Program-made: the position numbers and the translations under genes
Shown here: piece after piece, positions 1-64,000 of the stretch
Numbering within the stretch: the stretch's first letter is position 1
Layout of the letters: each line of letters begins with the position of its first letter
Origin: Selaginella moellendorffii
Taxonomy: Eukaryota > Plantae > Lycopodiophyta
Assembly: GCF_000143415.4 (NCBI RefSeq)
Contig: NW_003314279.1
Span: 274,734 to 338,733 of the forward strand
Length of the DNA stretch: 64,000 nt
Reading direction: 5' to 3'
The notes under the pieces: generated by a model
Told to the model about the DNA's origin: nothing
Seen by the model: the letters and a program-made list of their open reading frames with translations, nothing else
The model's database searches: none

Positions 1-1202
1 AGTGCAATTTGGCACTAGGAATGTGAGCAAAGATTAGTCATGTAGTGATTGCTAGGAGGAGTAATTGGTAGCAACAAACATGACAAGACAGACTGGGGCT
101 GTCATGGATGACAACAGTTCACAACAATATATTTTCTGGTTTATAAAATAATGACTACATATTTTTTGTTTTATAACTATTATAAATGACTTAAATAACT
201 ATTATAAAATTTAGTCATAAATTGCACAACTTAATAAAATTTCTAATTTGACTTTAAATCTTAAATATTGTGTCTTAAATTATAGTTACAAATATCAACT
301 GTAAATAATAACAATCTCAATGTAATGCAATAACTTAAAACTCATGTAGTAATGACCCCTTGTGGTTCCATTTTTTTCCCATTCTAATACCAAGAAGCAA
401 GTTTTGTTTGTGACTAATGTTGGTGACCATGGGCAATGAACAAGATCGCGAGCTGAGATAAGAGGGGTACTCATCTTCTTCTTGAATCTCCAGGGCCTTC
501 TCTACTTCGGGCTTTTCCAAACATGTCACTGTGCTCTGCTGTGGAGGTTGATGGGCTCGAGTTGGAACCAGCCATCAATCTTTTCGATGGCTGAGATACG
601 CCACAATGGAACATGACATTGACATGCGTTCTAGAGGGACAGAGGTGAGTGAGGGATCTGGATAAATCCACGCCAAGCCAAAGAGCTATGAGAGGTATTG
701 GCAAGGCTGGATTATTAGACTAAGAACATCATGATTGGATGTTTTCACAACTGTGGTCTTTTTTATGTATGACAGGGACTTGAACAATCCAACCAGATCC
801 AAAAACCAGATTTTACTAAATGGACATTTCCTTGCATGGACAACTTTAATTAACCCTTGCATAGATTTTTGCTGTTTATGTTTTGTATAGAAACAAAAAA
901 GAAGAAAAAGTTATTTGAACTAAAGAAAAAATGAGATTATCCAACAAGCTCATGTGTCTTTGGCTAACAATAATTATGTGTTGGACTTGTCGTCATTGGT
1001 GTCCACAGCCTGTGTTCTTGGTTGCTCCAAGATGCTAAGTTTTGCATCCGGCTGGGCCAGTCAGCATTTAGTCTCCTTGCAAAATCTTCGGCTTCCTTAA
1101 ATCTCAATCAATGTATGTCACCTTGAACGAAACTAGCGCCTGCAAATTGGATTGGAGATGAAAAACCTTGCTTTTTGAGCTCTAGAGACAAGAACAAAGC
1201 TC

Positions 1203-1629
1203 NNNNNNNNNNNNNNNNNNNNNNNNNNNNNNNNNNNNNNNNNNNNNNNNNNNNNNNNNNNNNNNNNNNNNNNNNNNNNNNNNNNNNNNNNNNNNNNNNN
1301 NNNNNNNNNNNNNNNNNNNNNNNNNNNNNNNNNNNNNNNNNNNNNNNNNNNNNNNNNNNNNNNNNNNNNNNNNNNNNNNNNNNNNNNNNNNNNNNNNNNN
1401 NNNNNNNNNNNNNNNNNNNNNNNNNNNNNNNNNNNNNNNNNNNNNNNNNNNNNNNNNNNNNNNNNNNNNNNNNNNNNNNNNNNNNNNNNNNNNNNNNNNN
1501 NNNNNNNNNNNNNNNNNNNNNNNNNNNNNNNNNNNNNNNNNNNNNNNNNNNNNNNNNNNNNNNNNNNNNNNNNNNNNNNNNNNNNNNNNNNNNNNNNNNN
1601 NNNNNNNNNNNNNNNNNNNNNNNNNNNNN
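1203..1629. other. Assembly gap (N run)
   Basis: Run of N. Confidence 1.
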
Positions 1630-1989
1630 CCCCGCAAGTATATCAATGTGCAAAACTACATTGCGCTCTCACGCCACCACTATATGAATCGACATCACAG
1701 CTTGGGAGGGCGATGAAGGCTATGGTCTCCATCTGGCGATGGTGATGAAGTGGCAATGCCATCGATTTGTGTGTGAACAAAGACACTATTTCCTGCAGCT
1801 CCATCCCCCAAGAAGGTAGAGCTTGCATGCCTTTGGTGAGGAGGAATCCGGTGCCACTGGGTATCAAAATCTCTTATCGTCCAAGCCCTGTTTGGCTCTG
1901 GAGTCTGGCAAATAGTTGATGAGAAACTGTGAAAGGAGTAGCGCAAGTCTCGTGCACAGGGAAGCGTGCCGGATCGACGAGCTAAGCAC

Positions 1990-2200
1990 CGGCAATGCAC
2001 ATTCTTCGTGCTATCACTATATGCCTGGTTTGGGCATATTGACAAGGCAATCAAGGTCTTTCACTCGATTCAGGATCCCAATGTCTTCTCCTGGAAAGTC
2101 CCGTTACAGGCCTTTTGCGATGACAATCGCGTTGAGAGGGACGTGGTGACCTGGACTGCGATGGTGATTGCATATGCCCGCATTGGGCATATTTTGCGCC
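1990..2200 (+). pseudogene. PLS-class PPR gene fragment
   Basis: LSLYAWFGHIDKAIKVFHSIQDPNVFSW...RDVVTWTAMVIAYARIGH PPR motifs; short and isolated. Confidence 0.75.
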
Positions 2201-2295
2201 AAAGTTTTTCTTCACGGGCCCCGGCGAAACCAGGTGGAATGCCTCTCATCCACCGCGAGGCCTTGCTCAATGGATGCTGTCTCAGGGACAAGTCA

Positions 2296-2575
2296 AGTTA
2301 ATCCCAGTTGCTACTCGAGTACGTACTGCCACTTCCCGGTCCAATAAGGTCACATCGCTGGTTGGAATGACTTGAGATCTTCCTTTTTCTTTTGCAGGAG
2401 AGGAAGTTTTTCGATGAGAAGTTCGTCCCGCTAGACACCAAAACGTTGTGTGAGCTCACGTCGGCAGCTGAAAGCCTTGAGGTGGACTTGACCAGTCGAC
2501 TCTAGATCGGATGATGGAAGGAAAGACACCGAAAGAGATCTGGACTGCCAGACGATCTAACTGAAGTAGGAAGCT
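2296..2575 (+). pseudogene. SKP1-like (ASK20/21 type) remnant
   Basis: After an intron acceptor at about 2397: ERKFFDEKFVPLDTKTLCELTSAAESLEVDLTSR...PDDLTE; preceding exon ends SNK|gt; internal deletions and stops. Confidence 0.75.
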
Positions 2576-3375
2576 AATGTTATAGATCTCTCACGGGCAT
2601 GGTAGCTTGCGAATTGTTTAATTCCAGCTCAGCTGTGGACAAAAAATGCATTTTGCTGGCGAGCTTCATGCAGATTGGAGATGTAGACATGGTGGCGTGG
2701 TTGAAATTGCAGCACAGCACGAGATGAAGCCAAAGAAATGTTCGATCGATACGAAGGATCAAATCTCATGAACATAATGCTAGAAGCATCAAATTCATGA
2801 TCACGGCTCTTTTTCCCCATATTGTGAAAAACATTGCTCCTTCAATTCGCTTAGGACCACCAAAACTACAACACAAGTCCGTCCACAAGCCATCCAGCAG
2901 GCTGTCCGATCAGCAGGATTCCTCATCCCCTCCCGCTACTAGGGACAACTAATTAAGTTGCTTCGTTTGGACTAATTGAGAAAACTCTCCGGTTTTTTAT
3001 TTCTTCCCCTTTTTTAGCTGCCACTTAGCTCAAGTTTAGGGTTCATTGTTGAAGGGCTAGAGCACACGGACGAGATGGGTTGGGGTCGTTGACCCTTGGC
3101 CGGCCCGGCCCTAGGCCACTTCACACGGTAAGTTCGTTTAGGTAGGGTTTTTCTTTGCGTGAGCAACAAGCGAGTAAAGAAAGCAAAGCTGCTTGCAACG
3201 AGCTGAGGTATGATCAAAGATAAAAGAAAGGCTAGTGGCGATCAAGAATTAACAACTCAAAAAAGCAAAGTGCAAAACAACGGGCCAAGGAACTCTCAAC
3301 GCGAAGAGAAACACACCAACGTGGACAATACGAACGATCATTGACGTGCATGCTTTAAGAATCCAACTTCCACGT

Positions 3376-5191
3376 TTAAACCTCTCTGAGCTCTTGGCCG
3401 CCACCTCCCTCGTCCGGCTGCCACCCGAAATACTTACAAACCTCCTCCAGCGACTTGCCTTTGGTCTCGGGCACCACGAAGAATACAAACACGATGGACG
3501 CAAACGCGATGGAGGCGTAGACGAAGAAGGCCCCGGACGTGGTGAGCGCTTCGGCCAGGCTCAAGTAAGTGAGCGCTACAGTCCCGCTGATCCCCCTGTT
3601 CATCCCGATGGACAGGCTCATCGCCCGTGCCCTGAGAGTGAGCGGGAAGATCTCCGACGTGAGCACGTACACCGTCGGCCCCAATCCAATGGAGAAGCTC
3701 GCCATGAAGCCGCAGATGGCGAGCATGGCGATGACCACCAACGCCACTGACGCGTGCTGTGAGCTGCTCATGTCCACCTTGGCACCGACGTGAAGGAAGC
3801 GGAACGTCACCGCTACCGTGGTGAGCGCGATGGTCATCCCGGTGGCACTGGCCAGGAGCAGCGTCCTGCGTCCCACGGTGTCGAGATAGACGGTGGCCAC
3901 CAGGATGAAGAGAGTTTTCGTCAGGCCGACCGCGATGGTCATGCCCAGCACGCTCGTCCTGCTCTTCATCCCCGCCTGTGCGAACACCGTCGGGCTGTAG
4001 TACACGAGAGCGTCCACGCCCGATGCCTGCTGGAAGAAGTGAATTCCCAGTGACACCAGTAGCATCCTGCGCACCGGAGCCGATGGTAGCAGTAGCTGCT
4101 TCCAGACGTTGCTACCTGTTTTTCTCTTTGCTTTGACCATCGGCTTCCTCTGCTCGGTGGTCGACGAAGCCACCGACGGGAGCTTTCGCAGCTCCGCTGG
4201 ATGATCGGCTTCCGGGTCCATCTTTGAGGTGTGCTCGTCCCGGACCTCTTGTTTCTCTGCCTCGTACTCGTCCCCCAGTGACTCTACTATCGCCGTGAGC
4301 CTCGACTCCGCCTCGCCCTTGTTCCCGCCGCAAGTTCTGATGAGAACGGTCTTGGCTTGAGAGACTCTGCCTTGCATCACCAGCCAGCGAGGAGACTCGG
4401 GCATCACCAGCACGGCGCAAGCCAGGAACACCGCAGGGACGGCACCGAGTCCCAGCATCAGCCTCCATCCCAGCCACTGGGGAAGCGGAGAGAGTGCAAA
4501 GTTCGCTACATAGCCAACCAGGATCCCAGTGTTGATAAAAACTTCGGCAAACGACACCAAGGATCCCCTGCTTCCGGGAGGAGAGAGTTCTGCCGTGTAC
4601 ACTGGAGCGATGATCATAGCAAAGCCGACCCCAACTCCCGATAGAACTCGTGCCCCCATGAGCACTGCGTACGATGGAGATAATGCCATGAGCAAGGCAC
4701 CAACGAAGAAGATCACAGAGGCTGTAGCCATTGTCTTCCTTCTTCCAACCGCATCGGCCAGCTTCCCAGCCATGAGCCCACCCACGAGAGACACCAGGTT
4801 GAGAATACCAACCAGTATTTCCTGCTGTACGCTGTTGAGCTTGAAGTCATCTTTAATGTACAGCAAGGCACCACTCATAACACCAATATCTGCACAAAAA
4901 GTAATGAGATCCAACACACATCCAAAGGAAGAAGAAGAACGTACCATATCCAAGCAGTATAGAGTTGAGAGAAGCCAGCAATGTGCAAAACACAACATAC
5001 TTGTTGTAGTTCTTCTTTCTTCCGCCAGGAACTGTCTCGGCTTCTGCTGCTGGTGCTGCTGGTGCTCCTGGTGCTGAAGAATTACCTCCTGAAAGTCTTC
5101 CTTCCAGATTTCTAGCTGAATCGAACAGACCCTTCCTTCCATGTTCTGAGGACTCGGATGGCTCACGAGCAAGACGGGAGCGCTCTTCCAT
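3376..5191 (-). CDS. Polyol/monosaccharide transporter (MFS sugar porter, PLT/PMT family); exons 4945-5191 and 3376-4889
   Basis: LASLNSILLGY|DIGVMSGA joined across a 55-nt GT-AG intron; PESPRWL, FFQQASGVDALVYY and PETKG motifs. Confidence 0.92.
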
Positions 5192-5737
5192 CCTTCCCTT
5201 CCTCCGCAGCAACTGGCGCCGTTTAAATTGGAGTTGCGTGATACCACAGAGCCTACTGGGTCCTTCACCGTCCAGACATCACCGTCAGGCTCTTGTTTTA
5301 TTAAGCAGGTCCTTTTGGGCCGTGCCACGGCTCGTATAGTTGAACAAAGATATCCTGCATCCAAGACACAGCCATTAGCCCCGGTTCCGACGCTACAATC
5401 AAACGGAAGTCTTTTAATTTTTTTCATCCTTTCTTTTTCCTGCCTTTTCTCTGACCCGGAAGTCCTCGACACTCAACGGAAAACTGTCAGCTACAAAGTC
5501 AAGACTAGCACACTATCATGGATGCCACACGTCACAGGAAACAAGATTTCAAAGAAACTAAAGAAACATGACAACCAAGCAACCATTCGGAAACCGCAGA
5601 AACGACGTACTAAGCTCCGTCTCTAAAAGACCACACCATGCCATGTGTATGTATTATATTCCTACAAGCCCGTGATTCCACCTACAAAAAAGAACCAGTA
5701 TTATACAACCAACGTCAGAACAGCGCCAACGTACCGC

Positions 5738-8125
5738 TCACAAAATGACGCATTTTTGGCCTCTCCATAAACTCCTCCCAGCGTTCCAAATAGTTTTCAT
5801 TTGTTGCCTCAAAGAGGAAGGTGGATTAACAATTTCCTCAGGCTGCTGCTCTTCGGATCGCACACTGTTCTCGGCTACCTCTCTTGGCTCGAGCGTCTCT
5901 TTAGATAGTTCACCTGGCTTCTTGTCAAGGAGCCCTTGAAACTGCTTCCGAACTCTGAAATACTATGAGCAGAATTATGAAGGTCCATTGCTAATTACCA
6001 ACCTGCTCTTTCCTTTTCAGTGTGGATAGAGCAGCTTTTGCGTCCACTTACGACGACTTGTCTGTACTGGCCATCTGCAAGATATTTGTAAGAACACATG
6101 CCTCTAACATACTTTTACATACTTTTGCCTTTTCGAAATCCTTCTGAGCGTCGTCAAAATCCCCCATTCCCATAAAAGCATTCCCTCGGCGGTACAGTGC
6201 TTTCGAGTGACAAGGATTTACTTCTAGAACCTGCATATTCATATCCAAAGTTAGAGAAAGAATAAAATTAATTGTGCATACCTGGTTGCATAATTCAATA
6301 CACTTCCTGAAGTTTCCTTGTTTCTGTTCACAAGCTGCGACGTTCAGTTGTATTAGAGTCTGTAAGCAAAATGCGCAAGTTAATAGCAGAGCGAACTTTT
6401 AAAAGTGAGAAAAGCTTACACGAGCTTGTGCAAACTCTACACCCTCATTGTCATCTTGAGGATTCACGTGTTTAAACTCTCGTAAAATCTGTGTAAGATA
6501 ATCAGAACAGCTTTGGGATATTCAGAATAAAAGATAGGAAGATTACCTTTTCGTATTTAGCTTTCGCCAATTCAAACTTCCCTTCTTTAAATAACCGATT
6601 GCCCTGTAAACTGAAGATTAGATGATAAAATACTACTCGAATTACACAATATGGTAGTTCTCATTTTAGTGGCATCATCCATTATCTCCTGCCAGACAAT
6701 GGGAGGTGGAGCTTTTAAGCTTTGACACTGTGAAGGTAAACTTTTATTCTATGTGCTTTTGTTCTCGGTATGATTTTGGACATTCTCTGGAACAAGTTTT
6801 GGCCTGCCAAAAGATGGTTAAATACCATAGCAAACGGGTTTTCTCACCTTATTCAGGAGAACAAATAGCATTGTCACACACAATTTAGAACATGCTCCCC
6901 GGGTAGCGTAAGTTTAAGGCAAATTTCCAAACCTTCAGGAACCTGTCATAAACAACATTTTCAGCTTCCAATGCGATATGTTTGAAGCATACCAGTCCTT
7001 CTCCTGTAGCAAAAACCAATGGCTCTCCGCCTTCGTTGTCATTTCGGGTATCAACAAACACTTTGCCACCTTCGCTTGGTAGCACTCCCTTGTAGTGTAT
7101 ACGCAATGTACTGTCTTGAAGTGGGCAGTCCATGGCTACTCCATCACGGATGCGCCACTTCACTACGCGGCCATCGCCAAACATGTCTCGCAGCTTAAAA
7201 ATACGCGCTTTAACCATCAGGAAATAGAAAACAGCATCATACCTGTATTATTTGAACTACTTCTACTTCAAATGCCACTTCACCGGAAGTAACAGGTAGA
7301 TCGGGAATGGCGGATGATGGAGTAAGATACTCTGTGGTAACGTATACAATAGCCTTCTCCCCTTTTGTCCTTGTTCCTATGCCTTTCTCAAGGCCAAGGC
7401 AAACATTGTACTCGAGTTTGACGCGCAAAGATAGAGATATTATACCTCTTTTTTGCCAAAGCAAAATTCGAATGGATTGCCCTTGGTGTGAGCGAAGAAC
7501 ACTTCTCCGTTTACACTTCCGGTTATCCTAGAGTAAGGCGTTTTTGTTACCACACCAAAAGATGAAGGGACAGTACACACCAAACATTTATCTCGTATGG
7601 CTCCCGTGCAGTCTCGAATCCCTCGCCCTCACGGAGAACCTACGGGTTGAGTTAACTTTGGAGCTTGCAAACCGAGTATATATGAACCTGCTTGAGTACC
7701 CCCAAAGTCATCTGTGATCACCTGAAAACAACTCGAGTCAAGAAAGAAAAGAGCAAAGCCTACTGACCTTCACAGGTCGGATCTCAAGCATGTCTATCTC
7801 AATAATTAGAATCTCGTGTTTCGGAAAGTCTTCTCGCGCACTAACCGGACGGTCGGGATCTCCATAGTGAAACTCAGGTAAGATTTTAAGCTGGGAAACC
7901 ATCATCGAGTATGAATGAGAAACAAAGAGATGCTACTGAATTTCCCCACCATCACAACAGTTAGTAGTCCTTCTTCCCAGCCTTCGAATCATCTTGCTCT
8001 TTCCAAGCACCAGCTTAATTGGCTCACCACTTCCTAAAACAGAATAGAAATACTGAAACGAACCGCCAAGCTCCGGCCGAGTGGATTCCATAATCACGCC
8101 CTCGCTCGTCCGAGTAGTGCAGTGA
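5738..8125 (-). pseudogene. PAS1: PASTICCINO1-like multi-FKBP + TPR peptidyl-prolyl isomerase, 5'-truncated pseudogene
   Basis: HCTTRTSEGVIMESTR, DMFGDGRVVK...MDCPLQDSTLRIHYKG, TPR KALYRRGNAFM; premature TAA at 6048-6050, internal deletions, no start exon; ends CVIL*. Confidence 0.82.
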
Positions 8126-10255
8126 AAGACGTGACGCCCAGGCCGACCGTGCTCGTCGCTGAGAAGCTGGGAGAGGCCGGCCTGGATCTCCTCCGCAAGG
8201 TAGCCAACGTCGACTGCTCCTACAATCTCTCCCCCAAGGAGCTCCAGGCCAAGATTTCCCTGTGTGACGCGGTGATCGTGAGGAGCGCTACCAAGGTCAC
8301 AAACGAGGTGTTTGAGGCGGCCAATGGAAGACTAAAGGTTGTGGGGAGGGCTGGCGTTGGGATCGACAACGTCAACTTGCAAGCCGCCACCGATAAGAGC
8401 TGCCTGGTAGTGAATGCTCCCACGGCAAACGCTGTGGCAGCGGCCGAGCACGCCATCGCTCTCCTTGCTGCATTGGCCAGGAACGTCGCGCAAGCAAACG
8501 CTTCTGTCAAGTCAGGTAAGATCTTTGTGTGGCATTTCTTTTCTTTTCTTTGTGGTGTTTGATTGTGTTTGTGTTTTGCTGGATGCTCCAACTTTGTTCT
8601 TGCGCACGAGTGCTTTTAAAATCGTTACTTTGTTTGATAATGTCTTGCTGACTTTGTTTCATTGTTTGGAATCATTAGCTTTGTTTGATCTTGTCTTGCT
8701 GACTTTGCTCCATGGTTAAAATTACTAACTTTGCTTGATTTTGTCTTGGTGATTTTGCTCCATTGTTCGAAATCATTAGCTTTGTTTGGTCTTGTCTTGC
8801 TGACCTTTCTCCATTGTTTACTAAGTTCTACTCTCTTGGTCTAAGAAGAACTAACACGAGAGTCGTTTCTTTATTTTTTCTGTTTCTCCAGGGAAGTGGC
8901 AGAGAAGCAAGTACACGGGCGTTTCTCTAGTAGACAAAACCATCGCCGTCATGGGATTTGGGAAAGTGGGATCGGAAGTTGCTCGGAGAGCCAAAGGCCT
9001 GGGCATGCACGTGATTGCGCACGATCCGTATGCTCCCGCCGACAGGGCCCGCGCCATTGGAGTGGAGATCGTTGGCTTCGACGAGGCACTGGCTCGAGCC
9101 GACTTTATCTCGCTCCACATGCCGCTCACGGCAACGACGAAACTTTTGCGAAGGTAAAGAAGGGAGTTCGCATCATCAACGTCGCGAGGGGCGGTGTCAT
9201 TGACGAAGCTGCGTTGATCAAGGCACTTGACAATGGCACTGTGGCTCAGGTAGATCTTTTACTTATTTATTCAAGAGAGAGAGATCTGACACGTTGGTGT
9301 GTTTTTTGTTAGGCTGCTCACGATGTGTTCGAGCAAGAACCGCCTGCAAAGGACAACAAGGTGGTCCAGCACGAGAATGTGATAGTTACTCCCCATCTAG
9401 GTGCGAGCACGGTAGAAGCGCAGGTTAGCAGCATCCCAACTTCCATGGCTCATCAAAATGGAGTTTGTAGGAAGGCGTGGCCGTAGAGATTGCTGAGGCT
9501 GTCGTTGGCGCGTTGCGTGGAGAGCTTTCCGCTACTGCGGTGAACGCTCCAATGGTTTCCTCCAAGGTATGCTAATCTCTTTACTGCTTTGCTCGACACT
9601 CAATGCTCGCAACTCCAGGTTTTAACCGAGCTCACTGGCCGAGAAGCTGGGAAAGCTAGCAGCTGGGGCGGAGTCAAGGACGTAATCATCAGCTACACGT
9701 CCGCCCGGTCCCCGGACGATCTAGACACCCGGCTCCTCCGCGCGATGATCGTCAAGGGCCTGGTGGAGCCAGTGTCGGACGCCTTCATCAACCTCGTGAA
9801 CGCAGACTACGTCGCAAAGCAGCGTGGCATCCGGATCAGCGAGGAGAGGCACCCGGCCGAGGGGACGGGCACGCAGGCCCAGCCGCTGGAGAGCATCGCG
9901 GTGAAGATCTCCAAAGTTCTCGACCGCAGTCTCCGACGGTGGAAGGGTGGCGGTGGCGGTGGCGGGCAGGATCAAGAACGGGCTTCCACACCTCTCGCAG
10001 GTGGGGCAGTTTAGCATGGAAGTGAGCCTGGAGGGATCGGTCATCCTGTGCAAACAGGTGGATCAGCCGGGGATCATCGGGAAAGTTGGCGGGCTGCTGG
10101 GCGACGGGAACGTGAACGTGAGCTTCATGAGCGTGGGGAGGACTTCGTCAGGAAGCAGGCGGTGATGGCGATTGGCGTGGATGAGGAGCCGAGCAAGGAA
10201 GTGCTGCACAGGATCGGGGCCATCCCGGCGGTGGAGGAGTTCGTGTTTCTCAATA
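8126..10255 (+). pseudogene. PGDH: D-3-phosphoglycerate dehydrogenase, 5'-truncated and frameshifted
   Basis: [40 protein letters not shown]-terminal ACT DQPGIIGKVG; frameshifts at about 9140, 9920 and 10145; no ATG or transit peptide. Confidence 0.9.
8620..8820 (+). repeat. Intronic minisatellite, about 50-bp unit x about 4
   Basis: Repeated ctttgtttgatcttgtcttgctgactttgctccattg...aatcattag. Confidence 0.8.
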
Positions 10256-10401
10256 TCACAGGAATCACTGGAAGATCATCGCTCAAGCGAAGGGAATGAA
10301 AGTTCTATGCATTGTCCAGCATTGAAGGTTTGAAAGTAAAATTCCTGGTTACTGATCATTCTTGTGTGAGTGAGAGCCAAGGTCCACTTTAGGGTCATTC
10401 C

Positions 10402-11713
10402 ATGGCGATGGCGAACGAGAAGGTGTGTGTCACCGGCGCTTCTGGTTTCCTGGCATCTTGGCTCGTGAAGCGGCTATTGGAGGAGGGATATCACGTCATC
10501 GGGACTGTGCGCGATCCAGGTACATACAAACGAGAAGAAACATAGTTTAATTCTCTTGTTTCTGATACTAGACGATGCGAGCAAGACTTCGCGCTTCCAG
10601 GGGCGAGAGAGAGGCTGGAGCTCAAGAAGGCCGCGCAAGGGGCCTTTGACGATATTGTTCAAGGCTGCCATGGAGTTTTCCATGTCGCGGCTGCCGTGAC
10701 TCTCAGCTACAAGGACGATCCACAGGTAACTTTGCTTGACTCCTTCGATTCGGTCTAGTCTTGTATCACAAACTTTTACTGGTTGTTTTTGTTTACGGTT
10801 CTTCTTCCAGACCGAGATTGTTGATCCATGCTTGCTTGGAACTCTAAACGTGCTCGATGCCTGCAAGAGATCTACGACAGTCAAGCGAGTGGTGTGCACG
10901 TCATCCGTGACTGCTGTCCGCGTGAGGAACGACTTCAAGCCCGATGACGTCTTGGATGAATCGGTGTGGAGCTCCCCAGACTGCTGCCGTGAGACTCAGG
11001 CAAGTGTCTTATTTCCAAAGGACCAATTCTTAAAAAACTTTTGAAGTCTAGATGTGGTATGGTCTGGGAAAGACTCTATCCGAGCAAGCAGCACTCGAGT
11101 TTGGGAAAGAAAGCGGCATAGATGTGATCACAATCGCTCCCAGCTTAATCGTTGGAGAACTTCTCTCGTCCAGGGCCACCGCAAGCGTGCCTATATTCTC
11201 CGGCTGCTCCAAGGCAAGCCTTTCTACATCGGAAGAACAGAAGAAGGACGTTTTTGAGATTCCAACCTCACTGCAGGAGCCAAGCAGTGGATAGATCACG
11301 CTGGATACGTCCATCTCGACGACGTTGCTCAAGCTCACCTCCTCGCCTACACAAATCCCAAAGCCAGTGGAAGATACGTTTGCTCTGCTATCAACATGAG
11401 TGCGATCGAGCTCGCCAGCTTCACGTCCAAGAGGTATCCCAAGCACAAAATCGCCTCTACCGACGAGTAAGATCACGCAAACAAAAATTTAGTTTTCTGG
11501 CGCTGTTTTATACTCATTCCTTTGCTTTCTTGCAGGATCGAGGTCCGGTGGCCGGCAAATTTCAAGGGATTCAGCTCCAGAAAGCTTCAGGACGACCTTG
11601 GGATCCAATTCAAGTCGCTGGAGCAAATGTTCGACGATTGCGTTGAGAGCCTGGAACGCAAAGGCCTCTTACACGCAAGTAAGAGTAGATCGCTTGACTC
11701 ATTTCTTTCTTGA
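10402..11713 (+). pseudogene. TKPR1/CCR/DFR-like reductase copy 1 (frameshifted)
   Basis: Paralog of 19439-20741 with the same exon structure; net -10 nt at about 10585, a 9-nt deletion at about 10633 and -1 at about 11190. Confidence 0.88.
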
Positions 11714-12677
11714 TCCAGGTAACGCAAGTGTGGCATGTATGGCTAGCAAAATAAGCACCATAGTCATGATCGAAGCACTATGGGTCCGTCTCCACTGATT
11801 CTCCAGCTTTGCCAGCTCCAGCAAGAGCAAAGAGCGCTATTAAAAAAAATTTAATTACAAAACCATATCAATCAATATCGGTGAGCAATTGTTGCATGAT
11901 TTGATGAACTTGTTCCTGATGTGAACTATGAAACTGTGAGTGGATTTGATGCAAGCTCTAGACTGGTCACACCTGATAAGAGAACCTGATGAAACTCCAC
12001 CGACGACCGAACAATATTGAAAGCAAGCTCTAGACCGGTGTAATGAAAACCTGATAAGAAATGTTTGTTCTAGCTCGTGTACTGGAACGGAAGAAAACAA
12101 ACGATAGGATCGTGCTTGTATCTAATTATCGGGATCAGCCCTCTTCCTCCCCTGTTTGTGCATCACCGCCATCGAAATCCAAGAGAGTTGAATCGATTCG
12201 ACATCGCCCATTTAAATGCGAAAGATCGAAGAGAAAGGAGAGAGACTCGTGTTTACGTATGGGCGACTGAGCAAGAGCTTCCTGAAATCTCTACAAGTCG
12301 ATGCCACTCCTGGGCTGGAGGCGGCGGCGGCGGCAGCGGCGGCAGTGCTGAGAGGATTGAAGCTGCTCAATTGGAACGGCGGTGGCGCCGATGATCACAG
12401 CATTTGCGCTGGTCGCCGGGGAGGACCGGCATCTCATCAATTGGCCCGAAAGACCCAATGCGCTCCTCATCGCGATATATAGTAACTTTCCTCCGATCGA
12501 TCGATCGATCGACGAACCGGGAACCAAATTTGAAGAGCCCGGGAGATTGTTAGGGATTTCAAATCAAAGCCTTTTGCCACGTAGGCGTCGACAAGATTTT
12601 TAACCCCCTTTTGCTTAACTTTTATTTAAAAGGCAGTGAATAGTGTATAGGTTTGGATTAAAGCAAAGGGTGGTGAG

Positions 12678-13450
12678 ATGACAAGCAAAGATTTTTCTGG
12701 ACTGTTGGTTCTTGCGGATGCTGCAGCCTAGCCAAGTTTTTCGAAGACATTTGTCCTGAGAAGGAAGCGGTCTCCACGGAAATCCATGCTCTGGAGGGCT
12801 CTACTTTGGTTCGCGGCGGATATGAGCACCAGCGAGCCCGATTCCAACGGCAAAAGACAAGTGATTAACCAGGAAGCTGGGCAGCTACATGAGAAGAAAC
12901 GAAGAAAGGTGGTGGTCATGGACGAATGTCAACAACTGGGACAAAAGGTAAAGAAACATAAGATGGGCGATCGAGATTATGGTTCAAGGACTGATGAGGT
13001 GAAAGATTCCTCGTCCTCAGGTGAAGATGGCGCGATTCAGCCGGCGGGAGACACCAAGAAAACGAAGTGTCACAAGTGGAGACCCCGGAAACGCGAGGAT
13101 CCTCTCGTCACCTGCGATCCATCTCGTTGGGCTCTACTTTTTGACAAGAAGCTGACCGCCAGCGACGTGAATAGCCTGCACAGATTGCTCATCCCGGTCA
13201 AGTACAAGACAATTCTCCCGAATGATCAAAAGGTTCTCGTGGAATTTGTGGACGAAGAGGGCGGAGTTTGGGAGCTCCGTTGCAAGAAGGAAAAAACCTG
13301 ATCACAACACACTGGATTCATTACGTGAGGGAGCACTCGCTCAAGGAAGGAGACACCGTTTGTTTTTACAAGAAGGTTTCCTCGGCTGATCCTAAGTTTG
13401 GAATCTCATTTGCTAGAACTTCTGGAAAGGCAAAAGGTCATTCACACTAA
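12678..13450 (+). pseudogene. B3-domain (RAV/REM-like) transcription factor, disrupted
   Basis: LFDKKLTASDVNSLHRLLIP...DEEGGVWEL then frameshift in an A-run at about 13295 to W IHYVREHSLKEGDTVCF; in-frame TAG at 12729 after ATG 12678. Confidence 0.78.
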
Positions 13451-14570
13451 AGTTTGGGCCGCCTGGGTTTGAGAAAGATGTCAGCGTTAGCCCCCTTGGG
13501 GAAGAACAATCCCGATACGGAAGCGTCTCCTGTTCCGTGCGAAACTTGGGGAACTTACTGGGGCGGTCTCGGAGATGGCCATGGAGTAGTCATTCGCGGA
13601 GATCAGATTCCCGTTTACTTGCTTCGCGGCTCCACGGTTTTGATGCACACTCAAGCCCTCGTCGGCCTTTCTTGTATGATCAAGCTTGCGACGGAGATCC
13701 GAGACGAGGCCTGTCAACTTTGCGACTGTGACGTTGTACGGAGGTAACTTGTTTTCCAGAGCAGTGTCCGGATCACTGCGTCCTGGCCGGCTTGGATTCC
13801 CATCAATCCGGACAACCAACTGTTTTGAAGAAACAAAGAATCTCTTGAAAATCTTGTAATTCTTTGTTACATTTCGTGCTTGAATGCCAGTCACTCGATT
13901 GCTCGAACCTACGAGCGTGTTAAGGCCAACGTACGGTATCACATATGCAGCAATGAGAAAGTTTGCGTCGTTTTCGTACGGATCAAACTGCAAAGAACCA
14001 CCATCAACTTCGGTGTGATTGTGAACGAGAGCCTTGCTGATGAGGGAATTCCACACTCCAGCATCTATGTTTAGCAGGGGCCGACAAATCGATTGTTTGT
14101 CCAGCTTATCTTGGATTGCCCTGTGTGAAAACAACTTTAGAAAAAAAGACTTGAGAGAAAGAAATGTTAACTACCTGATATGACCTGTAGATTGGAGCCT
14201 AAGTTCTTTGGCAACATGCTCCATTTGTGTAGAGAGTTGAGCTTTGCGGCCTCCAATAGGCGGTGGCCCCTTCTCGGCAAGCTTTGCATTAACTTTGTCA
14301 AGCCCGTGCCCAAACGCTGCATGGAGGAAGAACTCGGCTTGGAGATAGTGAACGTGGTTGATTCAATCGACATCGCTGGAGGTGAAGTTTACTGGCGGCG
14401 GTGGTGACGGGCACAAAGGTGGCGGTGGCGGTGGTGGTAGCATTGGAGGCCGCAGAAATGGAAAGGAGGGCCATGGAAAGTGCGGGTTGATGTTATACCA
14501 CCAGGGAAGGTCATCGTTGTCATCTTTTGCGAGTGATCTCGAGAGCCGGTTCAGGAAAATTTGATAGGCT
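13450..14570 (-). pseudogene. Desiccation-related protein PCC13-62 (ferritin-like) pseudogene
   Basis: YLQAEFFLHAAFGHGLD, GPPPIGGRKAQL, FDPYENDANFLIAAYVIPYVGL, GIQAGQDAVIR; stop at about 14363 and frameshifts. Confidence 0.82.
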
Positions 14571-15382
14571 TTCCAGAGCTCTTGGAAATCCCGGCTCGTG
14601 TTGGTGGATGCTTGGGTTGTTTCGAGTGCTTTCGATGGTGCTGTAGATCGAGAAGAAATCGATCGAAAGCAGCAGCAGCAGTGCCGGACGACAGTTACTT
14701 TCAACTGACCCAGGGATGTCAACTTGGCTCAAATTAAATTATTAAAAATGTTTATTTTTACAAAACATCCCAATTTTCATCAAACTAGAGATCTTTGAGA
14801 AGTTCCCCCCAGTTGACCTCAGAGCAAGAAAGATCCAATCTTAACTCTTCAAGTGAGGTCGCATCAATATGGCATCATATGACGGCCTTTTTGTTTTGCC
14901 ACTTATCTTCTTACATCTTAGTACTGCCTTGATACTGTTCACGGTTACTCCCAAACAAGCTAGTGAATGTTGTTGTCGTTTTGAGTTCGAGAAAAGCCAC
15001 CACAGTTCTTGCTTCATCACGAGTTTGTTGTCCACCTCTCTGGGTTCTCTAAGTTCAAAGAAACTTGCTTGATCCACCTCGGATCCTTCCAGATCCATGA
15101 GAGAGCACAAGGCTGGAGGGTCCAGAGGGACCCTCTTGTGTGGAGAACACGTCCTCTTGGTCGACCGAGTTAGGTTCTTCGAAGAACGGGGACGTGGAGA
15201 ACGCTTCCTCTTGTTAGACCAAGTCGAATTTGGGGATGGATGATCGATCGAAGAACTCGAGTGAGAACCCATCGTTTTTCCTTCCCTTCATGGATTTATA
15301 TAAAACTAAGCTCCCTTTTTAACCACCTTTTTGCTTTGTTCCTTATTTTAAAAAAAAATTAGATTAAAACTTACCTGAATTA

Positions 15383-16140
15383 TCAATAGTCTCCACAAGA
15401 GCACGTCCCATTGTCAAAGTGATGGAAGCGATGGCTGTCTCTCACGACAATCTCTTTTTCCGTGATCTTGGAGATAAACTTGGTGGCAGTGTGACAGTCC
15501 CCACACACGCGCAAGTTCTTGATGATCCTCAGCGAAGTTCCTGGGGCTGTGCTGATCAACCCAAACGCAATCGCCATCTTCTCGCTGTGATACGAGAGCA
15601 AGCGCTTCTTTTGCTCGTCCCCCACGTCGTGAAGCATGAGAGTGGTGTCTCTCCGACCTCAGCCTCTCCAGCTCCTCCAAGATCTCTGGAGTTCGAGCAT
15701 TTGTCGTGTCCCCCGTGAAGAACTCGTGGACTCTTCGCTTCACCACGATGAGCTGAAAGCCGGCTCCTTCCTGATGTTCTTCTCGTACATGAGCCTCCCG
15801 ATCTTGCCCCCCTCTCGTCCTTCTTCCTGAATTCGTTGTAGAGATTCGACAGCACCATGTACGCCACGGAGCGATTCGATGTGAGCTCCATCAAGTGCTT
15901 GGCCGACTTTCTCGCTTGCTCCACGTCCTTGTGAACTTTGGAGGCTCCCAGCATTGTGGAGTGGATCACCCGGTCGGGGTGCCACGGCTATAAACTTCTC
16001 AGCAGCGTCGAGCTTGGCTATGAGGTCCACCATGCAGTAGTAGTGCTCAGCTCGCGGGGAGATCGTTGGGTAGTCGTGGAGGAGTGACACGAAGAGCTGG
16101 ACGCCGTCTTTGACGAGACCGTGGCTGCAAGCTGAGAAGA
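15383..16140 (-). pseudogene. PPR E/DYW gene 3' part, frameshifted
   Basis: [37 protein letters not shown] (terminal W codon is TGA); E-domain AYMVLSNLY in another frame. Confidence 0.9.
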
Positions 16141-16182
16141 GCCATTATTAACAACAAGTTGCTTTGAGTAAGCATATGCTAG

Positions 16183-16282
16183 NNNNNNNNNNNNNNNNNN
16201 NNNNNNNNNNNNNNNNNNNNNNNNNNNNNNNNNNNNNNNNNNNNNNNNNNNNNNNNNNNNNNNNNNNNNNNNNNNNNNNNNN
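16183..16282. other. Assembly gap (100 N)
   Basis: Run of N. Confidence 1.
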
Positions 16283-16457
16283 TTTATGCAAAGTATATTT
16301 CCACTTCAGTGCTTACTTTTCAAACACACATAATGGCACCACCACCACCTCTGTGAAGAAAGTGGTGGTAAAGCAGCAATTAATGGTGATGAAGTGAATG
16401 TGATAAACCTCCTTGAGAGGTCCATCTGAAAACTTGATCACCACCATTCCATGGCCT

Positions 16458-16619
16458 TGTGGAGATGAGTGATGGCAAGTCTCCTCATCAGCAAATAAAC
16501 CAAGTCATCCATGCAAAACACTAAATGCCAAGTGTCACACCCATACCATTATGTACATAACCATACCAAAGTAATGAAGTCGACAAAGCATTACACACAC
16601 ACAGATCCAGACATCTACA
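16458..16619 (+). repeat. 5' LTR (about 162 bp)
   Basis: tgtggagatgagtga...cacacccataccattatgtacataaccataccaaag...ccagacatctaca. Confidence 0.82.
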
Positions 16620-17927
16620 TGGGTTTGTTTCAATCCTCATGGCATGTCAATGAATGAGATTTGCACACCTTAGCTTGCAACAAGCTCTCAGAAAGCATCA
16701 TTTGGGCATGTGTGAAACTGGCCATCTTGACAAGCAAATTTATCTTCCATTCACATCAAGAACCATGAAGTAGGCTTGTTAGATCTGGTTCATAATGACA
16801 TGTGCTACCTACCTATGGAAACACTTAGCCACAAGAGGTACTTTATATCTTTTATCAATGACCATTCTAAGTACACTATGGTGAATGCAAAGAGTGAAGT
16901 GTTTGACCACTTCAAGCTTTTCAAGAGCTTGGTAAAGACCTTTACTGGAAGGAAAATCCATGTGCTACACACAGATGGTGGTGGCAAGTACATGAGCAGT
17001 GAGTTTTTGAACTTTCTGATTGAGGCTGGCATTGTTCATCAGTATACAATAGCTTAATACTCCCTAGCAGAATAGCATGGCAAAGCAACTCAATCACACT
17101 CTATTAGAGACTATTCTCTCTATATCAAGATGGTTAAGGATTTCTATTCTTAGCCTTATATGTGGATGATACACTATTACCTCCAATCAGATGTGGCTCA
17201 TCAACTGGATTAAGACTTACTTTGTTGCCAAATTCAAGATGACTGATATGGGAGAATTGCACTACTACTTGGGAATTTAGATAGGTAACGTGGAGTACTA
17301 AAGCTCTCCAACGAGAAATACATCCATGACATTCTCCAAAGGTACTCTATGCTTAATGCTAACTTGAGTGGATAATTCTATGGAAGTAGGCTCAAAGTTG
17401 TCTAAGGCTTCTAGCTTAACATCAACTTCAAATGACACTCCCGAAGAGGACAACACGACACTATATTGTTCAATGGTTGAGAGTCTCATCTACTTGATGG
17501 TCTCAACTAGGCCTAACCTCACATTTGGTGTGGGAGTAGTCTCGGGCTGCTGTGAAGTAGATCATGAGGTATATGAGTGGTACAAGGAAATACACACTGA
17601 AATATGGAAGAGGAAATATGTATAACCATAATGTGGTTAGTTGATGTTTCAAAAGGCAGCAAATCACTGTGATGTCCTTGTGCAACCATTGAGGTGGTTG
17701 AGCAAAATTCAAGTTGATGGTTCCATTGTGCTTAGTGCATGAGTGAAATCTCACATCCCTAGTGAACACTATTGCCAACGTACTATTGAAATTTGTATCC
17801 TTAAGCCCTGCAGTAACATTTTAAGCCAGACGGCTTCTTTCATCTGACGAAGTCCCTACCTCAAGTGAAACATGAAGTCTTCCTCAAATATCTCCATTTG
17901 ACTGACAGTGAGAGCCTTGAGAAGGAG

Positions 17928-18081
17928 TGTGGAAATGAGTGACAACAAGTCTCCATGTCAACAAACAAAACGAAGTCATCCATCCAATGCCAAGCATCAC
18001 ACCCATACCATTATGTACATAACCATACCAAAGCAATGAAGTCAACAAAGCATTCCACACACAAAAATCCAGACATTTACA
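17928..18081 (+). repeat. 3' LTR (about 154 bp)
   Basis: tgtggaaatgagtga...cacacccataccattatgtacataaccataccaaag...ccagacatttaca. Confidence 0.82.
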
Positions 18082-18106
18082 TATACTTCATTTCTGCAAC
18101 AGACCC

Positions 18107-19060
18107 TTGGCAAGATGCTTCGGCAGCATCCTAGCGGATGTTATTCTTTATGCTGACAAGCACCCAATGTCCCTGTTTCTCCTAGACAAGGCTTGTAAAG
18201 AGTACGTTGAAGACGAATTCTTCCGCAAGAAGAGACGTTTGGGCATTTCTCTACTGGATCCGGAGACGGGAAATGAACTCTACATGACAGCCAAACTGGA
18301 AAGCCCGGAGAAGTACCTGGACGAAAAGAGAGACTGGAAATGGTCCTGCTTACCTTCAGGACAGCTGCCAAAGCTCAAGGCCAACCTCATGAACAAACTC
18401 AAGGAAAGATATGTGATTTGGCCGGAAGTGGGTTGGAGAGGCTATCCAGGCTACCGGTTTGAACTTCCAAGGGCAACAAATCGGAGTGTTCCAGCTGAAA
18501 AGCTTTGAAGGGTGAACTAGCATTATCAGGCCAGATAACTGGAAGCCACACCAGGCAGTATACAACTCGTTCAAGTATGTGGATCGCGTGCTAGCGTGGG
18601 TAAACGAGCAGCGAGTGTTACATATCCTTGCACTCCAGGTCACTGTTAGTCCGGAAACACACAGGAAGACAGATGGTATACTGGACATTGCGTGGTGCAC
18701 ACTGTGTACATCTGCCCAGCCCCAACCAAGAGCGCAGCTGTTTCACACAGTGCAGAGGAAGGGAAAGTAGCGTACACGACGCATGAGCTTGAGCTGGCCA
18801 GTGCTTACCAACCTTGGACAGGATGAAATCTACATTCTTAAGGAACTGGTAAGGAAATTAGAAGTATGTGCAGTGGGGCTATCAAGCTAGTCTTAAAGAC
18901 CCTTCCCCATGAGAAGCAGAAACTCTTGAAAAAGGCCAAGGAACAACCCAGCGGAGCCAGGGCATGGCTGGAAAACGAGTGCTGTACCGAGGCAAGTATG
19001 GTATTCGGGATCCTTCTCGGAAACAGTGTGTATTCCCTCCTCGAGGCAATGACCGTCTAG
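18107..19060 (+). pseudogene. Fragmented hypothetical protein gene
   Basis: Consecutive coding-like + strand ORFs (133, 63 and 64 aa) in shifting frames; no recognised family. Confidence 0.35.
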
Positions 19061-19438
19061 TTTTGATACTTGAATCATTGTTTGAGCCACTATTGCAGTG
19101 CTGGTGTGCGGGCATACATAGTTTTTTTAATTTTATTTTGGACCTTCTCACGTACTGGTGTGAAAACTTGGTGTTGTGTTACTTCATCACTTTGTGGGAT
19201 GTTGTTCGTCAGCAACTTTGAGGAACTTTGTTGTTATTCAGTCTGGTGTATTGTCGAACTTTGATGTCGTCAGCAAGACAATTGCATACGCAAAAACAAA
19301 GTTGATGGAACATCAAGCAAACTCAATCAAACGCATAAGTTTTATAAAAGAGCGGTTCGCTTTTTGCTCCGTTGTTTACTAAGAGGTTACTGATCATTCT
19401 TGTGTGGGAGAGCCGTGGTCAAACTTTAGGGCCATTTG

Positions 19439-20741
19439 ATGGACAGCGAGAAGGTGTGTGTCACTGGCGCTTCTGGTTTCCTGGCATCTTGGCTCGTGAA
19501 GCGGCTACTGGAGGAGGGATATTACGTCGTCGGGACTGTGCGCGATCCAGGTACATAGAAACGAGACGAAACCCCTCATTCTCTTGTTTGTGATATAGAC
19601 GATGCGAGCAAGACTGCCCACCTGTGGGAGCTTCCGGGGGCGAGAGAGAGGCTGGATCTCAAGAAGGCCGACCTTATCACGCCAGGCGCCTTTGACGATA
19701 TTGTCCAAGGCTGCCATGGAGTTTTCCATATCGCGGCTGCCGTGACTAACCGGTACAAGGAGGATCCACTGGTAACTTCGCTTGACTCCATCGATTCAAC
19801 AGCTCTCTGGCAGCTTCGGTCTAGTCTTGTATCTCGAACTTTTACTGTTTTTTTTTTCTTGTTCTTTGGTTCTTCTTAGACCGAGATTGTTGATCCATGC
19901 GTGCTTGGAACTCTGAACGTGCTTAATGCCTGTAAACGATCCACAACAGTCAAGCGAGTGGTGTGCACGTCATCCGTGGCTGCTGTTAGCGCGAGGAACG
20001 ACTTCAAGCCCGATGACGTCTTGGATGAATCGGTTTGGAGCGCCCCGGACTTCTGTCGGGAGATCGAGGTAAGTTTCTTATTTCCATGAGCAAAGATTCT
20101 TACAAGTTTCTCAAGTCTAGATGTGGTATGGTCTGGGGAAGACTCTATCCGAGCAAGCAGCACTCGAGTTTGGGAAAGAAAACGGCTTAGATGTGATCAC
20201 AATCGCGCCCAGCTTAATCGTTGGAGAACTACTCTCGTCCAGGGCCACCGCAAGCGTTGCTGATATTATCCTACAGCTCCAAGGTAAAGCCTTAATTACA
20301 ATCTCGGAAGAAAAACAAAATGATTTCAGATTCCATGCAGGAGCCAAGCAGTGGTTCAATTACGCTGGATACGTCCATCTCGACGACGTTGCTCAAGCTC
20401 ACCTCCTCGCTTATACAAATCCCAAAGCCAGTGGAAGATACGTTTGTTCAGCGATCAACATGAGTACTATCGACCTCGCCAGCTTCTTGTCCAAGCGGTA
20501 TCCCAAGCACCAAATCACCGACGAGTAAGATCACGCAAAAAAAAGCTTTGTTTTCTGTCGCTGTTTTATTCTCATTCCTTTGCTTTCTTGCAGGATCGAG
20601 GTCGTCTCTCTGGCAGAGTTCAAGGGATTCAGCTCCAGAAAGCTTCAAGATGAGCTTGGGCTCCAATTCAAGTCTCTGGAGCAAATGTTTGACGATTGCA
20701 TTGCGAGCTTGGAGCGCAAAGGCCTCTTAACTTTGAGTTAG
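19439..20741 (+). CDS. NADPH-dependent SDR reductase, tetraketide alpha-pyrone reductase 1 / CCR-like (intact copy 2, 6 exons)
   Basis: [34 protein letters not shown], catalytic [15 protein letters not shown]; spliced frame reads through to TAG 20741. Confidence 0.88.
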
Positions 20742-21269
20742 TAGTTTACTGCAACTCAAATAACACGAACACACTTCTTCTCCTTGAATAAAATCTCTCT
20801 GATTTGATCCAAGAATTAAAACAAAGAAGATAAAAGTTAATATCTCTCTCTGTCTCAATTCTTCCTGCAAGAAAAAAAAATGCTCCAACTTTTACATTTG
20901 ACGTTTTTGCTGGATGCTCTCCACGTGCACAACTTTCTGGGCGATCCATCAAAGGCCAATTTCTGCAGATTCCTACAGGTCTTAGAGGAACGACTGCATG
21001 GCTCTTCGGAGTTACGGACTCTATATTTATCTATCTTACAAGTACTATGAAAATCATTAGCATTATTTGGCTTGGGTTGGGTATTGGATTTTCAAGGGTA
21101 AGTTGCCAACAGACCGTTGGCATTAGCCTTGTTTGATCTCTGACTTTGGTGCTGACCCGTTACTTAGCCAACTTGGTTGGTTTGAGGCAAAGGCTCTTCT
21201 TCTTCAATATCAAACTCTTGCTATGGCAGAGCATATACTGATTTTGCTCCATTGATTACTATATCAGAA

Positions 21270-21450
21270 AGACCTTTGCCATGTTGATTAAGGCACTTGA
21301 CACAGTGGCAGGTAACCTTTCACTCAATTTAGTGAGGAGTTTACTCTTTGCGCTTTTGTAATGTGTGTTTGAGGCCTGCAAAGGACAGAAAGGTGGTTCA
21401 GCCCGACAATGTGATAGTTATTCCGCATCTGTTATTAGTTACCAGGTAGA
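21270..21450 (+). pseudogene. Second PGDH remnant
   Basis: ttgattaaggcacttgac and gcctgcaaaggac...aaggtggttcagc...aatgtgatagtta match 9215-9400. Confidence 0.7.
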
Positions 21451-21621
21451 TGAATCATCCCAGATTTATGTTTTAGCTTTACAGGTTAATAGACATCATC
21501 GCTCAAGCGAAGGGAATGAAAGTTCCATTTCATTGTCCAGCTTGAATAGTTAAAAAGCACTGTTTCCCGGTTACTGATAATTCTTGTGAGAGAGAGCCGT
21601 GTTCAACTTTAGGGTCATTCC

Positions 21622-22650
21622 ATGGCGATGGCGAACGAGAAGAAGGTTTGGGCATCTGGTTTCCTTCGTGAAGCGGCTACTGAAGGAGGGACATCACGTT
21701 GTCGGGGTACTCAGGCTAATCGATTCTACTTAGAAATTGCTTTTCTTGTTTGTGCGAGCTTCCGGGGGAGAGAAAGAAGGCCGACCTTGTCACGGAATTA
21801 GGCGCCTTTGACAATATTGTCCAAGTTTCCATCTCGCGGGCCGTGACTTTCAGCTACAAGGAGGTAACTTTGCTTGACTCCTTCGATTCAACAGCTCTCT
21901 GCCAGCTATGGTCTAGTCTTGTATCTCGAACTTTTACTGGTTCGCTTTTTCTTGTCTTTGTGGTTCTTCTTCCAGACCGAGATTGTTGATCCATGAGTGC
22001 TTGGAACTCTGAACGTGCTCAATGCCTGGAAACAATCCACAACAGTCAAGCGAGTGGTGTGCACGTCATCCATGGCTTCTGTTAGCGCGAGGAACGACTT
22101 GATGAATCGGTGTGGAGCTCCCCAGACTGCTGCCGTGAGATTGAGGTAAGATTCTTATTTCCACAAGCAAGAAAGAACGAATTCTTACAAGTTTTTCAAG
22201 TCCAAATGTGGTATGGTCTGGGAAAGACTCTACCCGAGCAAGCAGCACTCGAGTTTGGGAAAGAAAACGGCATAGAGGTGATCACAATCGCTCCCAGCGT
22301 CGTGGGAGAACTTCTCTCGTCCAAGGCACATTGTAGATTGAGATTCCAAACACATTGTAGGAGCCACGGACTGTTTCGATCAGGCTGGATACGTTCATCT
22401 CGACGACGTTGCTCAAATCGTCCACCTCCTCCCCCCCTCGACGAGTAAGATCACGCAACAAATTTTTCTATTTTTCTCGCAGTTCTCATTCCTTTGCATG
22501 CTTGCAGGATCGAGGTCGTCATATTTCACGGGATTCAACTCCACAAAGCTTCAGGACGATCTTGGGATCCAATTCAAGTCGCTGGAGCAAATGTTTGAGG
22601 ATTGCGTTGACAGCTTCGAACGCAAAGGCCTCATAACTCGAGTTTGATAG
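21622..22650 (+). pseudogene. TKPR1/CCR-like reductase copy 3, heavily deleted
   Basis: Collinear with copy 2 but with many short deletions and stops; [18 protein letters not shown] retained. Confidence 0.88.
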
Positions 22651-23376
22651 TTGACTTTAATGCTAAGGAAATCCTCCTTGAATAAAGTCTCTGTGATTAG
22701 CATCCAAGAAAACAGAAAACAAGATTAAAGTCCATGTGTAGAATACTTTTGTCATCAATGCCTGTCTAAATCGTTTGGGATTGGCAGACACTAGTTTCTA
22801 AAATGTACACTCGAACATCCATTCAAACCATCTTCGCTCGCATGTCTTCAATGCAGAATTTGTGCCGATTGTGTAGTCGTCAAAGACGAACCCAAATTTG
22901 TGTCAATCGCTGCAGCGACCCAGTCTCGCAAAAACTCTTTTCTAATTTCCACTCTTTATACGATGCTCACTATTTCGTGTCCAAGTGAAACAAAACTTGG
23001 TGTAAAAGTTCTATACCACCACGTTTGACCGGCAAACAGTGAGAGTTTGACTGGCACTGCGCTGGTCAACCCTGCCACCTCCGAGAAAGAAAAAAAATGC
23101 GAAGGTTTTACATGCCGGGTGCCATTCCTGGAACCAGCCAATTCCTGTGAACCCTCCCTGCTATAAATTGGAGCCTCCTCTCTCACATCTCCATAAATCG
23201 ACGATCATAACTGAGGTCCACTCTACAAATTTGGAGCTCTTCCATCTCTAATTCCAGTTCTAATCCCAGTTCTCCTAATAGATTCTAAAAAATCGAGAGA
23301 ATCGATCGCAAGTGCAAGTCTCCTGCTGTCGAAAGCTCTCCCCAATTGCTGATCGGATTTTGCGCCCTCGATCCAA

Positions 23377-24700
23377 ATGGCAATGACGTCGCCTCTATCG
23401 ATCCACGATCCTCTGTTCTTCGACGATGATGACCAATCCATTGGCGAGGTTCGCAATTCCCAATTTACCGAGGACGAGATCCTTGGCCGCATGGAATGCC
23501 TGGGCATGATCCACGCCTTCGTCACGCCCTTTGTGCTCAACGCTGCCATCAAGCTCCGGGTCTTCGACATCGTCGCGCACGCCGCAATTCCTCCCACCGC
23601 GGAGGAGATCATGGCCAAAATCTCCTCGTCGTCCTCATTCGCCGCCACCGCCCCCGCCGCCACTCCCCAGCTCGGGGTGCTCCGCCGGATCCTCCGGTTC
23701 CTGTCGCAGAGAAAGGTCCTCCGCCACGTCAGCCGGGACGACGGCCACGTCGGCTACGCGCTCACGGGAATCTCCACGTGGCTGGTCCGGAGCCGCGCCA
23801 GGTCGGACTACCTCGCCCCGCTGCTCGCCATGGAAATGCATGCCAGGTGTCAGGCGTCGTGGCAGAGGCTCCACGAGGTCGTGCTCGACGGCGGCGATGC
23901 GTTTGATCGTGCGAACGGGAACTACTTCTGGGACACCGGCCGCCATGACGCGCAGTTTAACCGCGTGGTAAACGACGCGATGATCGCGTTTAGCACCGCC
24001 ACCATGTCGCTCGTGCTCGAGAGCTACCGTGGATTCGCGGGCATCCGACGGCTGGTGGACGTTGGCGGCGGCATGGGCCACTCAGTGGCCAAGATCGTGG
24101 AGGCATACCCCCAGATCCAGGGAGTTAACTACGACCTCTCGCATGTCATAACGACGGCGCCGAAAATCCAAGGTAAAAATGCTTGCCGCTGACCTGGGCT
24201 TGTGAGAGTCTTACACGTGGCTGGCTTATATTTGCAGGCGTGGAGCACGTCAGCGGGGACATGTTTGAGAGCGTGCCCGCGGCGGATGCCATTTTCATCA
24301 AGGTGAAGCTATTACTTCTTATTTGGCGGCTAGATTAATTAACTCTGGATTTGCATTAATGCAGTCGGTTTTACATAATTGGGACGACGAGCACTGCGTC
24401 AAGCTCCTCAACAATTGCTACCGAGCGCTCCCGCAAGATGGGAAGCTCATAATCGTGGATATCATCTACAAGTCGAGCGATACTTTCGCAGCGCTGGAGG
24501 CCAACTTGGACATGATCATGCTGGCGTACACCACGGGCGGGCAAGAGAGAACTCCCAACGAGTGGGAAGAGCTTCTCATCTCTTGCGGCTTTGGCGGGAT
24601 CACGTTCCACACAAACATGCCGACCAAGGAGGGAGTGATCGAGGCTTACAAGATGGTAGAGTTGCGGGACGACGAGCAAGAGAGGATCTCAAGGCTGTGA
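23377..24700 (+). CDS. SAM-dependent O-methyltransferase (COMT/class II family); exons about 23377-24172, 24238-24302, 24365-24700
   Basis: Dimerisation domain, LVDVGGGMG, GVNYDL, GDMFESVP, KSVLHNWDDEHC, GGQER. Confidence 0.92.
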
Positions 24701-25379
24701 ACGAGAGAGATGCTTAAGATCTCCATGGAACAACCATGGAGATGTTAAATTCTAAACTGTACATAAATCAAAGCAAAGTCTTCAAAAACATACTTTACAT
24801 CTGTTATCTAAACTGTACAAGAATCAAAGCAACGTTTTTAAACAATGTGGATCATACTACTTGCGAGGAGCAAAGTTTTCTAGCGAGCTTTGCGATATTG
24901 TTGGATCCTGGCTCGTCTTTTCCAATCCTCGAGTCGGCGAAAACCACACACAAACCTCTCGCGCCTGCCAAAAACCAACACGAGTCAACGACCTTAAACA
25001 TCATCCTGGCACAAATAGAGAGGGCAGAGTGAGAAAAAGAAAAACAATCAAAAAGTTTTCTCCTCGAGTTCTTGACAAAAGCCTTTGCTTGGTTTGAGCT
25101 CCAGATTCAAAGTAACTGGAATGGTCAGACGAGGAATGCATCAGCCATTCACGCGAAGAGAAGAAACTTTCCAGAGATCTCAAGAGTCGCACAAACGAGG
25201 AAACGTTTTAAACGCCTACTAGTCAAATCGATCACCCACCAAAACAAGGAAAAGAATAAGAAAGATCTAGGAACTCTAGAGCTCTACGCATAGCACGGCC
25301 AGCTATGTCAACACCAAATCCCCCAGAGAAATACGTACCTCTCACGTATGACCACATGAACCGCTCGAGCGCGAATCCA

Positions 25380-26902
<1,523 letters not shown>

Positions 26903-28009
26903 GATAACAGAAATGCAATATCAATTGCCCGTTCGATCAGCTGGATGGACTGATATCCCTAAGGAGTAATATGCTCTTTAACCAGCGTTCTTGCTTCCCC
27001 ACGACCGCCTGACATTGTCAGCCCTATGATTCCATGCGGCACAATGCAGACATCCTCGGGGAGCTGCCAGTCTTATACAATGACATCCCACGTCCAGCAC
27101 AGGATGAACGTATGGAAGAAATTTTAAGTCGCTGCAGACCACTTCATTGGTTCTTTCCTTCATTTTGATGCATCCTCGCGATGCATTTCCACTCGAAGTT
27201 CTGTGCTCCGTGTGCCATCCTTGAACAATCACTCTAAATACCCTAAAAGCTTTGATGACTAATTTTGGAGCCAAGAAAGATTTTAGACTTCTTTAATCTG
27301 CAACAACTTGAGAACTGTTGAGGATTAGAAGGGCTTCAACCTGGAGGTGATCGACTTGGAGCTTTGTGAATAGAACGATTAATACATTTGTCTTCAACAC
27401 AGAAAGATACTAAGAAAGGTGGCAGAAAAAATTATTAATCGAAAGAAAATAAACACCACTGTGGAAGTTTTGTTGCTTGAAGCTCTTTCGCTGTTTCCAG
27501 CCACAGAACAAACTCTGTTGATTAGAAAAAATTCTGGAAAGGAAAGGGCTTGTGTGGAGGGTGAGCCAGGAGTGACTGTCACTCACATTGCCTTTATCCT
27601 CCTTTGCTGCCAGCATCCTTCTCAAATTTTACAGGAGTTAGGTTTGTGCTGGAATCAGGGAGTGTGAAGTGAGTACTACTCTTCCAGCTTTAGACTCTTC
27701 TTCATTAAAAAACGTAGACTCTATTCACATGCTAATCTCAAGTTTAAAATGTTTATATACTATTAGACGACAGTATATACTAGACTATCCTAGGATATAC
27801 CAATATATAGTTGTCAGGGTATAATGCTTAGAACTAATTAGATTGTTAAATCCCATAAAGCATTAAAGAAGAATTCATTGAAATCATTCCCATCATTTAT
27901 ATATCTGTATCTTCAAGAATGCTGGACCAAGGCCAGCTCAATGATCCTAACAGTTTTAATCATCTATAGTCATATGGTTTGGAAGTTGATGATCTATAGC
28001 TTGAGAATG

Positions 28010-28180
28010 GTATTTATGCATTGCTGATAGCCTTGAGCTTGAGCAGTCGTGACACCTGCTTGAAATAGAGGTCAACTGTTTGCTTACAGTGCCTCAAAGC
28101 TGTGCCAAGATGTGGTTTAAGGAAGGATGGCCTTGATGAGCCAGAAGCATATATCATGCTTTCAAACCTTTACACAACTA
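28010..28180 (+). pseudogene. PPR E-domain remnant
   Basis: EPEAYIMLSNLYTT* resembles the E-motif end. Confidence 0.4.
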
Positions 28181-29677
28181 ATAGATCTTGTTTGAGATGT
28201 TTTCATGTACAACTTTGGCCACTACAATCTTAGTATGTTGTGAGTGCTAGCTTTGATAGCATTTTGGATGCTGGAATTTTTTTAAAAGATTTTTAAGGTG
28301 TTATGATAATTGATAAATGATAAATAATTATGTTAATTTCTTAATTATTCATATTAAGATTAAGAGTGACAGAGCCTTATTAAAATTCATAAATTTTATG
28401 ATAAATTCAAAGAAAATTAAGTTTTTCTGCTAACTGAAAAAATTTATTAGATCTTGTAGCACTTCAACATTACTTTAATAATATATTATAAAAGACAGAA
28501 TAGAATATAATAGTGGTTTTCTATATAAGGTTTTTTAATTAATGACGGATACAAGCTTGTTCTTGAGCTCAAATTGCCTACCTACCCCACTTTAGCTAGA
28601 ATGCTATAATGAGCAATGTTTCTCCACACAAATTAGCTAGCTATGGAACATGTGGCTAGAGGTCTTATATCAAATCTATCAAATGAGTCCATGAGCAAGA
28701 GAGAGCTATCCATGCTCCCATTTCCCTTGATTATGTCTAGTGATAGAGGAGAGAGTTATAGTGTTCTCTGCTGGATATGAGTGTGCTGTAAATGCATCTT
28801 CACCAGTTGCTACTCTCTATCACTAATAAGGAAATTTTAATGTCCTTTGAAATGCATTATTATTAAAATTTTGTCTGCCACCTTGAGGCCATGACTTGGT
28901 ACTTATTAGGAGAGTATAAATGTGGTGGCAAAGGTCCTAGTGCCATGATCTGAGCCACTAGGAACAGTTGATCTTATATAAATTTAAATTTTTATAAATA
29001 CTATATAATGCATCTTAGCCATTGATTATATTATAAGATTTAATCTCAGCCATAAGGAAAATAATATTCTAAGAATGTCCTCAACAATTTTCAAACTAAA
29101 AATAGATTTTTACTTAAATTCAAAAGTATAAGTTTATTATATTTTAAGATACTGTTTAATATAAAAATATAAAGATAATTATAAATAAATTAAAATTAAA
29201 TAAATCTTGAAACATTATATCGAAAAATCAAAAGATAAAAAATTAATAAAGAAATTATCAAATAAAGTTTTTACATATTATTAAAAGAAGTTTTAATTTA
29301 CATAAGCATGAACCTTACCAAATCATGTTTAAAGAAACATAATAAAAATAAAACTAGAAATATTAAGTGATTAATTATTATAAATATTCATTTAGTATGC
29401 AAATGGCAAATAAAGGCACTAGAGATGGCTTCGTATTAAGGTCAGAAGCTAGAGCAATAGGAGAAACTGAACAATGTGGGAACTAAAAAGGCTAACCATA
29501 TAAGTGGTGGAGAGACTTTGTTAGCAAACGTGGCAATAAGTATTAAGTTTAGTTGATGCCTTTGAATTTAATCTTGAGGCCTTGGATCTACATATCCTTT
29601 TTCTTACCCGATAGATCCTCTAGGAGAGGACTTGGTGGCCCAAGAGGACTTGTCAAGGGTGCCCTTCACTCTTTGAA

Positions 29678-29777
29678 NNNNNNNNNNNNNNNNNNNNNNN
29701 NNNNNNNNNNNNNNNNNNNNNNNNNNNNNNNNNNNNNNNNNNNNNNNNNNNNNNNNNNNNNNNNNNNNNNNNNNNNN
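29678..29777. other. Assembly gap (100 N)
   Basis: Run of N. Confidence 1.
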
Positions 29778-30019
29778 TTAGAAGGACTTATTAATACGTA
29801 ACTTGTGATACCTACATATTGGCAACAAAGGAGGTAAAGGTGATCAACATCTAGGCCACCACACTAATATAGTTGACATTCTGCCAAAGGTAAAACCTCT
29901 TACACTGTGTTGCCATATTTGTTTAGACATACTCCTTATCTTGTAGATTTTCCATTGCCCCTAATGGGTTAGTGCATTCTTCTACTTGAAAAGGAAAAAA
30001 ATAAAATAAAATAAAGTGA

Positions 30020-30423
30020 TATATGACTATAAATCCCTATATCTATTAGGCAACTTTATCATAAAAGGATAAAAATTTTCTAAGAATATTTTTAGCATGC
30101 TCTACCCATAATATAAAAGATCTATCTCTAAGAAAAATCACTCCAACTTCATTGTAAGCCAGATATACTTCGTATATATCTTCTATGGCTTCTATAAAGT
30201 CAACACATGTGCCTCCATGAAAATGCTTAGAAAAATGCCTAGGGTACAAATTCTAAAAGTATAAGTACTAGGCCTGAAACAATTTAAAGCAAATTGGATC
30301 CAAAATAATGATGTACAATTACAGTAATCTCCAATATTAGTTCCAATTTTAAGTTTAAATACAAAGGATAGATGGTGATCAAAATGATTTTGCATATTGA
30401 ATGAGTATTACTTTTAGTTCCAT
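30020..30423 (-). pseudogene. Degenerate paralog of the small secreted protein at 34316
   Basis: atggaactaaaagtaat start; TNIGDYCNCTSLFWIQFALN...HFHGGTCVDFIEAIEDI...LRDRSF; deletion in the signal peptide, frameshift. Confidence 0.85.
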
Positions 30424-32439
30424 AACTATATTTTAAATATTATTAATTATAATATATAGAAGGAATTAAAACAGCTTAACTTTTGATTATATGTTTTGAC
30501 CTTTTTTACTTACATATTTTATATTATTATAAAATTTTAATTATTAAATTATATTTTATTAGTTAATAATTTATTTAATATAATACACAAAGTCAAAATT
30601 CAATCATAGTGTTTATATTTATTGAAATAATAATTTATTAAAGTCTTAAAAATCTAATATTTCATCCTAATAATAACATTTAAGGATATAAATGCTTGGG
30701 TTATGGGAATAGATATATTAATAGTGGTTTAGACCTTGCTTATATACACGAATGGATAAACTAAATTCCTTTCCAAATAGATAATCCATATGTTATATTA
30801 CTATGTATTACTAGTGTAGAGCAAAAGCAAAAAGATAATCTTAAACACTAAGCAAAATACTCAAAAATCTTTACTTTTACAATTTATAGTACCCCTCACC
30901 TCCACCAATATAAGTGCTCAACATATGAGAATAAGTATATTCATTGAGATTTAACATCCTACTTATATAAAGAAATAAATTTAGTTCTAAATGGACTGTT
31001 TATATATTGTACTACTATAATTAGTATATTAATTCTAATACATACATACATACATGTATAGAGAGAGAGAAAGAGAGAGAGAGAGAGGACAAAATTTATA
31101 AGGATATTAAAAAAAACATAAACTTAGCTACAACGTTTTAGAATTTTTTAAAAATAAATAGAAGTTCAAAATGTTCAAAGCTTTTGAAGTTTTACAACTT
31201 ATAAATGCTAATAATCCTTTTTAACTTACAAAAATGCAGCAGCCACTATTATTATTCAACACTATCTTAAAGAAAGAACTATATAGCTTAATTTACTATG
31301 TGTTACATTGCAATAATACCATATTTTCTTATTTATAATTTATATATTTTTTATATAGATTATTTTATTACCTTTTATCCAGATAAAATCTTTTATTTTT
31401 CTGTATTACTTAGGGTTTTTTAGTATTTTTAAATTTATTTTTTTATTATTAGTTTTTTCTTGCTTTTTATGTGTTTCTAGTAATATATATGATATTGCTA
31501 ATATTTATATTTTCAAATATTCTATTTTTTCTGATTTTTATGTGTATTTATAATATTGCTATATGTGTATGTTCACTTATATATGTTTTTATATGCTATA
31601 ACAAATATTTTACTTTAAAATAATCATCCTAATTGTTTAGAGTATGTGTTCTTTATAATGATCCTAATTGTTTCTGTTATCCTTCAAGAAATATTACAGA
31701 CTGAAGTTATGAAGAATCTTATTCTTACTAAATAATATGAATTACATGTGTAATAATGAAAAACATTCTCGAGATATTCTCAGAGAACAAATAGTTTGTT
31801 TTTTGAGCCAACCTTTGGCACTCAATCTTTGCCACCCAGTCCAATTTCCATCGACATCCTGATTGGGACAAGCCAATTCTAAGATTTTTCACTCCATGAT
31901 AGGAGGCACCTCTTAACTCAAGGATGCCGAGACAACAAGCTATAGCAGTCAAGACCAACTTTGATGCTGAAGCGATCGGGCAATGCATGGCATTGGCTAT
32001 CAACCTAAATTCATTGGTCTCATATTTCTTGGGTTTGGGGGAAACCATATAAATAGTTACACTATATTATTATAGGTGCATTGATTTTTTTCATTATGAT
32101 GGATTAATTATTTAACTTTTTTTATGTGTCTTAAGTTCTAAATTTATTAATTTATTTAGATAATTTTTTTTTACTATTTTTTTAACATTCTTATTAGCAA
32201 TAAAGCTTTTAACTCTTAGATTTTTTTTCAACTGTTTAATGTGGGGCTTGCATGCAAGGATGGCCGTGCATGGAAGAACTCTTGATTCACACCACCTCTT
32301 CTAGAGAAATGCTTTGGAAAGGTGCTCTTCTACGCTTGTGCTGCCAGAAACTTGTGGAGAATCCCAGTGAGTTTCACGCATGAAGTGATGCATTGCATCA
32401 CTGATGCTTAATTATATACAATCTTCACCGACCTATACT

Positions 32440-33060
32440 AATTTCCATTATTCTTGTCACCTGCCTCAGACATTTAAGGTAGGCTTTCCATCCTTCCTTA
32501 GCTTAGTTGAAGGTGAAACCCATTCACATGTTTATGAGCATTCTTGTCTGCAAGTCCATTGATAAAGTACTCTACATGCAACTTTTCAAGCCAGTTTGCG
32601 ACTCAAGCATACTCTCATATGTACTTTTCCAAACTTTTAGTGTTGGCAGCCAATATTCATGTCATGATGAACACAACCAAACTCTTTTGAGATACAGTAA
32701 TGGCCCCAAACGATATCATCATGTTTGTCATGGTCTTCATGCTTAGGATCATCTCATGCTTTGGTAACCTCCTTGTTATGAAATTACAAAGCCACCAAAC
32801 CATAACCTATGGAATAGACTTTTCTACTCACCACTTGGTTCTACTCACAAAGCCCATGGAACCCTAAATCTTCCTATATTTGTCCTTAGTGTTGATGCCA
32901 CATAATAAGCTTATAGAGAGTATAGGCTATCAAAAATCTAGTGCAAATCAAGGCCAAGTCCTTGAAAACCTTGAGCTTTCAATTGCCATTGCTGCTTGAG
33001 GGGAGTTTCTTAACATGTTGAAGCATTTCTTATCGAGGTCTTCTAGAGAAATATAACCAC
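32440..33060 (-). mobile_element. Possible decayed retrotransposon gag region
   Basis: Stop-riddled coding-like island with LHVEYFINGL gag-like motif. Confidence 0.3.
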
Positions 33061-34315
33061 TTACATTGGTGGAAATAAAGGGCATTGCAATTTGTACCTA
33101 AAGGGAAAAACTTTTTAAGAGTGCTTTGCTTTAATGTTTGGGACTGTGTTTTTTGTTCTTATTTCTTCATTCTTTTTTAGATTTAGATTTGTATTAGCTT
33201 TTTGCAAGATTTAGAGTTCTAGTTATCTCTGTGCTTAGATTTGCTCTTCCTTTTGATATTCATTGCATTCTCTTCTTTTGCCATGCCACACCATCACTAC
33301 ATAACAATGCATGGGAATTGAATTTCGTTTAACTTAAAGGATAGTGTGAAAGGGCCCTAAGTTTACCTTTTAAATCAGTAGCATTAGATTGATCAAGTTC
33401 TTGGAGGAACAAAATGACAATAGCCTTTGCAACCAGTGACTTTCTCCCTACTCATGCCTACTGACTATAGCTTTCACTCTAGGCCTAGCAAACTCCAGAC
33501 CACATATAGCAAAGAGCTTTGCAACATATAATCCATTTTTCTCCATTTCTTCCTATGATGTGATGAGGTAGGTAGTCTAAGGAAGGGAGAAAAATTATTT
33601 AAGCTTTAAATGCATTTCCTTATTTCCCCATTCCATATCTAAAACTTCTTTTCAATGGTTTCTTCTTTTACTTTCTCTTTTTTTTGTGTGAATTTTTAAC
33701 TCTTTACCTTGATGTCTTAAAAGTTTTATTCTTTGGATGAGGGGGTAGAGGGGACAAATGAGAGCCCCACCTTTACAATGAAGTAAGGAAAAGTGATAAA
33801 GAAAAATTACAAGTAATTTTGATATCATTTATTTTTAGTGTATCTTTCCCTTTAAACAGAAATGGATTAACAATCACTTATTTATTTATCCCATATGTTC
33901 AAAATATGGTGACAATATATCTAAATCTCATCATTTAATTACATATCTTATAAAATTATCTTTTGGCAAATATCTTGTAAGTTGTAGCTAATTTAATGTC
34001 AAATTATTTTAATAATTTTTTTATTTCATGATTGAACATTCTTATTTGCAATGAAAAATTTAATTAGACACTTTAATACTTCAATAAAAGTATCTGTGTG
34101 AATGTAATTTTGAAATTATTTAATTTTAACTTTTTACATAGGATTATTAAGTTTAAAACAAGCTAATAGTCAACCAGGAAATAAAATGATTGAGTTTGAA
34201 TTTTTATACCAATTATAAAATATCTAACTAATAAGGCCAAGAGATATATTCAAATTTATTTTGTTTATTCCTTCCTTCTATATAAACTCCATAATAAAAT
34301 TACAATTATAAAGTT

Positions 34316-34777
34316 ATGGAACTCAAAGTAATCCTATGCAATTCTATCTTGATATTAATGCTCATCCAACAAGCAAAATCTTATTCAGCACCATCACTTC
34401 AAGATTGTATTGACACTTTTTACATTAGAACTAATGTTGGAGATTATTGTAATTGTGCATCATTGGTTTGGATCCAATTTGCTCTAAATAGATTCCAGCC
34501 TGGTAGCTATTCTTATGTAATTGGCACCTTAGGCATCTTTCTAACGATTGGCAGGTTTCATGGAGGCACACGTGCAGACTTCATAGAGGCCATTGAAGAT
34601 ATCTGGGAAATATGTTTAGCTCACAACGAAGGTGGAGGAGTGATTGTACTTAGAGATGGATCTTTTATGTTACGGGTAGTGCATGCTCGAGAAGACTTAA
34701 CAATATTTTCAGAAACTATCAAAGTAAATAATCCTTTCATAATGGAGTTGCCTGATAAATGTAGGGATCTACCATGA
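34316..34777 (+). CDS. Orphan small putatively secreted Cys-containing protein (153 aa, intronless ORF)
   Basis: Hydrophobic N-terminus ending AKS|Y, TATA at 34279-34286, open frame in very AT-rich DNA, two decayed paralogs in the window. Confidence 0.7.
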   Translation: MELKVILCNSILILMLIQQAKSYSAPSLQDCIDTFYIRTNVGDYCNCASLVWIQFALNRFQPGSYSYVIGTLGIFLTIGRFHGGTRADFIEAIEDIWEICLAHNEGGGVIVLRDGSFMLRVVHAREDLTIFSETIKVNNPFIMELPDKCRDLP

Positions 34778-35034
34778 TTGTACACATTTGCTTTTAAGCC
34801 TTAAATCTAAACATCTCTTTACTTTCTTCTCAGAACCACTAGATTCAAAGCTGACGAGCTAGCAACGTACCGTTTGCACGAGAGAGAGGTCGGAGACAGT
34901 CTGCGCTGAGACGTGTAGAAAACGCATAGAATGTCGGGAAATCGGATATACATTCCTTTCTCGTACAAATGGTGTTCTCCTCAATTTATCATTCACAATA
35001 ACGCACACGCTGACAAGCGGCTATGGATCTGGAT

Positions 35035-37155
35035 TCACGATCTGGGGAGCAAGAAATCCAGATTTGCGATTGAATATGTCCAAACAGCAAGTGTAGCAGC
35101 ACAGTGTTGGAGTTGCCTCGGCGAAAGCTTGTCAACTGTGTCAGATTGGGTATGGTGATACCTTTGCGTAAACACGGACAAGTGAGTAGAGGAGAGCTGG
35201 AGATAAAATTGACATACCAAAAGTATCCACTAGTTCCAAAGTTGACGTCTGGATATGGAGGATTGCTGAAGGTTTTGCACGGATTGTTTGATAGGCTCCC
35301 AACCCGTGGATCCAGAGTCACTAGGCTTCCACAAGGAACTCCAGCATCACACTGAAAATATGTATATCATCTCGGTGACAAGAAAAACAAGACATGGAGA
35401 TGCTTACCATGGGTGAAATGTCCGTCCCTATGCTCTGTCCACTGACATTTCCGGATCCAATCCCCGCCAGAAAAGCTTTTCCGATCTAAAGAGGCATTTT
35501 ACGAAGTTGCAGAAGTTCTTCTTGAAGCTGTAGTTACTGTACCTGTTCCAGAATGGACCGTGCAGCTGCGGAGCCTTGAAAAGAAATTCCCAATGGAGTG
35601 AAAGTTCCTTCGTCAGACTCAATGGCTATACTCGTCCTGGTTTCATGATAAGAAGAACAGGAAGAAGAGAGGCTGAGACTTACAACTTCGACTCATGCTT
35701 GTGGTTAAGGTAGTATTGCTCAGCACCTTTTGCACCATTTTCTTCATTCACAAATAGCACTGCTCGAAGCGTACGGCGTGGCCTTAGCTTTAGCTGGTGA
35801 ATAAGTCGCACCACCTGGAAAATCCAAATGGAATCAGCTACAATATGCTCCGTAAAAGAATAAAGAATACCTCCCAAGAAACAAATGCTCCCCCAGCATC
35901 ATCCATTGCACCGTCTGCAATGTCCCAACTGTCCATATGGCCTCCAAAGACGACCACCTCGTCCGGTTTTTCTGCACCTTTGATCTCCACGATCAGGTTT
36001 CTGGAAGGAACATTGCAAGTTTCATCAAACGAAATCAATAGAACCGGAAGTGACATACCGCGAAGGCTTGTCAGTTAACATATGAGCCTGCAACGACGCA
36101 TTTCATATATACTCAGAATGAAGTTTCTAAGACTTTTACCTCCATGTAAAACTCGATGACAATCTCTTGGCCTCGAGCTTGCATTCTTGCTAGCATTCTA
36201 GAGTCTTCCACGGATATCGCAGCAGATGGTATTCCAGTAGTTCTAGTGGCACCGGTGTGAGGAGTCTATAAGAAAGAGCTATGTTAATTCACAAAATTTC
36301 CTCTTAAAGAAATAATCACCTGTAAACCATACGGTGTCATTGAGTGAACGAGAGCGGCAACAGCACCATAGTTTTCGGCCCGTGTCGCTCCTAGTGTCCT
36401 GTACTTGACAGTGTTTGAGTAGCCTTGATCAAAGTTTACATTGTAGACCACGATCTTTCCTGTTCAAATGTGATTTCCTCAAGGATAAAAGAACCGAAAA
36501 AAGTGGACTGGTCTTTCAGTTTACCTTGCACGTCACTGGCTCTTTGATCAAGTTCTTGGAAGGACGAAACGACGATGGCCTTTGCAACCAATGACTTCTT
36601 TCCCGGCGTGCCAACGCTCATGCCTAGACCGACCATATGAAGCTCCTTCACTCTGGGAGATAAAAGCCTAGCAAACTCCCGGCCACGTACCCAGGAAGGA
36701 ACCATTACGTGCTCTTCAACGACAGATAATCCATCCTTCTCCATCTCTTCCTGCGATGAGGGAGGTTCAGATTAAGCAAGGAAAAGAAAAAAGAGAGAGA
36801 AAGGCTTACTCTTGTCCAATCTAGAGCTTTCTCGAGAGCATCGGAGCCACTGAAGCGAGGTCCAAACGTATCAGTCATGTACGCAATCCTCTCGTAAACA
36901 ATACTAAAGCCATCGTGAAAATGAGAAAACCTGGCCAAAGAAAAGAAGGCACTCACTCGGAAGAGAATGCCGCATCGATAATGGCATCGGCATCGTCCTT
37001 GGCCTGGGGCGGAAGCAATGGCGTCGCTTCCGGTCGCCGTGGTAGCACTTGGGTATGCTGCGAATGGCGCCAGCAATCAAGATCAAGAACAAAGGAAAGC
37101 CGATTGAGCTTACAGTCACCAGCACGAGGATGGCGACCAAGAGCCAAAGCGCCAT
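35035..37155 (-). CDS. CPQ: Carboxypeptidase Q / plasma glutamate carboxypeptidase-like M28 metallopeptidase (multi-exon)
   Basis: Signal peptide; DTFGPRFSGS, VPSWVRG, TPHTG, GGHMDSWD...GAMDDAGG, FVNEENG, IESDEGTF, YHHTQSDT. Confidence 0.85.
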
Positions 37156-37648
37156 CGCCACAGGAAGAACTAAACCCTGCCACAGTGAAGGCCTGCAAGG
37201 AATAAACAGAACCGCGCGCCACTGGATTGGACGGCCCACATTTGCGCGGAAAATTTGAAGTTTACATCACAGGAAATAAAAAACCTTTACGTTTGGTTAT
37301 TAGTACGGCATTGTCTAACCTCCCTGTGTACGGAAGACAACAACAACACGAGACAAAGATATCCTTTTCGATCTTCCGTGTATGATGTGTCTGGGCATCG
37401 ACATCATTCCGGGACCAGCGAAAGAGCGAGAAAAGAGTATCGATAATTTTTAGATGCCACTGCGCTGTTCACTGTCAGTGGAGACGCGAGACAAGGCAAT
37501 CGAAAAAGCCGAGAGAAAAAAAAAAGAGAGAAAAGAGCTTCCGCCTTCCACTTACCTCCCGCAATATCGTCGTCAAAGCGCTTTGCGTCGGTGGCTGCTA
37601 AAGTACCTCTAGTGTGGTCTCGTTAGTTGTGGACTCTCCAAAATTTAA

Positions 37649-39958
37649 TCATAGCACGGGGTACACGCAAGATCCATAGCCTGTACAACGAACACCAATA
37701 TATTTAGTATCAAAAGCAAACCAACAAGAAACTCGGAAAGATCAAACTGACAGAGAACACTAAAAGAAAACCAAGTAAACAATGACAACTATAGTTAGTA
37801 TCAAAAGCAAACCGACATGAAACTCGGTAAGAACACTAAAAGCAAACCAAGAAAACAGTGTTAATCCTAGTTAGTATCAATAGCAAACCCACAAGAAACT
37901 CAGTAAGATCAAACTGACCGAGAACACAAAAAGAAAACCAAGAAACAATGGGGACTATAGTAATATCAAAAGAGCAAGATCAAACTGAACGAGAACACTA
38001 AAAGAAAACCACAGACAAAAAACAAACTCAGTAAGATCAAACTGACCGAGAACACACCAAGGAAACAATGGCATCTATAGTTAGTATCAAAAGCAAACCA
38101 ACAAGAAACTCAGCGAACACTGAAAAAGAAACCAAAGAAACAATGAAAACGATCGAAACTTACTTGGATCCACGCTGGTCAGCTTGGCAAATCCGTTGAA
38201 GGCGCACGTCCCGCCGGACCTCTTCATCTTTTGCCAGTAGGAGTTGAAAGCGTACGAGGCGTGGAGCCTGACGAGGTTGGGAAGATAGCAGGCCTGTCCG
38301 GGCTGGATTGCCGCGCAGTCGGCCTTTCCCCCTCCGCACGCGTAGTCGATCGCGTCTTGGACGTCGGCGGTGCTCACGTAGTCGGCCTTTGCGACGCACC
38401 ACTGCCCCTGCCTGGACGAGTTTCCAGTGGAAAAGTTCCCCGGAATCGCTGCTTGGGGGAGCGCTGGCACCTGGGAGGCGTTTGCCTTTGGAGATGAAAA
38501 GTAGGACGACGACGACGTAGCCGCCGGGGATGAAGGTGCTGCTGCTGCTGTTGACAGAGCCGGATACTTATCCACGGGAGTCTTCCCGGTTAGATCGATG
38601 TCGTAGACTTTGCTACCGTTTGGATACAACAGCCCCCAGTTTCGCTCTGTCGCGGCACCCGGCTTTTGATCCTCGTTGAACAGAGCAAAGATGTAAGTGT
38701 CGATGAGCCTTCCGGGTCGTCTAGGAGTGCCGTGGTTCTTGTTCTTCCTGTTCTTCCCGAGAATTCGTAGAACCAGCCTCCTGTTGTAATCGGCTGCATT
38801 GGCAAGCGAGGCCCCGACGGAGCCTCTGCTCGGCCACCCGGTCTCACTTATAGAAACCTGGACGCCACCATAGCCGAGCTTGGTCATTGCGACAACCAGC
38901 GCGTCCAGCTGCGCGTCCAGGAGGTTGTCGTAGTGCATGCCGGAGGGATCCTCGGCCTGCGAAGCATTCGAAGACGGCCCTCGAAAGAGCGCGTAGTCGA
39001 GCGAGATAGTCAGCTGGTCGTCGAGCCATGCAAAGTATGGGTAGACGTTGATGAAGAACGGGCTCTGCGTCGTCTCCAAGAACTTGAGCATGGGCTGGAT
39101 GATGGTGTCGGAGACGTCGTCTCTAAACGCTCCCTCGGATGGAGGGAACGAGACCTTCAAGCAGTCGATGGCGAGGGACGTGGTGACTTTGATCTTGCCG
39201 TGGCCCAGCCGCTGGAGCGAAGAATGCAAATTCTCCATAGCCGGGACGAGCTTGCTCCACACCGTTTGCCTGAGGGAGAGGTCGGAGAGAATCTCGTTGC
39301 CAACGATGGCGGTCTCGATCTTGGTGGCGGGGTACGCTGCGACGTTCTGCTGGACCCATTGATCCGAGAAGTTGGAAGAGGCGGCCATCTGCTCGATCTC
39401 CTGGTTGGTCACCATGATCGCCACGCGGAGATTCGTGCTCTGGAGCGCCTTGAGGACGTCGGGATTGGCGTCGTAGATCTTGACGCTGCGGATCTTGAGC
39501 GACTGGAGGAGCTCCACGACGCGGGCGGGCGGGGGGAGATTGTCCGCCACTCGGCCATAGTTGATCCCGATGGCGTGCTGCTGCTGGTCGTCGGCGAGGA
39601 GCACGGCGAAGACGAAGGACACGGCTGGAAGAAGGAATTCCCCACATCAGTACCAAGAAAGCTGCTAGAATATCGATGCGATGGGGAGCCAAAGAGAGCT
39701 GGAGCGTAGAAAACGCATAGAATCTCAAGAAATCCTCGAGCGAGGAACCGATGCTCGAGTGTGGAGGAAGCGAAACACTGAGACAAGGACACGAAAGGGG
39801 AGAATGCGAGAAGAAATGCGAAGACCCCAGCGAAGAACTAGAAAGAACTCTTGCATACCAATGCTGGCGACGAAGAAGAGCACGACCATAGCCACGGCGA
39901 GCATGATCGAAAGCCCCGTCCCTGGCCGCCGCGTCGCCGCCTTCGCGTGCCTCGCCAT
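37649..39958 (-). CDS. Glucan endo-1,3-beta-glucosidase (GH17 + X8/CBM43); exons 39859-39958, about 38164-39624, 37649-37680
   Basis: Signal exon; IGINYGRVADNLP, VGNE, ISETGWPS, FALFNED, ERNWGL; X8 WCVAK...DPS|YGSCVYP*. Confidence 0.93.
37700..38150 (+). repeat. Degenerate tandem repeat (about 70-95 bp units) in the last glucanase intron
   Basis: Recurrent tagtatcaaaagcaaacc, aagatcaaactgac-gagaacac and aaagaaaaccaag blocks. Confidence 0.8.
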
Positions 39959-40564
39959 TGCTGCCGCAGCGATCCCGACGCCGTCGCCAGATCTTCACGT
40001 CCGGATTCTCATCCTCGGCCTCTCCCCAGAATGTAGGATTAGGGCTCTCTCCCCCCTCCTTCCTCACTTAACCGCCATAGCCAGGGAGCTTGATTGCTTC
40101 GCTTCCTCGCCTCCTCCCCCCTATACGACAGCGAGAGTAGTATTGTACAAAACCCAGTGCCAACTCAGCGGCTGCGGCCAATCACAGCAGCAGACACGTG
40201 GCGGGAGCTTACAGCTCGGATCTTTTTTCTTCGTCCGTACAGCCTCCATGTCCACGGATCTCTCTCTGTGGCCTCTCTGAGATTCCTCCCGTGGAAATTT
40301 TTCGTCTTTGTCAAGGCGGAGGACCCATTATTGCTGTGTGAACATCAACAATAAAGAGCGCAAAAACAATAAAATAAAATAAAGCATGACAAATAGATTA
40401 AAAAAATTATAAAAAAACACACACACACACATACAGTGACGAGACGCGGGGAAAGCTTACGCAAGAAAATGGACAAGCTCGTCGCCGAGAAAGCCTGGAA
40501 AACAAAACGTTCGTTCGGTGCTGGTTGGAAGGAAAATCAATACTGCGAGCGCTACGTACGACCT

Positions 40565-43500
40565 CTAAAAGAATCCAAACCCCTTCCCTGGAGCCGCCGC
40601 AAACAAGCTATACTCCCCAGCGTTCATGCTCGCCTTATTGATGCCACTGGGCAATCGGTCCATACACTTGATGCTCACCACCACCTCTTCTGCGTTGGCC
40701 TCGCGCGGCGGCGACGATGCGAGCTTCGGAGAGTCGGAGACAAGCGGCGGACAAGCATCGCCACCATTGCTACTGGCACCACCACCACCGCCGCTACTAC
40801 CACCACCACCAGAAGTAGCAGCGCCGCCACCAAAGTGAAACAACGAGAAGGTGTTTGGCGTGAATCTAAACTCCTTCTGGAGCTCCTGGAATGAGAACGT
40901 CGCCGTCTGCATTGGCTCCCCCAGCGATCCCGGCTTCTCCACCTTGAAGCTCTGCTGCTGCTGCTGCTGCTGCTCTTGGATCTCCGGTGCTAGAAGCGGC
41001 CTCGTCGCGTCCACTGGTATCCACGCCGCCGCGGCGTAGTCCGGTCGAGGAGGCGGCGGCGGCGGCGGCGCTTGCATGGAGACCATCTCGCCGGCGGACA
41101 GCGATGGCATCCTCAGGGGAGGATGGAAAATGCGAGGAACCGGAAACCTGGGATAGCCGAACGCTGCCGGTCCTGGAATAAACATCGGCGGTGCTGCTCC
41201 TGGAATGAATGGAGTCCTGGCTTGAGGCCCTCCCCACGGGCCGTGCACCGCAGGAAAGCACGCGAATCCTGGCTGCTGCGACTGCGGCGGAGGATGCCGG
41301 TGGACATGGTGGTGAGTCGGAGGTGGAGGCGGCGGCGGCGGCGGCGGCGGTGGCGAGTGAACTGGTAGCATCTCGACCACTGTTGTGTACGTGTGATGGT
41401 TCTTCGCCGCTCCGCCATGAACGAAACCATTCACGTAACCGTTTCGAATGACTTCCGGTGAGCAGACTGGAGGAGGATATGGAGTTCCCAGCGGTGGAGC
41501 AGTAGCAGTAGTAGCGGCGGCGGGAACCGAGCATGCTGCAGCTGGGGTCGTACAAGTTTCCGCTGCACTGGCTACTTCTGCTGCATCCTTCGGCTCCTCC
41601 TTCGCTACGTCGGCTCTGTTTCTCGGGCTTTCTTTCCGGCTATCAGCATCCATAACCTCAGCCGAAGCTCCACTTAAACTGCCATCTCCGATAGCCTCCA
41701 GTGGCTTTTCCAGCTCTGTCCGATCGACTAAAGGTTCCACCTGCATCATCTGGCTGTCCGATGATTTTTCCTCATCCACCCCGCATGACAACGACTCGTT
41801 GGCAGGGGCGGCTTCTCCCTTGGTCACACCACCCACTGGATCCTCTAGAGGACAACAGACATCTCCATTCAGCTGCACGTCATGCTTCACCCCGTTCGCG
41901 TTTAAGCCTTTCGTGACAACTTTCGTGTATGTCATGCCTTCCTTCCTCGACCTTACTGATTCAGGAGAAGTGGGCAGTTTCTGACTGCCTAGATTGGTCG
42001 TTGCCGGAACCCGGCTCTTAAACACACCAGCCTTTACGTGCAGTTGCCTGGACTCTGGTTTCCTAGTCACCTTTGTAGGAGACTCCTGCATTCTCTTGGC
42101 CCAGAATGTGGTCGTGCATGCGCATTGCTGCGTCTCTTGTCTGGCCATCGGAAACCCGTTACGAGCTTTCAACGGCTCGCTGTCAGTTTGCCGCTCTTGT
42201 ATGGCCAAATCTGAGGAGCCCCTGTGACTAACTCTTTCGAAAGTCATTGATGTCCCTCGTCGAGAATATCTAACTGGAACTGAATCAGCCACCTGCTGTC
42301 TCTTGCCATTTGATCGCCTCTTTGCTGCCTTGGACTGCTCTACAATGAATGCTCCGCTACCGTCCCTCGAGTTACCAGTGTCCAGAGTGCATCCGGCAGG
42401 AGACTCTCCGCCGCTTCTCTCAGATTCGTCTGGCACCAGCCGCACTTCTGTCATGTCCGATAAACTACCTTCTTCATTCTGTTTGCTATCAGCTTGAAGT
42501 GCAACATTCTCCTCGGATCTCGTGGAAGACGGTCTTCCACCTTTGCCTTTCTCCTTCTCACGTTCTTTGCACTTGAGCTTCTCTTTCCTTCTCAGCTTCT
42601 TTTCCTTCTCTTTTAGTTTTCTTCTTTCCCTGCGCTCCTCCTCTTCCCTTTTCTCATGCTCTTCCTCTTCCAAAAGCTTATTCTGCGAGGATTTCTGCGT
42701 TAAAAAACGGGAGGAATAATCAGAAGACACATACCTGCTTTTCCAACGTGGCTATCTCTTTGCATGCAACTCGTACTCGGTCTTCTAGTAATCCAAGAGC
42801 CAGGCAAACGAAAATACTATGTGCATTTTGCCGAGCAGTTCCCTCCCGGAACGCTTTCTCAACCTACATAAGCAGAGATGATGACAATATTCAGCTAAAA
42901 CTATTTTTTTCTGTAAGCCTGCGCACCTGTTCCTTGAAAATAACCGTTGCTGCGTCTAGAAGAAAATCGCGTGCAAGCTCGGGACTTTTAGCGTGCTTTT
43001 GCGAACGAGAGCCTTCACCATCCAGTTCATTGCCATCTTTGTCGAAACCATCGTCGTCCTTGAATTCAAAACAACATTTAGTAAGTGACATGATAGACTG
43101 AAGCACAATCCCTACCTCCTCTTCTTCTGTTTCTTCTGCATGCTCGAAAAAGCGTTGTATGCTTTCGCCCTCAGTAATGGAAACAATCCCGTCACCGACA
43201 AATAGCCGACGATGTACACATAATTCACCCTTCAAAGCATGAGCTTTGACGGTAAAGTCACTACATCTCCCGTCACGTTTCCAAGCTCTGAGAGTGATGA
43301 AACAGTCGAAGATATTTCCTAGATCTAGGCCCTCCACTTCCACTCTGTCCGATAAACCCACATCTTCAAAGCCAAATATGTCGGACTTGCCTTCTGCAGT
43401 TCCTAGTGCCCACTCAAAATGTTGGTATGGAGTGCCAACTTCCCCTGCGATTGATTCATGCCAATCTGCTTGTACTGCATTATCAGATACCTATCAGATA

Positions 43501-44846
43501 AAACTGAGCGCATTAGAAACAACCGAACATAAACATAAAAAGATAATACCTCATACTGGAACGTAGTATCCGCAGCACAGAACCATCTTGTGCATCTTGG
43601 CTCCTTCCTAGCTCTCTTCAGCTCCTTCATTTCTTTGAACTCGCGAAGGACATTGCGTCGACAATCCCTACAAAACCTTTTGCTGTCGAATCTGTGAACG
43701 AATGTTAAAGTCGCACTCAAACGAAAAAGGGAAAAAGATGATGTACCTGAACATAAGTCTCTCGATGAAGTCCTCCTCTTTCATCCTCAAAAGGGACCGT
43801 CTTGTCTCTTCACTTAAAGCCGACCAAAAATCCACTAGAGCTTCGCAAGAAAGTCTGGTCGTATGAAGAGCACAGGTTTCCTTTATTCCATGGCCTCTGC
43901 CCGACGAGTAAATACCACTACTCTGGCTTATCCAGCCTCGTCCATTCCCCCCACAGGCGTCCGGGTAAAGCAGCTCTCGTTCTCGCTCCCTTCCCCGTGC
44001 ACTCTCAAACACCTGAGAAGTAGTACTACACACTGTCAGTTTAAACAACTGCAATGCGAGATGTAAAGCAAAAGAAAATCCTAAGAAAGAGAGGCAAGTA
44101 ATCCGGGGGTACATTTTGGAGCACCTCGAGTGACGTCCCGTCTAAGAAGCAGTCGAGGACAGTAAGCATGCAGTCCCTTGTTGCTGCTAATCCACCCCAG
44201 GGATGAAGGGAGGGATCTTTGGCATCGTCTTGAAGCGTCCCAATGTAGCCAGCACCCGCATTGCCATTAACTTCGTCCTCTGGGTAGACTTTCCGGCACT
44301 TGGAAGTGTTACGTCCAACGGAGAGGTTCTTGCCGTACATAACAATCTGAGAGAATCCTTCCACCAAAAGTCCATGGCACCTGGAGCAGTAGAGATTCTT
44401 CCGGACTTGTTCGAATAGAGTTTGCTTATCGATGCGGAGCAGGTTGCGCCTGGCATCGGCTGGAAGCCCATTCCAAAACTGCAATGAGCAAATCGCAGCG
44501 AGTTAAAATCTCGTTCCAGGTTATGCCTAGCAAACAATAAGCTTCTCTGACACCCCCTGTGGCTGCATGTATAGACACCAAAAAAAAGGCAGTCATGAGG
44601 AAAAGCGCTAGAACAATTCTACATCACCACGACGAAATCCAAAACGAGAGAGGAAAACCAAATGAAAGAAAATTGTAAAACAGCCAGCTATGGACTTACC
44701 TTTTGAAGCTGCGAGTAGGTGACATCTTCAGTGTTGGAGCGAGACCATATAGAGTTTCGTGCGTCGCTGGGCGTGTTGCATAGCGAAGACCCGGAAGAAG
44801 ACGACGTAAAAGAGTGATGGACCTTGTTGCGCGATAGACCTGGCAT
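40565..44846 (-). CDS. Plant-conserved protein of unknown function (NST1-like coiled-coil, Pro-rich C-terminus), multi-exon
   Basis: MPGL...QLQK|FW, IDKQTLFEQVRKNLYCSRCHGLL, FDSKRFCRDCRRNV, AHSIFVCLALGLLE, KEKEKKLRRKE, EYSLFAA end. Confidence 0.85.
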
Positions 44847-46250
44847 TTTCACGAAAGCCTGGGATTTTTCCTACTCCTCTCCATTTCTGACGTCTATATC
44901 ATCAATCGCTGCGTCCTCCGGTAGATCTCACGACCAACCTAATCACAAAGCAATGCGGCGTCAAAGAAAGAGAAAGGGTTTCCACAACGCAAAACAACAA
45001 AAGACCTAATCCAATCCAACGCCATGCCCGGACCTTCGATCGATCCATCCATCGACCGATCGATTACGATGCGACGAATTGGATCTAACAACCAGAAACA
45101 GAGCTTCGAGATCAAACCTCATTCCGCGCTGTGCTGCGCCAGATCGCGCCGGATTCCCGATGCTTCGCCGCGCGCGGTCGAGGAGCGATCGCGCTAGATC
45201 TAGACGCCGATTGCCTGAGATCAAGAGAAAACCTAGACGGATCGCTTTGGCGAGGGCAAAGGCAACGCCTCGCCAGACAAAGGGCCCTCTATTCCTCGTG
45301 TAAGAAAACCGAAGCGAGGAGGCTTAACCGGAATTTACTAACTATGCTGGCGTCCGTGTGTTCTCTTTTTGCCCTTGTCAATGAGGCAGTGGGGTCCGTG
45401 GTTCGATTCTAGGCCTTCTCATACTAGAATATTCGTAGAATGTACCCGTTTCTGCAGATAATGAATATTCTGTTTTTAAAGGGTTGGTAGCCTTGAAAAT
45501 AAGGCCTCTAATGGATATTTTAAAATCTGATGACCCAAAAAGATTTTTTGGGATGAGATGAGATGTCAGTGGTAGCATGACTTTTAATAAATACATAAAA
45601 GCATTATGCCTTGATAACATAGTTAAACACCACTCTTCATTTGCAACTTCAATAAGTTTTTCAAGACTAAGCAATGACTTAATAAAGATTTTACTATTTA
45701 CTTAAAGGAGTAATGCCTGAATAACCTTGGCTTAGCAAGAGTCTTTATTGAGAGTTTGAGATGTATAACAATTTATTTATGATGGCACACAATATTATAA
45801 TGCACATAATCACGTTTTAATTGCTATAATAGCAATCAGAACATAATTGTGTGCATTAGAATTTTAGCATAGGGAATTCCACATATGAATCCAACCCATG
45901 CAAGTTGGCATTGCCTATAACACACAGAAATATCTAAGATTGCTAGATGCTATGTTATAATTAGGTGGCAAAAAAATTCAAAGATTGCATTGAGTATGGT
46001 ACTTGGCAATAGGATCATGTGCTCCAGCTTATCTAACATACCATATAGCACCATAATCTTTATCAATTCACTAATAATTTCATCTAGCACCTACTGCTAC
46101 TATGAGATTCTGCTCCCCTAGATCAAATTGGTGTTATGTAGCACTCACAATTGTGAGGTGGAGATTGGTTAGACTCTAGATCAATATCCAGGTGTATTTA
46201 GCCGTGTGTTTAGTGCCTTAGGAGCTTTAATCAAGTGCTCTAGTGCAGTA

Positions 46251-47098
<848 letters not shown>

Positions 47099-48879
47099 AG
47101 TCTAGATTAAAACCAATCCCATAGCTACTAAAATCCCACTATGCTAATATTAATATATAGCATCGTAGCTGTACACTTGGACCTCCATCCCCTCCTCTTG
47201 AAATGATAGAAGACGATCAAGGTTCTTTCGTGGATGGGCTAAGATTTTGTAGTGCATGTGATTTACCATAGGATAACCATAAAGCGAAACCTAAACCCTC
47301 CATGTGCCACGTGTTACATGCCATATGCCACATGCTATGTGTCCAAAGGACAGTGGTGCAAAACCCAAATTTCAAGGCCTTGGGCTATTGAAGAAAAGTA
47401 TAGAGCTAAACTCTTAAGTGTGGAGCTAAGGAATGATGGAATTGGACTACGAAGCAACTCTTGAGCATATATCTCAAGGAGCAAAAGGATAGAAGCATGG
47501 AGTGACTTGGAATAGTCTTAAAGTATCCAACATCCCAATGCCAAGACTAACACGCAAAATAGAGCTAAACTGAGTTTAGTGTTATTTCAATATACCAATG
47601 GCTTAACACAAGGATATGAGTACTCCACTAGTTAACATGGAATGGAATTTGGGCTTAGACCTAAGCTAAACACAAAACAAGGATAAGCACTCAAATGAAA
47701 ACTAGACTATGCCTCAGGTTTGTTGGCCATGCCCACTATCCCTACTATATATTTAGAACTCCCCATATTTGGATACGAGACGAACACTATTATGTTCAAA
47801 ACAATCTTTACATTCTGTAAATATGCCAAATGAGCAAATTTAGACACTTTTCATAAATAACATTTAGGACCAAATAGTATTAACATAAGGTGCATGATAG
47901 CGAAGGTGTTTGGCAGACACGGTAAATTATCATTTAGCAAATATTGAAGGATCAATCTCAATATCGTAAGAATTCTCAACATTAGTAAGTGCAAGTCAAC
48001 AATATGAATTTCTCATCATTATATCAAGTATGTTTGACTAAATGACAACTTGAGGATTTCCTTCCTTAGTGCCCTTCTAGTCTAAATGCACATATGATGA
48101 CCAATTTTTCAACTAACTTAGACGGAGACTAATAAAGGGTCTAGCAATACCAACCTCCTGTCATCGTGGCAGTAAGAAAAAGAATATCCGAAAGGACTAA
48201 CTGACAAGTAACTTTTGATACCCAAAGTCACATTTGTGACACTCTCCCCCTCTTAGGGAAGATCAACGTCCTTATCGATGCATACTTCAATTTAAACCAC
48301 CACCAAGGAAACAACTTTAAAAAAAGTTCGCAATGATCACATTATGTGAGAAATGCACGAACTTAAATAAGTTAGGGTGTCTAACATGGATGCACTACCA
48401 ACTCAGACACCTCATTGTTGACAAGGAAATGACCAATGTAGTCAGCCACCCTTGCTACTTTAAGTGTCACCCAGCGTACAAAAGTTTGATACGCCTCTGC
48501 CTGCAGGGACATAAAGAGAGAAGCCAAAAGCCCCAACCCTCCTGAACAAAGAAACCAAACCTATCAATAAGATTTAGATAGACTACTGTAAATACGCAGT
48601 TAGAGTTGTTTACACAGTTATGCCCTTTTATTGAAATAAGGAATATCAATAGAGAGGCGGGTGATATGATCAATCAACAGTAGCTACCCCATGACTAAAG
48701 ATTTCACTATACACACGAAGTGTTAAAACCAATCTACCTATACTAACCCAAACTCAAAAATCAATACATGGACCCTCTCCCCCACAAGACACTGCTGCCA
48801 TTGGGCTTGTCGACAAGTTCTTCAAAACCCATCGTGAGCAGTGTCATCCAGATGAAGCTTTTGTTTGGCCTAGCTTGGG

Positions 48880-49030
48880 CATATGCCACAAACAGTGCAT
48901 TCCACGACATGAGGCAGCATTGGGAAGGAGGTGTTTGATTGGAACCCTTGTGGCGTGGAACACCCTGCTTGCCTCATACTCAAAGCAAGGGCTTGTGGAG
49001 GAGGCCTTGCTTGGAATGCAATTCATATAC
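48880..49030 (+). pseudogene. PPR remnant
   Basis: LVAWNTLLASYSKQGLVEEALL. Confidence 0.55.
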
Positions 49031-50149
49031 AGCTTTGTGTCGACCAATAGTGCTTTGCTCCACTCAAATCCGGCCTCACACAGTGGTGCTTGAGCTCCCA
49101 GGGAATTTGCTGGGGGTCTTTTCCCCAGGCTTGCTAGCGTGTCTTCCAAGTACATCCTCATACCCAGATTCAGACCGATTCGAGCGTTGGCCTCAGAAAT
49201 CCTCTCTTCTCATGCTGTCAGCAAAGTTCCTGGGATCCATCTCCAGCTGCCCAGCTCCGCTGTTCTCGAAACAACCATGGATCCTGGCTGCTTCCTGGAA
49301 CAAAACTTCCACTCATGTTTGCTGCTGTTCCTGGAAAGCCTTGCGATCCATATACTAGTGGCTGAGCAGCCTCTACAGCTTCTCCCTGTCCCCCGACTCC
49401 TCTCCACCAAGTCCTCCAAAGTCTAGACTTGAGATCCCATGACTTCCTGGCATGAAATGTTGCTAGTGTGGCTGGAATAGACCATTGTTGATGCTGTGGA
49501 GGCTCCCAAAGGAAGACTGTAAGATCGGCTTGAGAAAACCAGGAACTAGCTGAGACATCTTTGATCATTCTCCAGCGTCATGGACACTATCAGTGATGGC
49601 CTTGTTTTGAGCTGCCAGCTGCTGATAATTCTCCCACTCCCACTCTGATATGGATGCCTTGAACTTATAGTGTCATTGCCACCGACTATGACGCTTGATC
49701 CACCACCTGTTCAATGGCATGCTTGAGAGGAGGCCTTTCATGGTTGGCAATGCTAGTGGTTGTTTGTTTTTACTCTTTATCTCTCTTCACTTTTATTTCA
49801 CTTCATCCTGTTATTTTTTACTTTTACTTCCATCATTTTTCTTTTCCTATTATGTTTTATAATATTTTCTTTTTACTCTTTAATTCCTTTTTTAGATCCC
49901 TTAGCCTTTGTGTTAGTGTAGTTGATTGGCTCAAGAAAGAGTATATTATCTTATTTTGACTTTGAACTTTCATATGAAGCTAAGCTTTTATTTCAATTGG
50001 GAATGCTCATACTATAAAATTCTTATTTGGCATCAGTCACTATAAAAAATAAGAAATATTAAAGAAATGTGTTATCCAAAGTTTCAAAGTTTTTAAGTAT
50101 GTGATGATGTGATTATTTTAAATATATACCCTTTTCCTCACACTTAAAA

Positions 50150-51480
50150 TCCTACCAATCTTTTGGATCATTTAGATATTGCTTCTAGGTATTGGCAAGT
50201 GTTAATGGCTAAAAATGATGTTTTTAAGAAAAACTTTTATACACTATTTGATTTTTACAAGTTTTTACTAATGTTATTTAATTTGAATAATGTTTTAGCA
50301 ACTTTTCAATAGAGGTTATTTGCAATATACTAAAGGTGACTAGCCACTTCATTAATAATGTCTTGATACATTCAAAACAAATGTGGGAGGAGTATGTCCA
50401 TAATATTTACAGGATGTTCAATTAGTTATGGAAAATTTGGTCAAAGTGCATATTTGGGTTTAAAAATATAATTTATCTTGGGTATTATATTTTTAGTAAG
50501 GTCTTACAAGTTGATCATAATAAACTTGTGGTTATTCTAAACTTTTATACTCCAAAATATGTGAATAATATGTAAAATGAAATATCTTAGTCATTTTGCT
50601 AATCCTCTTTCTAATCATAGTGCACTATTATAAGTGTTGCTAAAGTCATAAACATTGTTTTTTGTTTAGTTTGAACACTATGAATAGGCATTTGAGGAAC
50701 GAAATGTTTACAACTCTTCCAATTTTGACATATCTTAATTATACTCAACTTTTCATATTGTATATAGATGCTTCTGATATTGGCTTTAAAGGTGTGTTAT
50801 TGTAAAAGAGTGTGTGTCCAATTAATATCATCATATTATGTATATCAGTTATATATTACAAATAACAAATGTGAACTACTCCATAATAGAAAAAGATTCT
50901 CTAGCAATAGTTTAATATCTTAAGGATTTTCATATATATTTATATGATTCTCAAATATTGTTAAAGGGTGATTATGTTATAGTCACTTCATTAATGAAGT
51001 AGAAGAACTTAATTAGTTATACTACTTGATGGGTTCTGAAGCTTTAAATATATAACTTTAAAGTTATTCATTGCATAAAGAGCTCTATGGTTGATATTAA
51101 TGTTTTTTCTCAAACTCTTTTTCCTTTTTTACTCTCTTCTTCTATTCCTTAGAAGTATATTATTGTGGATTTTTTAAATGAGAATTCTATACTATTAATA
51201 GTTATTATGCTTGATATTTAGTTTCCAGAAGGTGTAAAGTTAAATTTACTTTTTCTTAATGAGATCTATGAAGTTCAAAATATTGAACTATAACTTTATA
51301 GTAGAGTTGAAAATTGTACATCACTTATTGATAATTTGCTATTTTGATATTTACATTCTTATTATCCTCTTAAGAATAATTTATTTTTACTTTGTGGGGA
51401 TTGATTTTAATGACCTTTTATGGTTGATGGTGCTTTTGATATGAATTCCACACTTTCTCCATGTTTATCGTAATTTTTAT
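50150..51480 (+). mobile_element. Decayed Ty3/gypsy pol (RT-RNase H) remnant
   Basis: TTLPILTY...FILYIDASDIGFKGVLL and NYSIIEKDSLAIV RNase H-like motifs, with many stops. Confidence 0.7.
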
Positions 51481-51899
51481 ATTCTTGACAAGCATATAAA
51501 ATGGACATCATTGTGTGATAGAAAAGGTTTTTTTATTGGCTAGAGATGCAATTAATGTCATTTAGTATCTACATAGATATATTTGGTGCCAAGCTCATTT
51601 CAGCTAGTGGTCTTGATCCATTACACTAATTACACTAATTTTTATATCTATCAATACCTCTTTTTGATGTTCTTTTAGATTTTAACTATTAAATAAGATA
51701 ACTTTAACTACCTTTCATCTTTTTGGATGATGTGAGGTCTAAATATACAATTAAAATATCATATATTGTTATTAGTGTAATAGGATTTTTATAGTTGTTA
51801 GATTGATTTCAATCTGGACCACTCACTTCTATATATAAAAGGCTAATTAAATATGCATATTTCTTATACCAGGAATGTGCATATACATATTTATAATTA

Positions 51900-52315
51900 T
51901 TCAACATTTATTAGGCCACTCCATTAATAATGTACCTTCTACTTTGGTAGATTTTAACATCTCTAACTCATTTCAAGCATACATCACTTAGTATAAAAGA
52001 TCCATTGCTAATGACAAGAAAACCTTTGTAGGCTAAACATATTTGCTATCTATTGCTTCTATAAAATCATCACATGTGCCTTCATGAAAGTGGCTTATTG
52101 TAAAAAAAACACCTAAAGAACAAACTCTTGAAACATTATCCCAGATTGAAACCATTATGAGCAAATTGAATACAAACCATTGATGCACAATTACAATAAT
52201 CTCCAATATTTGTTTCTGTTTATTCAATAAAATATTGAATTTTTGATCCTGAATAAGCTCTTACTTGTTGGATGAGAACCTATTATCATGATAGTAAAAT
52301 ATAAACCTACCTCAT
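51900..52315 (-). pseudogene. Third, degenerate paralog of the small secreted protein at 34316
   Basis: aatattggagattattgtaattgtgcatca, VCSLGVFFTISHFHEGTCDDFIEAI and atggagtggcctaataaatgt align with 34316-34777. Confidence 0.8.
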
Positions 52316-52579
52316 AATTCTTAATTTTAACTTTCCTTTTTATCTAGTTTATATATAAAAAAGAAGGGGCTAGAAACCTCCTTCCAACATAAAATTTAAA
52401 CTTGAAAGCCTCTCTTGGCCTTATTAGTTGAAGATTTCATAATTGAAGTTGAATTTTAAACTCAATAATAGTGGACTATTGTGTGGGTTCTTAGAATTAA
52501 GATTCTATTATAAATCAATGGTCCACAAAATCTTTCAAAATAGAGAAAACATGTAATGATATTTCTTATAAGTTATGCC

Positions 52580-52682
<103 letters not shown>

Positions 52683-54589
52683 AATACTATTTATAATATA
52701 TAAAACTAATAATAATATATGATTATATATGATTATTATAGCATATTAATACTAGGTTTTTTGTTTTGCTAAATGAAAATAAGGGCCATAGTACATATAC
52801 TACTAAGATATTAAGATATCCTTAACATTAAAGTATTGGAAACCTTAAAATATCCAATTTATGTTTAAAAATTATGAACATGAATATCTCATAAATTTAG
52901 GTAGAGGTCAATAACCTTAATTTGTGAAATAGAGGCTGAAGTATAATTTTATACTTGAACTTGCTCCAAAACACAAAAAATAAATAGACATAATATAAGA
53001 AAAGGTGGCAATTGTATTTGCAATATATGTTCTAATGCTTTGGAAGATTTTATATTTTAAACAACTTTATAAGTCTTTATTAGTCATCCTGGTTCCATAT
53101 AGTGAATAAGTTAGGAAATCAATTGTAATGTTTTATTCATGTTTATGTGCTGGACGGAAAATTTATTTAGATGACATCTTAATATTTTTTGGAACCCAAA
53201 ATTCAAATGGAAAACTCAAAAAAAAATTAAATTATTACATATAATTGTTTATTATTCAATTTTAGTTACATTAATTTACCTAAAGTCTTTTTCAAAGATG
53301 CATGATAGTAATATATTCAAAGTTAGTAATATAAAAGCTCACAGTTGTTTTAATCTACTCTTAGAAATCTATATCGAAATTATTATTTTGATGTTACCAT
53401 TATGGCTAACAAAAGCCAAGTGATCCTCTCCATATAAACAAAATTCAAAAAAGAAAGAAATGACTGTTTGGGCAACCAAGAAAGGAAATGTTTTAGAAAC
53501 TTTCAAATGTAAAAGTCATGGAGTGCATTTTTATTTTCTATCTTATATCGCCTCCATATCTTTTCCTGCAAAGGATGTCAAATGAGTCAAAGAAAGACAA
53601 TTTCAAAAGCTGCAGGACGACCATTTGAACATCACTCTTCCTATCAAAACTGAGAGTAGCACGTTGCTGCGCTTTGCCTGCACTCAAAGTCCGCATTAGA
53701 AAAGTCCCCAACACAACCGGTTTGCTTTTCTTGAGCCAGAAACAAGGAGAGAAGAGACCAAAGAAATGGAGAAAAAAGAAAACAAGGAAAGGCAGAAGAG
53801 ATTGCTTACCATAACAGTGTATGAGACGAGCAGGATCTCCAAGCTCTTGAGGTAGCAAATGAAGGCAGAACGACTTTACTGTAAAAAAGAACACAAGAGT
53901 CAGCTAAGCTATCACCTGAGAGAGATAAACAAGCCAACCTTGTGACAAGTAGATATAAAACTACAGGAACGGCCGTAAAGCCTCGTTGGAGAGCAGCAAA
54001 ATTGAGAAGCGATGGTGCTAAGTGACCACGATTCCCACGAGCCCCTGCGAGCTCGGGAGCTCGTTTATGATCACATAGCTCGTAAAAACCAGAAGAACTG
54101 GAGTGAAAGCTAGATAAGGAACAGTGACCGAGAGAGGAGAGCACGCTGGTACATGGACCCCACCAGAGCCTTGATCGCCGCGGTGACGAGCCAGCCGCGT
54201 CAAAGAGAAGAGATCGAAGCCGCCGGAGAGGAGGAGTGCGTCCAGGAGAGCCACCAGAGCTACAAGCTTGCGGTCCGAGAAGCACTGGGACGCCTGCTGG
54301 CATCGATGCAGCTGTGGCCGATCGCGGCGTATGCGAATCCTGCCCAGATCATTTCTCTGCTCTTTTCCGGAGCGAGCGATCAATCAATCGATCCATCACT
54401 AGGCATTATTGGCAAGGGCGTCACTCCTATGTAATGAATAAGGTTTAAATTACTTGTATTACTTTTTTTTCCAAGTGAGCTCTTCATTGATTGTCCATTT
54501 TTGTTGATCGATCAACATACACCTCGAAAACCAGTGTGATTTGTGATGAATATGATCTTGCACACTTCATCCCTCTAAACAAGCATTAC

Positions 54590-55410
54590 TTACTCTCTTG
54601 ATGCTGCAAATTCTTCCTTAATTTCCCACTCTAATTCCTTTGCAAAATTATTTTCTTCATTTAGTGCTAAAATAGGAGATTCTTCCTCCATTTGCTGCTC
54701 CAACTCCATGGCAAAAGTGTTTTGCTCTTTGCCCAAATCAGATTGAGCACCCTGGCCCTGTAAGTTGCTGAACTCCCCCTTAAACTCCTCAAGACCCAAT
54801 AGTAAATCTCCATCAACTTTGAAATCCTTGAGAAAGTTCATCACCTCGTCCTCCATAGAAGGACCCTAGCCATTTTACACCACAATTTCTCAACCTCCTG
54901 GAAGATCTCCCTGTTTTGCATGTATCCTTTGAAGTCACAGGCGTTGACTGGCAATGACTAATCCTCATGCTCATTGACCACAAGTTGACTAAAACATTGA
55001 CCTGTGATAAAGAAATCCCGTGTGTTTGGTGATGGCCTTGCCATTCTCCTCAAAGATCCATGACTTGTTGGCCACGCCCTGCATGAGGATGCACAGTAGT
55101 GACTCCCACTGGTTGTGGCCGATGGAATCGCTGGCGAAGACGACATCTCACAAGGAAGACACTGCCCCTTGATGTCTCCTTCTTGGGTCTCTTTCTTGGA
55201 CGTCGTTTCGGTCGTGTTGTTCCACTTGGGGTGAAGTGCTATTTGCACACTGTGCACTTGTAGCGCGCCTGGATCAGCATGTGGTTGTCAAAATAGTCAA
55301 ACTTGGTGAGTGCCTAGGCCATGAGCTCCCCCATGCTCCCAAACGTAACAAAAGCCTGTTGTGATGCCTATAAATCAAAGACTGGGTAGTCTTTGAGATA
55401 GTGGATGTCC
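54590..55410 (-). pseudogene. Degenerate Dof zinc-finger-like gene
   Basis: TKFDYFDNHMLIQARYKCTVCK*HFTPSG at about 55225-55310 resembles Dof TKFCYYNNY..QPRYFC..C.RYWT.GG; acidic C-terminal ORF 54590-54856. Confidence 0.55.
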
Positions 55411-55874
55411 TTGACCACTCATTTCTCTCATCTCTCTGAAAATTAATCTAGGTATGCAGTTACGGGCGATGAAAATATACTTTACACACAAATATTCTAA
55501 CACAAACATACTATGAATATCAAATATTCTAAAATGAATATACTATGAATAGAATCTGAACCTGCAAAGCAGCAAAGGCAGGCTAGTTGTGGCGAAATTC
55601 AGCTGGGCAAAAGAGGTGGATTCTTGAGAGATGAGGAGAGGTGAAGCTTTCAGTGACTGGTACTTTTTTCTTGTGAGCGGCTTAAACTATGGTTTATTCA
55701 AACCTTTATGGAGGTTAATATTTTAGAAACTTTTTCAGATGTAAAAGTCATGGAGTAAAAGTCATGGAGTAAAAGTCATGGAGTGCATTTTTATTTTCTA
55801 CCTTATACATTATGGTATGCTTTACTAGAACGATGTTTTTTCTTTTTTATCTTTAGGAGCTGAAAAACTATATT

Positions 55875-56490
55875 CTAGCAAGGTGATGGTGGCAAACATT
55901 CTAATTCCCTCTCAGGAGAATTCCCAAAAGAGGGAAAATCCTGCATTTCTGGGATGAACAAGCTGACAGCTAGAAGCTCTTCGTCCTTGCAAAACTCCAC
56001 ACAAAACTGACTAAAAAACCTCTGCACCATGGCTCGAAAGACGGGGCAATTGAGCAGCATATAGTAGCCCAGAAATTCCTCCAAGTTCACCAAATCATCA
56101 AAGCTGTCCCCTACAACCATCTCCACCACTTCGTCCCACCTTCATAGCGTCACTGCGCTGGGCGCCAGGATGCGGTGACAAAATCTTCTTGCCTTTGCCA
56201 TGCCCAAGGTCCTCCATGAACGAGAAGTTGCTGGACGAAGCCTGAGAGTCCTCTAAGTTGCGGTGGACGACTTCCTGGCGACCTAAAGCTTCCGTCCAGC
56301 TATCACTGGTCTTGAGTTTGCTGCACCAAACGACCATAAACTGCTGAGCTTTTGCTTCTGCTGCTGCCTGTATGACAAGCTCACTGTCCAACTGATCCTG
56401 TGCTTGTTGCTGCTGTTGCTGCTCCTCTTCACCATCACCCCACGAGTTGACGACCTTCTACCGTCCGCTTCATGAGATTCCTGCAAACGC
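55875..56490 (-). pseudogene. OVATE-domain (OFP)-like gene, frameshifted
   Basis: EMVVG...NLEEFLGYYMLLNCPVFRAMVQRFF resembles the OVATE EMI...LEELL..YL.LN motif; upstream ORFs in other frames. Confidence 0.55.
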
Positions 56491-56870
56491 TCCGGAACTT
56501 AATGCACCAAGGAAAAGAACAACCCGTAGCGTCCCATGGGCAACCGTCATTTCATGAACCATCCTCCTCTGCTACTGACCAAGATGTTGATTCTTTCAGG
56601 AGAAACGTTTAAGTAGGTGGCCTGGCACCTCTGACTTCCCCCACTCCATTTTCTAGCTCACATCGTCGCACGAAAGAGGCCTATATGATCAGCTTTGTGC
56701 CGTCCACGCACATTGATCCGATGACGGCCCTGCGCATGGAAACAAGTCAGTGCTGTTGCCTTTTATAATAGAACACTCACCTGACGTTCAAACAAATGCT
56801 TCCAATTGTCAACATCTGACACGGTAAAAGAAACATAGGAAGAAAAAAAAACAGTGAAACTTATGGGTAG

Positions 56871-58522
56871 TCAAGCTGCTGCAGCTTTGAGCGACGCCAA
56901 AGCGCTCGCTTCGTGCTGCATCTTGAGCGCATTCACAAAAATTTCCAGACCAATCCCCTCCATAATTTGCTCAATCGAGTGTTGCGTCACTCCCACTCGA
57001 TGATCAGTTACCCGGTCTTGAGGAAAGTTACACGTTCTTATGCGCTCCAATCTGTCACTTGAGCCGATCTGGAGTGACAATTTATAAAAGTAGAAAAAAT
57101 AACGTTCTGCGACAACATTACCTGATCTTGTTGTAATTCAGACCGACTTGCCGCTGTTCGGGACCGCTCAAGCTCGTACAGCCTAGCATATAAAATATTC
57201 AAAGCTTTTGCTTTGTTCTATAGAATCTCAGCTCAGTTGTAGCAAAGCACGCGCGCTGAAGGGCCTTCCTTGTGTTGAGAGCGTTCGTCTTGGATTGCGA
57301 CCACAATACCTGTTGGAACGTGAGTGACTCGGACTGCACTGCAGGTAGTATTTACATGGCTCCACCAGCTCGGTATGTGTCTATCTTTATCTCGTCATTA
57401 CGGATATCGACATCAACCTGTCAGCATAGTCAAACTTTAGTAACAGAAAAACGAGAAACAATAACATGTATCAATGGTCTATGCAAGTGCCAAGGTTTAG
57501 TAAACCTGGAGTGAACCTCATTCGCTTCAGGAAGAATAGCGACTGACGCAGTATTTGTGTGTATACGTCCACGCTGCACACGGATGCATGAAAAAAATGA
57601 AATCACCGTAATTACTTTTGTACCTGGACGCGATGAACGCCACTGTCAAACTTAACAGCTCCATAAACACCATCTCCAGATATTGCAGCACTAGCCTCCT
57701 ATAAACACGTTACCTGGTAACCTCGGGTGTTGGTGGTGGTAATGCTGAGAACTTCAAACCTCCATGAGTTGTTTGCGCGTATTTCTCATACCTGAGAGCA
57801 TTCATAGAAATCCAATAAGCAATCGACATGAACCAGTAAGACGTGCCTACTTTTTGAAGAGATCAGACGCAAAAATTGACGCTTCGTCACCTCCAGCTCC
57901 TAAAAAAAGATAAAACATATCAATTATGGGTTGCACTTGCCTGTTCTGACTTCGAGAATACAACCTCTGCTATCAGCTTCATCTTTAGGAATACGCTCCA
58001 GGAGAACTTCGTCCTGAGCATCTCTCACTTCTCTGGTGGCCGTTTGAAGTTCTCCAGAGGCCAGCCTACGCATTTCTTCGTCTTCAACGGACTCTTTCAC
58101 CAATTCTTTCAAGCCAATTACTTCCTGCATTCAACCAAAGAGTCTCTTTCTCCCAAAATTTAGTCGTCAAACCTTTTCTTTGGCTTTCAGCGCCTTGAAC
58201 ATATCCACGGAGTAATCCAGCTTGCAAAGGTCCTTGTTCATCTTGATGAGCTCGTCTGACGCAATCCCAGTCTGAAATCATTCACGATCACCTTTTCAAG
58301 GACGAAAACCGAATCTACACTTTACCTCTAGAAGCGCTTTGGAAAGACAGGCATGGCGGTCTTCAATAGAGATCACACTCTTCTCCAAAATTCGCAAAAT
58401 ATCGTCGGGAATGGGCGCATGCTTGTCTGGAGGTAGAAAATCCATGTCTCCAGCTCAATCCACTTACATTTCGCAAGAACATACCCATGAGCGTGGAAGC
58501 TTTTGTTGAAGACGGTATTCAT
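56871..58522 (-). pseudogene. prfA: Organellar peptide chain release factor 1 (prfA-like) pseudogene
   Basis: [60 protein letters not shown]; GGQ motif deleted with a frameshift; start approximate. Confidence 0.85.
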
Positions 58523-58758
58523 GTCCTAGAGCTTTTGTTGTGCTTCTATACTTAACTAGCTTGGTTTTTTTGGGAAAGAGGTTTCCGGTTCGAGTCCTGA
58601 ACTCGCAAAATGCCCACCTATAATATACAGCCCCCACTGTTGAGTTTTAGGGTTCTTCGCGCAAGGGTTTTTGCGCAAAGGCGGAGCGCTTGATCGAAGG
58701 CGGCGAGCACCGCAGGTGCGTTTGCGCCACGCAATCGCGAGATTTGAGCTCCGCCAGG
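58523..58758. promoter_or_regulatory. Short divergent promoter between the RF1 pseudogene and RPB2
   Basis: About 240 bp between opposing starts; tataata and telo-box-like tagggtt/aagggtttt motifs. Confidence 0.5.
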
Positions 58759-61700
58759 ATGTATGGAGGTGATGAGGAGGATTACATGGATGAGGAGGAG
58801 GAAATCACACAGGAGGATGCCTGGGCCGTCATTAGTGCCTACTTCGAGGAGAAGGGGCTAGTGCGCCAGCAGCTCGACTCGTTCGACGAGTTCATCCAGA
58901 ACACGATGCAGGAAATCGTGGATGAGTCGTCGGAGATCGAAATTAAGCCCGAGTCGCAGCACAACCCTGGCCGGAATAACGAATATTCCGGAGAGGTATG
59001 ATGCTTGCACAAACCATCAGCCAAGGAAAATAAAACTTACTGCGATGTCTGTTTTCAGACCACTTTCAAGATCAAGTTTGGACAGATTTATCTGAGCAAG
59101 CCTATGATGACCGAGTCTGATGGAGAAACCGCAACTTTGTTCCCAAAAGCTGCCCGGCTCAGGAATCTAACGTACTCGGCTCCTTTGTACGCCGATATCA
59201 TCAAGTATGTCACTCGAAAAGGAGAGGACGGCGAAGAAGACACCGAGCAGGAAGAGCTGCCGAAAGTCTTCATTGGAAAGGTTTGGCATTCTCATGCTTT
59301 TTTCACTCGGCTCTAAAGCAGAGCAATGCAGGTTCCTATCATGCTTAGATCGAGCTACTGTACATTGTATCAGAACTCTGATAAAGACCTTACTGAGCTT
59401 GGCGAGTGTCCATACGATCAAGGAGGCTACTTTATCATTAACGGGAGTGAGAAGGTCCTCATTGCACAAGAAAAGATGAGTACCAATCACGTCTACGTGT
59501 TCAAAAAGAGGCAGCCAAACAAATATGCTTACGTTGCTGAGGTTCGTTCTATGGCGGAGTCCCAGAACAGACCCGCGAGCAGTATGTTCGTCCGAATGCT
59601 GTCACGAGCCGGAGCCAAAGCGGTAATAATGCAAATCGGGTATTTTCTGATCTAACATCCTTACAGGGGTCTTCTGGCCAATATATTCGAGCAACACTGC
59701 CTTATATCAAACAAGAAATCCCAATCATAGTGGTTTTTCGAGCACTTGGATTCGTGGCTGATAAAGACATCCTTGAGCATATCTGTTATGACTTTAGCGA
59801 CACGGCCATGATGGAATTGCTAAGGCCATCTTTGGAAGAGGCATTCGTCATACAGAACCAACAAGTTGCTTTGGACTATATTGGCAAAAGAGGCTCCACT
59901 GTGGGTGTTACCAGGGAGAAGCGTATCAAGTGAGTGCGAATCGCCTGTTTTCATGCTATAGAAGCTCATCTATTGTGCATGCAGGTATGCAAAAGACATT
60001 CTGCAAAAAGAAATGTTACCGCACGTTGGAGTCGGGGAATATTGTGAGACGAAGAAAGCGTACTTTTTTGGATACATCATACATCGTCTATTATTATGTG
60101 CGTTGGGCCGTCGTGCTGAAGACGATCGAGACCATTATGGGAACAAGCGTCTAGATCTTGCTGGTCCGCTGCTAGGTAGTCTGTTCCGGCAGTTGTTCAG
60201 GAAGCTGACTAAAGATGTCCGAGCCTATCTACAAAAGGTATATATTCTGGACATCTTTCGAAGATATCTGATATCTTTTGCAGTGCGTAGACAATGGGAA
60301 GGAAGTAAATCTTGCATATGCTGTCAAAGCCAAGACAATCACTAGTGGATTGAAGTATTCCCTTGCGACTGGAAACTGGGGACAAGCAAACTCAGGCAAT
60401 GCACGAGCAGGAGTGTCACAGGTCCGTTACTGGGCGTTTTCTTAGTAGTAATGATGATTCCATCCTCTCTTACAGGTTCTCAATCGTCTGACGTATGCCT
60501 CAACATTGTCACACTTGCGAAGATTAAATTCTCCAATTGGACGTGAAGGTAGGCTTGTTGTCAAGTCTATGTTACTGAACCTCTAGTTGTTCTGCAGGAA
60601 AGCTGGCAAAGCCTCGTCAGCTTCATAATTCTCACTGGGGTATGATGTGTCCTGCCGAAACTCCGGAAGGTCAAGCATGCGGTTTGGTAAAAAATTTGGC
60701 ACTAATGGCTTATATCACCGTCGGGTCAGCTGCCAATCCCATATTGGTTTTTCTGGAAGAGTGGAGTACTGAGAACTTTGAGGTAAATAAAATATTACTC
60801 CTACGTTTTTATCATTACTCATACCTTTATATGTTCAGGAAATTTCACCAGCAGTAATCCCAAATGCAACTAAAATCTTTGTGAATGGTGCATGGGTTGG
60901 GATACACAGAGAGCCGGAGCACTTGGTTAAAACATTGCGGCAGCTGCGTAGACAGGTTCGATCTACATGTTTTTGTATAAATGAATTCACATATCTTTTC
61001 TGTAGGTCGATGTGAATACAGAAGTTGGTGTTGTAAGAGACATTCGGCTCAAGGAGCTCCGGTTGTACACAGACTATGGAAGATGCAGCCGGCCTCTCTT
61101 TATTGTTGAGAAACAAAGGCTGCTGATAAAGAAGTCAGATATCAGAGCACTGCAGCAAAAGGTGTTTACTCGCTCTTCTAGTTTTTATGTCAGCTAATAT
61201 TTGCATCCGTTGACAGGAAGCTGGAGAAAATGGATGGCACGAGCTGGTATCCAAAGGATTTATTGAGTACGTTGACACCGAGGAAGAAGAAACAACTATG
61301 ATATCCATGACTATTTCGGTAAAATACGTTATCCGACTGTGCTGCTTAATATTTTATAATATCCTTTCAGGATCTTGTCAATGCTCGATTGAATCCCGAA
61401 GAGGCATATTCAGATACTTATACACATTGCGAAATCCACCCGTCCATGATTTTGGGCGTCTGTGGGTCGATTATTCCTTTCCCCGACCATAACCAGTCCC
61501 CTCGTAATACATACCAATCAGCTATGGGAAAGCAAGCTATGGGTATATACGTGACAAACTACCAACTACGTATGGTAAGTATCGATGTTTCTCGCTTTTT
61601 TCTTTTCTGATCATATCCGGATAATACAGGATACCCTTGCTTATGTGTTGTACTACCCTCAAAAGCCTCTTGTGACAACTCGTGCTATGGAGCACCTGCA

Positions 61701-63271
61701 TTTTCGACAACTTCCCGCTGGCATTGTAAGTCAGTTAATTGGTCTCCACTCTACATGCTTAAGTGAATTTCTTTCAGAATGCTATTGTGGCAATTGCATG
61801 CTATTCCGGATACAATCAAGAGGATTCGGTTATTATGAACCAGTCATCCATCGACCGCGGCTTTTTCCGCTCCATCTTTTATCGCTCTTACAGGTACGGC
61901 TCTCATTTGTTTTGTTAGTATGTCAACTTGTACTTTCAGGGATGAGGAAAAGAAAGCTGGAACGTTGGTGAAAGAAGAATTTGAACGTCCCAACAGGGAG
62001 ACGACGACGGTTAGTCCTGTCTATTTAGAAGTGTATGTAGCGCCGACATTTTTAATACAGGGAATGCGGCATGGATCATATGATAAGCTCGATGATGATG
62101 GCATCGCACCGCCCGGAACGAGGGTGTCTGGGGAGGATGTGATTATTGGGAAGACCACACCGCTGGTCCAAGACGAAACTGGGACTCAAGCTCAACGGTA
62201 TTCAAAGAGGGATCAGAGTACGTGTCTACGCCATAGTGAAAGTGGAATGATCGATCAGGTACCGTAGTGTGGTTTTAAATCTAATCATCTTGAAACCTGT
62301 AGGTGTTACTTACGACCAATGCGGATGGTTTGCGTTTTGTCAAGACAAGGGTGCGATCCATACGCATCCCTCAAATTGGTGACAAGTTTAGTAGCAGACA
62401 CGGGCAGAAGGGTACTATTGGAATGACGTACACGCAAGAAGACATGCCCTTCACACAAGAAGGCATAACACCGGATATCATCGTGAATCCGCATGCTATT
62501 CCATCCCGCATGACCATTGGCCAGCTGATCGAGTGTATCATGGGTAAAGTTGCAGCGCTCATGGGAAAAGAAGGTGATGCGACGCCATTCACTGATGTCA
62601 CGGTAAGCCTTTTTCATGTAGCTTCTACAGGACTCTTTACGGTTTTCTATCTTGCTTGTAGGTGGATAACATCAGCAAAGCACTCCACAAGTGTAACTAT
62701 CAGTTAAGAGGCTTCGAGACAATGTACAACGGACACACCGGTCGCAGACTGAGTGCCATGATTTTCATCGGGCCAACATACTACCAGCGGTTGAAGCATA
62801 TGGTCGACGACAAGATTCACTCCCGTGGGCGTGGTCCTGTTCAAATACTTACGCGCCAGCCCGCAGAAGGTCGATCAAGGGACGGAGGCCTTCGTTTTGG
62901 TGAAATGGAGCGGGACTGCATGATCGCACACGGAGCAGCGCATTTTCTCAAGGAGCGCCTGTTTGATCAGAGCGACGCGTATCGCGTCCACGTTTGCGAG
63001 CATTGCGGTCTGATTGCGATCGCGAACCTGAAGAAGAATACGTTCGAGTGCCGGAGCTGCAAAAACAAGACGGAGATTGTTCAGGTTTGCTTTCTCGTAT
63101 TTTCTCTCAAGGCATCATTCTCAACTACATCTTTCTTTTTCCTTCTTTGTGCAGGTTCATATACCATACGCTTGCAAGCTTTTGTTCCAAGAGCTAATGG
63201 CTATGGCTATAGCGCCTCGAATGTTCATGAAGGAGGTTAAGAAGCTCAAAGGACACGTAAAGAAGGTTTAA
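58759..63271 (+). CDS. RPB2: RNA polymerase II second largest subunit (multi-exon)
   Basis: [66 protein letters not shown]. Confidence 0.98.
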
Positions 63272-63445
63272 GGTACCCTTCCTGATTTTCATCTCAGTCC
63301 AAGTTCGTGCTCACGGTTAACGAGGCAGGAAACTCACACACTAGTTGTAACTCTTTTTGTATATCAAATGAAGACACTCTTACACTCTTAAAAACTTCTT
63401 TCGTTCTAAAATCTTTTCATAGGGTTTCTAAAGCTCTGCGTGGCC

Positions 63446-64000
63446 ATGGCGTTGTTGCCTGCCGCTTCCAGGTACGTGGTTAGCTCGTTCTATTCTCTCT
63501 CTCGTTGTCATTCTTTTGTCTGGTTTTCACTGCAGCGGGGTCTTCTTCTGGGAACATCAACCAGCACTGTTGAGAAGATTTAGCTGCATTGTATGCTGCT
63601 CTAAGACAGTCAAAGGTAACTCATTGTTCTTCGCATTCTTTGATCCATTGCCTCCTGCCAACAGGTGACTTGAAAACGTTTCCAACGGATGTACGAGCAC
63701 CAGCTTCACTTGAGAGCCGCGAAAGCCAGCATGCGACACTTCCTTGTGCTGAAACTATCGCAGCCATTGTCACTCCACTCTGTGGCAAGCAAGGAGCGGT
63801 GGCGATTGTCAGGATGTCTGGGCCATCTGCGGTTTCGGTGGCTCAAGCCATATTTCGTCCGTTGAGGAAGAAGAAGTGGATTCCTCAGAGCCACAAAGTG
63901 GTCTACGGTACGATCATTGAATATCCAAAGGAGACTATTATAGATGAGGTGAGCTCCAAACCATTTTTCTTTCTTTCCATTTTTCATTTGTATCTCCAGG
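63446..64000 (+). CDS. mnmE: tRNA modification GTPase MnmE/TrmE (organellar), 5' part; runs off the window
   Basis: Transit-like exons then ETIAAIVTPLCGKQGAVAIVRMSGPSAV...SHKVVYG...IDE|gt. Confidence 0.85.

Follow-up and report, generated by a model that had tools for sequence, protein, structure and literature searches.

Defensin-like and other cysteine-rich peptide families are lineage-specific secreted proteins of plants. Another example is given by the effector-like small secreted proteins (SSPs) of Populus (PMC5428498). The protein considered here, encoded by an intact open reading frame (ORF B) in the genome of the lycophyte Selaginella moellendorffii, resembles plant SSPs in its length below 200 aa, its predicted signal peptide, its conserved Cys residues and its taxonomic restriction, and in both cases the genes are clustered, diverge rapidly, are frequently found as pseudogenes and are often missed by annotation. 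However, it is unrelated in sequence to any of them, and at 131 aa its mature form is the larger one; it has only five Cys residues and a predicted mixed α/β structure. Judged from its sequence, ORF B is on balance probably a genuine, unannotated protein-coding gene belonging to a lineage-restricted family of secreted proteins with no detectable relatives elsewhere.

Three further systems come close in one respect or another. KP4 is a compact α/β sandwich with ten Cys residues in five disulfides. KP4 and Ecp2/Hce2 are, as predicted for the product of ORF B, small secreted α/β proteins containing Cys, but here the host is a plant, the Cys residues number five, and the searches turned up neither a fungal nor a viral homologue. 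In the 'two-speed' genome of Leptosphaeria maculans the effector genes lie in AT-rich isochores. The likeness, by analogy only, is that small secreted-protein genes sit in AT-rich, gene-poor blocks between GC-rich ones and that dead copies decay from GC to AT; here, however, the genome is that of a plant, no bodies of transposable elements (TEs) are recognisable, and the decay is consistent with the usual C-to-T change of silent DNA and not with RIP. The targets of gelsolin domains are mostly intracellular actin, and small secreted proteins that consist of such a domain alone are not known. Gelsolin/ADF-type domains share the predicted order of secondary-structure elements with the protein described here and gave the best weak matches in the PDB and BFVD, but at E values of at least 0.011, with 8–17% identity and no Pfam match, and a signal peptide is predicted here.

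Genomic context and AT-rich blocks

The window, that is, the whole stretch of 64,000 nucleotides that was analysed, corresponds to GL377583.1:274734-338733 of assembly GCA_000143415.2. Locus L002, which carries the neighbouring GH17+X8 ORF, matches window positions 27649-49958 in reverse at 100%, except at a 100-base assembly gap (29678-29777); the ORF itself shows 100% identity to a β-1,3-glucanase of S. moellendorffii. Public annotation calls no gene between positions 27649 and 35034, so that ORF B (also copy B of the family) and the decayed copy A lie unannotated. The nearest gene encodes an M28 peptidase. It is read from the opposite strand, with a coding region that ends at 35035, and is convergent with ORF B. 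The other neighbours are ordinary plant genes, namely those for a sugar transporter, a phosphoglycerate dehydrogenase, tandem copies of the epimerase family, a B3-domain fragment and an O-methyltransferase (OMT); one more is a probable class III peroxidase, as read by eye from its ORF translation. Runs of N marking assembly gaps are present at 1203-1629, 16183-16282 and 29678-29777, the last of them about 250 bp from copy A, which means that the block around this copy is incompletely sequenced. Rfam and tRNA scans of the window gave no RNA genes.

The first-pass annotation had placed the family in low-GC DNA, and this setting was borne out, with 25–34% GC in the AT-rich blocks vs 50–57% in the genic ones. 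Its further description of these blocks as repeat-rich TE DNA did not hold, as only (AT)n-type arrays, the three gene copies and a few short, weak pairs were found. The degenerate arrays occupy positions 46252-47097 (~850 bp) and 52580-52680 (~100 bp) and produce spurious ORFs of 270–300 aa in four frames. No TE signature was detected by self-blast, inverted-repeat search, TRF or a Pfam scan of block ORFs, and no convincing terminal inverted repeats flank the copy units. Ten block ORFs of at least 70 aa, nine from AT-rich stretches and one from a GC-richer stretch near 49 kb, had no Pfam match at E ≤ 0.1, TE families included. Thus, none of these looks like a TE protein, a statement that applies to ORF-sized remnants, since heavily decayed ones could escape such a scan. 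The coordinates of the blocks and of the features within them are collected in Table 1.

Table 1. Coordinates in the window of the AT-rich blocks, the parts of ORF B and the decayed copies.
Feature	Position	Strand	Remarks
AT-rich intergenic block with copies A and B	27000..34800 (approximate bounds)		GC 25-36%
AT-rich block with copy C and (AT)n array	49500..54000 (approximate bounds)		GC 25-35%
Upstream region (putative promoter)	34186..34315	+	common to copies A, B and C; blastn and MAFFT similarity begins here
Predicted signal peptide, residues 1-22	34316..34381	+	hydropathy and -3/-1 residues; likely cleavage before Tyr23
Mature protein (predicted), 131 aa, and stop codon	34382..34777	+	14.8 kDa, pI 4.9, five Cys
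Copy A, decayed paralogue, upstream region and ORF remnant	30030..30540	-	70% nucleotide identity to copy B
Copy C, more decayed paralogue, upstream region and ORF remnant	51904..52469	-	67% nucleotide identity to copy B

An intact reading frame for a predicted secreted protein

ORF B extends from an ATG to a TGA codon at 34316-34777 of the forward strand (GL377583.1:309049-309510), is intronless and encodes 153 aa; the uninterrupted frame with its GDYCNC, WIQFA and FHGGT motifs was found where it had been described. It is the longest ORF of the AT-rich blocks, if the frames of the (AT)n arrays are excepted. When 14.7 kb of AT-rich block DNA was shuffled 300 times, the longest ORF beginning with ATG measured 82 aa on average and 150 aa at most, and none reached 153 aa. 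Therefore, an untouched frame of 153 codons is very unlikely to persist at the local density of stop codons. The composition of the ORF (GC 0.37, GC3 0.29) matches that of the surrounding block, vs a GC3 of 0.76–0.81 in the neighbouring GH17 and OMT genes.

Upstream of the frame, the stretch common to the three window copies may represent the promoter. Within it, at 34279-34286 and 37 bp before the ATG of ORF B, lies a TATA-like box with a TATATA core that none of the three copies has lost. At so short a distance from the ATG the leader would be unusually short.

The N-terminus of the ORF B product shows the highest Kyte-Doolittle hydropathy of the whole protein, with small residues at positions -3 and -1 before Tyr23. 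A signal peptide, as proposed in the first reading of the locus, is plausible in every copy with a surviving N-terminus by this heuristic of hydropathy and the -3/-1 rule. By the same kind of heuristic, the top 19-residue hydropathy windows are all N-terminal in both intact members of the family (the second is described below) and no other membrane segment is predicted. The best conserved part of the mature protein is the block RFH-G-GT..DF.EAI.DIWE.CL. The five Cys residues of the mature protein are an odd and atypical number and amount to a Cys content of only 3.8%, and no N-glycosylation sequon is present in the mature part of either intact protein. In the public annotation neither of the two intact ORFs stands as a separate gene, and their exact products are missing from a collection of 15 billion proteins that includes transcript assemblies, the latter result being uninformative for expression. 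Together with the short leader and the odd number and low content of Cys residues, these points speak against ORF B being a genuine secreted-protein gene.

A second locus and the distribution of the family

Among the 1.84 billion representative proteins covered by an exhaustive HMMER scan there was one true relative, EFJ30363.1 (P0001; E 1.4e-7), which is the 554-aa product of SELMODRAFT_409220 on scaffold GL377575.1 of the same species. This gene model (L001:10001-12944, GL377575.1:617220-620163) is a chimera that joins kinase-like fragments to the first two thirds of a 143-aa family ORF; its UniRef name is 'Protein kinase domain-containing protein', and the model contains no Pfam domain. The underlying DNA of this second locus (L001) holds an uninterrupted second intact paralogue of 143 aa, counted from the first ATG, at L001:12155-12583 (GL377575.1:619374-619802), which matches ORF B with a tblastn E value of 1e-19 and 39% identity over 115 aa (36% overall). 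Two more relics are found in L001, at roughly 4787-5050 and 6928-7210, in AT-richer patches among GC-rich genes. In total, two intact and four decayed copies are present within the ~87 kb examined, in line with the birth-and-death mode of evolution that had been suggested for the family. There is no DNA-level similarity between the window and L001.

The two intact copies can be aligned over their whole length with a single larger gap, and all five Cys residues of the mature proteins coincide. Both have a hydrophobic N-terminal segment followed by small residues and then by a conserved Tyr-Ser pair; this A/S-YS junction and the same N-terminal layout recur in the L001 paralogues. The precursors measure 153 and 143 aa, and the two mature proteins are of similar mass (14.6–14.8 kDa) and acidic, with pI values of 4.9–5.0.

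No other relatives came to light. With the single protein as query, neither Pfam nor NCBIfam yielded a family, and for Pfam this extends to E ≤ 10 for either intact member and to a profile of the two. Searches of PDB sequences with the single protein and with a two-member profile gave only chance-level rows (E 0.07–1.3), and a word-index search with the ORF B protein alone and with the two-member profile (the latter against a set of 5.8 billion clusters) gave no matches. The same profile found no relative in viral, prokaryotic and metagenome contigs. Plant genomes were covered via their predicted proteins. A full-text literature search retrieved no paper on such a family. The initial impression that this is not a recognised plant family is thus upheld by Pfam, NCBIfam and PDB sequences, in which nothing meaningful was found; the host itself is a plant. 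One other match of the HMMER scan was set aside: P0002, a bacterial repeat protein (E 4.9e-4), was judged spurious as it matched over a 30-residue stretch repeated eight times. P0004, considered as a second haplotype, seems instead to be an earlier model of one and the same locus.

Decayed copies and coding constraint

Both decayed paralogues reported by the first-pass annotation, copies A and C, are present on the minus strand, but they extend ~130 bp further upstream than the intervals given there (30020-30423 and 51900-52315). The three window copies were aligned unaltered, with no repair, joining or consensus, and the open pieces of the broken copies were kept as separate rows. Relative to ORF B, copy A carries three in-frame stops and eight indel runs, five of them frameshifting, and copy C five in-frame stops and seven indel runs, four of them frameshifting. 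Similarity among the three copies runs from ~130 bp upstream of the ATG to near the stop codon, with nothing beyond. The copies cluster locally, at distances of 2–17 kb, and are old, as their identities of 67–70% indicate. For such local clustering on both scaffolds, duplication of a small gene unit over short distances is a better explanation than transposition.

Relative to ORF B, the sum of C>T and G>A changes vs the reverse is 31 vs 12 in copy A and 44 vs 21 in copy C. The two blocks that hold the copies, taken together, also contain decaying duplicated DNA: a segment of 235 bp at 33360-33594, within the AT-rich block, is a decayed direct duplicate, 67% identical, of part of the M28 peptidase gene (36518-36791). 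Its GC content is 0.39 vs 0.49 in the counterpart, with 38 GC-to-AT vs 15 AT-to-GC changes. The dead copies and the M28 fragment have thus diverged from their better-kept, GC-richer counterparts chiefly in the GC-to-AT direction.

A comparison of dN and dS among the copies had been proposed with the original observation. Between ORF B and the intact L001 paralogue pN is 0.46 and pS 0.94 (Nei-Gojobori), so that saturation has been reached at synonymous but not at non-synonymous sites. ORF B compared with the two open pieces of copy A gave dN/dS values of 0.50 and 0.41, and with the open piece of copy C a pN of 0.20 and a pS of 0.76. As pN lies far below pS, the family has been under protein-level selection. 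Second codon positions differ least (19 differences vs 30 and 32 at the other two positions for copy A; 30 vs 53 and 51 for copy C). First and third positions, on the other hand, differ about equally, and much of the comparison between ORF B and the dead copies therefore reflects neutral decay. This pattern is the signature of purifying selection on the protein in the past, weakened in the comparison by the neutral decay of the dead partners.

Predicted fold

Two AlphaFold2 models were obtained from shallow alignments in which the pieces of broken copies stood as separate rows, and reached pLDDT values of 37.8 and 38.2. Both of these low-confidence models place the elements in the same order: a β-hairpin, a long helix over the DF.EAI.DIWE.CL block, and β-strands. 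Foldseek searches of the PDB and BFVD libraries gave nothing at E ≤ 0.001. The weak top matches were gelsolin-type domains (E 0.011 in the PDB and 0.012 in BFVD, TM 0.33–0.43, with a pLDDT-38 query); since matches of a model at pLDDT ~38 are unreliable, gelsolin serves here as a lead only, and no significant structural or Pfam profile match to a gelsolin-like domain was obtained.

The KP4/Ecp2-type fold that the helix-and-strand pattern had first called to mind found no backing. No KP4 chain appeared in the PDB sequence searches or among the Foldseek PDB matches listed, neither intact member matched an Ecp2/Hce2 profile of Pfam at E ≤ 10, and the HMMER scan gave no fungal protein; the Cys residues are five, and the weak Foldseek matches of the pLDDT ~38 models are gelsolin-like. 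An internal duplication, in which the N-terminal and C-terminal halves would each form a helix and hairpin repeat, was considered and rejected (hhalign probability 3.9%).

Alternative explanations

The family could once have been functional and copy B could now be silent, a still unbroken pseudogene in heterochromatin-like AT-rich DNA, on the path that copies A and C have already taken. Such a relic would share its unannotated block with a dead neighbour, as copy B does with copy A, and would be expected among copies of which four of the six sampled are dead; copy B has neither annotation nor recorded product, and its GC3 of 0.29 has drifted both from that of the host genes (0.76–0.81) and from that of the other intact paralogue (0.52). 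We nevertheless regard this as unlikely. An intact frame of 153 codons is very unlikely to survive at the local stop density (0 of 300 shuffles), the five Cys residues and the conserved block are intact in copy B, and at a divergence of 20–31% copies A and C have accumulated three to five stops and four to five frameshifting indel runs where copy B has none. Somewhat less probable again is a very divergent member of a known plant secreted family or known fold (a gelsolin- or cystatin-like helix on a sheet) that is invisible to sequence methods. Small secreted plant proteins do diverge fast, both low-confidence models give the order β-hairpin, long helix, β-strand, and the weak Foldseek matches are consistently of gelsolin type in both libraries (E 0.011–0.012, TM 0.33–0.43); but none of them reaches E ≤ 0.001, and a pLDDT-38 model is unreliable for matching. 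Nor is there a Pfam family at E ≤ 10 or a meaningful PDB sequence match, and the exhaustive HMMER scan is empty outside the species.

The first-pass annotation had also raised the idea of cargo of a TE or endogenous virus, or of a horizontally acquired KP4/Ecp2-type toxin gene spread by such an element, a reading that we hold to be highly improbable. It would account for multiple copies on both strands of gene-poor, AT-rich DNA, for a short common unit (~580 bp) that ends close to the stop codon and for the lack of plant relatives outside the species. However, the units are bounded by neither terminal inverted nor long terminal repeats, the copies have no TE ends, TE proteins or flanking DNA in common (none of the 10 scanned block ORFs has a Pfam match, and the flanks show no similarity from copy to copy or from one scaffold to the other), and they are old and locally clustered (67–70% identity, 2–17 kb apart), which speaks against carriage by an element. 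As to transfer between species, no relative outside S. moellendorffii was found in the 1.84 billion proteins and none in the viral, prokaryotic or metagenome contigs, KP4 and Hce2 families are not matched, and only five Cys residues are present. Nothing at present follows from this family on toxins, viruses or horizontal transfer.

Proposed function and evolution of the family

Taking ORF B as a genuine gene of a lineage-restricted family, its N-terminal signal peptide would take the product into the secretory pathway if it is expressed. The mature protein, of ~14.7 kDa, would be acidic and of mixed α/β structure, and the five conserved Cys residues would probably form two disulfides and leave one free thiol. 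The family may have grown by local duplication of a unit of ~580 bp made up of a short promoter and the ORF, and shrunk by pseudogenisation, the dead copies drifting towards AT along with the surrounding silent intergenic DNA. The features of its class (likely secretion, conserved Cys residues, rapid divergence and high gene turnover) suggest an extracellular action in some fast-evolving interaction, such as defence against microbes or cell-cell or gamete recognition, and the partner might be bound through the conserved His-Gly-Gly-Thr and acidic-helix block; these last two proposals are the most tentative of the scheme. A role in defence or recognition in particular is conceivable but doubtful.

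A bolder variant would see in ORF B a Selaginella-specific secreted protein of a previously unseen fold, arisen de novo or diverged beyond recognition, whose genes are made and destroyed in AT-rich 'nursery' blocks that decay from GC to AT, with a function in defence or gamete recognition. We consider this quite improbable; were it true, these blocks would be a plant counterpart of the two-speed effector compartments of filamentous pathogens.

If expressed, ORF B adds an unannotated, taxonomically restricted family of secreted proteins to the reference lycophyte genome, in which the sole public gene model touching the family (EFJ30363.1) is shown to be a chimera. Orphan genes of this sort are common, and the general significance is therefore modest. 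The family nonetheless offers a small, clean case of birth-and-death evolution in the AT-rich DNA between the GC-rich genes of a plant, and it is a candidate for a new fold.

Other features of the window

Three tandemly dispersed copies of a gene segment, with 73–84% nucleotide identity, are located at 10275-11671, 19385-20837 and 21495-22731, and one ORF in these copies matches the NAD-dependent epimerase/dehydratase family. Beside the GH17 gene, an annotated gene of 1224 aa at 40565-44846 on the minus strand is without a Pfam family, and a scan of its longest ORF, of 721 aa, gave no match either. The stretch 34853-34943, directly downstream of ORF B, shows two short matches to the GH17 region (39245-39734), one of 50 bp at 80% and one of 29 bp at 90%, which are possibly another small gene-fragment relic. 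Tandem repeats of 71–76 bp, in about two copies each with 80–84% identity, are found at 37754-38041. They fall within the GH17 gene model (37649-39958) and lie downstream of the gene's long ORF, which ends at 38087.
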